Positions 1 to 64,000 of a DNA stretch of 64,000 bases are shown here, piece by piece. Both the position numbers and the translations under genes were made by a program. The stretch covers positions 199,036 through 263,035 of the forward strand of contig JADKJW010000002.1 of NCBI GenBank assembly GCA_016720835.1, in the 5' to 3' direction. The first letter of the stretch is position 1. Each line of letters opens with the position of its first letter. This stretch comes from Ignavibacteria bacterium. Its GTDB lineage: Bacteria; Bacteroidota; Ignavibacteria; SZUA-365. Under the pieces are notes generated by a model, which was not told the DNA's origin, did no database searches, and worked only from the letters and a program-made list of their open reading frames with translations.

Positions 1-1
1 C

Positions 2-1624
2 AACATCGACTCGCTGCAGGCGGGACGCTATGCGCGCAAACTCGGGTACGGCCGCGTGAACGCCCTGCGGGCGCTCACGCTCTCGCTGCCGTCCGTGCGC
101 ATGGTCTCGTTCACGCTGAGCGACGCGAAGTACGGCAACGGCAACACCGTGCTGGAACGCGGAGAAAAACTCGAACTGCGCATGCGCTGGAAGAACTTCC
201 TCGGGACGACGAAGAACGCGACGGTGAAGCTCAGCTCCCCGAGTCCGAACGTGACGATCCTCAATCCCGATTTCACGCTCGGCACGCTGGGCACGAATGA
301 GGAGAAGAACAACGAGGCCGATCCCTTCGTGATACAGCTCGCGGACGTCGAGGCGCTCAACGAGCAGCTCGACATGTTCTTCACCATCACGGACGACGGG
401 TACAGCGACTACGGCGGACTCTCCTTCATCCAGCAGCCCACCTACCGCGACCACAACGCCAACGAGATCGTCACGACCATTTCCAACGACGGCAACATCG
501 GTTTCGACGACTTCACGGGCGTGCGGGGCAAGGGCTACATCTTCCGGAACAATGGCTTCAATGTGCTCTTCGAAGGCGCGCTGATGATCGGCGCCACGGT
601 GAACGGCAGTCCGCAGGTGGTGGACGTGGCGCGCAACGAGAGCGGCAACGTGCAGTGCGCCGATTTCGTGGGCGCAACGCCGGTGGTGATGACCACGCCG
701 GGGACGATCGCCGCGCAGGAGGGAATCACGGAATTCACCGACAACAGCGCCCCGGAATTCGACAAGATCGGCGTCACGGTGAAACTCCACACCTACGAAT
801 TCATCGAGGCCGGTCTCACGGGCCTCGTCTTCCTGAAATACACCATCATCAACACGTCCGCGCAGACCTTGACGGATCTGCACGCCGGTCTCTTCTTCGA
901 CTGGGACATTGGCGTGGGCGCGACCAGCGATCTCTCGGATTTCGACACGACCTCTCTCACCGCGTTCGCGTACGAGGCGGGCACGCGCGTGCCGACCGTC
1001 ATCGGCGCGACCGTGCTGTCACGCGGAAAGCCGACGCACTTCGTCTCGATCAACAATCCGGACGCGGACAGCAAGACGGTGTTCGGCATCCACAACGGCT
1101 TCACGAAGGAAGAGAAATGGCGGGCGCTCAGTTCCGGCATCTGGCACATTCAGAGCATCGTCACGGACGTGGCCCAGGTGATCGCCAACGGCCCGTACGC
1201 GCTGTCTCCGGGCGACAGCTGCGTGGTCGGTTTCGCGTTGAGCGCGGGCCTGTCTCCCGCCGACGTCATCAAGCTCACACCGAAAGCCCTCGACGCGTGG
1301 ACACGCCTGATTTCACCCGTCACGACGGCGGAACTCCCGGCGGCTCCCGGCGGATTCGGCATCGTGTCGGCGTATCCCCATCCCTTCCGCGCGGGCGCGG
1401 GGAACACGCTGACGGCAGTCTTCGATGTGCCGTCGGCATCCTCGGTGTCGCTCGAGCTCATTGACGCGCTCGGACGCAGGGCGGCGACGCTCGTGAGCGC
1501 GACGCTCACGCCCGGGCGGCACAACGCCAGCATCGCGCCGTCCTCGCTGCCTCCCGGCATGTACACATTGCGACTGGCCGCCGACGGAAAGTCCTCGCTT
1601 CGCCGGATCGTCCTCCAGCGCTAG
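2..1624 (+). CDS. C-terminal part (5' truncated by window edge) of a secreted subtilase (S8)-family protein with an extra ~400-aa domain and a T9SS C-terminal sorting domain
   Basis: The window opens in frame on ...GYGRVNALRAL, the typical end of an S8 catalytic domain. The last ~90 aa (GFGIVSAYPHPFRAG...MYTLRLAADGKSSLRRIVLQR) match the T9SS type-A C-terminal domain. Composition is protein-like throughout. Confidence 0.55.
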   Translation, partial: NIDSLQAGRYARKLGYGRVNALRALTLSLPSVRMVSFTLSDAKYGNGNTVLERGEKLELRMRWKNFLGTTKNATVKLSSPSPNVTILNPDFTLGTLGTNEEKNNEADPFVIQLADVEALNEQLDMFFTITDDGYSDYGGLSFIQQPTYRDHNANEIVTTISNDGNIGFDDFTGVRGKGYIFRNNGFNVLFEGALMIGATVNGSPQVVDVARNESGNVQCADFVGATPVVMTTPGTIAAQEGITEFTDNSAPEFDKIGVTVKLHTYEFIEAGLTGLVFLKYTIINTSAQTLTDLHAGLFFDWDIGVGATSDLSDFDTTSLTAFAYEAGTRVPTVIGATVLSRGKPTHFVSINNPDADSKTVFGIHNGFTKEEKWRALSSGIWHIQSIVTDVAQVIANGPYALSPGDSCVVGFALSAGLSPADVIKLTPKALDAWTRLISPVTTAELPAAPGGFGIVSAYPHPFRAGAGNTLTAVFDVPSASSVSLELIDALGRRAATLVSATLTPGRHNASIAPSSLPPGMYTLRLAADGKSSLRRIVLQR

Positions 1625-3879
1625 CGCGTCCCGGCGAAGGTCCGGAAATATCCGCACTCCCGCAGCGCTTCACGGGTGAAGTCCGTCGAGGCGTACTCGG
1701 ATATCAGCGCGCGGAAATACTTCCCCGCGCGAAAATCTCCGACATAGCCGGCGGGTTTGTAGAGGAAGAACGCATTCTGTTCGCATTTCGCGGCCATGAA
1801 GACGCACCGCGCGCGAAACTCGGGATCCGACGAGGCTCGCATCGCGACGAGGTACGCCTGTTCGGCGCGGCCGCACGCGAACACGGGATCGCCGCGCCAG
1901 CGCTCCGCCTCGCTGATGGACACATATTCGCGGCGCCCGATCTCCGTCTCGTACACGCGCCGGGCATTGCCGAAGAACGTCATGTTGTAGTACCCGTTCG
2001 CCAACGCGAAGGCGTTGACGCTCGCGTTCTTCGGATCGCGGGCAACGCGTTCCTTCAGGTCGCGCATCCGCTTCGCGAAATCCAGCTTCGTGTACCGGAC
2101 TCGAGCGGGATCCGCGTGGTCGCAGTCGTGACAGTCGTTGATATGGATGACGAACGGATCGCCGGGCAGCCCGGCATCGCCTGATCCTGTGAAGGATTCG
2201 AACATCGCCACCGCTTCGGCGAGACGATCCTCGTACAGCAGCGCAACTGCCTGGTACTCGATGATATCGGATCGCGAGTACCGGTGGAAGTCCAGCAGAA
2301 GTCGGTCGAACGGGCTCTTTCGCGGATGATCCATGAAGGTCAGCATCGCGGCGCGGAGCCGCGGCGAGAGATAGAAATTCGGAAATCCCTCGTCGAAGAG
2401 ACAGGCCGCCCTGACCGAGTCGCCCGCCGAGGCGTAGAGGAGGGACATGCGCTTGCGGGCATAGTCGAGGACCGTGCCGCCGCGCAGGACGGGATCGTGT
2501 CCGTTGTCGCGCAGCCAGCGCAATTCGACGGCGGCATACGCTTCAAACTCCGCGGTCGGCATGTCAAGCAGATCGATGCGGCGGAGAAGCTCGATGGAGC
2601 GCACCTGCTCGAGCACGAGGGCATCCGACGACGCGCCGTCGCGCGCCCGCGCGAGGTGCGACGCGGCGTCCGCATTCCTGCCGCCGAGCAGCAGCAGATA
2701 CCCCGCGGCGAGATCCCAGAGATACGGTTTCGCGGAGCTCCGCAGGGCGGCGGCGCGCTGCACGAAGCGCTGCAATGCCGTGTCCACCGCCGCCCGCTTG
2801 AAGCGGTAGTCGGCGGGCACGGAGGGATCGCCCTGCCAGCGCTCGGGCATGACGCGTTCCTCCTCGATCGCGACGGCGCGGACGAGGAGCAGGGCCAGCA
2901 GATCCGACGCGGGATCGATGGCCGCGATTTCCTTCATGGATCGCAGCGGGTCGCCGTACAAGCCGTTGAGTTGCCAGAGCAATGCGCGTTCGCGGGGGCT
3001 TTCCGCGCGCGCGAGGGCGGCTCGGAGGAGCGGTTCATCGAGAGGGCGATAACTCAGATACGCGCTGATGCGCATGGTCGCGCACTGGTCAAAGATCCGC
3101 GCGTACAGGAGATCCGCCTCGGGCTGCCGGCCCAGACGAAGCAGGGAGCCCGCGGCATACCCCATCGCGCGCCAGCGCAGGCTGCCTCCCGCGTCGAAGT
3201 CCGCGAGATGCCGGGTGTAACTTCCGACGCAGGCCTCGTGCATGCGCCCGTGGAACTGCAGCCGCAGCACCTGGAATCGATACCGCGTGCGGACAAACGC
3301 CGAGCGCGCTCGGGCCTCCGCGCGCTGCCCCGCGGCGATCAACGCGGCGATGGCTTTCGTGTCGCGTCTCGGATCCGGGGCAGCCTTGCGCGATGTCCAG
3401 TCCCAGCCCGGCACGAAGGTCACAAACGGCGCGCAGCGCTTGGCGTACCCGAGGTAGAAGAGGAAGTCCGTCGCCGTCCGCGCCGCGGGAAGACGCAGGA
3501 CGCTGTTCTCCCGGAGCGATGCCGCGCCGGCGACGGCGCTCCCCCGCGCGAGACGGATAAGCGTGTCCACCTGCGGGATGGTGGCGCGCGTGATCAGAAA
3601 CGCGAGATCGCTGTCGGACACGACGCCGCCGAAGTGCGCCGACCATTCCTTCACGTTGATCGAATCGAAATCGGCGATGTTGTCGTCCTTCATGGCCACG
3701 CCGTAGAGCGTGTGGAAGGTCCGGAAAAACGGCCGGTCGCCGTCGGCGCGGCTGACCTCAGGCGCGAAGAAGCTGAAGGACATCGCGTCCTCGTCGATCC
3801 AACTGCAGGCGATGGCGATGCCCGCCGCGAGGAGGAGCACCGGGCTAGCGAAAAGCGCCGTAGATTTTATCGATGTCAT
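1621..3879 (-). CDS. hypothetical lipoprotein / alpha-helical secreted protein (753 aa)
   Basis: The track ORF 1621..3978 was trimmed to the ATG at 3879 (MTSIKSTALFASPVLLLAAGIAIACSW). It has a signal peptide with a Cys lipobox-like end and protein-like composition. No family recognised. Confidence 0.5.
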   Translation of the reverse strand: MTSIKSTALFASPVLLLAAGIAIACSWIDEDAMSFSFFAPEVSRADGDRPFFRTFHTLYGVAMKDDNIADFDSINVKEWSAHFGGVVSDSDLAFLITRATIPQVDTLIRLARGSAVAGAASLRENSVLRLPAARTATDFLFYLGYAKRCAPFVTFVPGWDWTSRKAAPDPRRDTKAIAALIAAGQRAEARARSAFVRTRYRFQVLRLQFHGRMHEACVGSYTRHLADFDAGGSLRWRAMGYAAGSLLRLGRQPEADLLYARIFDQCATMRISAYLSYRPLDEPLLRAALARAESPRERALLWQLNGLYGDPLRSMKEIAAIDPASDLLALLLVRAVAIEEERVMPERWQGDPSVPADYRFKRAAVDTALQRFVQRAAALRSSAKPYLWDLAAGYLLLLGGRNADAASHLARARDGASSDALVLEQVRSIELLRRIDLLDMPTAEFEAYAAVELRWLRDNGHDPVLRGGTVLDYARKRMSLLYASAGDSVRAACLFDEGFPNFYLSPRLRAAMLTFMDHPRKSPFDRLLLDFHRYSRSDIIEYQAVALLYEDRLAEAVAMFESFTGSGDAGLPGDPFVIHINDCHDCDHADPARVRYTKLDFAKRMRDLKERVARDPKNASVNAFALANGYYNMTFFGNARRVYETEIGRREYVSISEAERWRGDPVFACGRAEQAYLVAMRASSDPEFRARCVFMAAKCEQNAFFLYKPAGYVGDFRAGKYFRALISEYASTDFTREALRECGYFRTFAGTR

Positions 3880-4933
3880 CGGAGGTGTACCTCGAGAAGT
3901 AGACGGAATCGCAGGCAAAGAGCGCGACGCGTCGCGGCGCCGGGGGCAGCGCCCGCATCGCCCGCTCCGCCGCGGCAAGGCAGACGGACGCCGGAACGTC
4001 CTCGCATTTGAGCACGTCGCCCGCGGCGAGAAAACTGCCGCGGACCAGCAGCGGCCGCGCGGCGACGAAGCGCCGCGCGTCGAGCGGCGTCAACCCGTCG
4101 GTGTCCCGGATATCGGATACCGACGTCCGGTTCAGGATGCCCGCCATCGCTCCGCCGCGAAAATGCAGCGTCCAATGGAAGATCGGCAGCGCCACGTCCA
4201 GCGGCAGCGGGTAGCGCGCCAGGGAGGCGAGATAGGCCCGCGCGTCCTCGTCCCGGTAAATGGAATTGTCCCCGGCATTCGGGCGCATGCGGCCCGTGTT
4301 GTAGTCCATGAGCATGCCGCGATCGACCGGCGGCACCCCCGCGCGGTCCGGGTACTTCGCCTGGTGGAGGCGGATGGTGGCGGTGAGGCGGGCGCCCCGC
4401 GCATGGAGCGCGTCGCGGAGCGCGCGCGCGACGCCGAAGAAGGCCTCGCGCGTGGACGGGGTCCAGTCGCAGTCGAGCTGAAATTCGGAGAATCGAATCC
4501 CGTTCTCCGATGCAATGCGGTCCGCGGCGTCGAGGATGTCGCGGCCGAGCAGGGCGGCGCTGTCCGCGGAGAGCGTGCGCAGGGCGCGGACGGTGATGAA
4601 GACGACCGGCACGACGCGCAGGGCCGCGGCGGGCGGCTCGCGGAAGGCGATCGGCGCGACAGGCAGAGGCCGCGGACTCCCCTCCTCGCGGTCGACATCG
4701 AAGAAGCGGATGTACATGGCGCCGACGCGCGCGTCGCGCAGCATGGCGCGTTCCGGCGGCGAGAGGGCGTAGACGGTTCTCCAGTAGTACATCGCCCGCT
4801 CGACCGGCGGCGACGAGCAGGCGACGGCGCACAGGGGAAGGACGCACAGCGCGCGGGCGAGACCCCGCGCCAGCCGCCGCCGCTCCCCGTCCGCGGAGCA
4901 GGGGACGCGCATGCGCATCACGGGACCCGGCAT
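3845..4933 (-). CDS. hypothetical lipoprotein (363 aa), possibly a TIM-barrel/glycoside-hydrolase-like DUF
   Basis: The real start is the ATG at 4933 (MPGPVMRMRVPCSADGERRRLARGLARALCVLPLCAVACSS: signal peptide plus lipobox). Upstream of that the ORF is off-frame Arg-rich junk. The gene overlaps the next gene by ~35 nt. Function not recognised. Confidence 0.45.
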   Translation of the reverse strand: MPGPVMRMRVPCSADGERRRLARGLARALCVLPLCAVACSSPPVERAMYYWRTVYALSPPERAMLRDARVGAMYIRFFDVDREEGSPRPLPVAPIAFREPPAAALRVVPVVFITVRALRTLSADSAALLGRDILDAADRIASENGIRFSEFQLDCDWTPSTREAFFGVARALRDALHARGARLTATIRLHQAKYPDRAGVPPVDRGMLMDYNTGRMRPNAGDNSIYRDEDARAYLASLARYPLPLDVALPIFHWTLHFRGGAMAGILNRTSVSDIRDTDGLTPLDARRFVAARPLLVRGSFLAAGDVLKCEDVPASVCLAAAERAMRALPPAPRRVALFACDSVYFSRYTSDDIDKIYGAFR

Positions 4934-4944
4934 CCGGAACCCCG

Positions 4945-5883
4945 TCAGCGGCCGCCGGCGAGCTTCGACCTCGCCGCGGCGAGGACGGGCAGGACGTCGG
5001 GAGGACTCGTCGCGAGCCAGGAATCGAGCACGGGACGCGCGATCTCGGAGAACGCGAAGGACCACCGGATGCGCGGGCGCCGGATGGTCTCGCCGAACAC
5101 TCTGCGGATCTCCGGGTGCGTCTGGTCGCGCTGCGAACCGAGAAACACGCCGAATGCATGCTGGTCGCCGTACATGGCTGCTGCGCGGAGCGCGAAGGTG
5201 ATGCCCGCGTAGACGTTCGCGTCCCCGGCGGCTTCGAACGTGGGAGGCAGGAGCGCGAGCGCCATGGCGGTGAAGGACGCGTCGAGGGTGACGATACGCG
5301 CCGCGGCGCCGAGCGGAAAGAGCTTGCGCCACACCTTCTTCTCATGTGCATCGGCGAGCAGCGCGGCATACTCCTGCTCGAAGTGCGCGCACGTGTAGTC
5401 GAGAAAGGTGTACTGGATGAGGTTGCGGGCATCGACCCAATCCACGCTCGAATCGAGCATCGGCACGAGGGAACGCAGCTTCTGGGGCTGCTGATCGATG
5501 TACAGGTCGAGCACCATCGCCGCGATTTTCCGCAGGTGGATGACGCCGAATTGAAAACCGCGCGCGGCGCCGAACTCGTTCGCATGCGGGATCTGCACCA
5601 TGTGCAGCGGGGCCACATCCCAGAGCCAGGCGCAGAATTCGAAGCCGTTCGGCGGCAATCCGGCAAAGCCCGAACGCAGCGCGCGGGCGATGCGCTTGGT
5701 CAGGTCCGCAACCTGCACGTCCTTGCCGTTCGCGACGGGAGGCTGCTCGAGTTGCACGATGATGTCCTCGAGCGCGGACTCGAAATCTCCGGACACCACA
5801 TGCTGGCTGTTGCGGATGTTGCGCTCGAACACCGCGGCCGCCACTCTCTCGTCGATATGCGCGATCGTCAGTCGGTCTGTCAT
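4945..5883 (-). CDS. hypothetical protein (313 aa), possibly heme-oxygenase-like/iron-containing redox enzyme fold
   Basis: ATG at 5883 (MTDRLTIAHIDERV...). The track's M at 5907 is actually a TTG. Helical, protein-like composition. Family assignment is weak. Confidence 0.4.
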   Translation of the reverse strand: MTDRLTIAHIDERVAAAVFERNIRNSQHVVSGDFESALEDIIVQLEQPPVANGKDVQVADLTKRIARALRSGFAGLPPNGFEFCAWLWDVAPLHMVQIPHANEFGAARGFQFGVIHLRKIAAMVLDLYIDQQPQKLRSLVPMLDSSVDWVDARNLIQYTFLDYTCAHFEQEYAALLADAHEKKVWRKLFPLGAAARIVTLDASFTAMALALLPPTFEAAGDANVYAGITFALRAAAMYGDQHAFGVFLGSQRDQTHPEIRRVFGETIRRPRIRWSFAFSEIARPVLDSWLATSPPDVLPVLAAARSKLAGGR

Positions 5884-5965
5884 GATGGGGGTGTTGAATT
5901 CTCGCAATCAGCAATGTCGAGAAAGTTTCACTCGCGAAAAACATCGGAGCGGAGGCGCGGCCCGT

Positions 5966-6454
5966 TCACTCCAGGTACTGCTTCGGATCGAGCGCCTTCA
6001 CGGTCCACTTGGAGAGGAAGGCGAGCACTTTTTCGGGGCTGTGCGCCTTGCCCTCTTCCAGGAAGCCGCTGTCCTGCGTGTGGAGAAGCATCCCCTTCGC
6101 GTCGATGACGAGGAGCACGGGAAAACCGAAACGCTGCGGATTGCCGTAGCGCGCGAGCAGAGGGAGGTTCTTGTTCTCCGTGCTGTAATTGACGCGGACG
6201 AACACGTAGTTGTCCCGGATCATCGCTGCGATGGTGTCGTTGCCGCTGAACAGCTTCTCCAGCCTGATGCACCATGGACACCAGTTTCCGCCCACCTGCG
6301 CCAGGACCTGCTTGCCTTCCGCCGCGGCCCGGGCGATCGCCTGCTGCACCTCTTTCCCGGCGTCGGCGTCCGGATTGTAGATTTTCACCGCCTGCTTTTC
6401 CTGCGCGACCGCCATGGCGGAAAGCAGCAGGACTAGGAACACATATGGATTCAT
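5966..6454 (-). CDS. secreted thioredoxin-fold protein (thiol:disulfide oxidoreductase-like)
   Basis: N-terminal signal peptide (MNPYVFLVLLLSAMAVAQE). Contains the WCPWC redox motif (GGNWCPWCIRLEKLF). A GGAG sits 8 nt upstream of the ATG. Confidence 0.7.
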   Translation of the reverse strand: MNPYVFLVLLLSAMAVAQEKQAVKIYNPDADAGKEVQQAIARAAAEGKQVLAQVGGNWCPWCIRLEKLFSGNDTIAAMIRDNYVFVRVNYSTENKNLPLLARYGNPQRFGFPVLLVIDAKGMLLHTQDSGFLEEGKAHSPEKVLAFLSKWTVKALDPKQYLE

Positions 6455-6531
6455 CGTCCGATCTCCGTGGTGTTGGACTGCAATCTATCCCGCGCCGCTC
6501 TGGAAAGAAAACCCGGCGCAGGGGCGCCGGA

Positions 6532-7440
6532 TCAGAGCAGTTTCATCAGCAGCGGCACGGCGATCTCCGCGAGACCTTCCACCTTCCGGAGGGCATCCGC
6601 TTTCTCTTCGTTCGACAAGGCGGCGTCCGCGACGATTCCCATCAGCTCCGCGAACCGCTGTTTATCCGTCGCGGTCGGCGTGATGGCGAGGATCTCCTCG
6701 TCCGTCAAGCGCGTCAGGCCTGATACTTTCGCGGCGAAGGCATCGTCCGTCTGCTTTTTCGCCTTCTTCCTGATTTCATCCCATGTGCTGCTCACGGCCG
6801 CTCTCCTTTGCTGTCGATGGTGGATTTGATGGCGTCGTACAGGGAGGTGGCCTTGGCGGATGCCGCGCCCGCCTTTTTCAGGTAGGCGTCGAACGTCCTC
6901 TCGATCAGTTCCAGATCCACCGTGCCGCCGGAGACGGATTTCACGGCCGCGGTGACGGACGTCGTGGCTTCCTCCACGGAGACCGCGGACTGCAGCAGCC
7001 GCGTGATGCCCGTGTTGCCCTGCAGCAGCTGCGCGTAATGGTGATCGCTCCGCGTCAGCAGGAGAACCCTCGTGTTCTCCAGATCGGCATGCTTCTGGTC
7101 GCGCTCGACCATGACGTCGCGGAGCACGTCCTTCATCTGCAGCGGGGTGAGGGGTTTCGGACTGGCCGGCGGCTTTCAGCGCGGCCTGGATATTGGCAAG
7201 GTAGGCCGGGAGGTATTCATTTTCGATCCACTGGTCCACCTGCTGCTTCTTCGACGCGAAGTACGCGTTGAGGACGCCCGTATAGCTTCTCCGGCTCTCC
7301 GCGATGCCCTTGCCGACCTCCGCGCTCAGTTCGACGGATTCCTTCGGGATGCTCGCGCACGCGCCGGCGATCATCGTCAGCGCGACGAGGACGGCGCCGA
7401 TGGAGGCTCGGGTTCCGGCGGCGCGTGGATGGTGCTTCAT
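6532..7440 (-). pseudogene. lipoprotein gene disrupted by a +1 frameshift near 7140-7175 (poly-C run). A possible separate small GTGA-coupled ORF occupies 6532..6797.
   Basis: Frame A from the ATG at 7440 (MKHHPRAAG...LVALTMIAGACAS lipoprotein signal ...NIQAALKAAGQSETPHP) turns into Arg/Gly-rich junk. The protein-like continuation (LQMKDVLRDVMVERDQKHADLE...DSKGERP*) lies in frame +1 and ends at 6792. The frame-B stop TGA overlaps a GTG in frame A (ccGTGAgc), which opens a protein-like 87-aa ORF (..STWDEIRKKAKKQTDDAF...LLMKLL). The shift falls in ccccTCAcccc. Confidence 0.45.
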
Positions 7441-7588
7441 GAGGAACGCTCCTTTCAGACGGTGAGTGACCGCGCGACGTCCGGACTTCCCCGGCAAGCG
7501 TCGATGACGGGAGCGCCGCGCGCACGTTGTCCGATAGTAGCATGGGAAGCGGTGATTGTCAAGAGAAATCCGAACCTGCGCGACGGGA

Positions 7589-7626
7589 TACAAAAAGAGG
7601 TCCGGCTTCGTCGAAGCCGGACCTCT
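7589..7626 (-). terminator. Rho-independent terminator after the giant ice-binding-like gene
   Basis: A perfect 13-15 bp palindrome AGAGGTCCGGCTTCG/CGAAGCCGGACCTCT. On the minus strand it is followed by CTTTTTGT. It sits 17 nt past the stop codon. Confidence 0.7.
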
Positions 7627-7642
7627 GATTTCCGCAGGACGG

Positions 7643-10600
7643 TTACTTGCTGAGAATCATCTTCATCGAGGCGACGAAGTTCCCGGCCTGGAGTCGATAG
7701 GTGTAAATGCCGGAGGGGAGTTGGCGCGCGCCTTCGTTGCTGTTGAATTCCACAGCGTAGATGCCCGCTTCCTGCCTGCCGTTGACGAGTGTTGCGACCT
7801 CACTGCCAAGCAGCGAGTAGACCTTGAGTGAAACCAGGGAGGCTTCCGCAAGACTGTACTGAATGGTCGTGGACGGGTTGAAGGGGTTCGGATAGTTCTG
7901 CGACAGCACGAAACCCTCTCCGAGTTCGAGAGGCGTCTGCACGTCCGTCGTGCCCGCGGTGGTGAAGGTCCACGTGTAGTCCGCTTCCATCGCGTTGCCG
8001 GCCAGGTCCTTGACGCCGGACGTGACCGTCGCGGTGTAGAGGGTGGCCGCGTCCAGCGGATTCGTCGGAGTGAATGTCGCCGTCACGCCGAGATAGGAGA
8101 CGGTGCCCGCCACCGGCGTCGCGCCGTGCTTCAGCATGAACGTGTACAGCGTGATCGTGGAGGGATCCATCGGCTCACAGAAGGTCGCGGAGACCGTGGT
8201 GTTGATCGAAACGCCTGTCGCAAGGTTCGTCGGGTCCGTGCAGCATACCTTCGGATGGGTCGTGTCCGCAACAGGACCGGTGAAGAAGCTCCACACGTAA
8301 TCGAGGAGCATGTGGTTGCCGGCGAGGTCGCGCACTCCGGTGGTGATCCGTCCCGTATACAGGGTATTCGGGGTGAGCGGACTTGCCGGTGTGAAACTCG
8401 CCGTGGTGCCGGCGTAGGTGACGGTACCCGGAACGGGTGCGGTCCCCTGCGTCAGCGTGAACGTCGTGTTGTCGATGGACGCAGGGTTCATCGGCTCGCT
8501 GAAGGTTGCCGTGATGATCTTTCCGGGCGGAACACCGGTAGCTGCATGAGGCGGGTCCGTGGAAATGACGAACGGCGCCGTGTTGTCGAGAGCCTGGCCG
8601 GTGGTAAAGGTCCACACGTAGTTGCTCACCATGGGATTGCCGGCGAGATCTTCGACTCCCGTGGTGATCGTTGCGGTGTAGACGGTGTTGGGTTCGAGAT
8701 TGTTGAACGGCACAAAGGTCGCCGTCGTTCCCGCGTACGTCACAACGCCGCCGACGGGAGTCGTCCCGCTTCTCAGGACGAAGGTGGCGGTGCTGATGGT
8801 CAACGGATCCATCGCCTCGCTGAACGTCGCCGTGATGATTTTATTGAGAACGACACCCGTGGCCGCGTTCGCGGGGTCGGTGGAGATCACGAACGGCGCG
8901 GTGACGTCCGGTGCAATACCGGTGGTGAAACTCCAGGTGTAGGAGGTCACCATGGCATTGCCGGCAAGATCCTCGACGCCGTTGGTGACGGTGGCGGTGT
9001 ACGTGGTATTGGCCGCCAGATCATCGTACGGATCAAACGTCGCCGTGACGCCGGCATAGGTCACCGTGCCCGCGACCTGCGTTTGCCCCCGCATGAGGAT
9101 GAAGGTGGTCGTGTTGATGGTGAACGGATCCATCCGTTCACTGAAGGTTGCCGCGATTTTCTTGTTGATCGCCACGCCGATGGCAGCACTCGCGGGGTCC
9201 GTTGAGATGATGTATGGCGCAGTGATGTCGGGGGCCGATCCGGTGGTAAAGCTCCATGTATAGGGGGCGAGCATCGCGTTCCCCGCAAGGTCCTTGACCC
9301 CTGTGGTGATGGTGGCGGTGTAGGTGGTATTGTTTGCGAGCGGGATGAGCGGGGCGAAGGTCGCCGTGATGCCCGCATAGGTGACGGTCCCCGCAATGGG
9401 GGTGTTGCCCTGCTTGAGCAGGAACGTCGCGGTGCTTATGGTGTGCGGATCCATGGCTTCGCTGAACGTGGCGGCGATCTTTTTGTTGATCTGCACGAAC
9501 GTCGCTCCGTTCCATGGGTCCGTCGAACTGACGGTCGGATGAATGCTGTCCGGAGCCGCGCCTGTCCTGAACCGCCACGTGTACGGGAGCAGCATCGTGT
9601 TGCCGGCGAGATCTTCCACCAGGGTGGTGATCGTGGCCGTGTACAGCGTGTTGGGCGCGAGGAAGTTGATCGGCGTGAAGGTCGCGATCCTTCCGCCGTA
9701 GGTCACCGTGCCCGGCACCGGGGTGGCACCCTGCGCGAGCAGGAAGCTGAGCACGCTGATCGTGGTCGGATCCATCACTTCGCTGAATGTCGCGGTGATC
9801 TTGATGTTGACGCCCACGCCTGCCGCGCCGTTGAAGGGATAGGTGGAGGTCACGGTCGGATGCGTGGTGTCAGGCCCGTTCCCGGTGTTGAAGAACCAGA
9901 CATAATTCTCGAGCATCGCCGTCCCCGAGAGATCCTTGACGCCGTTGGTGATGGTGGCGGTGTACACCGTACTGCCGACGAGCGGAGATGAGGGGGTAAA
10001 GGTTGCGGTGAGACCGGCATAGGTCACGGTGCCCGCGACGGGAAGCGACCCCACCTTCAGAGTAAATGTGGACGTCGTAATCGTGGTCGGATCCATCGTT
10101 TCACTGAACGTCGCCGCGATCTTCTTGTTGATTGCCACCCCGACAGCGGCATTCACCGGGTCGGTGGAACTGACGGTGGGCGGGATGGTGTCCGGTGCCG
10201 CGCCGGTGACGAAACGCCAGGTGTACGCCACGAGCATCGAGTTGCCGGCAAGATCCTTGACGCCGGTCGTGATGGTGCCCGTGAAAAGCGTGTTCGGGAG
10301 AAGAATGCCTGAAGGCGTGAACACGGCCTTCGCGCCGGAGAGCGTCACCGTGCCCGGAACGGGAGTCGTCCCATGCACGAGCAGGAACGTGCTGGTGTTG
10401 ATTGTCGCGGGATCCATCAGCTCGCTGAAAATGGCGGCCACCCTGGTGTTGATCGGCACATCGGTCGATCCGTTGGCGGGATCCGTGGCGAGGACGATCG
10501 GTCGGATGGTGTCCGGAGCGGGAGCGGTCGTGAAGCTCCACGTGTACGTGTTGAGCAGCGCATTCCCCGCGAGATCCTTGACGCCGGTGGTAATCGTGCC

Positions 10601-11941
10601 GGTGTACACGGCGCTGTAGGCGAGGAAACTCTGGGGCTTGAAGGATGCCGTCGCGCCGCTTCTGGAAACGGTGCCCGGCACGAGCGTCGTGCCCTGCTTG
10701 AACGATATCGTCGTCGTATTGATGGTGGTGGAATCCATCGCCTCACTGAAGAGGATCGTGATGAGCTTGTTTTTCGCCACCCCGACGGCATTGTTCGGCG
10801 GATCGGTGGAAATCACCGTGGGCCTGATGCTGTCCGGCGCGGCACCGGTGGTGAAACTCCAGACGTAATTGTTCGCGATCGAAAGACCCGCGAGATCCTT
10901 GGCGCCGGTGGTGATCGTGCCGGTGTAAACGGTGTTGTAGGCGAGGAAGCTCGTCGGATCGAACGTCGCATTTGCGCCGTTGCGCGCCACGACACCGGTG
11001 ATCGGTGTCGCCCCCTGCTTCAGGGTGAACGTGGTTGTGTTGATGGTCGTCGAATCCATCGCTTCGCTGAAGACAACGCCGATGACCTTGTTTTTCAAGA
11101 CGCCGATGGCGTTGTTCGCGGGGTCGGTCGAGATCACCGTGGGACGGGTGGTGTCGGACGGAATCACGACGGTGACGGAGTTTCCATCCATCGTCACGGC
11201 GGTCTGTGCAAGCGCACGGCCGTCCAACGATGCGCCGGTGCTCATTAAAATGGCGGTCTGACACAGAATGATGCCTTTCATCTGGGAGGTCGTGCCGAGC
11301 GTCACCTGCCCGGCGACCTGCCAGAAGATATTGGACGATTGTGCGCCGCCCGTGAGGGTGACGATCGCGCTGTTGGCGATGGTGAGGTTCTGCGCGATCT
11401 GGAAAATCCACACGTCGCTCGGACCGCCCGAGAGCGTGACACCCGCGGCGGACACCAGAACGCCCGTCCCCCACTTGTACAAGCCGGGCGTCAGCGTCTT
11501 CCCGGTGATATCACCGGCATACAATTCCGTGTAGTTCGGCGTCGGCCTGCCGGCCGCGTCGGTGTAGGCGGTTTCCATGTCGCCGATCGCCGTCGTCATT
11601 TTCGTCGGCGTTGGAGCGGCATAGTTCGCTGCGTAGACTTTCCCTGCCACCAGGGAGGATGTCGAAAACGTTCCGGACGGATCCATGATCAGTCCGAAAC
11701 CCGTGATGTACGTCGCGGCGGCCGGACTGATCCCGATATCACCGGTAATCATGGTTGTTCCCGTGGCGGAGATTCCGGTCTTTGCAAGAGCTACGAAATC
11801 CCCCGCGGTGCCGATGTTCACAATCGCGGGCGATTGCGACAGGGCGGTGAACGGCGCCATCAACACGAGCGCCAGCAATGCTCCGGCGAGCCGCGCCCAC
11901 AGGCGCGGTCTCGAGGAGGGTTGTTTTGTATCGGTAATCAT
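7643..11941 (-). CDS. giant secreted adhesin-like protein: N-terminal DUF3494 (ice-binding-like) domain + ~11 tandem Ig-like (Big/SbsA-type) repeats + T9SS C-terminal sorting domain (1432 aa)
   Basis: The real start is the ATG at 11941 (MITDTKQPSSRPRLWARLAGALLALVLMAPFTALSQSP), with GGAGAGAG upstream. The N-domain VNIGTAGDFVALAKTGISATGTTMITGDIGISPAAATYITGF matches the DUF3494/ice-binding pattern. There are ~11 repeats of ~100 aa (..PTVISTDPxNxAxGVxxNxxIxxxFSExMDxxTIxxxTFxL..GxVxYxGxTATFxPxxxLxxNTxYTxTITTGVxDLAGN..). The C-terminus QNYPNPFNPSTTIQYSL...SMKMILSK is a T9SS CTD. Confidence 0.75.
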   Translation of the reverse strand: MITDTKQPSSRPRLWARLAGALLALVLMAPFTALSQSPAIVNIGTAGDFVALAKTGISATGTTMITGDIGISPAAATYITGFGLIMDPSGTFSTSSLVAGKVYAANYAAPTPTKMTTAIGDMETAYTDAAGRPTPNYTELYAGDITGKTLTPGLYKWGTGVLVSAAGVTLSGGPSDVWIFQIAQNLTIANSAIVTLTGGAQSSNIFWQVAGQVTLGTTSQMKGIILCQTAILMSTGASLDGRALAQTAVTMDGNSVTVVIPSDTTRPTVISTDPANNAIGVLKNKVIGVVFSEAMDSTTINTTTFTLKQGATPITGVVARNGANATFDPTSFLAYNTVYTGTITTGAKDLAGLSIANNYVWSFTTGAAPDSIRPTVISTDPPNNAVGVAKNKLITILFSEAMDSTTINTTTISFKQGTTLVPGTVSRSGATASFKPQSFLAYSAVYTGTITTGVKDLAGNALLNTYTWSFTTAPAPDTIRPIVLATDPANGSTDVPINTRVAAIFSELMDPATINTSTFLLVHGTTPVPGTVTLSGAKAVFTPSGILLPNTLFTGTITTGVKDLAGNSMLVAYTWRFVTGAAPDTIPPTVSSTDPVNAAVGVAINKKIAATFSETMDPTTITTSTFTLKVGSLPVAGTVTYAGLTATFTPSSPLVGSTVYTATITNGVKDLSGTAMLENYVWFFNTGNGPDTTHPTVTSTYPFNGAAGVGVNIKITATFSEVMDPTTISVLSFLLAQGATPVPGTVTYGGRIATFTPINFLAPNTLYTATITTLVEDLAGNTMLLPYTWRFRTGAAPDSIHPTVSSTDPWNGATFVQINKKIAATFSEAMDPHTISTATFLLKQGNTPIAGTVTYAGITATFAPLIPLANNTTYTATITTGVKDLAGNAMLAPYTWSFTTGSAPDITAPYIISTDPASAAIGVAINKKIAATFSERMDPFTINTTTFILMRGQTQVAGTVTYAGVTATFDPYDDLAANTTYTATVTNGVEDLAGNAMVTSYTWSFTTGIAPDVTAPFVISTDPANAATGVVLNKIITATFSEAMDPLTISTATFVLRSGTTPVGGVVTYAGTTATFVPFNNLEPNTVYTATITTGVEDLAGNPMVSNYVWTFTTGQALDNTAPFVISTDPPHAATGVPPGKIITATFSEPMNPASIDNTTFTLTQGTAPVPGTVTYAGTTASFTPASPLTPNTLYTGRITTGVRDLAGNHMLLDYVWSFFTGPVADTTHPKVCCTDPTNLATGVSINTTVSATFCEPMDPSTITLYTFMLKHGATPVAGTVSYLGVTATFTPTNPLDAATLYTATVTSGVKDLAGNAMEADYTWTFTTAGTTDVQTPLELGEGFVLSQNYPNPFNPSTTIQYSLAEASLVSLKVYSLLGSEVATLVNGRQEAGIYAVEFNSNEGARQLPSGIYTYRLQAGNFVASMKMILSK

Positions 11942-12009
11942 TACTCTCTCCAGAAATATTGAGTTCAGTACGGAACGATGGATTCGGGCGGAGGGATTCC
12001 GCCGGGTGC

Positions 12010-12168
12010 TTAGTTGTTGCCGAGGACGCGGCGCCCCTGGATGATGCGCACGAGGACGACGATCACGGCGATCACGAGTAGGATGTGGATAAAGCCGCTC
12101 ATGGTGTAGGACGTCAGGAGTCCGAGGAGCCACAGCGCGATGAGAACGACGGCGATGATGTACAGCAT
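12010..12168 (-). CDS. lmo0937-family small membrane protein (52 aa); absent from the ORF track because it is under 60 aa
   Basis: ATG..TAA encodes MLYIIAVVLIALWLLGLLTSYTMSGFIHILLVIAVIVVLVRIIQGRRVLGNN. This matches the characteristic lmo0937 family (IxxVILIVLWLLGFI...HLLLVIAVV..GRRV). Confidence 0.6.
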   Translation of the reverse strand: MLYIIAVVLIALWLLGLLTSYTMSGFIHILLVIAVIVVLVRIIQGRRVLGNN

Positions 12169-12224
12169 GGTATGTGCCTTTCAGGATGAAATGGTGCAGA
12201 ATTGTCGTGAAGCGCCGACGAAGG

Positions 12225-14219
12225 TCATTCGATGACTTCGACGAACACGTTCCTGTTGTACATTCTCCCTTCGGGGAGCGTATTCTGGAAGGTGTACTGC
12301 ATGTTGGTCTGACCGATCCCGATGGCCTGGACGTCGATGTTTTTGCTATCCTTGCCCAGCTGGTCGTCGATGATGCGCTTCGCTTCGTTCGCGCGTTCCT
12401 GCGACAGTTTCTGGTTGGCTTCCTCGTTGCCGATGATGTCGGTGTGTCCATGAACGATCACGGTGTTGCCGACATTCATGCCCGGAGCGATTTCCTTCCG
12501 GATCTTCGTCTCATACGTCGCGACCGCGTCCGCCTTGTTGTAGTCGAAGACCATGAGGTAGCGGGAGGCGTTCTTGACCTCTTTTTCCTTCCGCAGGTTG
12601 AAATTCTCCTTTTCGGTAATCTTTCTGCCATCGGGCATCGACACGACCGTGGTGGCGGTAAAGCTGCCCTGGTCCAGGCCGCGCATGATAGGCGATGCGT
12701 TGATGCGCTGATTCGATGTGGTGTAGGGTCCGTATTTTCTCACCTGATTCTCGCCCGCGATGGAAACCGTCCAGCTGCTGAACGGGGTCGATGTCCGGAC
12801 ATTGAACACCAGGTCGTTGTCGATGGAGGATTCGTCGCGGATGGTGTACTGCACCGGTTTGTACATGTCCTGGTTGCTGAACACGAAGACCACTCTGCGA
12901 TTCTCATCGTCGATCATGGATGTGAACTCGGGATTCGTCAGGGCGCTGCCGGACGGTTTCCGCGGAGGCTCCACAATGATGGTGATGCGGCTGGCCTTGA
13001 TGCCGTAATTGTCCACGAGGTAGTTCTTCACCTTCAGCGCGCATGCTTCGCCGTCCTTTTCGACGGGATCGCAGCCGCGCAGGGTGAGCTGCTCCTTCGG
13101 ATTCTTGCGCATCCGGTCGCCGTAGATGTTCAACACGTTGTAGTAATTCACCATCAGCTGGTCGACGTTCGTTTCCTGCACGGTCAGCTCGCCGGTTGTG
13201 TAGTTTGCGTTGTCCACTTCCTTGTACTTGCCGGCGTCGCCGTTCGACAGCTTGATGTACCGCGCGGGGATCTCCGCGTTGTCCTTCTCGTAGAACACGT
13301 ACGGGAGAATGGAGAAGTACCCCTTGATGTTCTTCGTGACCACTGTGTTGTCGCGGGGCATCACGATGTACACGCTCTTCTCCGCGGGTTTTTCGACCAC
13401 GGCGGCACGCGGGGCGGGCACGTAGGGTGCCTCTGTGATCTTTTCTTCCGGCTTTCTCGATTCCCAGGACAGCCTGATGCCGGCGCGGAACGTCTGCGTC
13501 GACCAGATATCCGTCGTGGAGTTCTGTGACCGCGTGATCACGGATTTCCGCTGCGCGGCGATGAAGGAGTAATCGAAGAACGGGCTGACGTAGAATGACG
13601 AATTCACGCTTCTCGACGCCTCGATGTCATACGCCACGCCGGCAGTCACGCCGAGGGAGGCAACCGGGCGATCCGGCACCTTCTGATCGGCGGCGGTCAC
13701 GTCGCCGGCATGATCGCGTTTGAAATCGAATGTTCCATGCATGTTCACGGCGATCAACGGACCCACAGTGAGGCTGAGATTGCGAATGAGATGCTGGTCG
13801 AAGCGGATGGCCGGCTCGATGGAGATGTAGCTCATGCGGGTGATGAATTTGCTTTTCGGCACCGTATATTCATCGGTGATCTCCGCATCGCGCATGTCCC
13901 ATGAAGCGCGGAACTGCACGCCCCACCAGCTGGAGGACAGGTATTCCACGAACGCGCCGCCGTAGCCCCCGAGGCCCTTGCCGTCAACGTTCTTGTCCGA
14001 TTCCGGGTTCGGGTTGTTAAAATTGTGAATACCCGGGTCGAAGATATACAGATCCTGGTACCCGAGTGAAGCCGAATTTGCATTCACGCCGAGATGAATG
14101 CCGTAGCGCCACGCCTGTGCCCGGAAGGTGTTGTCCTGCGCCTGGGCGTTGCCGGAGATGAGAAGGAGGGCACAGCCGAGCAGCATGCCCGCGGTGATAT
14201 GCTTCCAGTGATTCTTCAT
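12225..14219 (-). CDS. OmpA-family outer-membrane protein (664 aa): N-terminal beta-barrel-like region + C-terminal OmpA peptidoglycan-binding domain
   Basis: Real start at ATG 14219 (MKNHWKHITAGMLLGCALLLISGNAQAQ signal). The C-terminus VHGHTDIIGNEEANQKLSQERANEAKRII...NRNVFVEVIE is the OmpA_C motif. Off-frame junk upstream was trimmed. Confidence 0.7.
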   Translation of the reverse strand: MKNHWKHITAGMLLGCALLLISGNAQAQDNTFRAQAWRYGIHLGVNANSASLGYQDLYIFDPGIHNFNNPNPESDKNVDGKGLGGYGGAFVEYLSSSWWGVQFRASWDMRDAEITDEYTVPKSKFITRMSYISIEPAIRFDQHLIRNLSLTVGPLIAVNMHGTFDFKRDHAGDVTAADQKVPDRPVASLGVTAGVAYDIEASRSVNSSFYVSPFFDYSFIAAQRKSVITRSQNSTTDIWSTQTFRAGIRLSWESRKPEEKITEAPYVPAPRAAVVEKPAEKSVYIVMPRDNTVVTKNIKGYFSILPYVFYEKDNAEIPARYIKLSNGDAGKYKEVDNANYTTGELTVQETNVDQLMVNYYNVLNIYGDRMRKNPKEQLTLRGCDPVEKDGEACALKVKNYLVDNYGIKASRITIIVEPPRKPSGSALTNPEFTSMIDDENRRVVFVFSNQDMYKPVQYTIRDESSIDNDLVFNVRTSTPFSSWTVSIAGENQVRKYGPYTTSNQRINASPIMRGLDQGSFTATTVVSMPDGRKITEKENFNLRKEKEVKNASRYLMVFDYNKADAVATYETKIRKEIAPGMNVGNTVIVHGHTDIIGNEEANQKLSQERANEAKRIIDDQLGKDSKNIDVQAIGIGQTNMQYTFQNTLPEGRMYNRNVFVEVIE

Positions 14220-14344
14220 ACGAGATCCTCTGCTGAATTGTGAAGGTGTGACGTTGGGAGTACAGTGAAGCCGGGTGTTGTCCATGGTTCCTGTTTCTTT
14301 CAGGAGGTCGCGACGGATGCGTCGCCGTTCGTTGCGGTTCTCCA

Positions 14345-14812
14345 TCACCGCGTCAGTTCGTTGGACATGTGCAGTGTGAAGACGTTCGCGATGGATTTCT
14401 CCAGCGTGTCGATTTCGCGGATGGTCACGGTTCTGAATGATTCCCATGCGATATCGCTCCGCGCGGGATAGTCGTCCAGTTTCCGCTTCATTTCCTGATA
14501 GTGTTTTTCCACCGTCGCCAGTCTGGTGACCTGGCCGGCGTTGGAACGATCCTGTTCCTTCGCGATCCGTGCCCACGAGCCCGCGATGCGCGATTCCACG
14601 ATGCGCATGCGCTCTTTCATCGTGCGCTTGAAGGCCCGGAGGGTATCTGTTTCCAGACCGTTTCGACTCGCGGTGGACCAGGTGCCGGGATCCAGAATCT
14701 CGAATGCCGCGTCGTCGGATGCCGCGGATGGTTGCGCCGTGGTGAGCAGGCCGGTCAGCTGAGCGGCGAGAATGCCGGCGGCGAGAAGGAGTATGATGAC
14801 GAGGTTCTTCAT
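14345..14812 (-). CDS. hypothetical secreted protein (155 aa)
   Basis: ATG at 14812 (MKNLVIILLLAAGILAAQLTG signal peptide). Charged, coiled-coil-like remainder. No family recognised. Confidence 0.45.
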   Translation of the reverse strand: MKNLVIILLLAAGILAAQLTGLLTTAQPSAASDDAAFEILDPGTWSTASRNGLETDTLRAFKRTMKERMRIVESRIAGSWARIAKEQDRSNAGQVTRLATVEKHYQEMKRKLDDYPARSDIAWESFRTVTIREIDTLEKSIANVFTLHMSNELTR

Positions 14813-14947
14813 ATGACGCGAAATGGGCGGGTGGACCTGGTGCTGTGGTAGATTTTCGTTCCTGCGTGGATTGTCTCTGCGCATCGCGTGCACGGCGTGT
14901 CGGGGAACACAATCACTATACAAAGGTATGCTCGACACATGCGGTTT

Positions 14948-14988
14948 GCATTACACAACTCCATGAATACATTACAGCATTCACACAT
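14948..14988 (+). promoter_or_regulatory. conserved 41-bp element, copy 1 (two ~13-bp direct repeats TTACA(C/G)(A/C)A(C/T)TC spaced 21 bp apart, followed by CACAT)
   Basis: gcATTACAcAACTCcatgaatacATTACAgCATTCaCACAT. It is 35/41 identical to copy 2 and about 30/41 identical to copy 3. It lies in a gene-free 530-bp intergenic region, 129 bp upstream of the minus-strand gene start at 14812. Confidence 0.5.
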
Positions 14989-15179
14989 CATGGTACTGTT
15001 TTCCGGGAATGCGGGTCATCTGCCGGGTCACGCCTTCTCGCGTATTGTGCGCGCGGATCCTTGCGAGCTCCTTTTCCGTCGCCTATACAACTTTTTACGA
15101 TCGCGCATCGTGCCTCCCTCCAGCGTCTTCTCCCCGCGAGGAGAGGTTGCGGAAACGCGTTGCCCGGCACAACGATGCA

Positions 15180-15211
15180 CAGGAGATGCGCATTGCTGCG
15201 CGCATCTCCTG
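15180..15211 (+). other. perfect 12-bp stem / 8-nt loop hairpin in a gene-free intergenic region
   Basis: CAGGAGATGCGC-attgctgc-GCGCATCTCCTG. No T-run on either strand, so it is not a canonical intrinsic terminator. It sits ~190 bp downstream of motif copy 1. Confidence 0.4.
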
Positions 15212-15343
15212 CGAATCACTCCGTCCGGCGAGGTGGTATTACGAATGCCTGGTCATCATCCGCGGTCTCATCTCCGTGCCTGTCTCGTGCTGTCTGACGT
15301 CGGTGCGGTCCGGCGAGGCGCTCACTCCGCGACGGCGTGTTCT

Positions 15344-15682
15344 CTATTCGTATCCGCTCTTGATGACGGTGAGAATCATTTTGAACCGTTCGTTCGCCTT
15401 GACGATATTCGAGGTATGCGCGGGGATGATGATCGACTGTCCCGTATCGAGCATGTGCGACAGCCCGTCGATGACGATTTCCGCCTTCCCGTCGATGATT
15501 TGCGCGAAAGCATCGTACGGGATGATATTCTCCGTGAGCGCTTCGCCGTCATCGAAGGACATGACGTTGACATGTCCGGTGGTTTTATTGATGATGGTCT
15601 TGCTCACCACCGAATGCGGTTCATATTCAATAATTTCAACCATGATGACCGCTCTTGATTTTTCTAATTCCGTGTTTTTCAT
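15344..15682 (-). CDS. cupin-domain protein (112 aa)
   Basis: ATG at 15682 (MKNTELEKSRAVIMVEIIEYEPHSVV..GHVNVMSFDDGE..GKAEIVIDG..). Small beta-barrel cupin-like pattern. TAG stop at 15344. Confidence 0.55.
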   Translation of the reverse strand: MKNTELEKSRAVIMVEIIEYEPHSVVSKTIINKTTGHVNVMSFDDGEALTENIIPYDAFAQIIDGKAEIVIDGLSHMLDTGQSIIIPAHTSNIVKANERFKMILTVIKSGYE

Positions 15683-15747
15683 CACTGTATCCGTCCTGTG
15701 GTATCCATGGGCCTGTGGGCGAGACACGAAGCACTCGTTTCTCCTCC

Positions 15748-16203
15748 CTATTGATTATCGGACGACACCATGTTTGAGAGAGCGGTGCCCAGGTCATCCA
15801 TGTCGCGGCTGAATTCCGACTTGAAGGATCTCCATGCATCTTGTCCATCTTCCGAATATTCGTTCAGTTTCACCTTGAGCTCCTTGTTTTTCTGCTCCAC
15901 CACGGCGAGGTTCCGCTCGTAACGCGCCCGGTTCTGCTTCTTCTCGCGCGAGATCTTCACTTTGTACTCCGCGATCGCCTTCTCATAGTCGGCGATCTTC
16001 GCCTCGGCGTCCGTACGGAACTGCCGGATGGAATCCTGAATGGCCAGATGCAGCTCCGCAGCCGCTTCACCCGCGGTCGCGTTCGCTTCCCGCACGTTGT
16101 CCCGGGCTTCGTCGATTTTTTCACTGTCGCCCCGGCAACCGGCGGACAGCATGCCCATGACGCAGAGCGTACAGGCGAGGAGGATGAGAGAGGCTGTTTT
16201 CAT
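15748..16203 (-). CDS. lipoprotein with coiled-coil region (151 aa)
   Basis: ATG at 16203. MKTASLILLACTLCVMGMLSAGC lipoprotein signal. The remainder is K/E-rich and helical. Confidence 0.5.
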   Translation of the reverse strand: MKTASLILLACTLCVMGMLSAGCRGDSEKIDEARDNVREANATAGEAAAELHLAIQDSIRQFRTDAEAKIADYEKAIAEYKVKISREKKQNRARYERNLAVVEQKNKELKVKLNEYSEDGQDAWRSFKSEFSRDMDDLGTALSNMVSSDNQ

Positions 16204-16326
16204 GGTCGGTACGCCTGTGTTTCTGATGATACGGTGAGGAAGAGGCATATGATGATCTGTACGCCGTCGACAGTCCGTCATGATACACGATCACGATACA
16301 AACATATGTTTCGCCGATGCTGAAAG

Positions 16327-16367
16327 TGTTACACAACTCTGTATTTCCGTTACACCATTCTCACATT
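16327..16367 (+). promoter_or_regulatory. conserved 41-bp element, copy 3
   Basis: gtGTTACAcAACTCtgtatttccGTTACAcCATTCtCACAT. It is 115 bp upstream of the minus-strand lipoprotein gene start (16203), in a 430-bp gene-free region. Confidence 0.45.
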
Positions 16368-16603
16368 TTCGCGGAGTGCCGACGCTCAGCGTGCTGCGCA
16401 CGCTCTTGTGTGTTCGGTGCCCCAGCACCGGTCATGGCGCTCCCCTGCATCTCGATGGCGCACCGGCTCCACGATCGTCCATCCACTGCAGGATGCGCGA
16501 TGGCAGAGAACACCTCCCCTGCGTGACACAGGTGGGACGTGATCACATCATCATGTTGACTGGAAGGAACGACGGAAAGATGCGAAGACGACCGCGACGA
16601 TCT

Positions 16604-16640
16604 GTTACACGATTCCCCGATTCTTTTGCATGATTCACAC
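16604..16640 (+). promoter_or_regulatory. partial fourth copy of the element, overlapping the stop codon of the AraC-family gene
   Basis: gTTACAcgATTCcccgattcttttgcatgATTCACAC. The two half-repeats are 26 bp apart rather than 21. Confidence 0.3.
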
Positions 16641-17195
16641 CTTCTCGAGCACCGTCCTACGCTTGTGCTTCAGATGCTTGAAAAACGTCGGCGTCAATCC
16701 GGTGATCTTCTTGAATTGATTCGAGAGATGCGCGACGCTGCTGTAATTCAGGAGGTAGGAGATCTGGGTCAGCGTCAGCTCATCGTAGAGAAGAAGCTCC
16801 TTCACCCGCTCGATCTTGTGCGCGATGATGAAATGTTCGATGGTCACCCCGGTCGCCTCGGAGAACAGGTTGGCGAGGTAGGTGTAATCGTGGTTCATTT
16901 TTTCGGAGATGTAGACGGAATTCTTCGTCCGCGGCAGCTCATCCGTGTAGTGGACCATTTCCACGATGACGTTCTTGATTTTCTCGATGAGCATGGCCTT
17001 GCGATCGTCCATCAATTCCAGTCCGGATTTCAGGAGCGCCAGCCTCAGTGCGTCCCGATTCCCTTCCGATATCTGTCCGCGGACATCCACCTCGCCCAGG
17101 TCGATGACGCCGTAGGTCAGTCCGAGCTTGTCCAGCTCGGCCTTGACCACCATTTTGCAACGGATACTGACCATGTATTTGATGTAGATTTTCAT
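16635..17195 (-). CDS. AraC/XylS-family transcriptional regulator (187 aa) with a short N-terminal domain
   Basis: ATG at 17195 (MKIYIKYMVSIRCKMVV...). The C-terminal HTH_18 signature is TIEHFIIAHKIERVKELLLYDELTLTQISYLLNYSSVAHLSNQFKKITGLTPTFF. The upstream part of the track ORF is off-frame junk. Confidence 0.7.
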   Translation of the reverse strand: MKIYIKYMVSIRCKMVVKAELDKLGLTYGVIDLGEVDVRGQISEGNRDALRLALLKSGLELMDDRKAMLIEKIKNVIVEMVHYTDELPRTKNSVYISEKMNHDYTYLANLFSEATGVTIEHFIIAHKIERVKELLLYDELTLTQISYLLNYSSVAHLSNQFKKITGLTPTFFKHLKHKRRTVLEKV

Positions 17196-17745
17196 GGCTG
17201 TCTGTACGTCTGGTTCTTTATCGGGCGGTATGCAGATCGATGTCTGCGATCTCCGTCCCTCGGCGCGATCAACGCTCTGGCTGCTTCTGCGTCGCATCCC
17301 CGATGCGACAGGGTCGGCAGGAAACTGAACAGCGCCATTCCTCGGGCCGGCACGATTCCTTGGGGGGGGTCGTTGCGGGATGCGCTCATTGCAGCGCGGT
17401 GTTCCGTATCCCAATGGAACCTGTGCAGCATGCGGTGCATGATAGGGGTGAACATGAGCGCAGCGGTGACGATGAACACGAGCCCCGCGAACAGCGCGTA
17501 TGTCCCGGCGAACAGCTTCCCCGTCGCAGTCACCGGCGCATTGACCGGCCCCATCCCGCCCGGGAGCATGGCGGAGGAGCGGCGGTTGGATTCGTGTCTC
17601 ATACATGGGGAGGCGCCAATAGTATATAATCTTTCATATCACGCGCGAATCGGTGTCGCGAACACCACTTGGTGCACCCGGAGGACGCGGCACGGGAGAG
17701 TATCATGATATACCCGATAATGGTCTTGACTCTTCCCGCACCCCG

Positions 17746-19161
17746 ATGTACTATATAGAATTCACTTCGCAAGGCCCGCCCGTGATACATGCATCGTTCC
17801 GTGTCCAGACGCCGTGGTTGCGCAAGCTGCTGCACGCGGCGAGTATCGCGTTGGGAACCGTGCTCCTGCTCGTGCTGGTCATTCTCGTATTTTTCTTCGA
17901 TACGCTTCTGAACGGGTACGGCAAGGACCGGATGCTGCTCGCGTTCGCGGAGGCGTATCCTTCGGCATCGCTCCAACTGGGGGATATGTCGTATCATTTC
18001 TGGAGCAATCGTCTGGACATCGATTCCATCCGCCTCGTGACGGCCGATTCCGGAATGACCTGCAGCGTCTCGACGCTCTCCCTGCACGGCATCGCGTGGA
18101 TGCGCATTCTGTGGCCGCGGGACACCGTCTCCCTGCCGTTCGAAAATGCCGTGCTGGATGCGCGCGGGATGGCGGTCCGCTTTCGTCCGTCCATGAATTC
18201 CCTTCGCATCGACGCGTTGCATCTCTCCGCGCCGGATTCGGTCATGACGCTGGATTCCGTGCACTTCCTTCCCGGGTACGATGACGAGGACCTCTTCGCG
18301 CTGAGCCGCTACCGGCAGACGCGCTTCCGGTTCTCCGTCCCCCTCCTGCGCATCTCCGCGCTGGACTGCGCGGCGCTTCTCCGCGGCGACGGATACCGCG
18401 CGCGGCATGTGGCGATCGAGAATCTGGCCGCCGATATTCTGGTCAACATGGACAAGCCGTACGACGCGAAATCCACCCCGCCGCAGATGCCGAACGAGGC
18501 CTTCGCCGCGATACGCGACAGCGTGCGCATCGACAGCGTGACCGTCAGCGGCGGCAGTCTGAACTACTGCGAACGCATCGCCGTTCGGGGTGCGCCAGGC
18601 GTCATCACCTTCGACCGCATCGCCGTAAAGACGGGGCGGATCTCCAATACCGCCGCCGTGCCCGATACCACGATCATCCATGCCGAGGGACGGTTCATGG
18701 GCTCCGCAAACATGACGATGGAAATGGCACTGCCGCTCAGCTCCACGACCTTCTCGCTTCGCTACTCCGGCTATCTCGGTCACATGCAGTTGACGGCGCT
18801 CAACGACTTTCTCGTCCCCTGCGAGCATCGGCGTGTGACGGAAGGGGTCATGCATGCGGCGCGGTATTCGGTGCATGTGGTTTCCGGAAAATCGCGCGGG
18901 ACGTTGCGCGCGGAATACACCAGACTTCGGATTTCCGTCCTGGATGCGCACACGGGAAGTTCCAAGGGCATCTTTAATCGGATCGCGTCCTTCATCGGCA
19001 AGGTCTTCGTCATCAGAGGGAGCAACATGCCCGGCGAGCGCGGATCGCTGAAGCTCGGGACCATCCGCCGCACCCGCAAGGCCGACGATTACTTTCTGCA
19101 GAACCTGTGGTTCGCGCTCCGCGGCGGCGTGGCCGACGTTGTGGGATTCACCGAGAAGTAG
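17746..19161 (+). CDS. membrane-anchored hypothetical protein (471 aa), possibly an AsmA-like/DUF748-like periplasmic protein
   Basis: ATG at 17746 (MYYIEFTSQGPPV...LRKLLHAASIALGTVLLLVLVILVFFF: N-terminal TM helix) followed by a large soluble domain. The antisense ORF 17599..18951 is junk. Family uncertain. Confidence 0.45.
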   Translation: MYYIEFTSQGPPVIHASFRVQTPWLRKLLHAASIALGTVLLLVLVILVFFFDTLLNGYGKDRMLLAFAEAYPSASLQLGDMSYHFWSNRLDIDSIRLVTADSGMTCSVSTLSLHGIAWMRILWPRDTVSLPFENAVLDARGMAVRFRPSMNSLRIDALHLSAPDSVMTLDSVHFLPGYDDEDLFALSRYRQTRFRFSVPLLRISALDCAALLRGDGYRARHVAIENLAADILVNMDKPYDAKSTPPQMPNEAFAAIRDSVRIDSVTVSGGSLNYCERIAVRGAPGVITFDRIAVKTGRISNTAAVPDTTIIHAEGRFMGSANMTMEMALPLSSTTFSLRYSGYLGHMQLTALNDFLVPCEHRRVTEGVMHAARYSVHVVSGKSRGTLRAEYTRLRISVLDAHTGSSKGIFNRIASFIGKVFVIRGSNMPGERGSLKLGTIRRTRKADDYFLQNLWFALRGGVADVVGFTEK

Positions 19162-19163
19162 CC

Positions 19164-19982
19164 TCAGAACGTCACCGTAATCGAGAGCGGATACAGGGAT
19201 GTCACGCCGATCGGCGAGGGTTCCGCCTCGTGCTGATCGACGACCCAGGTGGCGATGACGTAGCCCATGGCCGCGCCGGCAAAATCATCGGAAACCCAAT
19301 GCTTGTCCTGATAGACGCGGGACACAAACGTCAACGCCGCAGGTACATACGCGAGAATCTTCAACCACAGCGCGGACGCATTTCTCGAAAGGACCGTGGA
19401 AAACACGAAGGCGGCGACATTGTGCCCGCCGGGGAGTGATTGATAGTCTGATTTCGAGAGTGCGCCGAGCGGCGAGGTAAAGGAGTGGAACGCATGCGGA
19501 CCCTCGTTGACATAGGGTCTCGACCGGCCGATGGACCATTTCAGCAGGTACGTGATAATGCCGGCGTAGATCGATGCCTGTCCGATTTCATACGCGATTT
19601 TCCTGCTGCCCATGTCGTCGGTGAGAAGAGAATGAATGGCGTAGCCGCCGAAGAGGACGAAGGGCATGTACAGATCGCCCCACATTCGTCCAATTTCCAT
19701 GGGAACGCTCTTCGCATATCGCTGATCGCTCAACGCCCAGTCGCGCGCAGGCTGATCCGCGGTCTCCATGAGCGCATATGTTCCAGCGCCGATGGCACCC
19801 AGAGTGAGCCAGTCACGCGCCTTCCATGTGGTCGGCTGCTTGATGAAGAGCCAGGTCTCATCCCCGAATTGCGAGAAAGTATAGCGGAGCTTCGGATCAC
19901 CGACTGGTGCAGGTCCATTTTGCGCGAGAAGCAGCTGTCCGCAGAGCACGGTCAGGAGAAGAAACAGGATGCCATTTTTCAT
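19164..19982 (-). CDS. PAP2-superfamily phosphatase (272 aa), secreted/membrane
   Basis: Signal peptide MKNGILFLLLTVLCGQLLLAQ. The three PAP2 motifs are KWSIGRSRPY (KX6RP), LPGGHNV (PSGH-like) and SRVYQDKHWVSD (SRX5HX3D). Confidence 0.7.
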   Translation of the reverse strand: MKNGILFLLLTVLCGQLLLAQNGPAPVGDPKLRYTFSQFGDETWLFIKQPTTWKARDWLTLGAIGAGTYALMETADQPARDWALSDQRYAKSVPMEIGRMWGDLYMPFVLFGGYAIHSLLTDDMGSRKIAYEIGQASIYAGIITYLLKWSIGRSRPYVNEGPHAFHSFTSPLGALSKSDYQSLPGGHNVAAFVFSTVLSRNASALWLKILAYVPAALTFVSRVYQDKHWVSDDFAGAAMGYVIATWVVDQHEAEPSPIGVTSLYPLSITVTF

Positions 19983-20034
19983 GATAGTGCCCGATGTCGT
20001 GAGTGGTGGACGAAGGTTGCCCGTCGGGCTCGCC

Positions 20035-21678
20035 TCACCGTTTCTTGAATTTAAACTCTTCGAAGAACAACTGGAAAAAGAGTTTCTGTTCCGTGCGTAC
20101 CGAATGCACAGGCGCGAAGTCGCGCGGATACCGTTCGCTGTAATAGATGATATGCTCGAAGCCGATGCTGAGAATGCTGAAGAGCGGGACCACGATGCGC
20201 GGTTTCACGAGCGCCACGTAACTGTTCCCCGGAAGTCCGACATAGGTGTGGAACCACCAGACGTATCCGACCATGGACAGCTTGAGGAAGCCAAAGTCGT
20301 AGGCGCTTTCCATTTTCGCTTCCGCGCCGCCTCCGAAGTTGTAATCGCGCATCTGCGTCGTATCGGGACCGTAGCGCCCGCTCAATCCGGCGAGTGGCAC
20401 GATGCCGACGTGAAAATCCGCGTACAGGCTCGCGCGCTGGCTCGTCGGCAGCTTCCCGATCAGTCCCGGTCCGAACGCGATCGCGCCGAATTCGAAGGTG
20501 TTGTTGTCGAAGAAATTCATGCGCTGAAATATTCCGAGCAGCGCATCCGCATCTCCCACCCGGATGTTGCGTCCGTACAGCACGGCGTCGCCGGTGACTT
20601 TGGTGATGATTTTTCTTCCGTCTCCGAAGTTGAGCGCGGTCTGCACCTGGAAGTAATCGAAGGGCTTTCGCTCGCGTTTCTCCAGCGGATTCCCGTAGTC
20701 GAGATCCATGCCGAGGCTCACGGCCTGTGTGCCCTTCTCGATGCGGGTTCCCTCGTTGACCTGATGATAGCCCGCCGTCAGGGTGACGTTCAAGGGTTCC
20801 TTCTGGTACACTTCTTCCGTCGTCAGCCGCGTCAGGCTGCCGTTCATCAATCTGCTGAAGAAGCGTGTCGGCGTCATGATGGCGACGGCGGCCTCGCGTG
20901 CAAAGCGGTCCCATCCCGTAGTCTGATCGTCGAGGATATTCGATCCGAGCCGGTAGAAGATCTCGCCGAGGAAGCTGCCGTTGATCGGCGTGTTGATGAA
21001 ATCATTGTAGGAAGGAAGCGTGTTTTCGAAGAAGTACTCCCATTCCAGGCTTCCCAGAAACGCGAAGGGCACGGATTCGAAATAGGTGTATCCGTTCGCG
21101 CGGGCGGCATTGAAGAACATCCCCCCCGAGAACGGGTGGAAGAAGTAATTCATGCCGAAGCGGTCCGTGTCCCACTCCCAGCCGGTCTGGATATTGTGTT
21201 TCCATGAATTGAATCCGATTCTGGCGAAGTCCGCGTTCAACACGTAGCGATCGATTGCCCATGTTGTCACATTCGCAAGTGTCAGGCGCCCCACCACCAT
21301 CCAGGGAGAGGATTTCGTGACGTACAGCGGATTGTCGTTGAGCAGGTCGCCATACTTGTTGAATTTCAGGGAGTCGTCGGCCTGCGGCGCCTGTCCCTCG
21401 ATCAAACGGGGATCCCATGGACTCTGATCGAAGATCAGGGCCGGTGTTTCCGTCGAGGTGAATTCACTGCTGTCGATGCTCCCGGGGTTGGATGCGGTCG
21501 TCGCGCCGGGCATCGCGGATCCTTCCGCCGTCGCGCTGCTGTCGAGCCCGGCCACCGTCTGTGCCTCCAGCGTGGTGGTGAGCAGGAACACCAGGATCAC
21601 GAGACCGGGCACTCCGCAGACGGTCCCGCGGATGGAATGTGCGCGTGCCCGGTTCATATTCGTCGCCATCGTCTTCAT
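20035..21678 (-). CDS. secreted outer-membrane-type hypothetical protein (547 aa), possibly DUF3943-like
   Basis: Start chosen at ATG 21678 (MKTMATNMNRARAHSIRGTVCGVPGLVILVFLLTTTLEAQ), with GAGGATGG 8 nt upstream. Aromatic-rich segment WDTDRFGMNYFFHPFSGGMFFNAARANGYTYFE. The DUF3943 assignment is from memory only. Confidence 0.45.
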   Translation of the reverse strand: MKTMATNMNRARAHSIRGTVCGVPGLVILVFLLTTTLEAQTVAGLDSSATAEGSAMPGATTASNPGSIDSSEFTSTETPALIFDQSPWDPRLIEGQAPQADDSLKFNKYGDLLNDNPLYVTKSSPWMVVGRLTLANVTTWAIDRYVLNADFARIGFNSWKHNIQTGWEWDTDRFGMNYFFHPFSGGMFFNAARANGYTYFESVPFAFLGSLEWEYFFENTLPSYNDFINTPINGSFLGEIFYRLGSNILDDQTTGWDRFAREAAVAIMTPTRFFSRLMNGSLTRLTTEEVYQKEPLNVTLTAGYHQVNEGTRIEKGTQAVSLGMDLDYGNPLEKRERKPFDYFQVQTALNFGDGRKIITKVTGDAVLYGRNIRVGDADALLGIFQRMNFFDNNTFEFGAIAFGPGLIGKLPTSQRASLYADFHVGIVPLAGLSGRYGPDTTQMRDYNFGGGAEAKMESAYDFGFLKLSMVGYVWWFHTYVGLPGNSYVALVKPRIVVPLFSILSIGFEHIIYYSERYPRDFAPVHSVRTEQKLFFQLFFEEFKFKKR

Positions 21679-21695
21679 GCGTGCCATCCTCTGTA

Positions 21696-21917
21696 TTAGC
21701 GTGTATCCTCGGTGTTCCGGGCGGTCGCTTCCCAACGGACGCACTGGCTGAACTTGTGCATCGTGATGCCCGCCAGCACGGTTTCGCGCGTTCCCAATTC
21801 GTACCATGGCCGTGCCGTGCTGATCTGCACCTTCCGCATGCGCCTCGACACGCGCTCCTGTTCCATGCTCGTGTAGATGCAGAAAATGTCTTGTTCTTCG
21901 TTGATTTTCATCGGGAC
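21696..21917 (-). CDS. possible small ORF (73 aa) immediately upstream of the 20035..21678 gene
   Basis: MKINEEQDIFCIYTSMEQERVSRRMRKVQISTARPWYELGTRETVLAGITMHKFSQ... has protein-like (not Arg-rich) composition. There is an 18-nt gap to the next gene. No clear RBS. Motif copy 2 lies 58-98 bp upstream. Confidence 0.25.
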   Translation of the reverse strand, partial: VPMKINEEQDIFCIYTSMEQERVSRRMRKVQISTARPWYELGTRETVLAGITMHKFSQCVRWEATARNTEDTR

Positions 21918-21974
21918 GGCCATTGAGGGAATACCGGAATTGCATAATAAATGTGCCTCCGCACGCCCCAAAAA

Positions 21975-22015
21975 GCATTACAGAACTCCGGGAATTCGTT
22001 ACAGCATTCACACAT
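21975..22015 (+). promoter_or_regulatory. conserved 41-bp element, copy 2
   Basis: gcATTACAgAACTCcgggaattcGTTACAgCATTCaCACAT. It is 202 bp upstream of the plus-strand GT4 gene ATG (22217), in a 540-bp region with no confident gene. Confidence 0.5.
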
Positions 22016-22216
22016 TGAAACCATGGTGCAGGAATTTTTCCCGCGAAACGATATCGGTACAACCCAGCATGAAATGCTGTACATTACATGCACGGTTGCC
22101 GTTTGATATTCGCGGAAGGATCGTCATGCCGGGACCTCCCGTGTGGGGACGTTCCCTCGCCGCGCATCGTTCGCACCGCGCGCCATTTCCCTGCCATCTG
22201 CCGGAGGACTGTTGTG

Positions 22217-24499
22217 ATGGATTCCACGCTGCCGGAACGCATCGCCTTCCTCGGCGGATACGTGCCACGACTCTGCGGTATCGCGACGTTCACACACGAC
22301 GTGTGCGAGGCCGTCGCCACCGCGGCCCCCGGGGCTCTCTGCTTCGCCGGCGCCATGAACGACCGCCTCGACGCGTACGAGTATCCGCCGCGTGTCCGCT
22401 TCGAACTGGATCAGAAGGATCTCGATTCCTACAGGCGCGCCGCGGACTTTCTGAACTTCAGCAACGCGGACGTGCTCTGCGTGCAGCACGAGTTCGGCAT
22501 TTACGGCGGTCCCGCCGGCAGCCATCTCCTCGCCCTGCTCAAGGAAGTGCGCATGCCCGTGGTGACGACGCTGCACACCATTCTGCGCACACCGGACCCG
22601 ATCCAGCGCTCGGTGATGGATGAGGTCCTCCGGCGCAGCGACCGCGTGATCGTGATGGCGCGCAAGGGCGCCGACATCCTTCGCGAGACGTACGGCGTCG
22701 CGGACAGCAAGGTGGACATCATTCCGCACGGCATTCCGGACATGCCGTTCATCGAGTCGCGCTACTACAAGCAGCAGTTCGGCGTCGAGGGACGCATGGT
22801 CCTCCTCACCTTCGGGCTGCTCGGCCCGGGGAAAGGCATCGAGTACGTCATCGAAGCCCTCCCGGATATCGTACAACGGCATCCGAATATCGTCTACCTA
22901 GTCCTGGGCGCCACCCATCCGCATCTCGTCGCGCAGGAGGGCGAGACCTACCGTCTCGGGCTCGAGCGCCTGGCGGAGGACCGCGGCGTCAAGGATCACG
23001 TCATCTTCTACAACCGCTTCGTGTCGATCGACGACCTGAAGGAATTCATCGGCGCGACGGACATCTACCTCACCCCGTACCTGAATGAGGCCCAGATCAC
23101 GTCGGGAACCCTCGCGTACGTGTTCGGCGCGGGCAAAGCCGTGGTGTCCACACCCTACTGGCACGCGCAGGAGCTGCTCGCCGGGGACCGGGGCATCCTG
23201 GTGCCGTTCCGGAACTCCGCCGCCATCGCGGAGGGGGTCTGCGCATACCTGGACGACCCCGCCCGCATGCAGGAAACGCGCGTGAAGGCGCACGATCTCG
23301 GTCGCGACATGATCTGGCCCGCCGTGGCGCAGCGCTTCCTCGAGTCCTTCCAGCGCGCGCGCACGGAGCGCAGGGCGCAGCCCCGCTCGGCGTTCGCCGG
23401 GTGGACGCTCGCGAGCCGTCCCACGGATCTGCCCCCGCTGCGGCTCGATCACATCATCCGCATGAGCGACGGCACCGGCATGCTGCAGCACGCCACGTTC
23501 AACGTCCCGAACTTCGATGAAGGGTACTGCACCGACGACAACGCGCGGGCGTTCATCCTGTGCATCATGCTCGAGGAACTCGGCGGCCGCCCGCCGACGG
23601 AAAATCTCGATCACCTCACCACCAGCTATCTCGCCTTCCTGTCCGCCGCCCTGAATCGCGAGACCGGCCGCTTCCGCAACTTCATGAGCCACGCGCGGCA
23701 GTGGCTGGAAGATTCGGGCAGCGAAGACAGCCATGCGCGCGCCCTCTGGGCAGCCGGGACCGGCGCGGGACGCTCGCACAACCAGGGGCACCGGCGCCTG
23801 TGCGCGCAACTTTTCGATCGCGGTCTGTCCGCCGTGGAATCGTTCTCTTCTCCGCGCGCATGGGCCTTCACGCTGCTGGGCGTCCATGAATATCTGCACA
23901 GTTTCCCGGGGCATCCGGTCGTCGAGGCCGCGCGCATCTCGCTCACCGACAGACTCCTGGAACTCTGGAACGGCTGCGCGACGGAGCACTGGCCGTGGTT
24001 CGAATCCAGCGCCACCTACGACAATGCCCGCATCTGCCAGGCCCTGATCCTCAGCGGTCAGCGAATGCCCAATGCCGACGCCGTCGAGATCGGTCTGAAA
24101 TCCCTCGGGTGGCTGGTCTCCGTGCAGAAGACGCGCGAAGGGCATTTCAGGCCCATCGGGAGCAATGGGTTTTACGTGCGGGACGGCGCGCATGCGGACT
24201 TCGATCAGCAGCCAGTGGAAGCGCAGGCGATGGTGGCCGCGTGCCTCGAAGCCTTTCGCGCCACGCAGGACGACTTCTGGATGCGCGAAGCCAAGCGGGC
24301 GTTCGAGTGGTTCCTCGGACGCAACGATCTCGGCTGGCCGCTCTACGACAGCAGCAACGGCGGGTGCGGGGACGGCTTGCACCACGATCGCGTCAACGAA
24401 AATCAGGGCGCGGAATCGACCCTCGCCTTCCACCTCGCGCTGGCGGAAATGAACTTCGCGAAGCACATCTTCGCGCCGATCACGAGTGTGGTCCCATGA
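22217..24499 (+). CDS. family-4 (GT-B) glycosyltransferase with ~370-aa C-terminal alpha-helical extension (760 aa)
   Basis: ATG at 22217 with GGAGGA RBS (MDSTLPERIAFLGGYVPRLCGIATFTHDV...). The GT4 core is HEFGIYGG...VLLTFGLLGPGKGIEY...GATDIYLTPY...AYVFGAGKAVVSTP. The extension (..DEGYCTDDNARAFILCIM..WPWFESSATYDNARICQALIL..) looks like a six-hairpin-type glycosidase-like domain (tentative). The antisense ORF 22898..24466 is junk. Confidence 0.7.
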   Translation: MDSTLPERIAFLGGYVPRLCGIATFTHDVCEAVATAAPGALCFAGAMNDRLDAYEYPPRVRFELDQKDLDSYRRAADFLNFSNADVLCVQHEFGIYGGPAGSHLLALLKEVRMPVVTTLHTILRTPDPIQRSVMDEVLRRSDRVIVMARKGADILRETYGVADSKVDIIPHGIPDMPFIESRYYKQQFGVEGRMVLLTFGLLGPGKGIEYVIEALPDIVQRHPNIVYLVLGATHPHLVAQEGETYRLGLERLAEDRGVKDHVIFYNRFVSIDDLKEFIGATDIYLTPYLNEAQITSGTLAYVFGAGKAVVSTPYWHAQELLAGDRGILVPFRNSAAIAEGVCAYLDDPARMQETRVKAHDLGRDMIWPAVAQRFLESFQRARTERRAQPRSAFAGWTLASRPTDLPPLRLDHIIRMSDGTGMLQHATFNVPNFDEGYCTDDNARAFILCIMLEELGGRPPTENLDHLTTSYLAFLSAALNRETGRFRNFMSHARQWLEDSGSEDSHARALWAAGTGAGRSHNQGHRRLCAQLFDRGLSAVESFSSPRAWAFTLLGVHEYLHSFPGHPVVEAARISLTDRLLELWNGCATEHWPWFESSATYDNARICQALILSGQRMPNADAVEIGLKSLGWLVSVQKTREGHFRPIGSNGFYVRDGAHADFDQQPVEAQAMVAACLEAFRATQDDFWMREAKRAFEWFLGRNDLGWPLYDSSNGGCGDGLHHDRVNENQGAESTLAFHLALAEMNFAKHIFAPITSVVP

Positions 24500-25959
24500 G
24501 CTCCATCGCCATGCGCCGCCATGAAATGACGCTTGTCCCCGAGAGCGCCCGCGTCATCATCCGTCCGTTCATCCCGTCCTCCGCGCACCGCGTCACGACG
24601 ATCATCGGCCGGGCGCTGGCCCTGAGCGAGGACGACGCCGCGCGCGACCTGGAAGCCATGCTGAAGGAGTTCGAGTCCCGCCACTTCGATCTCGAGTCGC
24701 TGCTGCTCGCGAATTACGAACGCATGCTCCCGCAGATTTTCACCAACCGTCCCCTCTCCCGGCCACGAATGCTTCTCATCGGGGCGCTGTTCTCCGGCGA
24801 GTACGCGGTGGAATCGGCCGCGCTGTTCAATCCGTCCATCGTCCCGCATCCCGACCAGAGCGGCGTGCCCGAAGGCAGTCTGCGTTTCATCATGAGTTTG
24901 CGCGCCACGGGCGAAGGGCACATTTCTTCGGTGGAGTTCCGCGCCGGTCTCATCACTCCCGATGCGGGCATCCGTCTGGATCCCGTCTCCCGCTACGTCG
25001 CCCTGCCGATCATCGACCTGAATCCCGGGTACCAGAAGACGACATTCATCGTCAAGCTGCATGAGATGGGATTCGACAACCGCGTCTCCGCCGCCGTGAT
25101 GGAACCTCTCGGGGACCACTTCAGCCTGACCGAATTGAACCGGAGCGCGCTCCGCGTGCGGCGCGGGACACGACCCGTCACGGAGGAACTCAAGAGCACG
25201 ATCCGCTCCATCCGGCTGCTCGCCGATTCCAACTACGAGATGGAGTTCGCGCCGCAGCTCGCGATGAGCGAGCGCATCATCTTCCCCGTCTCCGCCAACG
25301 AGAGCAACGGCATCGAGGACGCGCGCTTCGTCCGTTTCTGCGAGGAAGACGGGTCGGCGATGTACTACGCCACGTACACGGCGTACAACGGACGCACCAT
25401 CCTGCCGCAGCTCATCGAGACGCAGGATTTCCTCCACTTCCGCGTGCTCACGCTCAACGGCGCGGCGGTGCAGAACAAGGGCATGGCGCTGTTCCCGCGG
25501 CGCATCGACGGCAACTACGCGATGCTCTCGCGGCAGGACGACGAGAACCTGTCCATCATGTTTTCGGACAATCCCCACTTCTGGAATGACGCGACGGTGC
25601 TCATGCGGCCCGCGGAGATGTGGGAGTCCGTGAAGATCGGGAACTGCGGCTCGCCCATCGAAACCGACGCGGGCTGGCTGGTGATCACGCACGGCGTCGG
25701 TCCGATGCGAAAGTACTGCATCGGCGCCGCGCTGCTCGATCTGCAGGACCCGACGAAGGTCATCGGACGCTTGCGCGAACCGCTGCTGACGCCTGAGGGC
25801 AGCGGGCGGGAGGGCTACGTGCCCAACGTGGTGTACAGCTGCGGTTCAATCGTGCATGGGCCCAATCTCATCCTCCCCTTCGCGATGAGCGACCGCGCGA
25901 CCGCTATCGCGACGGTGTCGCTGGACGCGTTGCTCGCCAAGTTGCTAGGGCGGACGTAG
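24496..25959 (+). CDS. GH130-family (beta-mannoside phosphorylase/glycosidase, DUF377) protein with ~200-aa N-terminal extension (487 aa)
   Basis: Start at ATG 24496, overlapping the GT stop (cATGAg, 4-nt overlap). The C-terminal region IFPVSANESNGIEDARFVRF..YYATYTAYNG..GYVPNVVYSCGSI matches the GH130 five-bladed propeller. The track ORF start (23995) is off-frame junk. Confidence 0.65.
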   Translation: MSSIAMRRHEMTLVPESARVIIRPFIPSSAHRVTTIIGRALALSEDDAARDLEAMLKEFESRHFDLESLLLANYERMLPQIFTNRPLSRPRMLLIGALFSGEYAVESAALFNPSIVPHPDQSGVPEGSLRFIMSLRATGEGHISSVEFRAGLITPDAGIRLDPVSRYVALPIIDLNPGYQKTTFIVKLHEMGFDNRVSAAVMEPLGDHFSLTELNRSALRVRRGTRPVTEELKSTIRSIRLLADSNYEMEFAPQLAMSERIIFPVSANESNGIEDARFVRFCEEDGSAMYYATYTAYNGRTILPQLIETQDFLHFRVLTLNGAAVQNKGMALFPRRIDGNYAMLSRQDDENLSIMFSDNPHFWNDATVLMRPAEMWESVKIGNCGSPIETDAGWLVITHGVGPMRKYCIGAALLDLQDPTKVIGRLREPLLTPEGSGREGYVPNVVYSCGSIVHGPNLILPFAMSDRATAIATVSLDALLAKLLGRT

Positions 25960-26101
25960 CGGAAGCGAGTGGGGAGAAGAGAGGAGGGAGGAGGGAGAAA
26001 ATACGAAAGTCGGGTGGGGACCTGCCTTCGCCTCGCTAGGCTCGGCTTCGGCGGGCAGGCAAGCGTCACGCTTGTCAGATTCCGGAGTATCGGAGTCGAT
26101 A

Positions 26102-26716
26102 CTATGATATGAAGAAATCGACGATCCCGGTCTCGAGCGAATACTCGGCGCCGATCACGAGGAGGTCCTCGTGCAGGATCAGCTGCTCGAGCACTTCCGA
26201 TCCGTGCCGCAGGTGGTTGACCGAGGCGCGGATGTTGGCGCGGACGGCGTGCGCGACCAGCGCGTCGTGATCGTGATCGAGCTCCGTGTCCAGGAGTTCC
26301 TCGACCGACGGGCGGATGCGGTCGACGATGGAACGCAGGTTCTTCGACTGTTTCTCCGTCGGCCGGTGCAGTTCCTCCAGCGTCGCGAGGATGGCCCCGC
26401 AGCGGGAATGGCCCAGCACCACGACGAGCGGCGTGCCGAAACGCTCGGCGGCGAACTCGACGCTCCCGACCTGGGAGGGCGCGACGATGTTTCCCGCGAC
26501 GCGGATGACGAACAGGTCGCCCAATCCCTGATCGAAGATGATCTCCACCGGGACGCGCGAATCGGAACATCCGAGGATCACCGCGAAGGGTTCCTGCCCG
26601 TCGACGAGGTCGTCGGGCCGTGTCGGGTTTACGAGCGTGTCGCGGTTCCGCACGTCGGAGACGAAACGGTGATTGCCCGCTTTCAGGCGCTCGAGGGCTT
26701 CGAAGGCTGGGATCAT
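26102..26716 (-). CDS. beta-class carbonic anhydrase (204 aa)
   Basis: ATG at 26716 (MIPAFEALERLKAGNHRFV...). Zinc-ligand motifs CSDSRV and HSRCGA are present. The ATG overlaps the TGA of the upstream methyltransferase gene (cATGAtc). Confidence 0.75.
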   Translation of the reverse strand: MIPAFEALERLKAGNHRFVSDVRNRDTLVNPTRPDDLVDGQEPFAVILGCSDSRVPVEIIFDQGLGDLFVIRVAGNIVAPSQVGSVEFAAERFGTPLVVVLGHSRCGAILATLEELHRPTEKQSKNLRSIVDRIRPSVEELLDTELDHDHDALVAHAVRANIRASVNHLRHGSEVLEQLILHEDLLVIGAEYSLETGIVDFFIS

Positions 26717-27399
26717 TGGCGTCGTGCCCGTTCCGTACTCTGCCCGGGGGGATGCCCCACGTCCTTGACGCAGAGGATTGCGGCAGCATTTTCGGGATGC
26801 GCCCGGCACCACAGGTGTTGCGTGCAGAAGGATATCACGCCCCATGCCTTCCGGGGCCGGAAACGCAGCTGGTGGCCCTCCGAGCGAAGGCATTGAAGCC
26901 CGACAAGGCCGATGACGCGGTACCCCAGCGCACGCATCTCCTGCGGCGTCCATCCGGACAGATGCTCCTGGAAGTCGCCCTCCACGATTCCTGCCTGGGG
27001 AAGAAACCCGTTGGGAGTGAAGACCACCACCTTGCAGACTGCAAGAGTTTCCAGAGTCCGGAGGAACGCGAGTCCGTCGTCTTTGGAAAAATGTTCGAGC
27101 ACGTCCAGCGCGACGCAGGCATCGAACTGTCGCTCTCGAAAGTACCGACCGAGTTCCCGCGCATCAAGCAGATGGAACTCGTCGTGCGTCCCTGCTTCTC
27201 TGGCCTGTACGATATCGGGGTGATACGCGTCGGCTCCGACCAGCCATTCGCAGGAGAGGAAGCGCAACGGCGACCGTGCCCCGCACCCCACGTCAAGCAC
27301 GGAGGCGCAGTCGGCGAGCTCGCGCGCGAGTTCGATTGCACAGTCGCGGGAGGACGACAACGGCCGCGTTTCCTTCGCGATGTTGAATGTGGTTCTCAT
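26713..27399 (-). CDS. class I SAM-dependent methyltransferase (228 aa)
   Basis: Motif I VLDVGCGARSPLRF and motif post-I ALDVLEHF. It is translationally coupled to the carbonic anhydrase gene. Confidence 0.65.
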   Translation of the reverse strand: MRTTFNIAKETRPLSSSRDCAIELARELADCASVLDVGCGARSPLRFLSCEWLVGADAYHPDIVQAREAGTHDEFHLLDARELGRYFRERQFDACVALDVLEHFSKDDGLAFLRTLETLAVCKVVVFTPNGFLPQAGIVEGDFQEHLSGWTPQEMRALGYRVIGLVGLQCLRSEGHQLRFRPRKAWGVISFCTQHLWCRAHPENAAAILCVKDVGHPPGQSTERARRQ

Positions 27400-27503
27400 G
27401 CAGTCGTCTCACCAGCAGCCGGGAAATACATCGATAAGACACTATCGTTTGACAATACGGAGGCTTTCCCGAAAAACCAAAACACCCCGTCGGCGCCTTT
27501 CCG

Positions 27504-27989
27504 CTATTTGAGACTGAGCGGCGGCCCGAGCAATTCCATTCCGTGGGCGCGCCAGAGCGCGGGATCCTGAGGCGGCATGGCATCCGCTTTCGTCACTTCC
27601 CGGAAGAACGCTTCCATGCTGCCCGCGGGTGTGAAGGCCACGAGGATTCTTCCCCTCCCGTCGCCCGCGTGCGCCCAGACGTGCGGCACCATGCGCGGCC
27701 CGAGCACGGAATCGCCGGGCTTGAGGCGGAATCTCTCCTCACCGATTTCGAAGAGGAACTCCCCTTCGAGCACGTAGAACCACTCGTCCTGCGCGACGTG
27801 GAGATGCCTCGCCGGCCCGCCTTTCGCGTGGAAGATGTTCTCGAGCACGAAGAGCCCGTTGCTGCCCGCGCCCGTCACTTTGAAATCGATCTCGCTGATG
27901 CCGAGGCCGCGATGCTCGCCGAAGCGGTCGTGCCCCGCATCCACAACCACGGCTGTATTGAATGACTGCGATCTTGCCGAGTCTGTCAT
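27504..27989 (-). CDS. cupin-domain protein (161 aa)
   Basis: ATG at 27989 with GGAGGAGCAGGAA RBS (MTDSARSQSFNTAVVVDAGHDRFGEHRG...HLHVAQDEWFYVLEGEFLFEIG...). This is a two-His cupin pattern. Confidence 0.6.
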   Translation of the reverse strand: MTDSARSQSFNTAVVVDAGHDRFGEHRGLGISEIDFKVTGAGSNGLFVLENIFHAKGGPARHLHVAQDEWFYVLEGEFLFEIGEERFRLKPGDSVLGPRMVPHVWAHAGDGRGRILVAFTPAGSMEAFFREVTKADAMPPQDPALWRAHGMELLGPPLSLK

Positions 27990-28133
27990 TTCCTGCTCCT
28001 CCAGTGCACACGCTGCGGATGGCCCGCTTTGCGCATTCTCCTGAAACAGCAGGACGGGGTCAGGTGCGTTCCTCTGTCCTGGGTAGCAGAGCGCATAGGA
28101 CTGAGAATCGACGCAGTGCTGCGCTCCAAGTTC

Positions 28134-28196
28134 CAAATTCCGGATTCCGGATTCCGGATTCTGAATTCTGAATTCTGAATTCTGAATTCTGAATTC
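28134..28196 (+). repeat. heptanucleotide tandem repeat array: 1x CAAATTC, 3x CGGATTC, 5x TGAATTC (9 units, 63 bp)
   Basis: Read directly from the sequence: ..caaattc cggattc cggattc cggattc tgaattc tgaattc tgaattc tgaattc tgaattc ttcc. It lies between the stop of gene 28202..29983 and the cupin gene, 145-207 bp upstream of the cupin ATG. Confidence 0.85.
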
Positions 28197-28201
28197 TTCC
28201 C

Positions 28202-29983
28202 CTACGGCCTTCCGAACACGACCACGTGAATACTGGCATCGTGGAGTGTTCCGGAGAGATCGTACGTCTTGATCTCGCACGCGTCGGCCTGGCTCGACGA
28301 GATGACGCATATGTACGGCGTGCCGGAACTGATCACGGTCGCCACCGGCAGCGCGTCATACGAGCTGGAAAACGTGTTCTTGTACACGACGCGGTAGCGG
28401 CCGGTGCTCACACGCGACAGCGTGCAGCCAAACGCACTGAGTTGTGTCCCGGCAGCATTGATGCTCCCCCAGGCGGCACAGGTGTTGTCCTTGTACATGC
28501 CGCCCTCGACGGGCGTCGCGCTGGCGCCGAGCGAGTTCGTCGCCTCGAAATGCCGCGCCTCGCTCGTGCCGTTCGCCCAGACGTCGCCGCCGCGATTGAC
28601 GGAGTGCACCAGGGTGGGATTTCCCAGTTTCATGATGGGGGCCGTGGCGCTGCTGTTGGTGCTGACCGCGTTGATCGTCGGTACCACGCCGTCCGATACG
28701 GCATTGATCGCCGATCCGCCCGTCGCTTCCGCGTCGATGGCGTGAGCGCCTGTCGAGGTACTTTTCGCGAGTACGCGCACGGCGGGCTGCGTGGCGGAGG
28801 TGCTCTCCGAATGCAGGTAGGCGGCCCGACCGTTGCCATCCTGCCGCACTTCGATGCCGTCGCCTGCGGCGTTGTTGTCGATGTTGATGCCGTCGCCCGT
28901 GCCGCTGTGCGTCATGGCAATGCCGCCGCCCGTGCCGCCGGTGGTGTTGATCTCGAGAATGTCGCCGGTGCTGGAGGCCGTCTTCGTGAACCGCGCGACC
29001 GGGCCGTTGCCGCTGTTGTTCGCGGTGATGGCCGCGCTGACATCGCTGCTGTTCGACGCCTGCACGGCATTGCCGTTCCCCGCGAACGCGCTGAAGGCAT
29101 CGGCGCTCGTGGACGTGCCGTTGTTCGACGCGGTAAGCGCCGCCTTGGTCGTCGCCGCGTTGTCGATGCCGAACACGCCCGCGCTACCCGTGCCGGTGTT
29201 CTCGATCTCGAAGGCGATGCCGGTCGACGCGGCGGTGCCCTTGTACGGCAACGTGAATCCGGGAGACGCCGCGGCCGCGATCGTGATCGTGTGCGCGGTG
29301 GCATCGGGCGTGATCGTGATGTTGCTGCCCGCGACGAGGCCGATATCACCCCCGTCGTTCTTGACGCCCCCGACGCTCGAGACGATGTTCGGGATGATTT
29401 TCGCGGCGCTGATCGTCGCGTCCTGAATTTTCGCGCCGGTGACCGCGCCGTCCGCGATGCGGGTCGCGCTGAACGGGCCGAGCACATCACCCTGCAGGAG
29501 CTGCGTGCCCGATGCCGAGATCTGCAGCGTGCCGCCCGTGTTCGTGACGGTGATCCCCGTGCCCGCCGTCACTTCCGTTTCCTTGAGCATCGCCGGATCG
29601 AGCACGCGCTCCGCGACGCGGGAGGCGAAGCTGTAGGCCGACGTCGTGAGTCTCACCCGCGGCGAGTATTCCGAACCTCCCGCGAGCGCGATGCCGAGAT
29701 ACAGCGGCTTGTCGAATGCCAGGGCGATCGGATTTCCCGAGCCAAGGACGACGGAAAACAATCCGCTGCGCACCTGCACGGAGGACTGGGTTTCCGTCCA
29801 CAGCGACGGACCGCCGGAGGCGTTTTCGTACAGCGAGAATGTGAACGCAAACGTGCCGTCGGAAACGGGCGTCCCTGTAATATCCGTCAGGTAACCCTGG
29901 TAACTCATGAGCGACGGAACGGGCTGCGCAACAGCGGTTGCGGCGATCGCGCAGAGGATCGCAGCGAGATACACGTGCTTCAT
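28202..29983 (-). CDS. secreted tail-fiber-like repeat protein (593 aa), no T9SS CTD
   Basis: ATG at 29983 with GAGGAGGG RBS. Signal MKHVYLAAILCAIAATAVAQ. The N-terminal module SYQGYLTDITGTPVSDGTFAFTFSLYENASGGPSLWTETQSSVQVRSGLFSVVLG resembles the conserved N-terminal repeat of Bacteroidota 'tail fiber domain-containing' proteins. It has a long G/T/A/S/N-rich low-complexity middle and a C-terminal globular domain. Confidence 0.5.
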   Translation of the reverse strand: MKHVYLAAILCAIAATAVAQPVPSLMSYQGYLTDITGTPVSDGTFAFTFSLYENASGGPSLWTETQSSVQVRSGLFSVVLGSGNPIALAFDKPLYLGIALAGGSEYSPRVRLTTSAYSFASRVAERVLDPAMLKETEVTAGTGITVTNTGGTLQISASGTQLLQGDVLGPFSATRIADGAVTGAKIQDATISAAKIIPNIVSSVGGVKNDGGDIGLVAGSNITITPDATAHTITIAAAASPGFTLPYKGTAASTGIAFEIENTGTGSAGVFGIDNAATTKAALTASNNGTSTSADAFSAFAGNGNAVQASNSSDVSAAITANNSGNGPVARFTKTASSTGDILEINTTGGTGGGIAMTHSGTGDGINIDNNAAGDGIEVRQDGNGRAAYLHSESTSATQPAVRVLAKSTSTGAHAIDAEATGGSAINAVSDGVVPTINAVSTNSSATAPIMKLGNPTLVHSVNRGGDVWANGTSEARHFEATNSLGASATPVEGGMYKDNTCAAWGSINAAGTQLSAFGCTLSRVSTGRYRVVYKNTFSSSYDALPVATVISSGTPYICVISSSQADACEIKTYDLSGTLHDASIHVVVFGRP

Positions 29984-30212
29984 GGAACCCTCCTCTTGAA
30001 AGGTCGAAGGCAGCACGCAGTCCGGCTCCCGCAGAACAGTCGCATCAACAACCCGGACTGCAGCCCGATCCATGCGAGAACCCGCACGCGTGTCTGCCCG
30101 TCACGAAATAAAATTATGCGGACAAGATACTCAGGAAATATTTTTGGTGAAAACAACGCCGGGAGCCGACGCGCGACGGCGCGCCACGGCCTCGCTGATG
30201 TGTGTGGGACGT

Positions 30213-30425
30213 TCAGTTCCCTGATGAATCTGATCCACCATCATCATCAATCGAATCCTTCGCCGCATCCCGTGCCGTGAGGTACTTCGCGCCCGCCTCG
30301 CGAAACAACAACGCACGCTCGCGAAGCGCGTCGAGCATACGGAGTTTCTCTTCGATCGGCAAGGCGGCCAACTGTTGCCTGAACGCAGTCTTGCTCGCAG
30401 TCACGGCATCCCAATCTGTTGTCAC
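30213..30425 (-). CDS. small protein (70 aa) resembling the 'putative addiction module component' family (TIGR02574-like)
   Basis: GTG start overlapping the upstream gene's stop (aaGTGAca). The motif ..FRQQLAALPIEEKLRMLDALRERAL.. fits the LPxxERxxLxxxL pattern of that family. Acidic C-terminal tail. Confidence 0.35.
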   Translation of the reverse strand: MTTDWDAVTASKTAFRQQLAALPIEEKLRMLDALRERALLFREAGAKYLTARDAAKDSIDDDGGSDSSGN

Positions 30426-30958
30426 TTCTTCTCCAACGGATGCTGCTCTTGAAACGATGTCCAGCGGTCACCCAACCCGTTTCGATCGACTATGGATTCG
30501 AAACGGCTCATCGACAATGCACCGGCTTGCAAAAATTGAAGCAACCGTGTCGTATCCTTGACACGTCCCGTTTCAAGAGCGATTGCAGCGAGGTGTTCCG
30601 GTGAAAACACCCAAACAGGAGTATCGTCGACGCGCATCACAACTGCGTCAGCGAGCGCTTCATCAGCCAACGCTCCCGTCGTCGCGAGAAACTGTACAGG
30701 CCAGCCTTCGATCATGACGTACTCGCCCGCCGGCGAGTATCCCAGATGCTGCAAGTATTCGAAAACCGCACCGAGGCTGAGCAACAGCGAACCCGGAACC
30801 TGTTCGATATGAATGAACACATCCACATCCAGAGTGCTGATAGGTTCAAGATAGAACGTCGCACCCACTGCACCGCCGATCGCGTAGGATTGAATCACGC
30901 CGTCCGCCTTCATGCGATTGATGACCTTCAGCGCTCCGACGATGTTCATACTATTCAT
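30422..30958 (-). CDS. nucleotidyltransferase-fold-like hypothetical protein (178 aa)
   Basis: ATG at 30958 with GAGGAG RBS (MNSMNIVGALKVINRMKADGVIQSYAIGGAVGATFYLEPISTLDVDVFIH...). The GG-x9-DxD-like arrangement suggests a minimal nucleotidyltransferase. It is coupled to the 70-aa ORF downstream. Family assignment weak. Confidence 0.35.
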   Translation of the reverse strand: MNSMNIVGALKVINRMKADGVIQSYAIGGAVGATFYLEPISTLDVDVFIHIEQVPGSLLLSLGAVFEYLQHLGYSPAGEYVMIEGWPVQFLATTGALADEALADAVVMRVDDTPVWVFSPEHLAAIALETGRVKDTTRLLQFLQAGALSMSRFESIVDRNGLGDRWTSFQEQHPLEKK

Positions 30959-31083
30959 GTTGCTCCTCGCACTGCATGCTAACAAATGTCCGCCTGATTG
31001 ACAACAGCGTGCCTTCCGGGTGGCGACCCTCGGAAATAGGTGAGATGCGAGATTCTCACTGCGAACATCGCATATCCGATATC

Positions 31084-31132
31084 TGGATTCTGAATTCTGA
31101 ATTCTGAATTCTGAATTCTGGATTCTGTATTC
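31084..31132 (+). repeat. second heptanucleotide tandem repeat array: TGGATTC, 4x TGAATTC, TGGATTC, TGTATTC (7 units, 49 bp)
   Basis: Read directly from the sequence. It has the same unit and orientation as the array at 28134. It is 126-174 bp upstream of the ATG of gene 30422..30958 and just downstream of the terminator of the large oxidoreductase gene. Confidence 0.85.
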
Positions 31133-31135
31133 CCG

Positions 31136-31167
31136 TCCACAAAGCACGAAGCCCTCTCTCGAGGGCT
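31136..31167 (-). terminator. probable intrinsic terminator after the oxidoreductase operon
   Basis: Hairpin AGCCCTC-tctc-GAGGGCT 30 nt past the stop at 31197. On the minus strand it is followed by TCGTGCTTTGTGG (moderately U-rich). Confidence 0.4.
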
Positions 31168-31196
31168 CCGTAATCAACAAACATCCCGATCAGAGT

Positions 31197-34100
31197 CTAC
31201 GCCTTGATCTGCTTGATCCGGTCAGTGACGCGCGCGTCGATTTCGAGGACGTTGGCGGTGGCGGCGTTGGTCGGAAGCACCTGGTCGGAGTAGACGATGA
31301 AGTTCGCCTTGCCGTCCGCCGTCTTGAACGCGCCGCGGAGCAGGCCGTTCATGCCGTGCAGCGCGATGATGCCTTCGAGTTCGCGGTGCGTGTCCTCCGC
31401 ACTGCCGTAGCCGTCGCTGCCGCCCATGCGGTGCGCGAGATCGGCGATGAGGTCCAGCGTGTGCCTGCCGCTGAGCGGTTCGCCGATGGGCGTGCTCTCC
31501 TGCCGCATGCCGCACCAGTTGGTGAGGTGCCCCTTCGTCTCGAGGTAGCCCGAGAGCGGCAGGAACACGTCGGCCGCCTGGGCGGTCTCGGTGAGGAACA
31601 TGTCGCCCACCACCACGAACTCGAGGTTCTGCACGAAGGCGTTATACTCGGACGAGACGATCGGATTCTCGCCGAAGATGAACGCCGCCCGCACCTTGTC
31701 CTCGCGCATCTTGCGCGCGAGATTGCTGCCCGAGGCCGCGGCGAGCGCGCGCACATCGGTGTTCCACAGCGCCTGGACGGCGTCCGCCACCGGACCCGCG
31801 TGCATCGGCGCTCCGCCCGGCAGCAGCTTGCTGTCGAACCCCGCGAGCGTCATGCCCGTGTGGTTGGCCTGCCCGGAGAGCAGCGCGAGCCCGCTGCCCG
31901 GCACGCCGATCCTGCCGAGAACCATGAGCAGCGTGGCGAGCGCGCGCAGGTCGCTGGATACGCGGTCGATGCGGCTGTCGATGTTGTACCACGCGACGAT
32001 CTTCTTCTTCGGATCCGAGAGCATGTCGGCGATCTTCAGGATCACCGCTTCCGACACGCCGGTCACCGAACTCACGTCGCCGATGTCGTTCTTCAGCACA
32101 TGCGCCTGGAACGCGTCGAAGTGCGCGGTGCGTCCGTCGATGAAGGCCTGATCCGCGGCGCCGCGGCGCAGCAGTTCGGCGATGACGCCGTTGAGCAGGA
32201 CGGTGGCCGTGCCGCGGCGCGGATCGGCCCAGGCGCCCGCGAAGGGCACGAGATCGATCTTCGCGGAGTTGATCACGATGGCTTCCGCGCCGTGCTTGAT
32301 GCGGCGCTTCACCTGCCAGCCGAGCACCGGATTCTCGCCCGTCGGATTGCCGCCGAGGAAGATGTAGAGGTCGGCGTCGCGCACCTCGTCCGCGTCCACC
32401 GTGGAGACGGTGGCGCCGAGCATGTCGTCGAGCGCGTGGTAGTCGGCCTCACTCGCGAGATGATGGAAGGAGGCGATGGTGTTGGTGCCGATGGCGACGC
32501 GCGCGAACTTGCCCGCGAGGTACAATTCCTCGTTGCTGAGCTTCGGCGATGCCGCGACGAGAATGTGGTCGGCGCTGTGGTCCTCGATCACCTTCTTCAT
32601 GCCCTTCTCCGCGGCCTCGAGCGCTTCGTCCCAGCTCGCCTCCACGAGACGTCCGCCCTTCTTCACCATCGGGCGCGTGGCGCGCGAGCCGTCGAGGTAG
32701 TGCTGGTATCCGAAGCGGCCCTTCACGCACAGTTCGCCGTGATTCGGTTCCGCGTCCGGCGCGGCGCCGGTCACGTAGAACAGGTCGGACGTCTTCACCT
32801 GCAGCGAGAGGGTGCAGCCGACGGAGCAGTAATTGCAGACGTTCGGGACGGCTTCCATGTCCCACGGCCCCTGGCGGCGGAACGGCATCAGCTCGACGAG
32901 CGCGCCCGTGGGGCACACGTCGATGCAGTTGCCGCAGGACACGCAGTTCGTCTCGTGCAGCGCCTTCTCCATGGCCGGCTTCACGATGGTGCGGAAGCCG
33001 CGATTGACGAAGCCGAGCGCCGCGACGTTGAGGATTTCGGCGCAGGTGTTCACGCAGCGCCCGCAGCGGATGCACTTGTTGGAATCGATCTTGATGAAGG
33101 GATGGCGAGAGTCCACCTTGTACTTGTTGAACTCGCCCACGAAGCGCTCCTGCTGCACGCCGTACTCGGTGCAGTAATCCTGCAGGCGGCAGGCCAGGCC
33201 CGCGTCGCAGCCGCATTCGGCGCAGCGCAGCGCTTCCTCGATGGCGGACGTCGTGTCGTAGGCCATTTCCACTTCGTGGAAATCGTTCTTCCGTTCGCCG
33301 GCCGGACGTTCGTGCGCGTGATGCCTGCCGCTCTTTTCGATCGGAGGCAGATCCTTCTCGGTGAGCTTCTGGAAGTTGTCGCGCTTGCTCTCGAAGCGTT
33401 TCGTGAGCGGCGTGACGACGCCCGTTTCGAGGTAGAGCATGATCGCGTCGGCGGCCATCTTGCCGGCGGCGATCGCGTCGATCGCGTCGGCCGGACCCGT
33501 CACGACGTCGCCGCCGGAGAAGACGCCCGGTCGCTCGGTGTGGAAGGTGCCCTTCGCGGCTTCGATGGTCTTCCACTTCGTGATCTTGATGCCCGCGTCG
33601 TTGTGCACGCCCGTCAAATCGGCTTCCTGGCCGATCGCCGAGATCACCCAGTCGCACGGGAAGTCGTGCTCGGAGCCCTTCAGCTCCACGGGACGGCGTC
33701 GTCCGCTGGCGTCGGGTTCGCCGAGTTCCATGGTGATGCATTCGACGGAGACCACGCGGTCGTTCTCCACATTGACGCGCGTCGGCGCCTGCAGGAATTC
33801 CATGCGCACGCCTTCTTCTTCGGCGGCGACGATCTCCACCATGTTGGCGGGCATTTCCTTGCGCGTGCGGCGGTAGAGCAGCACCACTTCGTCCGCGCCG
33901 AGGCGCAGCGAGGTGCGCGCGGCGTCGATGGCGGTGTTGCCGCCGCCGACCACGACGACGCGGCCCTTGACCGGCGGCGCGCTGCCCATGGTCACCTGCT
34001 TGAGGAATTCGACGCCGCTGAGCACGCCGGGGACATTCTCATTCTCGACCTGCATCGGCTTGCCCACCTGCGCGCCAAGCGCGACGAAGACGGACTGATA

Positions 34101-34931
34101 GCCCTGCGTGAAGAGATCGTCCATCTGGAAATCGACGCCGAGACGCTGGTTCACGTGCACGTCAACGCCGAGCTTCGTGACCCAGCCGATTTCCTTGTCG
34201 AGCACGGCCTTCGGGAGGCGGTACTCGGGAATGCCGTAGCGGAGCATGCCGCCCATTTCGGGGAGCGCCTCGTAGATCGTCGGTTCGTAGCCCTCGCGCA
34301 CGAGGTAGTACGCGCAGGTGACGCCGGCGGGACCGCCGCCGATGACCGCGACGCGCTTGCCGTTGCGCGGTTTCACGTCCGGCGTCCACATGTCGCCCGC
34401 CATGTCGAGATCCGACGCGTAGCGCTTGAGGAAGTCGATGCCCACCGGCTCGTCGATGAGGTTGCGGCGGCAGTTGAGCTCGCACTTGCGCGTGCAGACG
34501 CGGCCGCAGACGGACGGCAGCGGGTTCTTCTCCTTGATCAGCTCGATCGCCTCGGTGAACTTTCCGAAGCTGATGAGCGACATGTAGCCCTGGATGTCGA
34601 TGTCCGCCGGACAGGCGAGGCGGCAGGGGCCGAAGCAGTCCGCGTAATGATCGGACAGCAGCAGCTCGAGGCAGGTCTTGCGGGCGCGGCTGACGCGTTC
34701 GGAGCGCGTCTGGATGACCATGCCCTCGGCCACCTTCGTCGAGCAGGCGGGGAAGAGGCGGTTCTGCCCCTCCACCTCCACCACGCAGAGAAAGCAGGAG
34801 CCGAAGGGCGGGAGTTTCTCGTCGTAGCAGAGGGTCGGGATGGTATCGATGCCCTGCTCGTGACAGACCGCGAGGATGGTCTTGTCAGGGGACGCGGTGA
34901 CGGTGTTGCCGTTGATCGTGAGTGTGAGCAT
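31197..34931 (-). CDS. multidomain oxidoreductase fusion (1244 aa): 2Fe-2S ferredoxin + GltD/NfnB-like FAD/NAD(P) flavoprotein + NuoG-type [4Fe-4S] modules + formate-dehydrogenase-family molybdopterin (MopB) domain lacking the Cys/Sec Mo ligand
   Basis: N-terminal 2Fe-2S Fd (..CHEQGIDTIPTLCYDEKLPPFGSCFLCVVEV..). GltD-like Cys cluster plus Rossmann motifs (VAVIGGGPAGVTCAYYL; VVVVGGGNTAIDAART). His/Cys Fe-S segments (CAECGCDAGLACRLQDYC; CIRCGRCVNTC; CVSCGNCIDVCP). MopB 4Fe-4S (CNYCSVGCTLS..ELCVKGRFG). By eye-alignment to FdhF (..VDCCARVUHGPSV..) the corresponding stretch is ..TIASFHHLASEADY.., so no Cys or Sec is present. The antisense 1250-aa ORF 31356..35108 is junk. Confidence 0.7.
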   Translation of the reverse strand: MLTLTINGNTVTASPDKTILAVCHEQGIDTIPTLCYDEKLPPFGSCFLCVVEVEGQNRLFPACSTKVAEGMVIQTRSERVSRARKTCLELLLSDHYADCFGPCRLACPADIDIQGYMSLISFGKFTEAIELIKEKNPLPSVCGRVCTRKCELNCRRNLIDEPVGIDFLKRYASDLDMAGDMWTPDVKPRNGKRVAVIGGGPAGVTCAYYLVREGYEPTIYEALPEMGGMLRYGIPEYRLPKAVLDKEIGWVTKLGVDVHVNQRLGVDFQMDDLFTQGYQSVFVALGAQVGKPMQVENENVPGVLSGVEFLKQVTMGSAPPVKGRVVVVGGGNTAIDAARTSLRLGADEVVLLYRRTRKEMPANMVEIVAAEEEGVRMEFLQAPTRVNVENDRVVSVECITMELGEPDASGRRRPVELKGSEHDFPCDWVISAIGQEADLTGVHNDAGIKITKWKTIEAAKGTFHTERPGVFSGGDVVTGPADAIDAIAAGKMAADAIMLYLETGVVTPLTKRFESKRDNFQKLTEKDLPPIEKSGRHHAHERPAGERKNDFHEVEMAYDTTSAIEEALRCAECGCDAGLACRLQDYCTEYGVQQERFVGEFNKYKVDSRHPFIKIDSNKCIRCGRCVNTCAEILNVAALGFVNRGFRTIVKPAMEKALHETNCVSCGNCIDVCPTGALVELMPFRRQGPWDMEAVPNVCNYCSVGCTLSLQVKTSDLFYVTGAAPDAEPNHGELCVKGRFGYQHYLDGSRATRPMVKKGGRLVEASWDEALEAAEKGMKKVIEDHSADHILVAASPKLSNEELYLAGKFARVAIGTNTIASFHHLASEADYHALDDMLGATVSTVDADEVRDADLYIFLGGNPTGENPVLGWQVKRRIKHGAEAIVINSAKIDLVPFAGAWADPRRGTATVLLNGVIAELLRRGAADQAFIDGRTAHFDAFQAHVLKNDIGDVSSVTGVSEAVILKIADMLSDPKKKIVAWYNIDSRIDRVSSDLRALATLLMVLGRIGVPGSGLALLSGQANHTGMTLAGFDSKLLPGGAPMHAGPVADAVQALWNTDVRALAAASGSNLARKMREDKVRAAFIFGENPIVSSEYNAFVQNLEFVVVGDMFLTETAQAADVFLPLSGYLETKGHLTNWCGMRQESTPIGEPLSGRHTLDLIADLAHRMGGSDGYGSAEDTHRELEGIIALHGMNGLLRGAFKTADGKANFIVYSDQVLPTNAATANVLEIDARVTDRIKQIKA

Positions 34932-34939
34932 GGGGCACC

Positions 34940-36697
34940 TCAGTTCTTTTCAACCGCATCGAAGCGGCAGACGGTGAAGCATTTTCCGCATTTGATGCAT
35001 TTGTCCTGTTCGACCACGTGCAGCACCTTCTTGCCGCCGAGGATGGCCTCGGTGGGACAGGCGCGCGCGCAGACCTGGCAGCCGGTGCAGGCCTCGTTGA
35101 TGGTGTAGGTCAGCAGCGCCTGGCACTCGTGCGCCGGACATTTCTTGTCGACGATATGCGCGACATACTCGTCGCGGAAGTACTTCAGCGTCGTGATGAC
35201 GGGATTCGGAGCTGTCTGTCCGAGACCGCAGAGCGAGGCCGCGCGGATCTGGTCGCTGAGTTCCGAGAGGTTGTCGAGGTCGTCCATCGTGCCTTCGCCG
35301 CTCGTGATGCGCACGAGGATTTCGAGCATGCGCTTGGTGCCGATGCGGCAGAAGGTGCACTTGCCGCAGGATTCGGCCTGCGTGAAGGTGAGGAAGAAGC
35401 GCGCGACGTCCACCATGCACGTCGTTTCGTCCATCACGATGAGGCCGCCCGAGCCCATGATGGCGCCGGTGCGGTTGATCTGCTGATAGTCGATCGGAAG
35501 CTCGCACATTTCGGCGGGGATGCAGCCGCCCGACGGGCCGCCCATCTGCACGGCCTTGAACTTCTTGTCGTCGTTGATGCCGCCGCAGATGTCGAAGAGG
35601 ATCGAGTTGATGGTGATGCCCATGGGCACTTCCACGAGGCCGGTGCGCCGCACCTTGCCGGCCATCGCGAACACCTTGGTGCCCTTGCTGTCGGCGGTGC
35701 CGTAGGCCGCGAAGGCCGCGCCGCCGTTGGTGATGATCCACGGGATGTTCGCGAAGGTCTCGACGTTGTTGATGCTCGTCGGCTTGCCCCAGAGGCCCGA
35801 GATGGCCGGGAAGGGCGGCCGGAAGCGCGGCATCCCGCGGCGGCCCTCGATGGACGCGATGAGCGCCGTCTCCTCGCCGCACACGAAGGCGCCGGCGCCT
35901 TCCTTGATGCGCACGTCGAAGGCGAAGTCGGTCCCGAGGATCTTCTCGCCGAGCATGCCCCGCTTCTTCGCCTGCGCGATGGCCTGGCGCAGCAGCGCCA
36001 CGGCTTTCGGATATTCGGCGCGGCAGTAGATCACGCCCTCGTCGGCGCCGATCGCGTAGCCGGCGATCATCATGCCCTCGAGCACGGCGTGGGGGTCGCC
36101 CTCGAGCACCGAACGGTCCATGAACGCGCCGGGATCGCCCTCGTCGGCGTTGCAGATGATGTACTTCTTGTCGCCCGCGGCGCCGCGCGTGAATTTCCAC
36201 TTCGTGCCCGTCGGGAAGCCACCGCCGCCGCGCCCGCGGAGGCCGGAGGCGAGCACGTCCTCGATGACGGCTTCGGGCGTCATCGTGGTGACGGCCTTCT
36301 CGATGGCCGTGTAGCCGCCCGTGCCGATGTACTCGTCGATGGAACCCGGATCGATGCAGCCGCAGTTGCGGAGCACGATGCGGACCTGGTTTTCGAAGAA
36401 GCCCGGTTCGCGCCCTTCGCCGATCACGATCCAGTCGTCGATCGCCTCGTCTTTCACGAGATCCTCTTCCACGATGCGGCCGACGCGCTCGGGCGTCACT
36501 TCGCCGTAGGTGTAGGACGCGCCGCTGCCGTTGCTGATTTCCACGAGCGGCTCGCGATAGCACATGCCGATGCAGCCCGTCTCTTTCAGGATGAATGCGC
36601 CCGGACGCTCCTTGAGCTCGTCCATGAAGGCCTTGTACACTTTTTCCCCGCCGGCGGAAATGCCGCAGGTGCCGAGTCCGATGGTCACGGTTTTCAT
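34940..36697 (-). CDS. NuoF/HydB-like NAD(P)H-binding flavoprotein subunit with N-terminal thioredoxin-like 2Fe-2S domain and C-terminal 2x[4Fe-4S] ferredoxin domain (585 aa)
   Basis: FMN/NADH motifs (GRGGGGFPTGTKWKF; ICNADEGDPGAFMDR). The 4Fe-4S N3 site is ESCGKCTFCRIG. C-terminal CTGCQVCARACP / CIKCGKCFTVCRF. The alternative-frame ORF 34950..36563 is junk. Confidence 0.8.
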   Translation of the reverse strand: MKTVTIGLGTCGISAGGEKVYKAFMDELKERPGAFILKETGCIGMCYREPLVEISNGSGASYTYGEVTPERVGRIVEEDLVKDEAIDDWIVIGEGREPGFFENQVRIVLRNCGCIDPGSIDEYIGTGGYTAIEKAVTTMTPEAVIEDVLASGLRGRGGGGFPTGTKWKFTRGAAGDKKYIICNADEGDPGAFMDRSVLEGDPHAVLEGMMIAGYAIGADEGVIYCRAEYPKAVALLRQAIAQAKKRGMLGEKILGTDFAFDVRIKEGAGAFVCGEETALIASIEGRRGMPRFRPPFPAISGLWGKPTSINNVETFANIPWIITNGGAAFAAYGTADSKGTKVFAMAGKVRRTGLVEVPMGITINSILFDICGGINDDKKFKAVQMGGPSGGCIPAEMCELPIDYQQINRTGAIMGSGGLIVMDETTCMVDVARFFLTFTQAESCGKCTFCRIGTKRMLEILVRITSGEGTMDDLDNLSELSDQIRAASLCGLGQTAPNPVITTLKYFRDEYVAHIVDKKCPAHECQALLTYTINEACTGCQVCARACPTEAILGGKKVLHVVEQDKCIKCGKCFTVCRFDAVEKN

Positions 36698-36701
36698 GGC
36701 A

Positions 36702-37208
36702 TCACTCCTGCATCGCGGTGGCGGTGGCGCGGACGAGCCGCTTCTGTTCTTTCATCAGCTTGATGAGCTTCTGCGAGGTCAGGCGTCCGTGCGTCTCGCC
36801 GTTGATGGTGATGACGGGCGCCAGCGAGCAGCAGCCGATGCAGGCCACGGACAAGAGGCTGAACTGTCCGTCGTCGCTGGTTTCATCGTAGCTGATGCCG
36901 AGTTCGTCCTGGATGGTGTTGTACACCGAGCGCGCGCCGTTGACGTGGCAGGCCGTGCCGTTGCAGACCTTCAGCACGTTCTTGCCGAGCGGCTTGGTGC
37001 GGAACTGGGCGTAGAAGGTGACGACGCCGTAAATCTCCGCCGCGGGAATGCCCGTCACGTGGCTGATGTAGTCGATCGCCTTCTCGGAGACGTACCCGTA
37101 CGTGTCCTGGGCGGACTGCAGCAGCGGAATCAGGGCGCCGGCGTGACCGTCGAACTTCCAGAGTTCGACGTTGAACGGCTTGAAGTCCAGAGTGTGGGTT
37201 TCTTCCAT
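36702..37208 (-). CDS. NuoE/HydC-like thioredoxin-fold [2Fe-2S] subunit (168 aa)
   Basis: ATG at 37208 (MEETHTLDFKPFNVELWKF...). The 2Fe-2S ligands are ..VCNGTACHVNG.. and ..VACIGCCSLAPV... It ends 5 nt before the NuoF-like gene. Confidence 0.75.
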   Translation of the reverse strand: MEETHTLDFKPFNVELWKFDGHAGALIPLLQSAQDTYGYVSEKAIDYISHVTGIPAAEIYGVVTFYAQFRTKPLGKNVLKVCNGTACHVNGARSVYNTIQDELGISYDETSDDGQFSLLSVACIGCCSLAPVITINGETHGRLTSQKLIKLMKEQKRLVRATATAMQE

Positions 37209-37228
37209 GTGCGAACCTGTGGTGCGGT

Positions 37229-37723
37229 CTAGAGGTGGGAGAGATTGATGACCCAGTCGTGTTTCATGCGGAGCACGCCGTCCATGCCGCGGAGGCGGTC
37301 GCCGATCGTCGCTTCGAGATCCTCGAAACTGCTGCCGCGGAGCAGGGCGACGATGTCGCATTCCCCGGTCGTCATCGAGCAGAACACGACGTGGGGATCC
37401 GCTTTCATGGCGTCGCGCACGGCATCGCGCGACTCCGGCTCCGTGTCCAGATACACGTAGCCGTGACAGGCGTCGTCGTCGGGCGTCGCGGCGCCTTCAT
37501 CGTCGGTTTCGATGTCGAAGCGCTCGATGTGGCCGATGCCCGGCAGGGCGGCAATGCCGCAGGGCAGTTCGGGACCGTCGAGCAGCACCTTCATCACGAG
37601 ATTGTGCTGGCCCTCCACCGCGTCCCAGCGAAGGACGCCCGGGCAGGTCCTGACGGCCTCCACGGCCGGCAGCATGGAATTCGTGTCAGGGAAACGCGCG
37701 ACGACGTAGGCATGGGTGATCAT
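37229..37723 (-). CDS. stand-alone tandem RAM-domain (Lrp/AsnC C-terminal ligand-binding domain-like) protein (164 aa)
   Basis: ATG at 37723 with AAGGAG RBS. There are two ~75-aa repeats (MITHAYVVARFPDTNSMLPAVEAVRTCPGVLRWDAVEGQHNLVMKVLL... / CHGYVYLDTEPESRDAVRDAMKADPHVVFCSMTTGECDIVALLRG...) resembling the AsnC-type regulatory domain. No HTH is present. Confidence 0.45.
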   Translation of the reverse strand: MITHAYVVARFPDTNSMLPAVEAVRTCPGVLRWDAVEGQHNLVMKVLLDGPELPCGIAALPGIGHIERFDIETDDEGAATPDDDACHGYVYLDTEPESRDAVRDAMKADPHVVFCSMTTGECDIVALLRGSSFEDLEATIGDRLRGMDGVLRMKHDWVINLSHL

Positions 37724-38231
37724 ACCTGGCTCCTTGAGGGTGCATGAATGGACGCCGCCCGGGCACAGCCGGACCGCGTCTCGGAATTTCCGCAACGGGA
37801 ATGAGGCGCAATGAAGCGGGGAGAGGAGAACAACACTGGAGGGCGGAGGTGCAGCTGATGCATGAGGTGCGGAAACGCGCCATTGCAGCGCGGGTGAATT
37901 CGTGACGGTGTCACGAAGAGTGAATCACGTAGCGTACCAACAGGTCCGAAAGGGCAAAGCGGCAGGAATATCGAGCGCCAATTTGCGCAATCGGACAATA
38001 CTGCACAAACGCTTCGCAAAATTGAGAATTCGGATAAATAATAGAGAGTATTTGTGCAATTGCGGGCCCCGGGGGTGTAACCCGCTGCATTCCCTGATTG
38101 TCAGTTCCCTGAGAATCGGCATATTGATCGAACGGAAGAATCCCGCACAGTCCCCCCTGGCGGGAGGCTTGACAGTGAGCCCCGGAAGTGCCGATCTTTC
38201 CTCCCTCGTTTCACACAGGAATTCTGATGAC

Positions 38232-39800
38232 ATGAAGCACCTCATGGTCCTTTTTTCGGTCCTGTGCGGCATTTCCGCGCAGGAGGGTCTCGCCCAGAAA
38301 GCCGGGGACGGTATTTTCGGCGGCATCCAGGTCCACACCATCAACCTGCGTTTCCCGCGGACGGATTATTGGGACTCCCTGCTCTTCTATTACAACCGCG
38401 GCGACGAGCAGTGCATCCTCGCGCATGCCGTGATCGACGGCATCGCCATCGACAGCATCGGTGTCCGTTTCAAGGGCAATTCCTCCTTCAACCATCCGAA
38501 CAACAAGAAATCCTTCCGTCTGTCCTTCGATGAGTTCAGGGACGACGGACGCTGGGACGCCTTGAAGGGCGTGCACCTCAACAACATGTGGGGCGACCCG
38601 TCCTTCATGCGCGAGAAGCTGTACCTCGATTTCTGCAGCGCCGCGGGCATCGCCGCGCCGCGAGCCAACTACGCGCGCCTCTCGATCAACGACACCCTCT
38701 TCGCCTTCTACTCGCTCGTGGAGCACGTGGACAAGACCTTCCTCGACACGCGCTTTTCGAACAAGGCCGGCAACCTCTTCAAGGCGGTGGACGGCATCGG
38801 CGCGGGCGACTCGCTCATCTCCGATTTCGCATGGCTCGGCCCGGACACTGCGCGTTATCTCCCCCGCTACGAACTGAAAACGGACGGATCCCTCACCGCC
38901 TGGCCGCAACTCATCGGTTTCATCGACACACTCGCGAACTCCTCCGACAAGGCCGCAACCATGCAGCGCGACGTCGACCTCCCCGCGCTCGACAAGGCGA
39001 TCGCAGCGGACATCCTCTTCGCGAACCTCGATTCCTACATCAACAGCGGACGGAACTTCTACGCGTATTTCCATTCGAAGACGGGCAAACTCTCCTGGAT
39101 CATCTGGGATGCGGGCCTCAGCTTCGGCGCCTACGGCGGCGGCGTTTCGACGCCCGAAAATCTCAACGTCACCTACCTGATCAACGCCGCGAACCGTCCA
39201 CTCGTCGGTACGATTTTCAGCGTGCCCGCTCTGGCGAACGAGTACCTCGTGACGCTGTGCGCGCTCCATTCCTCCTCCTTCACGGCGGCGCGCATGTTCC
39301 CGCACATCGACAGCGTCGCGGCCCTCATCCGGCCGCACATCTCCGCGGATCAGCGAAAGATGTACACCAACCAGCAGTTCGAGACGAACATTTCGAACGA
39401 CGTGACGGTCGGCGGCTCGCGCAAGCCGGGATTGAAGTCGTTTCTGACGGCCCGCGCCGCGAGCGTGCAGGCGCAGCTCACCGCGCTCGGCATTTCCTGC
39501 GTCACAGATGCGGAGCGTGCTGACGCCCCGGTGGCGATGCAGGTCGCGCTCGCGCAGAACTATCCCAATCCCTGCGCGCGGCGAACGACGATCAGCTACA
39601 CCCTGCCAGCGAGCGGACTCGCGACGCTCACGGTCTACGACGCGCTCGGCCGTGCCGCTGCAACACTCGTCGACCGCGCGGAGGACGCCGGAACGCACAA
39701 CGCCGCCTTCGATGCGAGCGCGCTGCCCGGCGGCATGTACCACTACGAACTCGTGCAGGGTCGGTCGCGCGCCGCGCGCACCCTCCTGGTACACCACTGA
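38232..39800 (+). CDS. CotH-family (spore-coat-protein-H-like kinase fold) secreted protein with T9SS C-terminal domain (522 aa)
   Basis: ATG at 38232 (MKHLMVLFSVLCGISAQEG signal). CotH-like segments (..NNKKSFRLSFDEF..; ..LDSYINSGRNFYAYFHSKTGKLSWIIWDAGLSFG..). The CTD is ..LAQNYPNPCARRTTISYTLPASG...ARTLLVHH. The antisense ORF 38211..39863 is junk. Confidence 0.65.
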   Translation: MKHLMVLFSVLCGISAQEGLAQKAGDGIFGGIQVHTINLRFPRTDYWDSLLFYYNRGDEQCILAHAVIDGIAIDSIGVRFKGNSSFNHPNNKKSFRLSFDEFRDDGRWDALKGVHLNNMWGDPSFMREKLYLDFCSAAGIAAPRANYARLSINDTLFAFYSLVEHVDKTFLDTRFSNKAGNLFKAVDGIGAGDSLISDFAWLGPDTARYLPRYELKTDGSLTAWPQLIGFIDTLANSSDKAATMQRDVDLPALDKAIAADILFANLDSYINSGRNFYAYFHSKTGKLSWIIWDAGLSFGAYGGGVSTPENLNVTYLINAANRPLVGTIFSVPALANEYLVTLCALHSSSFTAARMFPHIDSVAALIRPHISADQRKMYTNQQFETNISNDVTVGGSRKPGLKSFLTARAASVQAQLTALGISCVTDAERADAPVAMQVALAQNYPNPCARRTTISYTLPASGLATLTVYDALGRAAATLVDRAEDAGTHNAAFDASALPGGMYHYELVQGRSRAARTLLVHH

Positions 39801-39820
39801 GACCGAAGGGAGCTCACACC

Positions 39821-41968
39821 ATGTCACACGCATTCGCACACAAGGATTTCCGAATGAACGCACGCATACTCCGCTTCGCGTTGCTCGTGCTCTTCACGCA
39901 GACCACCGCGGCGCAGGACTGGCACTGGCTCAATCCGCTGCCGCAGGGCAACACCCTCACGGCCGCGCAGTTCGCCTCCGACGGGACCCTCTACGCCGCC
40001 GGGGATGGCGGCAGCGTGCTCAAGAGCGCGGACGGCGGCGCCTCGTGGAGCATCCTCTCCACCGGCACGCGCGCACAGCTCACGGCGCTGGCGGTGATCA
40101 GTCCCGAGCTCGTCTTTGCTGCAGGCGGTGACGGGACGATCCTGAAGACCAGCGACGGCGGCGCCACCTGGACGAAGCTCCCGACCGGGACCTCGTCGTG
40201 GCTCTTCGGCATCGCCTTCGCCAACGCCAACACCGGCTTCGCCGTCGGCGATGCGGGCATCATCCTGAAAACCACCAACGGCGGCGCGTCGTGGGTGGAG
40301 CTGGTCAGCGGCAGTCCGAATCCGCTCTCCGCCGTCGCGGCCATCGATGCTTCCATCGTGTACGCCTCGGGCGTCTCGGGCACCATCCTGAAAACCATCG
40401 ATGGCGGCAAGAACTGGATCCTACAGACGACGGGCACCTTCAACGGCCTGTACTCCCTCTCGTTCACGAGCGCGAACACGGGATACGCCGTTGGCAACGG
40501 CGGTATCATTCTGAAGACCACCGATGGCGGCGCCACATGGCTGCCGCAGACGAGCGGTACGGGAGACTGGCTGCTGTCCGTCACCTTCCCGACTCCGGAC
40601 ACCGGCTATGCCTGCGGCTATAACGGCACGGTTCTCGTGACCGGCAATGGCGGCGCAGTGTGGACGAAGCGCGCATCGGGCAAACCCGTCACCCTTGGCG
40701 CAATCGCGTTCTCATCCGCCAGCACGGGTTGCGCGGTCGGAGAGTTTGGCGCGATGCTCACCACCAGCGATGGCGGAGCCGCATGGCGGATCCGCTCGTC
40801 GGGCGGCAGCACGCAGTATTTCGGCGTGCACTTCCCGAGCGCGATGCTCGGTTTCGCTGTCGGCGATAACGGCATCATCAGCAGAACGACGGACGGTGGA
40901 TCCTTCTGGGTGGATCGCAACAGCGGCACCGCCAACATGCTCCAATCAGTCTTCTTCCCCGACACGTCGACGGGATACGCCGTCGGCGATGTCGGCACGA
41001 TTCTCAAATCCGTGGACAATGGCAGGACCTGGCTCCCGCTCAACAGCGGCGTGTCGGACTGGCTCATGTCCGTGCATTTTCCGAGCCCATCGATCGGCTA
41101 TGCAAGCGGCTACAACAACACGATTCTCAAGACCACGAACGGCGGAGTCGACTGGGTGCGGCAGAAAGGCGGCGGTACCGATGTCATCACGTCCATCCAT
41201 TTCGTGACCAGCGACATCGGCTACGCGGTGGGTGGCGATGGATACGGAACCAACGGCATGATCTTCAAGACCACCGACGGGGGCGCCGTCTGGACGCATC
41301 AATACGATCATCCCTCCTCCATGCTGATGTCCGTCTACGCATCCGGGCCGGATGTCTGCTATGCCGTGGGCTACAACGGGACCATCGTGAAGACGACGAA
41401 TGGCGGTGCGGACTGGCAGTATCTGACCGACGAAAACAGCAGCATCCTCTACTCCGTCACCCTGTTGAGCGCGACGCACGCCTTCACGGCCGGCTACAAC
41501 GGGACCATTCTCGAATCAACGGACGGCGGAGACACCTGGATCGAACACCGCAGCGGCACCAACAACATGCTGACCGGCATCGTCTTCCCGGACGCGGCTA
41601 CCGGGTATGCGGTTGGAGCGGGTGGAACGATTCTGAAATCAGGCGCCTTCGTCAACGCGGTACACCAGCCCCTGGAAGTCGCTCGCACCGAAACATTCAC
41701 GCTGTCCCAGAACTTCCCGAACCCCTTCGGCGCAGCAACGGGTTCTCCGGCAACGACGATCGCCTTCCGGCTTTCCATCGCATCCCCCGTGCAGATCCGG
41801 GTGTACTCGATGCTCGGAGTTCACGTGGCCACCCTCGTCGACGGGCGTCTCGATGCTGGCGACCATCTCGCGCGCTTCGACGCGTCGGCCCTCCAGGCAG
41901 GAGTGTATTTTTGCACCGTCAACGTCAACGGACTCACCCGCACGATGCGGATGCTCCTGTCCAAGTAA
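39821..41968 (+). CDS. Ycf48/BNR-like repeat beta-propeller protein (two propellers?) with T9SS C-terminal domain (715 aa)
   Basis: There are ~12 repeats of W..L..GT...L..I.F.....G.AVG..G.ILKT.DGG.TW. The CTD is FTLSQNFPNPFGAATGS...TRTMRMLLSK. Alternative start MNARIL at 39854. Confidence 0.6.
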   Translation: MSHAFAHKDFRMNARILRFALLVLFTQTTAAQDWHWLNPLPQGNTLTAAQFASDGTLYAAGDGGSVLKSADGGASWSILSTGTRAQLTALAVISPELVFAAGGDGTILKTSDGGATWTKLPTGTSSWLFGIAFANANTGFAVGDAGIILKTTNGGASWVELVSGSPNPLSAVAAIDASIVYASGVSGTILKTIDGGKNWILQTTGTFNGLYSLSFTSANTGYAVGNGGIILKTTDGGATWLPQTSGTGDWLLSVTFPTPDTGYACGYNGTVLVTGNGGAVWTKRASGKPVTLGAIAFSSASTGCAVGEFGAMLTTSDGGAAWRIRSSGGSTQYFGVHFPSAMLGFAVGDNGIISRTTDGGSFWVDRNSGTANMLQSVFFPDTSTGYAVGDVGTILKSVDNGRTWLPLNSGVSDWLMSVHFPSPSIGYASGYNNTILKTTNGGVDWVRQKGGGTDVITSIHFVTSDIGYAVGGDGYGTNGMIFKTTDGGAVWTHQYDHPSSMLMSVYASGPDVCYAVGYNGTIVKTTNGGADWQYLTDENSSILYSVTLLSATHAFTAGYNGTILESTDGGDTWIEHRSGTNNMLTGIVFPDAATGYAVGAGGTILKSGAFVNAVHQPLEVARTETFTLSQNFPNPFGAATGSPATTIAFRLSIASPVQIRVYSMLGVHVATLVDGRLDAGDHLARFDASALQAGVYFCTVNVNGLTRTMRMLLSK

Positions 41969-41986
41969 GCCGTCACATCTTTCATC

Positions 41987-44900
41987 ATGGAGACCGCGTC
42001 GATGCCCGCCAGCAGAAATGCACACCTCATTCTCGCGATCGTTCTGACAGTGCTGGTCCCGGTGCTGCGCACCCACGCACAGGCCTTTCCGGGGTATACG
42101 CTCTACGGTCCGCTCGGGACGAAGAACACCTACCTCATCGACCTGAACAACACCGTCGTGCACACCTGGGCAAGCAGCAGGAATGGCGGCTACGCGGCAT
42201 ACCTGCTCGCGGACGGCAGCATCATGCGCACCGCACAGGCGACGAATCCGCAGATCAACGGCGGCGGCGGCCAGGGCGTCGTGCAGCGCCTCGCCTGGGA
42301 CGGGACGCAGGTCTGGACCTACACGTACAGCAGTTCCACCTACCTCTCGCATCACGACGTCTGCGTCATGCCAAACGGCAACGTGCTCATGATCGCCTGG
42401 GAAGTGAAATCGTCATCGCAGTGCGTCGCAGCCGGTCTCGATCACACCGCATCCATCTGGCCCGACCACATCATCGAGGTGCAGCCGACAGGATCCAGCG
42501 GCGGCAACATCGTCTGGAAATGGCATGCGTGGGATCATCTCATCCAGGACCACGACGCGACGAAAGCAAATTACGGCGTCGTGGGTGATCATCCAGAACT
42601 CCTCGACATCAATGCCGGAAACGTGACCTCCGGGGATTGGATGCACCTGAACAGCGTCAACTACAATCCCGAACTGGACCAGATCGTCTTCTCCTCCCAC
42701 AATCTCAACGAAGTGTATGTGATCGACCACAGCACGACCACTGCGGAGGCCGCAAGCCACAGCGGAGGAAACAGCGGCAAGGGCGGTGATTTCCTGTACC
42801 GTTGGGGGCAGTCCTGCAAATTACCGCGCGCCGGGCTCGGCGTATTTCAACGTCGTGCATTGCGGATCGTGGATTCCGGCCGGCCTGCCAGGCGCGGGCC
42901 ATATCATGGCCTTCAACAATCGGCAGGGACAAGGCACCTCGATCATCGCGGAGATCATCCCGCCCGGAAACGGCAGCGGACAGTATCCGTTGACGCCCGG
43001 CACTGCATGGGCGCCCACGGCGCCGACGTGGACGTACACCGCGGGTGGTTTCTACTCGAGCCACCTCGGAGGCGTGCAGCGCCTGCCCAACGGCAACACC
43101 CTGATCGCGCAGTCCACGAGCGGCAAGATGCTGGAAGTCACCTCGGGGGGTGCCGTGGTGTGGAGCTTCACTCCCGGCGGCGAGATTGTGCGGGCCTACC
43201 GATACGCGACGGATTATTCCGGAATCCTCCTCAGCGGCTTGAAGGTCTCGAAGGTGGAGGTCTCCGCACCCACGCTCACGTCCTGGCCGACCGTCTCCGT
43301 CCCCTTCCGCGTCACATGTCTGGACACGGTCCGCTACGGTCTCGACAAGAGCTGGTTCACGATTCTGGAGGACACCGCGCGCATCACCAATTTCACCATT
43401 TCGTGCCCGGGCTCCGGCACCGGGATGTGCACGCTCAGCTACACGTCGTCCTGCCCGGACGGCGCGCAGCGCGCGCTGTCCATCCGTTTCTCGGGATACT
43501 GCTCCCTCGACACCACGGTGGTGAAGAATATCACCGTGCCGCGCGATACGGCCGCGCTCGCGCCGGTGCATGTTGCGCTCGCGGATGTCGCCGTGAAGGA
43601 TCTGACCCTGGCCACCGTGCCGCTGAACCTGCTCGACCCGCTGTCGAACCAGACCCTGGCGCCGTCCACGTTCGAGGTGCGCTACGACAGGGCGCTCTGC
43701 GAATTCGTCGGCATCTCCACGCCTCCTGGATCGCTCCTTGCCGGCGTCAGCATCTCGGAAACGCCGACGCCGGAAGGGATGAAGTTCTCGATTCCCTCCC
43801 CGCGCGTCGTCACAGGGAGCGGAAAGCTCGCGGACCTCGTGTTCCGCCGCGTTGCGACGGGCGCGTCCGTGCGCGCGGGGTTGCATCTCACGGGGTGGGC
43901 CTTCGCCTCCGGATGCCTCAAGGCCCTGCAGGGCGACGGCAGCGCGACGTACGAAAGCACGCAGCGCATGTCCGCCTCCCTCCCCGATTCGAGCAGCATC
44001 GACTTCGGCGAAGTGATTCTCGGGCAATCGGCAACGCGCTCCTTCATCCTGCGTAGCACCGGGGAGGGAGCGCTGACCGTCCACGCGCTCGCCGTTGCGG
44101 GCGCGAACGCGGCGGACTTCACGGCCGTCTCCCCCGCGGCGCCGCGCGTGCTCGCGGCGGGCAAATCAGATACTGTTGTCCTGAAATATTCCCCGGCGAT
44201 TCCGGGGGCGGGCACGGGAACGTTGACGGTGCAGTGCGACGATCCGACGCGTCCATCGTTCACAGTATTTCTCACCGGTTCCTGCATCGCACAGGCGCGG
44301 CGTCCGGTCCTGTCGTGCTCGGTGGCCGATTCCGGCACGCTGGACTTCGGCACGGTGACGCAGCACGGCACCGTGACCAGGACCCTGGTGATGACGAATA
44401 CCGGCAGCAGCCCGTTGCAGGTGTCCGGCGAAACCGTCACGGGCGCGAATGCCGCCGATTTCGCCCTCACGAAAGGCAATGGCCCGCATACGATCGCCCC
44501 CGGACTCTCAGACACCCTCGTCCTCACCTTCTCATGGAGGGCCACCGGCGCCCGCAGCGCGACCCTCACGCTCGCAAGCAATGATTCGACGAAGCAACCC
44601 TACACGGTGTTCCTGACCGGCATCGGCGCGCTGGTCGATTATTCACTCACGTCCACCGTCACCATCCTGGATTTCGGCTCCGTGGTGATCGGAAAGGATT
44701 CCGTCCGCGCGGTCCGGCTTGCCAACGGCGGACGCCTCGCGGTGCCCGTCCTTTCGCAGGTCCTCGCGGGAGCGGATTCGTCACAGTTCTCGCTCACGCG
44801 TCGCAGCGCGTCCACGATTCCCGCAACGGGCGCCGATTCCATTCTCGTGCAGTTTCGTCCGCAGGCCGCGGGCCAGAAGACCGCCGAGCTGCGCGTGACC

Positions 44901-45929
44901 TGGAGCGATCAGCAGGCGGGCCAGACGATCCCGGTCGTGTTGCGGGGTGCGGGCGTCGCGGTGATGCGCCCGATTCTGCGGACCCATGTCGACACGCTGC
45001 GCTTCGACACGACAGTCGTCGGCACGCCCGTCCACGGGACCCTGGTCGCGACCAATGCCGGCAACGCGGCGCTCGTCGTGCAGTCGCAGGGCCTTTCGGG
45101 AGCGGACGCCGCGCGTTTCTCGTCGCAGACATCCCTCCCGCGCACCTTGCAGCCGGGCGACACGGCGCGCCTCGCGTACACGTTCACGCCCGCCGCGGAA
45201 GGGCCCGCCACCGCGATGCTCGTGTTGACGAGCAATGATGCCGTGGCGCCGAACACGACCGTGCTCCTGCTCGCGCACGCCATGGCCGCGCCGTCGCCGC
45301 GCATCGCCGCGAGCCTGTCCGCCGTGGATTTCGGCGACGTGACCGTGGGATCGACAAAAGACACATCAGTCCTGATTTCAAACACCGGCACCGCCGATCT
45401 CCTGCTCTCCGGACAAGCGGTGACGGGTGCGGACGCCACGCAGTTCGCGGTGCCCGTCCCGGCGTCCGCGACCGTGTCCGCGGCGCAATCATCCCGTGTG
45501 ACACTGCGATTCTCGCCCACGGACGCCGGTCCGAAATCCGCCATCTTCCGCGTCCTGTCGAACGACGGCCTGCAGCCGCAGCTCGACATCGCCCTCCGCG
45601 GCATCGGCAGCGCGCCCAGCGCGACGGACAACCCCGCGCGCGCGTCGCTCATCGATCTCGGACAGAACTATCCGAATCCCTTCGGCGCCGGCTCGCCGAC
45701 CGGCGGCGATCGCACCACGATTCCCTACCACCTCCGCGCCGCCGGGCACGTCACGCTTTCGGTGCGCGACATGCTGGGACGCGAGGTCGCCCTCCTGACC
45801 GACCGCTTCGAGGAGGCGGGCCGGCACACCGCGGAGCTGCACGCCCGCGCGCTGCCCGCCGGCATCTATGTGTACCAGTTGACCACAGGCGCCCGCGTCG
45901 CGTCGCGGACGCTGCTGCTTCTGCGATGA
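41987..45929 (+). pseudogene. ASST-like (arylsulfotransferase-type) beta-propeller fused to ~800 aa of choice-of-anchor-D/Ig-like modules + T9SS CTD; interrupted by a 1-bp insertion in an A3 run at 42818-42820
   Basis: Frame 1 (41987..) matches the paralog 45926..47518 up to ..GDFLYRWGQS and then becomes junk. Frame +1 (the 42786 ORF) continues ..NYRAPGSAYFNVVHCGSWIPAGLPGAGHIMAFNN.., collinear with the paralog (..NYGAPGSKVFDVVHCAVWIPEGVPGAGHIMAFNN..). Removing one A from tgcAAAttacc restores the frame. Downstream are repeated ~100-aa modules (DFGxVxxGxxxxRxxxxxNxGxxxLxV..GADAxxF..) and a T9SS CTD (..LGQNYPNPFGAG...TLLLLR). Confidence 0.6.
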
Positions 45930-47518
45930 GCGCGGCAGAATCCAACCACCACGTCCACTCTCACCACCCATTGCCGATGCACCCTGCTCCACGTCTCGCC
46001 GCCGCCCTCGCGCTGTTCTGCGCCATTCTCGCCGCACCCACCATGCCTGCGCGCGCGCAGGCCTTCGACGGATACACGCTCTACGCGCCGAACGGCTCGC
46101 GCACCACGTATCTCATCGACATGAAAAAGGCCACGGTGCACACCTGGACGCACACGAAGAGCATCGGCTATTCGTGCTATCTGCTCGGTGATGGAAGTCT
46201 GCTCCGCTCCACCATGGTCAGCAATCCCCAGCTGGGTTCGGGCGGCGCCACGGGCGTCGTGCAGCGCGTGTCGTGGGAAGGCGCCCTGCTCTGGAACTAC
46301 ACGTACAGCAGCGCCACGTACCTCGCGCACCACGACATCTGCGCGATGCCCAACGGCAACGTCCTCCTGATCGCCTGGGAAGTGAAGACCGCCGCGCAGG
46401 CGGTGGCGGCCGGACTCAAGCGCAGCACCGTCATCTGGCCCGATCACCTCATCGAAGTGCAGCCCACCGGTTCGAGCGGCGGCAACATCGTGTGGCAGTG
46501 GCATGCCTGGGACCATCTCGTGCAGGACTACGACGCCACCAAGGCGAATTACGGCGTGGTGGCCGACCATCCCGAACTTCTGAACATCAACATGGGCGCG
46601 AGCGGCATGGGCGTTCAAGGCGGGGATTGGATGCACATCAACGGCCTGAGCTACAATGCCGCCCTGGATCAAATCGTGATTTCCTCGCACACGCTCAATG
46701 AAGTGTACGTCATCGACCACAGCACGACGACCGCCGAAGCCGCCACGCATTCCGGCGGACGCTGGGGAAAGGGCGGCGACATCCTCTATCGCTGGGGCAT
46801 GCCTTCCAACTACGGCGCCCCCGGAAGCAAGGTGTTCGACGTGGTGCATTGCGCGGTCTGGATCCCGGAGGGCGTCCCTGGCGCGGGCCACATCATGGCG
46901 TTCAACAACGGCGCCGCGCAGCGGCGTTCCGTGGTCGTCGAACTGGCGCCTCCCGTGGACGGCAACGGCGCGTACACGCGCCAGGCGGGACAGGCGTTCG
47001 GACCCGCGAGCCCGAGCTGGTCCTACACCGCAAGCGATTTCTTCTCGAACCATCTCGGAAGCAATCAGCGCCTCCCGAACGGGAACACCTTCATGGTGGA
47101 ATCGACCACGGGAAACATGGTGGAATGCGATCCGGCCGGTGCGGTCGTGTGGAGCTACGCGAAAGGTGGAGAAATCGTCAGGGCCGTGCGCTACGCCCCG
47201 TCGTACCCGGGCGTGCAGAAGCTCACCGGCAACGGAGAGGTCCCGGCGCTTCCCTCGTCGCCGGAACTCGTCTCGATCTCGCCGAATCCCGTCTCCTCGA
47301 TGGCCACGGTGTCGTATCGCCTGCCGGAACGGATGACTGTCGCCATCACCGTCGTCGACGCGCTCGGGCGGGAGGTCGCGACGCTCGCGGACGGACTGTC
47401 CGACGCGGGTTCGCACAGCGCGCGCTTCGACGCCTCCGCGCTGCCCTCCGGCGTGTACTACTGCCGGATGCTCACCGCCGCAGGTGTTTCGATGCTGCCG
47501 CTGCAGCGAGTGCGATAA
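45926..47518 (+). CDS. ASST-like beta-propeller protein with T9SS-type C-terminal domain (530 aa), paralog of the upstream gene
   Basis: ATG overlaps the upstream stop (cgATGAgc). The signal peptide is probably MHPAPRLAAALALFCAILAAPTMPARAQA, so an internal start at 45977 is possible. Conserved blocks HHDICAMPNGNVLLIAWE, WHAWDHLVQDYDATKANYGV. The C-terminus LVSISPNPVSSMATVSY...VSMLPLQRVR is a T9SS CTD. Confidence 0.65.
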   Translation: MSAAESNHHVHSHHPLPMHPAPRLAAALALFCAILAAPTMPARAQAFDGYTLYAPNGSRTTYLIDMKKATVHTWTHTKSIGYSCYLLGDGSLLRSTMVSNPQLGSGGATGVVQRVSWEGALLWNYTYSSATYLAHHDICAMPNGNVLLIAWEVKTAAQAVAAGLKRSTVIWPDHLIEVQPTGSSGGNIVWQWHAWDHLVQDYDATKANYGVVADHPELLNINMGASGMGVQGGDWMHINGLSYNAALDQIVISSHTLNEVYVIDHSTTTAEAATHSGGRWGKGGDILYRWGMPSNYGAPGSKVFDVVHCAVWIPEGVPGAGHIMAFNNGAAQRRSVVVELAPPVDGNGAYTRQAGQAFGPASPSWSYTASDFFSNHLGSNQRLPNGNTFMVESTTGNMVECDPAGAVVWSYAKGGEIVRAVRYAPSYPGVQKLTGNGEVPALPSSPELVSISPNPVSSMATVSYRLPERMTVAITVVDALGREVATLADGLSDAGSHSARFDASALPSGVYYCRMLTAAGVSMLPLQRVR

Positions 47519-47554
47519 ACGACCTTCAATGATGACCGTTTTGCATCCCGCCCG

Positions 47555-47821
47555 TCACGATTCGATTGCCGTTGTGTACACATCTCTCCGGTGGCCGATT
47601 TGAAGGACGAGCACGGTCGAGTCCATGATCGCGAAGATGATCCGGAAATCCCCGACGCGCATTCTCCGAAGTCCCGCGAAGGATCCGGACAGCGCCGGAT
47701 GCCTGTCCGGTTTCCTCGACAGATCTGCTTCGATCTGATCGAGGATACGTCGCGCGTCCGCTTTCGAGAGCCGTTTCAGATCGCGCGTGACGGAGTTTTT
47801 GTACGCGATCTCATAGGCCAA
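47555..47821 (-). CDS. ParE/RelE-family type II toxin (88 aa, TTG start)
   Basis: (L)AYEIAYKNSVTRDLKRLSKADARRILDQIEADLS...GDFRIIFAIMDSTVLVLQIGHRRDVY is the classic ParE/RelE pattern. It overlaps the antitoxin 3' end by 11 nt. Confidence 0.65.
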   Translation of the reverse strand: MAYEIAYKNSVTRDLKRLSKADARRILDQIEADLSRKPDRHPALSGSFAGLRRMRVGDFRIIFAIMDSTVLVLQIGHRRDVYTTAIES

Positions 47822-48029
47822 GGGATTTCCTCAGCGCCTTTCCTGACACGACGGGATCCGCGGTATCGTGCAGCCTGTCCAGTGCAATCTGCAGCTCCGC
47901 GCGATCATCGAGATACGCTTCGATCGCCTTCTGTATGATGAACGAACGTGAGCGCTCGGTATCCCGCGCAATGCTTTCCAGCTGTTCCGCGAGATGCTTC
48001 GGGAGTCGTATGGAAATCGCCGTCGTCAT
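47811..48029 (-). CDS. ribbon-helix-helix (CopG-like) antitoxin (72 aa)
   Basis: ATG at 48029 (MTTAISIRLPKHLAEQLESIARDTERSRSFIIQKAIEAYL...). N-terminal RHH beta-strand plus helix pattern. Sits upstream of ParE. Confidence 0.6.
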   Translation of the reverse strand: MTTAISIRLPKHLAEQLESIARDTERSRSFIIQKAIEAYLDDRAELQIALDRLHDTADPVVSGKALRKSLGL

Positions 48030-48039
48030 CTGACACCTG

Positions 48040-48059
48040 TTGTCTTTGTTGTAAGACAA
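48040..48059 (-). promoter_or_regulatory. palindromic candidate operator of the RHH-ParE module
   Basis: TTGTCTT-tgttgt-AAGACAA (7-bp perfect inverted arms), 11-30 bp upstream of the antitoxin ATG. Confidence 0.4.
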
Positions 48060-48084
48060 GGTAATCAGATGAAATACAAGACGC

Positions 48085-48114
48085 AAAAAACGCGGCGATC
48101 GCTCGCCGCGTTTT
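48085..48114 (-). terminator. Rho-independent terminator downstream of the aminopeptidase C gene
   Basis: Minus strand: AACGCGGCGA-gcga-TCGCCGCGTT followed by TTTTTTGCG. It is 13 nt past the stop at 48127. Confidence 0.7.
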
Positions 48115-48126
48115 CATACCTCCGAC

Positions 48127-49527
48127 TCAGCGCTCGAACGCGAACATGGGATCCCAGGGCGGGAGCACTTCGGGCGTCTGCGTGAACATGTCGAGGATGT
48201 CCTTCGAGAGATGCTTCCTGTTGATGATGACGGCGTACATGTACTCGTCGAACCAGCTGTCGTACATCGTGAAGAGGCCGTTGTTGCCCGCCTTCGTCCC
48301 CCAGGAATTCTCGACCAGCCACTTCTCGGGCTTGCCGTTGATCACGTCCACCCCGACGAACACCATGGCGTGCGACGGCACGCTCTCCTGGTACAGCACG
48401 CGGTCCTTCTTGCTGAGCTTCATGCTGACGCCGTACAGCGACTCGTAATCGTACAGCCCGCGCTTCATGAGGCCGAGCTTCGAGTCCGACTCCTTGCCGA
48501 CGTCGCAGCCGAACCACACCGGCTCGTCGCCGAGCACGGAGGCGAGCGTCAGTTTCTTCATCGTCTCGATCGGCACGTTCGCGAAGGTCATGTTCGGCGC
48601 GTCGACGAGGTTGCGGTCGTAGCGGATCTGGTAGAGTGTGTTGAACGCGTGCGTCGGAACGCTGTACAGGCACACGTAGTCCTCGAGACGGACGTTCACG
48701 AACTTCCTGTAGAATTCCTTCGGCGTGTACGTCGCCGGCTCCGTCACCTTCCCGTCCTTGTCTTCGTAGCGCCAGGTGAACGACTCGGGCGGCATGCCGA
48801 GGTGGATGACGAGCATGCGGTACACTTCCTTGAGCATCGAGGACTTCGCGGCGCGGATCTCGGCCTCGCTCATGCCCTGCGCGCCCATGCCGCGCAGCGC
48901 GATGGCGTGGCGGTGCAGCACCGTGCTGATCATGCCGTTCATCAGGCCCGTGTTGCCGCTGCTCTCGGTTTCGGGCATCACGTCCGACGGGACGACGCCG
49001 TACTTGTCGACGAGGGAGAGGACCATGTTCCACTGCCCGCCGTCGGGGAGCGAATTCTTGATCAGCCAGTCCACATCGCGGTCGTCCAGCGGCCTGGCGC
49101 GCGTCTGGATGATGGATTCGAGGAAGAGGTTCGCCTTCTCGATCTTGTCGTAGAAGGCGAGGTAGTTCTGCGAGAATTCGAATCCCTTCTTGTTCAGCGA
49201 CGAGCCTGCGACCGGACGCAGGATGTTGAGACCGGCGAAGAGCCAGCAGCGGCCGCTGGATTTCTGGTCGGTGATGCCCTCGGTCTTGATCTTGTGCGAG
49301 AAGTGCTGATTCGCGTCGAGCACGGTCTCGCGGTCGAGCACGAGCGCCTTCGCACTGTTCGCGGAGACCGCGTTCATGATCGTCTTCGTCGCGGCGTCCT
49401 TCGTGACCGTGCCGCGGAGTTCCTGCAGCAGCTCGGGAGTGAGGGCGCCCTGCGCGCGTGACGCGGCGGGAGTCAACAGGACGGAAAAGAGGCAGCACAA
49501 CAGCAGAAGTGATGCGATACGGCGCAT
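48127..49527 (-). CDS. pepC: secreted C1-family aminopeptidase C / bleomycin hydrolase-like (466 aa)
   Basis: ATG at 49527 (MRRIASLLLLCCLFSVLLTPAASRAQG signal). Catalytic Cys motif QKSSGRCWLFAGLN; His region HAMVFVGVD..KWLVENSWG. The plus-strand ORF 48211..49461 is antisense junk. Confidence 0.8.
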   Translation of the reverse strand: MRRIASLLLLCCLFSVLLTPAASRAQGALTPELLQELRGTVTKDAATKTIMNAVSANSAKALVLDRETVLDANQHFSHKIKTEGITDQKSSGRCWLFAGLNILRPVAGSSLNKKGFEFSQNYLAFYDKIEKANLFLESIIQTRARPLDDRDVDWLIKNSLPDGGQWNMVLSLVDKYGVVPSDVMPETESSGNTGLMNGMISTVLHRHAIALRGMGAQGMSEAEIRAAKSSMLKEVYRMLVIHLGMPPESFTWRYEDKDGKVTEPATYTPKEFYRKFVNVRLEDYVCLYSVPTHAFNTLYQIRYDRNLVDAPNMTFANVPIETMKKLTLASVLGDEPVWFGCDVGKESDSKLGLMKRGLYDYESLYGVSMKLSKKDRVLYQESVPSHAMVFVGVDVINGKPEKWLVENSWGTKAGNNGLFTMYDSWFDEYMYAVIINRKHLSKDILDMFTQTPEVLPPWDPMFAFER

Positions 49528-49853
49528 GGGGCGGTCTCCGATGGTGGAATGTCGGGAATTCAGCATCAATGAATGTAGGAAGTATTGACGGAAAAGCCGA
49601 ACGCCACGTTCACTCGCCGATGATTTCATTCAACCCGTCAACGCGGAGAATTTCGAAACCCTCCATGAGGTTGGGAGGTATGTCGCTTCCCTCTCAAACC
49701 GGCGGTCTTGACAACTTTCGAAGAAATACGGATATTCGTTATCCATTTATCAACCCATGGCACCTCTCATAGAGCCGACAGGATGAGAGACCGATGTTTC
49801 GATCTCCATCCGGCGAGGGGTGGGAGGGCCTGTCTATCCGAAAGAGGATCTCC

Positions 49854-50765
49854 ATGAATAGAGCATTTCATCGTCTTCCCTTCCTCGCGTCTGCACTGGC
49901 GTTTCTCGCCCTCCTGAATCCGTGCGGCGTTTCCCAAACGCACGAGCTCAAGCAGGAACTCACGGGCGCAAGCACCTGGTTCGGGGGCGACAACCGCCCC
50001 AACAGCAGGCGCACCGTCGGCGTCGGACAGCTCGTGCTCATGGATACGAGCATGACCGTCAACAGCTTCTCCTTCCGCTTCGAGAGTCCCTTCGATTTCA
50101 TCATGAATCCAACCGGGGGCGGACATGAGGTGACGCTCCGCATGCACGTGCGCAATCGCGCCGGAGTGATCATGAAAACGGCGGACGTCACGGTGCCGGC
50201 GTCGTTCACCTCCGGGTGGGTGACGTGGGATGGCCTGGGAATCCCCGTGACGCAGGGTGTCAAGCTCTTCTTCACGGCGTACCTCGTCGGCGGCTTCGAT
50301 GTGAACATGTACTACACCGGGTTCACCGCATCCGCGTCCAACCCGTACTCCGAAGGCACCCTGATGCTCAAGGACGGCCAGAGCGACGCGGACCTGGATG
50401 CGTGGACGGACTGGGTTCCGAACTCCGCATGGGACGCCGCGTTCCGCCTGACCGGGACACTCCTCAGCACAGGGACGGACGACGTCCAGCTTCGGGAAAC
50501 ACCCGCGCTTCGCCTCGCGCAGAACCATCCGAATCCGGTCCGCTCTTCCACGGCGTTCGACGTCACCGTGTCGCAACGATCCGCGGTCGCGCTCGAAGTG
50601 TACGATGCGGCGGGCAGGAGCGTTCGCACCATCTTCGAGGGCCAGATCGATGCGGGCACGCACCGGATACAGTGGACGGACGCCTCGCTGCCAAACGGCG
50701 TGTACACGGTCCTGCTGCGATCCGGACGAAACTCGACCACGAGAATGCTCACCGTGCTGCGATAA
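49854..50765 (+). CDS. hypothetical secreted protein with T9SS C-terminal domain (303 aa)
   Basis: ATG at 49854 with AGAGGA RBS. Signal MNRAFHRLPFLASALAFLALL. The C-terminus LRLAQNHPNPVRSSTAFDVTVSQ...TTRMLTVLR is a T9SS CTD. Confidence 0.6.
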   Translation: MNRAFHRLPFLASALAFLALLNPCGVSQTHELKQELTGASTWFGGDNRPNSRRTVGVGQLVLMDTSMTVNSFSFRFESPFDFIMNPTGGGHEVTLRMHVRNRAGVIMKTADVTVPASFTSGWVTWDGLGIPVTQGVKLFFTAYLVGGFDVNMYYTGFTASASNPYSEGTLMLKDGQSDADLDAWTDWVPNSAWDAAFRLTGTLLSTGTDDVQLRETPALRLAQNHPNPVRSSTAFDVTVSQRSAVALEVYDAAGRSVRTIFEGQIDAGTHRIQWTDASLPNGVYTVLLRSGRNSTTRMLTVLR

Positions 50766-50822
50766 CCGTCAACGATACCGGACCGTGCCGCGGAACGTCG
50801 AAGACGCGGACGGCGCGCGGTG

Positions 50823-51509
50823 TCAGCCCGCAGCGGACGCGAGACGATCGAGGCGTTTCGAAATCGCGAGGAGCGACGCGCGATGTGTTTGCGTGATGCG
50901 GCGCAGACTGATGTCCCGTGCGAGCGCCGCGAACAGGCGCGCGGACCCGGCGAGGTGTTCTTCGCTGTGTCCGTGGTGAAAGCGCGCGTTCCGGGGAATG
51001 ACGCTCTGTCGCGTGGATGGCGGGAGCAGCACCCTGCGCACGCGCTCGCGTTCGCGCGGAGTCAGGATGCAGTGCAGCGGAGACTCGCGGAGCACGCTCC
51101 CGAAGGCTTCGAAGAGGGCGCGGTCCAACAGCTCGGCATGGTCGAAAATTCCGGCTCTCCCGATCGCCCCGTCAAGCGGCCAGACTTCCATCTCGGCAAT
51201 GTCGCCGGGTTCGAAGGCGCGCAGCCCCGCGAACATCGTCGCCGGCTCAGCCAGATGGCGTTCGATGCAGAGGCGGAACGGTTGCGTGTTCTGGCTGAGG
51301 AACAGCGGACGGCCGTCGGCCGCGTACACGGCGTAGACGCAGTGCTTCACCTGTCCGAGACTCCGGCCGTCAATGCCGGTGAGATCGAGGAAATGTGATA
51401 CGCCGAGCCTCACCAACGCGAGCTCGTCGTGCCCCGGATGGTTCTTCACCACCGCCCTTGGAGCGGAGGTAAACACCCGTTTCATTTTTTCATCTCGTGC
51501 CATGTGCAT
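50823..51509 (-). CDS. hypothetical protein (~228 aa), weak GIY-YIG-like N-terminal motif
   Basis: Protein-like composition. VYAVYAADGRPLFLSQNTQPFRLCIERH loosely resembles GVYxFxDxxGxxLYVGKAxNLRxR. Start among M at 51509/51503/51485. Family uncertain. Confidence 0.3.
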   Translation of the reverse strand: MHMARDEKMKRVFTSAPRAVVKNHPGHDELALVRLGVSHFLDLTGIDGRSLGQVKHCVYAVYAADGRPLFLSQNTQPFRLCIERHLAEPATMFAGLRAFEPGDIAEMEVWPLDGAIGRAGIFDHAELLDRALFEAFGSVLRESPLHCILTPRERERVRRVLLPPSTRQSVIPRNARFHHGHSEEHLAGSARLFAALARDISLRRITQTHRASLLAISKRLDRLASAAG

Positions 51510-51674
51510 TCTGAGGTATTCAACGGGCATGAAGGAACGCGGAAGGCGACGGAGCGGCCGCGCCTGCGACAGCACCAGTTCTTCCGCTCACGATTTCAAG
51601 CGCAGAAAATCAGGACAATATCCTGAAAATCCAAATGCGGCCCGCCCGCTCACCCTTCCCCGGGCCGCCGCCTG

Positions 51675-52740
51675 TCATCTGCCCCCTGTCACCATGACGG
51701 CTTTCGTCAACACTTCCCCGCCGCGGAGCGGCTGGATGCGAACGAAATACAGCCCGCCGGGCAAGTTGGAGCAGGCGATGTCCGCGAAACGGCCGGCATA
51801 TTCCGCGGAGGACACGATCGTGCCGATGGACGATACCAGCTGCACCCGCGACGCGGAGGGCAGCTGCACGAGGATGGTGCTCCTGGCCGGATTGGGCGAG
51901 AGCGTGAATTGACGATCCTCCGACGCTTCCTGAGCGACAGCAGTCGTGTTCGTCAATCCGAAGAACTCGACGATCTCGCTCGACGTGGGATACATGCCGT
52001 TGCTCCAGGAGTGCCCCATGCCGGTGATGCGGATCAGCGACACCTCAACGGGAGGCGGACAGAACACGAGCTTGTCCGCGTCGTTCGGGCGGCGCTGTAC
52101 GTCGGGCGGTCCGGCACAGGATACTCCTCGTAGTCCTTCGGGGTCCTTGTCGGGTACTCGCGTGCCGTCGGCCGTGCTGCGTGCATCACGGGAATTTCCT
52201 TAGTTGGTATCGATCCGTGGGGGTTGTTGTCGGCCTGTTCGCCGCCACGGGGCGATCGGGATCTCGTCCGCGGCCAGCATCACGGGCGTGACATGAAGCC
52301 GCCGTTCGGGGGGCGTGCGTGTGGCGTTGAGCCGAAGTTCGTGGGTACGCGTGATGTCGCGTGTGAACAATCGTCCGGGCGTCGTCGCGTGCCCGGGCTT
52401 GTCGTCGATGCACGTTCCACTGCAGTCCTATTTTCACGGCCTGCGGATACACGACGATGAAATTGTTCGCGTCCGCGAGGACGTTGAACCCGGTGACGGA
52501 CTTCATCCCCTGCGCCGTGCCGCCCGTGCCGTGATAGCAGAGAAGCACCGGCAGCATTGCCGGAGGCGTTGCCGATGGAAGATGGACATCGAAGCTGCGC
52601 CGTTGCTGCTGTGGGATGGTCGGTCCTGCTGTGCCTGCGCCAATCCGCAGAGAGGAGGTGGAATCTGTGCGCGTATCCTTTCGGTGTGAGAAGCTGGGGT
52701 GAGGGTGCGTGGGGGCGCCGCGGAACTTCCGATTTCGCAA
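51675..52740 (-). pseudogene. PHB-depolymerase-family esterase (alpha/beta hydrolase) with T9SS CTD, broken by at least 3 frameshifts; no intact signal peptide found
   Basis: The esterase core is split over three frames. (1) ..TIPQQQRRSFDVHLPSATPPAMLPVLLCYHGTGGTAQGMKSVTGFNVLADANNFIVVYPQAVKIGLQWNVHRRQARARDD then junk (~52380). (2) ..KDYEEYPVPDRPTYSA.. (~52150). (3) ..DADKLVFCPPPVEVSLIRITGMGHSWSNGMYPTSSEIVEFFGL + T9SS CTD (FTLSPNPARSTILVQL...VLTKAVMVTG) in the 51675..52067 frame. Shifts fall in G/C homopolymer runs. Confidence 0.5.
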
Positions 52741-52772
52741 AACGGAATGGCGCCCGCAGAGGGCGCCATTCC
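52731..52772 (-). terminator. Rho-independent terminator after gene 52796..53161
   Basis: GGAATGGCGCCC-tctgc-GGGCGCCATTCC (12-bp perfect stem) followed on the minus strand by GTTTTGCG. It is 24 nt past the stop. Confidence 0.7.
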
Positions 52773-52795
52773 GTCCAACAGTGTGGAAGTGCCTG

Positions 52796-53161
52796 TTACT
52801 TCGTGTGTTTCTTTCCTTCGCCCTTACCGCCGTCGACCAGATCCACCTTGTGCTCCTTGCAGGTGTCCTGCTCCACGTACCACCAGTCGCCGTTCTCGGC
52901 GATGCCGATGATGTACGTTTCGCACGCTTCGCCCTCGAAGGCCTGGACTTCAATCGTCTCACCCGGGGTCATCGGATCGTCGTGGATGAGATTGTGCTCC
53001 CAATCCGCCTCCCCGTTCTTCAGGTCGCTGAGCGACATGAACAGCCCGACCAGCGTGGCCTTGGTGTTGTTGTGGATGGCGACCTTGTCCTGCGCGCGGG
53101 CACAGGTGGCGCCGATGAACAAGGCGAGCGCGATGGCGGCGAGTGTATGGGAATGCTTCAT
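52796..53161 (-). CDS. small secreted hypothetical protein (121 aa)
   Basis: ATG at 53161 (MKHSHTLAAIALALFIGATCARAQD signal). Acidic, Trp-rich mature part and a K/G-rich C-terminal tail. Confidence 0.5.
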   Translation of the reverse strand: MKHSHTLAAIALALFIGATCARAQDKVAIHNNTKATLVGLFMSLSDLKNGEADWEHNLIHDDPMTPGETIEVQAFEGEACETYIIGIAENGDWWYVEQDTCKEHKVDLVDGGKGEGKKHTK

Positions 53162-53458
53162 GGAATCTCCTGTTGAATGATGGGTGGAAGTGAATGGCGC
53201 ATGAGCGCGCCGATGGAGCGAGTGCTCGGCGACCTTCCGCAATGTTCTTGCGGAACGCATCGTCCGATGCGTGAAATACACGGGCCAAAAGATGATGATT
53301 TTGCTGGGAGGCAGAGCTGACAAGAGTAGAACCACGAAATCGCCGATCCGGTTCCGTCATCTCCCGTGGGGCATCTTCATGGATTGAATGTTGCTCTGCA
53401 AAGGAGTACCTTTTCATGCTCTTTCGCTTCCAGGGAATTACTCGAAGAGGTATCGGTC

Positions 53459-55924
53459 ATGGCAAACACTCGCGTGTGGCACATGCAGTCATTCATCCTG
53501 TGCATCCTTGGCTGCATGTTCTGCGTGGTCGGGCGCTCGAACGCACAGCAGGCTGCGGGAAGTTTCGGGGCGTACAACGCGACGCTCGCTCGCGCTGCCG
53601 CGGGCGCGCAGGCAGGCGTACCCCTGGAACCGAACATCCCGCGCGGAGATGCATCATCTGCCGACCTCGCGTCCATTCCGGAAGACACGTGCTGGTACGA
53701 CGGGTTCTCCGGTTTCGAATATTCGCTCCGCAGCATCGCGGTTTCCGGCTCGGTCCTGTACGCCGTCAGCGGGCTCGTCGCCGGGAAATGGGATGGAAGA
53801 AAGTGGACACGGCTCGGGACAGGGGGACCCATCTCGACCGTCGCCGTTTTTGGCGGGGATGTGTACATCGGCGGAAATTTCACCAACATCGCAGATGTCC
53901 CCGCCGCGCGCGTCGCGCGCTGGGACGGAAACGCGTGGAAGGCGGTGGGCGGCGGCTTCAACAACGAGGTTTGCGCGTTGCTCGTGCACGATGGCGCACT
54001 CTATGCCGGCGGGCGCTTCACCACCGCGGGTGGCTCTCCCGCGAGGCATCTTGCGCGATGGAATGGCTCGGCGTGGTCCGAGGTGGCAGGTGGCATCGAC
54101 AGCACCGTGCTCGCGCTCTGCGAATACAGGAACGGTATCGTTGCCGGAGGGGACTTCCGCAAGGCAGGCGCCGTGAGCGCCCGGCGTATCGCGCGTCTTG
54201 AGGGCGGACAATGGTACGCCTTCGAGGAGGGAACGGACGGACCCGTGAATGCATTGACCGCGCGCGGCGACGATCTGTACGCAGGCGGAGAATTTCTTAC
54301 CGCGGGAATAACCGCCGCCAACAACATTGCGAAATGGAACGGAAGCGCCTGGTCGGCGCTCGGCGCCGGCACGAACAAGGCCGTCCTCTCCCTCCTCGCG
54401 GTCGATACCATGATCTACGTCGGAGGAAAATTCGATTCACCCAACCGGCACCTCGCACGATGGGGCGGCAGTGCGTGGATCGGACAGGCCGCTTTCGGCG
54501 GTGTCAACGGCGACGTGACCGCGCTCGGCGTGCTCGGGACCGATCTGTTCGTCGGGGGCGGTTTCTACCAGTCGTACACATGGGATGGCGACCCCGCCCT
54601 GACGTGCGGAGGGTGCATTGTCTGGAATCTCGCGAGGCGGTATTGGTCGGCGCCGATGCTGGGGTATCGTAACCCGGTGTCCAGTCTCATCGCCGCCGAC
54701 GACAGCCTGTACATCTGCAGCAACGAGTACGTCATGCGCTGGACGGCGGGCACGTATCGAAAGTTCGGTCTCGCTGTCTACCCTGTCTGGTTCTGGACGT
54801 CGGTGCGATACAAAAACGCCTTGATCGCCGCCGGGCAGTTTGTCTCACCGTGGAACTGGACGCTGCAGGTAAAAAACGTCATGCAATTGCAGGCAGATAC
54901 CTGGACCGCGCTTGGAGCCGGTCTGTCCATGTCAGACGAGACAAAGTCCCGCGTCTGGGCACTCGACGTCATCGATACGGTCCTCTACGCCGGAGGCAAC
55001 TTCGACAGGTCCGGTCAAGGCAACTACATCAAGATGGTTGCTGCGTGGAACGGCGTCACGTGGACGAAGCTGGGGAGCGGCATGGACGCCGAGGTGTACG
55101 CGCTCGCGAACGACGGAAAAAACCTGTACGCCGGCGGCGCTTTCCGCACCGCGGGAGGAATACAAGCCAACCGCGTGGCCCGCTGGGATGGTGTGGCGTG
55201 GTCCGCGCTCGGCAGCGGGATGAATGCGAACGTCGACGTGCTCGCATGGATGGACGGATACCTGTACGCGGGAGGCACGTTCACCCTCGCGGGCGGCGCG
55301 GATGTGTTCTACATCGCGAGATGGGATGGCACGCGCTGGGCGGCCTTCGGAGACCCCCTCGACGGGAACGTGACCACGATGGCTGTCGTGGACCGCGAAC
55401 TCGTCGTCAGCGGCACCTTCATGCACGCCGGGAACCTCACGGTGAATCGAATCGCGGGCTGGAATGGGACTCGCTGGAGGACCTATGGATCGGGACTGGA
55501 CGCTCCCGCCACGGCCATCGCCGCCGCGCGCAACGGAGCCATGTTCCTCGGCGGGGAATTCTCCCTCGCGGGAGGGAAAAGCTCCTGGCATCTCGCGCGA
55601 TGGTCGCCCTCGGGCTCATTCACAGCAGTGCCCGTTTCTGCGCCGTTGCTGTTCAGACTCGAGCAGAGCTATCCCAATCCAGTCAGGCCGTCGTCCGAGC
55701 AGTCCTCCGCCATCATTTCGTACAGCGTCGATGCTCCCACGCACGTGTCGTTGCGCGTCTACGACCCACTCGGGCGGCAGATTTCCACGCTCGTCGACCA
55801 GAGAATGGAGCCGGGCGATCACCGTTGCGAGTTCCGCGCGGATGCGCTGCCATCCGGAGTGTATTACTACCGCTTGGAAGGGTTCGGGAAATCGATCGTG
55901 AAAAAGCTGCTCGTGCAGCGCTGA
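53459..55924 (+). CDS. large beta-propeller repeat protein (~13 x ~50-aa repeats) with T9SS C-terminal domain (821 aa)
   Basis: ATG at 53459 with GAAGAGG RBS (MANTRVWHMQSFILCILGCMFCVVGRSNAQ). Repeats of the type ..LYAGGxFTxAGGxxAxxIARWDGxxWSALGSGxNxxVxAL... The CTD is LEQSYPNPVRPSSEQ...KSIVKKLLVQR. Confidence 0.6.
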   Translation: MANTRVWHMQSFILCILGCMFCVVGRSNAQQAAGSFGAYNATLARAAAGAQAGVPLEPNIPRGDASSADLASIPEDTCWYDGFSGFEYSLRSIAVSGSVLYAVSGLVAGKWDGRKWTRLGTGGPISTVAVFGGDVYIGGNFTNIADVPAARVARWDGNAWKAVGGGFNNEVCALLVHDGALYAGGRFTTAGGSPARHLARWNGSAWSEVAGGIDSTVLALCEYRNGIVAGGDFRKAGAVSARRIARLEGGQWYAFEEGTDGPVNALTARGDDLYAGGEFLTAGITAANNIAKWNGSAWSALGAGTNKAVLSLLAVDTMIYVGGKFDSPNRHLARWGGSAWIGQAAFGGVNGDVTALGVLGTDLFVGGGFYQSYTWDGDPALTCGGCIVWNLARRYWSAPMLGYRNPVSSLIAADDSLYICSNEYVMRWTAGTYRKFGLAVYPVWFWTSVRYKNALIAAGQFVSPWNWTLQVKNVMQLQADTWTALGAGLSMSDETKSRVWALDVIDTVLYAGGNFDRSGQGNYIKMVAAWNGVTWTKLGSGMDAEVYALANDGKNLYAGGAFRTAGGIQANRVARWDGVAWSALGSGMNANVDVLAWMDGYLYAGGTFTLAGGADVFYIARWDGTRWAAFGDPLDGNVTTMAVVDRELVVSGTFMHAGNLTVNRIAGWNGTRWRTYGSGLDAPATAIAAARNGAMFLGGEFSLAGGKSSWHLARWSPSGSFTAVPVSAPLLFRLEQSYPNPVRPSSEQSSAIISYSVDAPTHVSLRVYDPLGRQISTLVDQRMEPGDHRCEFRADALPSGVYYYRLEGFGKSIVKKLLVQR

Positions 55925-56005
55925 CGGTCCCCTCGAAAGGCTGGCCAGGGACGCTGCGAAAGATGTGCTCCGGCCGGATCATGGATCGCGTTCGACCCCG
56001 CGGTA

Positions 56006-56428
56006 TTACTTCGTTGATGTCGCTATGAACGCGAGCAATTCACGCGGATCGAGCGCGGGTATGGTCGCCTTGGTGAATCCCGTGCGATCACGCGTGGCAA
56101 TGGCATCTGCGGAGATCGCGCGTGCAGCTTCATGAAGCACCGCGTCTTCATGATCCGAAAACTCGGCATCGAGCGCCGCAAGCAGAATGTGCTTGTTCAC
56201 CGGCGCGATGTCGAAGATCCCGAGCAGATTCCGCACCTGTTCGCGGGCTTTCCGAACACCGACGGTCTTCGCCGCGATGGAGTAAATGGTTGTTGCCGTG
56301 GTGGAACAGATGGCTCCACGAATGTGGCCTGAATCCGCCAGTGAAAACAACCGGGCCGCAGGCAGGACGTGAGGTTCGCGTTCGAGAAGTACATCCAGAA
56401 CCACATTCGTGTCGAACAGGACAGTCAC
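56006..56428 (-). CDS. vapC: PIN-domain toxin (VapC-like, 140 aa)
   Basis: MTVLFDTNVVLDVLLEREPH...DAEFSDHEDAVLHEAARAISADAIATRDRTGF has PIN acidic residues in the typical positions. It has a 4-nt overlap with the upstream antitoxin. Confidence 0.65.
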   Translation of the reverse strand: MTVLFDTNVVLDVLLEREPHVLPAARLFSLADSGHIRGAICSTTATTIYSIAAKTVGVRKAREQVRNLLGIFDIAPVNKHILLAALDAEFSDHEDAVLHEAARAISADAIATRDRTGFTKATIPALDPRELLAFIATSTK

Positions 56429-56631
56429 CTGTTTCTCTCCTCGAGATGTCTTCTGTAGTCAGCCTCGTTCGCTGCGGCTCCCTTGAGCGAGCCGATCATG
56501 TCCTGTACGCGTGGTGTGATGTCGGTCCCTGCGTTCATTTCCGCCGACTCGATGAGCGTGAAATAGTCGGCGACGAGCTGCGAAACAGACTTGCCGAGGC
56601 GATCGGCACGACGCTTCGCACGTTTGAACAT
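56425..56631 (-). CDS. VapB-type antitoxin (68 aa)
   Basis: MFKRAKRRADRLGKSVSQLVADYFTLIE.. is a small basic N-terminal DNA-binding-like domain, encoded immediately 5' of the PIN gene. Confidence 0.5.
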   Translation of the reverse strand: MFKRAKRRADRLGKSVSQLVADYFTLIESAEMNAGTDITPRVQDMIGSLKGAAANEADYRRHLEERNR

Positions 56632-57626
56632 CAGCGCAGCTTTTCCTCGAACAGCGCCCTCTCGATAGCCTGGTAGAAGGTGTTGCGTACGCCCGCTTCG
56701 ATGGAAGGGACGTCCCTCGCGTAGAATCCTCCTATCGTGCCGCCGTCCTCGTACGCGTAGTGCACGGTGAAATTATGCAGCTTCGTCACCTTGTTGAGGT
56801 AGTCGTACTTGATGCCGAAACTGAAGGTCGTGTTTTTTTTCCCGTCCTTCAGAACGCTCATCAGCCCGTCCTTTTCCCCGTTCTGCTCGGCGGGCATCTT
56901 GTCGACGACGGAGCTCCAGGCGAGCGTCGGATTCGTGGATTTTTCCACTTCGACGGTGGCGACGGCGAGCGGTTCGGTGTCGACGTATTCCAGGGGAATC
57001 ATCCACCGCAGTTCGGACTTGTCGTAGTACTTCAGTTCCGGCGCCTCGCGCGTGTAGCCCGCGACGTGCAGGATGTAGATCTTCCACCCCGGCCGCGCCT
57101 TCTTCATCCACGAGATGAGCGAGGTCATGTCCGCCATTTCCTCCATCATCGAGAATCGGCTCGAGACCCAGTCGGCCGCGGGGGCGAAGCGGGTTTCGCT
57201 GGTGGCGATCTCCTTCCACTTCGGGAGGTCGCCCATGCCGGAAGGCCACGCGGTGAAGAGCTGACTGCCGGCCTCGTCGTGCGAGACGTAGAAGCGCGTG
57301 CGGAGGTATTCCGACTTCAACGTCGACACCTTTTTGCCCGTCGATTTCTTCAATGCGCCGAGGTGCTGGGCGTAGGTCTTCCCTCCCTTGACCAGATACC
57401 GGACATGCATATCCTGATTCTCGCCCGCGGTGATGAGGAATGTTCCACCCTGATAGCGGAAGAGGCCGGCTTCGAATTGCGCGAGCGCGGGCGCCTTCTC
57501 CTGCGCCACCGCGGCCGCCCCCCATCCGAAGGCCTTGATATACCCCTGGTCAAGGTCCTGTGAACACAACGGCGCTGCAATACAGAGCGCCATGACGGCT
57601 GCCATGAAAACGGTCGTTCGCGACAT
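56631..57626 (-). CDS. hypothetical secreted protein (331 aa)
   Basis: ATG at 57626 (MSRTTVFMAAVMALCIAAPLCSQD signal). Protein-like composition. No family recognised. Confidence 0.5.
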   Translation of the reverse strand: MSRTTVFMAAVMALCIAAPLCSQDLDQGYIKAFGWGAAAVAQEKAPALAQFEAGLFRYQGGTFLITAGENQDMHVRYLVKGGKTYAQHLGALKKSTGKKVSTLKSEYLRTRFYVSHDEAGSQLFTAWPSGMGDLPKWKEIATSETRFAPAADWVSSRFSMMEEMADMTSLISWMKKARPGWKIYILHVAGYTREAPELKYYDKSELRWMIPLEYVDTEPLAVATVEVEKSTNPTLAWSSVVDKMPAEQNGEKDGLMSVLKDGKKNTTFSFGIKYDYLNKVTKLHNFTVHYAYEDGGTIGGFYARDVPSIEAGVRNTFYQAIERALFEEKLR

Positions 57627-57754
57627 GTGCGGTCTCCCGTGACTGTGGGGGTGCAAGAGATAAAGGATTCGGAAATTACGCAAAGAAACAGGAGAGAATC
57701 AACACACCATACACCATCGAGCCATCGGGACAGATGCTTCCGGGTGATGCGGGC

Positions 57755-57960
57755 AGAATACGGCGCCGCTCGCGCAGGGTGACTCGGCGCGGGTGGGGCG
57801 GGGGCGGGGTCGCTCCCGGCGCGCCCCGCCGCGCCGGCGGCGCCGGGGAGGCGGGGGCGAGGCCGGGGCCCGGCGCGGGCGTTCAGGCGGTCGCCGCCCG
57901 GCGCGGGTCGGCGAGCGGGTGGCGGGCGCGTTCGTGGGCCGCGGCGGCGGCGGGTGTGGA
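57755..57960 (+). other. extremely GC-rich (~85%) G-rich tract with G-quadruplex-type motifs, in the upstream region of gene 56631..57626
   Basis: gggtggggcgggggcggggt (57791-57810) and ggggaggcgggggcgaggccgggg (57845-57868) lie on the plus strand. The surrounding ~200 bp are almost pure G/C. The overlapping ORFs are Pro/Arg/Ala-rich junk. Confidence 0.5.
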
Positions 57961-58184
57961 TCGTCTCGTCTTTCGGTTCGAGCCGCATTGCGCGCTCGCG
58001 GCGCTGCCGGGCTCTTTCGTGATGTTGATCCGCAGCGCGTCGCGCCGTGCGGGGCCGCAGCTCCGAGACCCTCGTAGATCTCGATGCTGAAAGGGATGTT
58101 CACATCATGGAAAGGAGGTATCATGCGAGCAAACGTAGGGAAATCCGCGGAGATCCCATAACGTGTCCGCCCGCAGGGATTCGG

Positions 58185-59685
58185 TCATGGCGAGCCGTGT
58201 TGCGCGCCGTACCCTTGAACATTTCCAAACAGCAGCAGCGCCTCTTTCCACGGGTATTTATTGGCGAACATGGTGACGGAGGAGCTCATGGTGCCCTGCA
58301 TGTTCATCCCCAAAATGGATCTCCACTGATTCGAGGGCGAGTTGCGGTCGAAATCCGTGGACTCGGAATACCGCGCGCTCAGATATCCCTCCAGGTAATC
58401 CGTGTTGAGCTGCAGTGTTTTCGGTATTTCATTTTTGTTCCCGTTCACGCTGGCGATTTGAATGTCATCGAAGTCCTTCGCGTCAATACGAAGCCGGGTA
58501 TTGCTGGCGGGGCTGAAATGAAAGTCCTTGTCCTTGTTGACAAAAAATATGTTGTGATCAACGGCGATCCATTCATTTTTATTGAATCGCGTGTGATCCA
58601 CTCCCGCAAGGATGGAGGCTCCGATGATATTGTGATGGATAGTGTATCCCGCCTTGGTCATGACGCGCACGCCATACCCCATATCCTGAAAATCCTTGGT
58701 GCGGCTCCAGGTGAACAGAATGGTATTGTAGGCGATTTCAACCTCCCCGCATTTCGACATATTGCCCGGGCCGGGCGGATTGGCGCAGGTTCCGTAAATC
58801 TCGATGGCGGCCATTTTATTGGCAATGAAGACGTTGTTCTTGACGGTGAATTTTCCGCTTCTGTGGCCGGCTTGCAGCGCAAAATTGGAGCCGTTGACAA
58901 AAACGCAGTGTTGCACCACCACGTCACCGCCGGTGGTCGCACTCACGAATTGAAGCAAGGGCTCGCCGACGGTGGGGAATCCGACAGGCGGCCTTTCCGT
59001 GGGAGGAAGCAGTCGTCCCCCTTGGACACCTTTGACGATACCTTCCTTCACATGGTAGGCATTTCTTTCACCGTCATCAAATACCAGATTGTCCAACACC
59101 GTGCCATTCACATCCTGTGTAAACCTCATCAGCGCCTTTCCTGTTCGAGCGGGCGCTTTCGTTGGTAGGTTGGATCACCGTGGGGTGATCCTTGATGCTT
59201 TGTTTTGTGAAGCCTTCATCCCAGCTCCCGTAGATTTTGACCGCCTTGTCAGCTTCGATGAAGCCGGCATCGAGGGTTCCTGTTTCAATCCCGCCGGTCA
59301 CATGAATCGTGCCTCCGGGCTTCGCCGCTTGTATTGCCCTGTCCAGATTCTTGAGTGGTGATGACTTGGAACCGTCGTTTCTGTTGCTGCCATTCTGTTT
59401 TGAAACGTAGATCACATCCCCTGAAAATTCGGGTGCTGTGTTGGCCGCGCCATCGGTGCTGCCCGCGCTTTCCGGTGTCCGGCTATTCTGTGACGGCTGG
59501 GTCACCTCCCTTTCGGCATCTCTGATGGCCTTATCCGCCGCCCTTTCCACGGTTCGTTCCACCGCTTGTTCTGTTTTTTTCTCCAGTTTCTTCCCGAGGT
59601 TTTTCAGGTCCACTCTCTGGGAATAGCCGGATACTGGAATCGATACTACCGCCAGGATGAGGAGGTGAAGTGTGAATGATTTCAT
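58185..59685 (-). pseudogene. secreted right-handed parallel beta-helix (pectin-lyase-fold) protein split by a frameshift between 59080 and 59175
   Basis: N-part (ATG 59685, MKSFTLHLLILAVVSIPVSGYSQ ... SSPLKNLDRAIQAAKPGGTIHVTGG ... ESARSNRKGADEV) runs into a stop at 59077. The beta-helix repeats (HCVFVNGSNF, NNVFIANKMAAIEIYG, HHNIIGASILAGVDH, DHNIFFVNKD) continue in another frame (58185..59129). Confidence 0.5.
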
Positions 59686-59798
59686 GGTACCGCCGTGAGG
59701 TGTGAAATGGAATGTGCTTGACTGATGGAGATCGATCACGTGACGCGTAACCCTCTGCGTGGTGGTTGGGGCGAACATAGCGCCACGCCGCGCGAATG

Positions 59799-59957
59799 TC
59801 AAGGCGCTGTCGTCTGGTATGCCGCCTCATAGGCCTTCTCCATTGCCGCTCCGTCGAGCTTCACCATGGTCATCATTGCATCCATGACGGCCTGTACCTT
59901 TTTCGGATTCTCGACGACGATGAGTTCCATCCCGCGTACCGCTTCACGATGGACCAT
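59799..59957 (-). CDS. possible small ORF (52 aa; 43 aa from the second ATG)
   Basis: MVHREAVRGMELIVVENPKKVQAVMDAMMTMVKLDGAAMEKAYEAAYQTTAP has protein-like composition. It is not in the ORF track (under 60 aa). No RBS. No family recognised. Confidence 0.2.
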   Translation of the reverse strand: MVHREAVRGMELIVVENPKKVQAVMDAMMTMVKLDGAAMEKAYEAAYQTTAP

Positions 59958-60223
59958 TCCGAAATGTCACTGGGACAACGCCATGAACGAACCGATGGTC
60001 ATCCATCATGGACGCGTCTCTCGGTATCGATCGCAACTGCGTTATGAAATTTCCGGACACTCAGGTTATGAAACAAGCGAAATGCTGTACATGGTGCTTT
60101 TCCGTATGTGAAACGTTTCCCTGCTGCCGGGAAAGGAGACTGTGGATTCGATCTTGCGGACCGTGTTGATGAAGGTGCTCGGTCGCGGACCTCGCCACAC
60201 AGCGGAGCATCTGAATTTGACGA

Positions 60224-61096
60224 TTACATCGACAGGAGCGCTTGCCCCGGAGGGTGTTTCGCGGCCAGCGCTTTCATGATGTGCGCGCAACCTCCTTGGC
60301 GCACATGACTGCCATGATCGTCGACACTCTCGAACTTCCGCCCGCAAATCTTGGAGCATTCGAATTCGTAATCGGTACATTGCAGGAAGGTCTCGATTCG
60401 TTCAAGTCCGGCGGGCGATTTGAAATCGAGCTTCCCGCCTTCCTTCTTCAGGCTCTCCATGCCGCTGATCCACAATGCCGTCCCCAATGCCCCGCAGGCT
60501 CCACCACTGAGACCGATGCCTCCCGCGAGTCCCGCCGCCATGACTGCCTGCATATCGGATGCGCCCATCATGCGAGCCGTTTCCGCCGCGCAGCTGACGG
60601 GAGCAGGGGGCGCCGGGGCGTTCTGGTCGGAAAGCGCCGCGTCGATTTCGCGATACGCGACCGGCGCGTACCGCGCAGCCATCCGAAAGCAGCCGACAGT
60701 CCCACCCTTCAGGAGAAAGTATGTGAGCAGTTGCTTCGTTGTCGAAGATTTGTCGAGCGCGGTAATATCAGAGCAGTCTGTATGCCCGTTCTGTTTGCGG
60801 AAGGATTCCACGAGCCGTTTCGATGCGACGATTGCGCGGGCCTCCGCTTCAGGCCCGACGCCAAAGAGATGAAATGCCCGAGCCCCGGCGGCAAGCGCCG
60901 CGCCCCAGATCATTCCGCATTGGTATCCATGCTGCATGATTCCTCCCGCGAAGGGCATGACGGCACACTCTTCTTCCGGCATGGAGCTATCAAAGGCATT
61001 GTTCAGGACGTGGAAGAGCGTATCCGAACACGCCCTGCCATTGATGAATGCACCGACCGTTCTCATCGAGGAGATGCGGCCATTTGATGTGTTCAT
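60224..61096 (-). CDS. C_GCAxxG_C_C-family putative redox-active protein (~290 aa)
   Basis: ATG at 61096 (alternative 61066). Characteristic segments GYQCGMIWGAALAAG and GGIGLSGGACGALGTALWI, plus C-terminal Cys pairs (CTDYEFECSKICG, GGCAHIM). The upstream part of the track ORF is junk. Confidence 0.5.
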   Translation of the reverse strand: MNTSNGRISSMRTVGAFINGRACSDTLFHVLNNAFDSSMPEEECAVMPFAGGIMQHGYQCGMIWGAALAAGARAFHLFGVGPEAEARAIVASKRLVESFRKQNGHTDCSDITALDKSSTTKQLLTYFLLKGGTVGCFRMAARYAPVAYREIDAALSDQNAPAPPAPVSCAAETARMMGASDMQAVMAAGLAGGIGLSGGACGALGTALWISGMESLKKEGGKLDFKSPAGLERIETFLQCTDYEFECSKICGRKFESVDDHGSHVRQGGCAHIMKALAAKHPPGQALLSM

Positions 61097-61372
61097 GAGA
61101 TCCTTCTGTCGTTGTGTATTCCGAGACACCCGGCCACCGATATGGTCACGGCCCGACCGGATCATCGGCGCGAAGCGGATGGCACTGAGCCATGATACGC
61201 AGCATCGTGCGTATTGTTGCTTCGTCTCCTGCACGCGGGTCGCCCATTCTCCCGCTTGGTGGCGGGGGTGACGGTTTCCCACGTGCCGCCGGTCAGCGGA
61301 GGGAAATAGAGCGATTGCGCCGGGAACCGGACGGCGAGGAACAACAGAAGCAGCGTTGAAATTCTACCACGT

Positions 61373-62988
61373 TCATCTCCAGGTTTGCCGCGCGCCGAGC
61401 AGCATCATGTGTATTGATGTTGCGAAAGGTCCCGCCGTGAGAACACAGGAATACACATTCCCGGCAGGCGAATCCGGCGCTGTGAACGTTGATTGATGAC
61501 GTCCCGCATTCTGCCATTCGTCCACCAGAGTTTGGTAACGCCTTCCGAGCATATCATAGATCTTCAACGAGACATTTCCGGCGGATGGCACTTCATAGGT
61601 GATGACGGTGCTGCTGGAAAAGGGATTCGGATAATTCTGCGTCATCGTGAGTTCCGGCGAAGCAACCCGCGTATTCCGATCCACCGATACGGCAATGGAG
61701 GACGAGTGAAAATATATTTCCCAATCGTTGGAGCGGTAATCGCTCCACACAGAAAACAGGGACTCACCGGTGAGCGCCACTCCGAGGAAGGAATTGCAGC
61801 AGCCCAGGGTAATCCAGGGCGACGATACGGAACTCAACCGCTGGTTGGGCTCGAAGCCGACGCCGCCATCCTGCGATACCCTGGCGTAGATGTCGAAGGG
61901 TGCGGACAGACCCGGCACGGCGAGCCGACGATCGCGCCAGACCACCGCGAGTTGTCCCGCCGGCGCATAACTCGCCCAGACCAGATCCTGCACGACGCCG
62001 TTCGCCTCGGGATCGTCGTTGATGCGCACCGCGGATCCCCGGTCAGACCGCCGTTCGTAGTACGCTTCAATAGCACATCGCTGTCGCCGTAGCGTTCATC
62101 GATCCATGCGACAACGGCATGGCCGGGACGCACGGGATCGGCTGCGATGCAATACCCCTGCGCATATCCGAAACTGGACGGCGTCAGGGCGACATTCGCG
62201 ATCACCGCGCGCTGCCACGTTGCTCCGGCATCCGACGATACCGCGGCATACATTCTGAGAAAGGGACTCAATGATGTATCATACGACAAGTATGCGGTGT
62301 AGAGCTTTCCGTCGCCGCCAACCGAAATTGCGCCATAGGATTTCGTCACCAGGCCCGGGGAATATTCGTCATTGTCCAGTCGGTTCAGCGGGCTCCAGGT
62401 GGCGCCTGTGTCCGAGCTGCTCCGTGTATAGATACGGTGCTCGCCGGTATACCAGTATGCGGACATCACGCTCATGGTCACTGTTCCGTCCGTTGCGCCG
62501 CCGCTGTTGTCCACGACCACCCAGGGCCGGTCAAGCGGCAGGTCCGGCCGTCCGATCGTGCTTACGGCTTCGCGCGGCTCAGACCAGCGCAGTCCGCCGT
62601 CCGTGGAGTGTGCGAGATACACGCCGCCGACCGTATCGGGCACCATCCGATAATCGATATACAGCAGATACGCGAGACCCGAACGATGAAAAGCGATGGA
62701 CACGTCCGCTGAACCATAATCGGGCTGCACGTGCGGGAGGAATTGCATGGGACTCCACGTAGCGCCACCATCGAAGGACGAACGCACCGCGATCCAGATC
62801 TTGCCGTCCAGACGGAGGCGCATCCACCCTGCGATGATATTGTCGGGGTTCTGTGGATTCACTGCGAGGGAAGGTTCGCCGTCGAAGCTCACGAGGTTCG
62901 AGAGGTTGACGTTGCCCGTCTGCGCGTATGAGCACAACGGAAAAGACAACAGGATGAACAATGAGACGGCAAGGAATAACGTGTGCAT
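61373..62988 (-). pseudogene. BNR-repeat sialidase-like secreted protein with T9SS CTD, interrupted by a frameshift near 62030-62080 (G4 run)
   Basis: N-part from ATG 62988 (MHTLFLAVSLFILLSFPLCSYAQ) carries four SxDxGxTW repeats (SFDGGATWS, STDGGLRWS, SSDTGATWS, SSDAGATWQ) up to ..VAWIDERYGDSDVLLKRTTNGG. The continuation (..VRINDDPEANGVVQDLVWASYAPAGQLAVVWRDRR..IYARVSQDGGVGF.. + CTD TMTQNYPNPFSSSTVITYEV...) lies in another frame (the 61373..62029 ORF). Confidence 0.55.
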
Positions 62989-63103
62989 GAGCGTACCCGT
63001 CTGTTGGAATGCGCAGAAAGTCACGATGACACCGGCATCAAAGTCAGGACTCCTGCCGAACTCCGTTGGAATGCATGGCACAAGGTACGCACGGGTGATC
63101 GCA

Positions 63104-64000
63104 TTACCATCTCGCCACACGATATGTCCGCTTCCCCGCGAAGAGCAGATACACGCCTGCACTCCATGACGCGGCATCGACCGTCCATGTTCCTTCGATC
63201 CTCCCCCGCCACAACTCGCGGCCAAGGATGTCGGTGATGCGCGCATCCGTAGGGACGGCGGCCCGGATGGTGAACAACGAGCGGGAGGGATTCGGATAGA
63301 TATCGATTGAGCGCACCCCATTTCCGATTTCAGATATGTCCGTGATGGGAGAGTTGACCAGCGTCAGGAGGAGTTGCTGCGCAACGAGTGCGGCCGGAGC
63401 GGGAGTCGCGTTGATCAGGACACAGATCACGGTCTTGAGCGCGGTGTCGTACATCATCTGCGACGAATAGCCGCGTATGCTCCCGCCATGCAGCCACAGC
63501 AATCTGCCCGCCACCGTCTTTTCAGAGATACCGAATCCATAGTTCCCCGATCCGACAAACGTCGTCATCTGCCTGAACGATTCCTCCTGCAGCACGCGCC
63601 CGCTCATCAGTGCGGCATACCACTGCGCCATCTCGCTCGACGTGGAGTACATCGCGCCGGCGGACCATGCGGTCGTGAGCAGCGAGACTCTCGGTGTTCC
63701 GCTGATTTCAACGTCGTTCGCCCACGGGTGGGCAATCGAGCCCGACACGAGTTCTTCGATGGGCAGGAAGGTGCTGTCCAAACGCAACGGGGCCAGCACG
63801 CTGTCTCTGAGGAAGCGCGCCAGTCGTTTCCCTGACGCGTGTTCGACGATCATGCCGGCGAGAATATAATTCGTGTTGGAATAACTCCAGGACGTCCCGG
63901 CCCGAAAATGCGGCGGCCCCACCCATCCCAGCACCTCTTCGCGTGTAAAGACGCGGAGCGGATTGCTGAGTATGCTATCCGGGTATCCCTGAATGTCATT
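63104..64000 (-). CDS. beta-lactamase-fold serine hydrolase (C-terminal part; 5' end beyond the window) with T9SS C-terminal domain
   Basis: ..GTSWSYSNTNYILAGMIVEHASGKRLARFL.. is the typical class-C/DD-peptidase-like segment. The C-terminus IDIYPNPSRSLFTIRAAVP...YLLFAGKRTYRVARW is a T9SS CTD. The frame stays open to the window edge at 64000. Confidence 0.55.
   Translation of the reverse strand, partial: NDIQGYPDSILSNPLRVFTREEVLGWVGPPHFRAGTSWSYSNTNYILAGMIVEHASGKRLARFLRDSVLAPLRLDSTFLPIEELVSGSIAHPWANDVEISGTPRVSLLTTAWSAGAMYSTSSEMAQWYAALMSGRVLQEESFRQMTTFVGSGNYGFGISEKTVAGRLLWLHGGSIRGYSSQMMYDTALKTVICVLINATPAPAALVAQQLLLTLVNSPITDISEIGNGVRSIDIYPNPSRSLFTIRAAVPTDARITDILGRELWRGRIEGTWTVDAASWSAGVYLLFAGKRTYRVARW

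Follow-up and report, generated by a model that had tools for sequence, protein, structure and literature searches.

A probable Stn/NfnABC-type electron-bifurcating transhydrogenase operon headed by a tandem RAM-domain gene in an Ignavibacteria genome

The Bfu family (BfuABC) was defined by Schut et al. 2022 (PMC9304861). Its Stn/Nfn-Bfu members closest to the locus described here are StnABC of Sporomusa ovata (Sov), described in 2020 (PMC7483475) and solved by cryo-EM in 2023 (PDB 8OH5/8OH9; PMC10482914), and NfnABC of Caldicellulosiruptor saccharolyticus (Csac), which has been purified and solved by cryo-EM (PDB 9BOV/9BP5; PMC11829005). In these enzymes NADPH reduces ferredoxin in an NAD+-dependent manner, and the reverse, and the bacterial complexes are tetramers of heterotrimers joined through the large subunit. 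Both large subunits, StnC (1172 aa) and Csac NfnA (1178 aa), carry a catalytically inactive FdhF-like C-terminal domain (PMC10482914, PMC11829005). The presence of Stn/Nfn-Bfu in Bacteroidetes-related lineages has been noted previously.

The window analysed here is the whole 64-kb stretch of DNA from an Ignavibacteria metagenome-assembled genome. Four minus-strand genes with recognizable redox and RAM domains had been proposed in an initial annotation, and the ORF map, the translations and the Pfam matches showed all four to be real. With good confidence, we assign the three large genes to the Stn/NfnABC type of the Bfu family, the upstream tandem RAM protein being most likely a small-molecule-sensing regulatory partner. 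The features of the locus are as follows.

37229–37723, minus strand: tandem RAM protein (164 aa; PF01037; no HTH), partner gene upstream of stn/nfnABC
36702–37208, minus strand: BfuC / StnA / NfnC, NuoE-like (168 aa; PF01257), with the mobile [2Fe-2S] cluster C1
34940–36697, minus strand: BfuB / StnB / NfnB, NuoF-like FMN/NAD(H) subunit (585 aa)
31197–34931, minus strand: BfuA / StnC / NfnA fusion (1244 aa), from Pfam and PDB phmmer
33252–34661, minus strand: GltD/NfnB-like module of the fusion (aa 91–560), from motifs and alignment
31200–32861, minus strand: FdhF-like MopB domain of the fusion (aa 691–1244), from alignments to formate dehydrogenase (FDH) chains
32454–32459, minus strand: codons of Ala826 and Ser827, at the FDH Cys/Sec and His positions, from alignments
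37724–37901, no strand assigned: intergenic region 5' of the RAM gene, common to a divergent CotH/T9SS gene; presumed promoter region of the four-gene unit

The genes are separated by 20, 4 and 8 nt, and a Shine-Dalgarno sequence (AAGGAG) precedes the RAM gene ATG at 37723. Adjacent NuoE-like (BfuC), NuoF-like (BfuB) and NuoG/HydA-like (BfuA) genes make up the Bfu gene set, and their order was kept in nearly all of 80 related genome loci. Two ORFs that run across the operon on the opposite strand (1250 and 581 aa) were dismissed as high-GC shadow ORFs because every domain match sits on the minus strand. Scans for sigma-70 promoters and terminators gave counts not above those of shuffled sequence, the sigma-70 model being uninformative for the host lineage, and searches for Rfam families and tRNA genes throughout the window returned no matches. 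Neighbouring genes for ferredoxin, PFOR, Rnf, NfnAB or kinases were sought throughout the window and none was found. On either side of the operon lie genes for secreted and T9SS-type proteins and others that are unrelated or unannotated.

The best solved relatives of all three subunits in the PDB searches were NfnABC/StnABC chains. The NuoE-like protein matched 2Fe-2S_thioredx (PF01257, E 2e-49), conserves the cluster motif CNGTAC...CIGCC, and was closest to NfnC (9n5u_C, 4e-45; 9bov_C, 3e-44), followed by HydC and StnA (8oh5_A). In the NuoF-like protein, Pfam recognized Complex1_51K, NADH_4Fe-4S and a C-terminal 2x[4Fe-4S] domain, with a weak match to a thioredoxin-like 2Fe-2S domain at the N terminus. 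Residues 4–583 align to 9bov_B (863 bits) and 8oh5_B (840 bits), the best E-value being 1.1e-258 to Csac NfnB, and identity reaches 63% to Csac NfnB, 62% to Sov StnB and 61% to NfnB of Thermococcus sibiricus (Tsi). The alignment with Csac NfnB (3–582) and Sov StnB (3–581) contains one single-residue gap, and every cluster cysteine is kept. The initial annotation had named extra Fe-S domains on this subunit as the signature of bifurcation, and they are indeed in place around the B1 [4Fe-4S] cluster: an N-terminal thioredoxin-like domain (B5 site, for either Zn or [2Fe-2S]; Cys11/Cys42/Cys46 as in Csac and Sov), the BfuB-diagnostic B2 His/Cys site (His514-x5-Cys520-x4-Cys525) and two CxxCxxCxxxC motifs at 536–577, corresponding to the ferredoxin-docking B3/B4 domain. 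The subunit also groups with bifurcating BfuB rather than with non-bifurcating homologues. PDB scores were 863, 840 and 810 bits for Nfn/Stn, 656–770 for Hyd and 389–426 for the non-bifurcating FdsB/Nqo1, and a neighbour-joining tree placed it among Nfn-type BfuB sequences.

The 1244-aa fusion consists of a [2Fe-2S] ferredoxin, a GltD/NfnB-like FAD-NADPH module, NuoG-type Fe-S clusters and a truncated FdhF-like MopB domain, the same domain order as in StnC (PMC10482914). The Pfam matches were Fer2_4 (1–77), Fer4_20 (PF14691, 101–177) and Pyr_redox_2 (PF07992, 193–490) in the N-terminal part and Fer4_Nqo3 (611–678), Molybdop_Fe4S4 (692–744) and Molybdopterin (750–1152, E 1e-36) in the C-terminal part. 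PDB phmmer matched it to 9bov_A (1.6e-258), 8oh5_C (1.5e-232) and 9n5u_A (2e-196), and residues 1–700 are 49% identical to Csac NfnA and 45% to Sov StnC. Such a single-chain fusion had initially been regarded as an undescribed enzyme, which does not stand, as StnC and NfnA already have this build. The GltD motifs were read off the sequence, with support from invariant columns and from an alignment to the Csac, Sov and Tsi NfnA: cluster motifs H95-C99-C103-C107 and C142-C146-C150-C154, an FAD GxGxxG (GGGPAG, aa 198–203) and an NADPH GxGxxA (GGGNTA, aa 329–334) followed by YRR (aa 353–355). Lys169 is the counterpart of Tsi NfnA K165, the A7 ligand. Together with the Pfam matches and the identity values, these motifs show that the fusion carries the FAD domain of NfnB/GltD type, complete with a site for NADP(H), whose insertion marks BfuA of the Stn/Nfn type. 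Among the cluster ligands, the fusion has Cys142 and lacks Cys113 (Ile113); the pattern is swapped in Csac and Sov.

Public annotations name the fusion a “formate dehydrogenase major subunit” or a “molybdopterin-dependent oxidoreductase”, which raises the alternative of an FdsABG-type NAD(P)+-dependent formate dehydrogenase with an added GltD module. In keeping with it, the MopB part gives a better score with real formate dehydrogenases (198 bits to FdhF 7qv7_S) than with its counterparts in Csac NfnA and StnC (134 and 132 bits). In HMMER alignments to four formate dehydrogenase-type chains (FdhF, tungsten FDH, YjgC) and in a multiple alignment, however, the positions of the Mo ligand, the catalytic His and the catalytic Arg read Ala826, Ser827 and Ser1019, the last of these, equivalent to FdhH Arg333, lying where RGQNNVQG has become SGQANHTG. 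The absence of the Cys/Sec ligand suggested initially is thus confirmed, and His and Arg are gone as well. The alignment is validated because five gammaproteobacterial GltD-FDH fusions included as a positive control retain Cys-His-Arg; these genuine fusions of Aeromonas, Photobacterium and Aliivibrio (L071, L072, L075, L076, L079) also have ~140 more residues. The pterin-capping domain IV is missing from the fusion: Molydop_binding (PF01568) gave no Pfam match, and the alignments to 7qv7_S, 7vw6_A and 8rqz_C stop at about FDH residue 501, leaving a stub. The fusion is not a formate dehydrogenase because the Cys/Sec ligand and the catalytic His and Arg are absent, and since S. ovata Stn is without formate activity (PMC7483475), we find the formate dehydrogenase reading scarcely credible and have dropped it.

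From its sequence, the MopB-like domain is predicted to be catalytically dead. The active-site columns vary freely in all NuoEF-linked homologues, and the MopB-like part evolves faster than the redox modules (36–59% vs 55–86% identity among homologues). The ligands of its N7-type [4Fe-4S] cluster are kept (C699, C702, C706, C735). A catalytically inactive FdhF-like C-terminal domain is itself a trait of Stn/Nfn-Bfu enzymes.

Taken as a whole, homology and the BfuB features bear out the initial placement of the complex in the Bfu family, as a transhydrogenase of the Stn/Nfn-Bfu type. It is an ordinary member of the characterized Stn/NfnABC family, which balances NADH, NADPH and ferredoxin in anaerobes. 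Its substrates and its bifurcation are inferred from the characterized homologues, which are only 45–49% identical in the large subunit. In NCBIfam, the fusion, the NuoF-like subunit and the RAM protein all stayed below the cut-off of every equivalog, and therefore no curated model names the enzyme; for the NuoE-like subunit only the generic NuoE model NF005722 passed the cut-off.

By the mechanism of the solved homologues, the FAD in the GltD-like module of the 1244-aa subunit would oxidize NADPH, and single electrons would pass through the [4Fe-4S] chain of the fusion to the NuoF/NuoE core. Here, the electron pairs would be split by FMN together with two clusters, B1 ([4Fe-4S]) and the mobile C1 ([2Fe-2S]). 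The high-potential electrons would reduce NAD+ at the FMN, and the low-potential electrons would reach ferredoxin through C1 and through B3/B4, the C-terminal clusters of the NuoF-like subunit. The FdhF-like C-terminal domain, which makes tetramer contacts in Stn, would act as a scaffold without molybdopterin chemistry.

Bifurcation is not demonstrable by sequence, and the homologues NsoABC and SfrAB were first ascribed activities of a non-bifurcating kind (cited in PMC7483475). The complex might accordingly be an NADPH:sulfur reductase, an NADPH:Fe(III) reductase or a plain NADH:NADP+ transhydrogenase. With every BfuB hallmark that non-bifurcating homologues lack in place (the B2 His, B3/B4 and, at the N terminus, B5), and with nearest relatives (core subunit 62–63% identical) that bifurcate experimentally, we consider this very unlikely and favour the bifurcating Stn/NfnABC-type enzyme.

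The only feature of the locus that we did not find described is the small sensor-like RAM gene, which in some lineages always stands ahead of the operon. The RAM protein matched AsnC_trans_reg (PF01037, E 2e-13), and a phmmer search against the PDB gave one marginal match (E 0.31). An AlphaFold2 model (pLDDT 82.6) shows two beta-alpha-beta-beta-alpha-beta (ferredoxin-like) modules, which Foldseek matched to the stand-alone RAM modules 2djw, 2e1a and 2zbc with an rmsd of ~1 Å over 74 residues, so the double RAM domain read initially from the sequence was correct. PF01037 is the only Pfam match, and the N-terminal winged-helix HTH that accompanies RAM in Lrp/AsnC (FFRP) regulators is missing. 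The protein is thus of the stand-alone RAM kind, with the tandem modules and the operon linkage as additional traits. A sirohaem-decarboxylase-like (NirDL/AhbAB) reading was rejected as a generic match to a tandem ferredoxin-like fold (10% identity, rmsd 7 Å).

A RAM gene was found directly upstream of the NuoE-like gene in 19 loci belonging to two clades of the family (L001–L011, L058, L023, L027, L045, L085–L089). A single-sequence search with the RAM protein, limited by its word index, returned just 5 relatives, and a profile of locus-derived orthologues was then used; reverse look-ups from the RAM protein led to such an operon in 5/5 cases. Most RAM-linked loci have the RAM protein fused to a response-regulator receiver (REC). 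In three REC-RAM loci a PAS-domain sensor gene adjoins the operon, two of the three with a kinase ATPase domain. The RAM protein studied here appears to be a receiver-less descendant of the REC+RAM response regulator that accompanies the operon in sister lineages. No description of an upstream tandem RAM gene was found in the Stn/Nfn-Bfu literature searched, nor one of RAM as a response-regulator output domain. The initial annotation had suggested metabolite sensing attached to the complex; what the loci show is strict linkage of the genes in two clades and a pedigree of receiver fusions and nearby PAS sensors. Linkage and domain pedigree make a small-molecule-sensing regulatory partner the most likely role.

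Alternatively, the RAM protein may not be a regulator but a stoichiometric fourth subunit, or a NapD-like assembly chaperone for the large subunit. Its gene lies very close to the NuoE-like gene in the receiver-less clade (gaps of 20 nt here, 11 nt in L001 and 9 nt in L002), it has no DNA-binding domain, and faint NapD (PF03927) matches occur among its relatives. These matches are at the fold level only, however, the purified Stn and NfnABC heterotrimers contain no subunit of this kind, and the fused phospho-acceptor receivers and adjacent PAS sensor genes suggest signalling. A subunit or chaperone role is therefore doubtful, and a regulatory partner is preferred. How such a partner might work is a tentative matter: it is possible, at well below even chances, that RAM and its receiver-fused relatives act on the enzyme and not on DNA, either as a fourth subunit or as a dedicated regulator working by allostery or phosphorylation, forming a metabolite-responsive on/off switch. 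If so, RAM would be the first module of post-translational control on record for the Bfu enzymes, and RAM might partition flux between the Bfu complex and an adjacent classical NfnAB.

Within the sister clade that also has RAM linkage, a classical NfnAB-like pair stands immediately 5' of the REC-RAM gene in L085, L087 and L088, which speaks against simple redundancy of the two enzymes there, and GltD-like genes lie near the operons of L008–L010 and L045. The RAM-linked subclade could thus have a role, direction or regulation unlike that of canonical Nfn, for example as a conditionally activated second transhydrogenase beside NfnAB. Its dedicated sensor module, which Csac and Sov are without, its ancestral-type GltD cluster ligands and its less diverged MopB domain fit this idea as well. 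Against it, every substrate-binding motif is of the Stn/NfnABC type, the window holds no NfnAB pair, and some organisms have already been shown to possess Stn as well as Nfn (PMC7483475). We regard such a distinct role as unlikely and retain the canonical Stn/NfnABC function.

Through this complex, a family whose enzymes have already been purified, assayed and solved gains a member from Ignavibacteria. The public annotations of the fusion and of thousands of relatives mislead metabolic reconstructions from uncultured FCB-group, Zixibacteria and Acidobacteria genomes; NADH/NADPH/ferredoxin transhydrogenase would be a fitting name. The ancestral-looking traits of the subclade, a GltD-type CGRVC ligand and a MopB part nearer to true formate dehydrogenases, help to reconstruct the origin of Stn from a GltD-FDH fusion like those extant in gammaproteobacteria. 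The RAM or REC-RAM gene, with its strict linkage to the operon, offers a testable lead on the cellular control of electron bifurcation.

Compared with known systems, the locus shares with StnABC the three-gene order, the domain architecture of every subunit, including the GltD insertion and the inactive FdhF-like domain, and all core cluster motifs, at the identities to StnB and StnC given above. StnC differs from the fusion in being 72 aa shorter, in its more diverged MopB domain and in having Cys113/Ile142 where the fusion has Ile113/Cys142. In S. ovata, which unlike the Ignavibacteria host is an acetogen, metVF and pabAB flank the stn genes and a RAM gene has not been reported (PMC7483475). 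Csac NfnABC is the best overall solved match for both the large and the NuoF-like subunit and has the same cofactor-binding motifs, with Zn at B2 and B5 of its NfnB; it differs in the 113/142 ligand swap and in a MopB part that has diverged further, again with no report of a RAM gene. The Tsi Nfn-Bfu (PDB 9N5U) supplies the best solved match for the NuoE-like subunit. The archaeal NfnA of this enzyme and of T. litoralis NsoABC is unlike the fusion in being ~200–280 aa shorter with only a partial FdhF-like domain and one cluster fewer, and in being monomeric.

The electron-bifurcating HydABC and NiFe-HydABCSL hydrogenases have a homologous BfuBC core and presumably share the FMN/B1/C1 mechanism; as third substrate they use H2, at an H-cluster or NiFe module, where the fusion has a GltD-type NADPH site. 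FdsABG, FdhF and the GltD-FDH fusions share the MopB fold and the N7-type [4Fe-4S] cluster, and the fusions also the GltD insertion, but these enzymes have Cys-His-Arg and a full domain IV in place of Ala-Ser-Ser and a truncated one, and the gammaproteobacterial fusions are without NuoE/NuoF neighbours. Each half of the RAM protein superposes on TTHA0845 (2DJW), DM1 (2E1A) and STS042 (2ZBC), and its second half keeps the canonical T-G-x-x-D motif of RAM modules. Unlike demi-FFRPs and Lrp/AsnC proteins, it combines two modules per chain and no HTH with strict synteny to a redox operon, and its sister proteins, unlike stand-alone RAM modules, carry an N-terminal receiver domain.

An ORF map with translations and a Pfam scan agreed, in coordinates and in domains, with the four minus-strand ORFs claimed by the initial annotation:

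31197-37723, minus strand: unit of four co-directional ORFs
37229-37723, minus strand: RAM protein, 164 aa (Pfam AsnC_trans_reg)
36702-37208, minus strand: NuoE-like subunit, 168 aa (Pfam 2Fe-2S_thioredx)
34940-36697, minus strand: NuoF-like subunit, 585 aa (Pfam Complex1_51K, NADH_4Fe-4S)
31197-34931, minus strand: large fusion subunit, 1244 aa (Pfam multi-domain match)

The intergenic gaps, from the RAM gene to the fusion gene, are 20, 4 and 8 nt. The NuoF-like protein carries a dicluster ferredoxin domain at its C-terminus and a weak thioredoxin-like match at its N-terminus. The fusion protein combines Fer2_4 (1-77), Fer4_20 (101-177), Pyr_redox_2 (193-490), Fer4_Nqo3 (611-678), Molybdop_Fe4S4 (692-744) and Molybdopterin (750-1152, E 1e-36), and the Molydop_binding domain was absent from it in the Pfam scan. 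Long ORFs on the opposite strand over the operon were rejected as shadow ORFs of the 63% GC sequence.

The identity of the enzyme was settled by its top matches among solved structures. For the large subunit these were 9bov_A (E 1.6e-258; entry title ‘molybdopterin oxidoreductase’, 1178 aa), 8oh5_C (1.5e-232; ‘formate dehydrogenase-O major subunit’, 1172 aa) and 9n5u_A (2e-196; NfnA), which belong to NfnABC of Caldicellulosiruptor saccharolyticus (Csac; PMC11829005), StnABC of Sporomusa ovata (Sov; PMC10482914) and Nfn-Bfu of Thermococcus sibiricus (Tsi; PMC12018979), respectively. The NuoF-like subunit matched 9bov_B (1.1e-258), 8oh5_B (8e-252) and then 9n5u_B, and the NuoE-like subunit matched 9n5u_C, 9bov_C, HydC and 8oh5_A. 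The fusion, which had not been recognized as a described enzyme, has the architecture of StnC, a NuoG-like protein with an inserted GltD module (aa 102-565; PMC10482914). The domain-level observation was correct, and the window complex is a further member of this known enzyme type.

To Csac NfnB (residues 3-582) and Sov StnB (3-581), the NuoF-like subunit aligns with one single-residue gap, and its identity is 63% to Csac, 62% to Sov and 61% to Tsi. The FMN/NADH motifs, the B1 cluster cysteines, all three N-terminal cysteines of the B5 site and both C-terminal CxxCxxCxxxC motifs (B3, B4) are kept, and His514-x5-Cys520-x4-Cys525 corresponds to the B2 site. The B2 His is missing from just 8 of 1558 BfuB sequences and is absent in non-bifurcating homologues (PMC9304861). 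Bit scores were 656-863 against bifurcating B subunits, compared with 389-426 against FdsB/Nqo1. This ranking, together with the kept B-site residues, argues against placing the subunit in a non-bifurcating clade, and the bifurcating type proposed for it stands.

The first 700 residues of the large subunit share 49% identity with Csac NfnA and 45% with Sov StnC. The [2Fe-2S] cysteines 35, 46, 49 and 63, the H95/C99/C103/C107 set, the CxxCxCxxxxC motif at 570-581 with the dicluster domain, and the nucleotide motifs for FAD (GxGxxG) and NADPH (GxGxxA and YRR) are all kept. Lys169 aligns with Tsi NfnA K165, which ligates cluster A7 and whose exchange in K165E nearly abolished bifurcating activity (0.05 vs 17.2 U/mg in the wild type; PMC12018979). 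At the GltD cluster, Ile113 and Cys142 (GltD-type CGRVC) in the window stand against Cys113 and Ile142 in Csac and Sov. Across an 80-locus alignment the Cys113/Ile142 state was confined to one Firmicutes group, and Cys142 was common to most other lineages.

The initial annotation had also held that the FdhF-like molybdopterin (MopB-like) domain of the fusion lacks the Mo-ligating Cys/Sec, and the alignments bear this out. Residues 688-1244 were aligned by HMMER to 7qv7_S (FdhF of the T. kivui HDCR), 7vw6_A (a tungsten formate dehydrogenase, FDH) and 8rqz_C (YjgC). In every case Ala826 occupies the ligand position, Ser827 replaces the His that follows it, and Ser1019 stands at the equivalent of FdhH Arg333. 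All alignments end near FDH residue 500, and domain IV is thus a short stub. The large subunits of 88 loci were then aligned. At all loci with NuoE/NuoF genes upstream, the three active-site columns are unconstrained, with residues such as A, V, T, L, F, G, N, D, S and K. Cys-His-Arg was found in five gammaproteobacterial GltD-MopB fusions (database loci L071, L072, L075, L076 and L079; Aliivibrio, Photobacterium, Aeromonas), which have a full-length MopB with ~140 extra C-terminal residues and no NuoE/NuoF neighbours. These five are a built-in positive control of the alignment and a picture of a live GltD-FDH fusion. They probably represent true NAD(P)-linked FDH fusions, and the ancestor of StnC may have been similar. 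Within the window's clade the MopB-like part is 36-59% identical, compared with 55-86% for the redox modules, a lower conservation that fits a structural role. The domain scored 198 bits against real FDHs vs 134 and 132 against the equivalent regions of Csac NfnA and StnC. Taken with the Cys142 state, the higher FDH score suggests that the window clade is closer to the ancestral state than the Firmicutes enzymes studied so far.

Alongside the homology, architecture, ligand motifs and dead FDH site established for the window complex, a route for the electrons can be proposed by analogy with solved homologues (PMC10482914, PMC11829005). The FAD site would oxidize NADPH, and the electrons would then run along the A7-A6-A3-A2-A1 chain to the [B1-FMN-C1] site. 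Here they would bifurcate, one branch going to NAD+ and the other to ferredoxin via movement of C1 and the B3/B4 clusters.

The large subunit has more than 8000 relatives, the closest (64-75% identical) being from Zixibacteria, Bacteroidota, Ignavibacteriales, Acidobacteriota and Verrucomicrobia MAGs. Schut et al. already listed Nfn-type BfuB in Bacteroidetes (PMC9304861). The NCBI entry for the window protein reads ‘MAG: molybdopterin-dependent oxidoreductase [Ignavibacteria bacterium]’; many relatives are annotated ‘formate dehydrogenase major subunit’, the name used at JGI, against ‘molybdopterin-dependent oxidoreductase’ at NCBI, and no NCBIfam equivalog reached its cut-off for the large subunit. 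These public names are misleading for the family.

Just downstream of the operon, two minus-strand arrays of the heptamer CAGAATT (28151-28196 and 31080-31132; ~6-7 tandem copies each; 19 overlapping matches vs 0.03 expected) flank a segment of ~2.9 kb, around which GC falls to 0.60. Between the arrays lie an ORF of 623 aa, rich in Ala, Thr, Gly and Ser, and a small ORF; both lacked Pfam matches. A possible operator, the perfect inverted repeat TTCGTGAC-N3-GTCACGAA, lies at 37899-37917, where a divergent CotH-like ORF begins, ~180 nt ahead of the RAM gene start. Domain content identified further features in the window:

7646-12451, 37902-39797, 39821-41965 and 45926-47515: large secreted-type proteins

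An ice-binding-like domain and ten Big_5 repeats were recognized in one of these, a protein of 1602 aa. The rest comprise CotH, BNR/YCF48-like and arylsulfotransferase-like proteins bearing T9SS (Por_Secre_tail) sorting domains. None of them is related to the operon, and the sorting domains are consistent with an FCB-group host.

The double RAM domain noted at the head of the operon was confirmed by an AlphaFold2 model (pLDDT 82.6) with two beta-alpha-beta-beta-alpha-beta modules, each superposing at ~1 Å rmsd on stand-alone RAM modules and Lrp/AsnC RAM domains. In a fold search the whole chain resembled generic tandem ferredoxin-like proteins. In the second module the canonical T-G-x-x-D motif is intact, and no HTH was found in the protein. 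Among database loci with homologues of the operon, the RAM HMM had its match immediately ahead of the NuoE-like gene in the window, L001-L011, L058, L023, L027 and L045, and nowhere else in ~1.5 Mb of flanking sequence. In L004, L008-L011, L058, L023, L027 and L045, the RAM pair makes up the C-terminal half of a ~328-aa protein whose N-terminal half is a response-regulator receiver that has the usual acidic pocket together with the phospho-acceptor Asp, the Thr and the Lys. A profile search returned 763 such REC-RAM proteins, nearly all of 328 aa, for which ‘response regulator’ and ‘CheY-like’ are the usual annotations; all five looked up in reverse (L085-L089) lie directly upstream of NuoE-NuoF-fusion genes. 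Given these look-ups and the exclusive placement, a chance association of the RAM gene with the operon can be dismissed. RAM-linked loci fall into two clades in an NJ tree of the NuoF-like subunit, and the receiver-less form occurs only in the subclade containing the window. This stand-alone form is a small family, with just 88 clusters at E<=1e-10 in an exhaustive profile search, mostly of 160-165 aa. A weak match to a single RAM module (E 1.5e-4) was found in a Dehalococcoidales MAG (L020, 346-687), in a 114-aa ORF that stops 4 nt short of the NuoE-like gene.

The RAM or REC-RAM gene is read as encoding a lineage-specific sensory module, most likely a regulator whose target may be the enzyme itself or, via a partner, transcription. 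AsnC and Lrp are not mentioned in PMC9304861 or PMC7483475, nor is regulation (word stem ‘regulat’) in PMC12018979; the linked gene, not found in the Stn/Nfn-Bfu literature searched, is a modest lead. A PAS-domain gene lies directly downstream of the large-subunit gene in L004 (9699-11747), L085 (15240-16987) and L086 (15213-16886), with a histidine-kinase ATPase domain in L004 and L085, and a gene for a sigma-54 activator comes next in L004. This arrangement points to a two-component system centred on the operon. Just upstream of the REC-RAM gene and stn-like operon, L085 (4458-7916), L087 (4298-6639) and L088 (4591-6917) carry a classical NfnAB-like pair (NAD_binding_1 with DHODB_Fe-S_bind, plus Fer4_20 with Pyr_redox_2). 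Two bifurcating transhydrogenases are thus encoded side by side with the regulator gene between them; these sister-clade NfnAB-like and Stn-like enzymes presumably do not duplicate each other's role, and the regulator may switch between the two.

RAM-less stn-like operons have other upstream genes (L012 3907-5618, L014 3260-5527, L025 4536-5429, L030 2616-5074). By eye, these resemble an Fe-hydrogenase-like Fe-S sensor, a kinase-like ATPase, a ~130-aa zinc-ribbon protein (duplicated in L025) and CBS/DRTGG and PHP proteins. None of these gene types has been reported for the S. ovata stn genes (PMC7483475); as judged by eye, they recall the regulatory sets beside HydABC operons.
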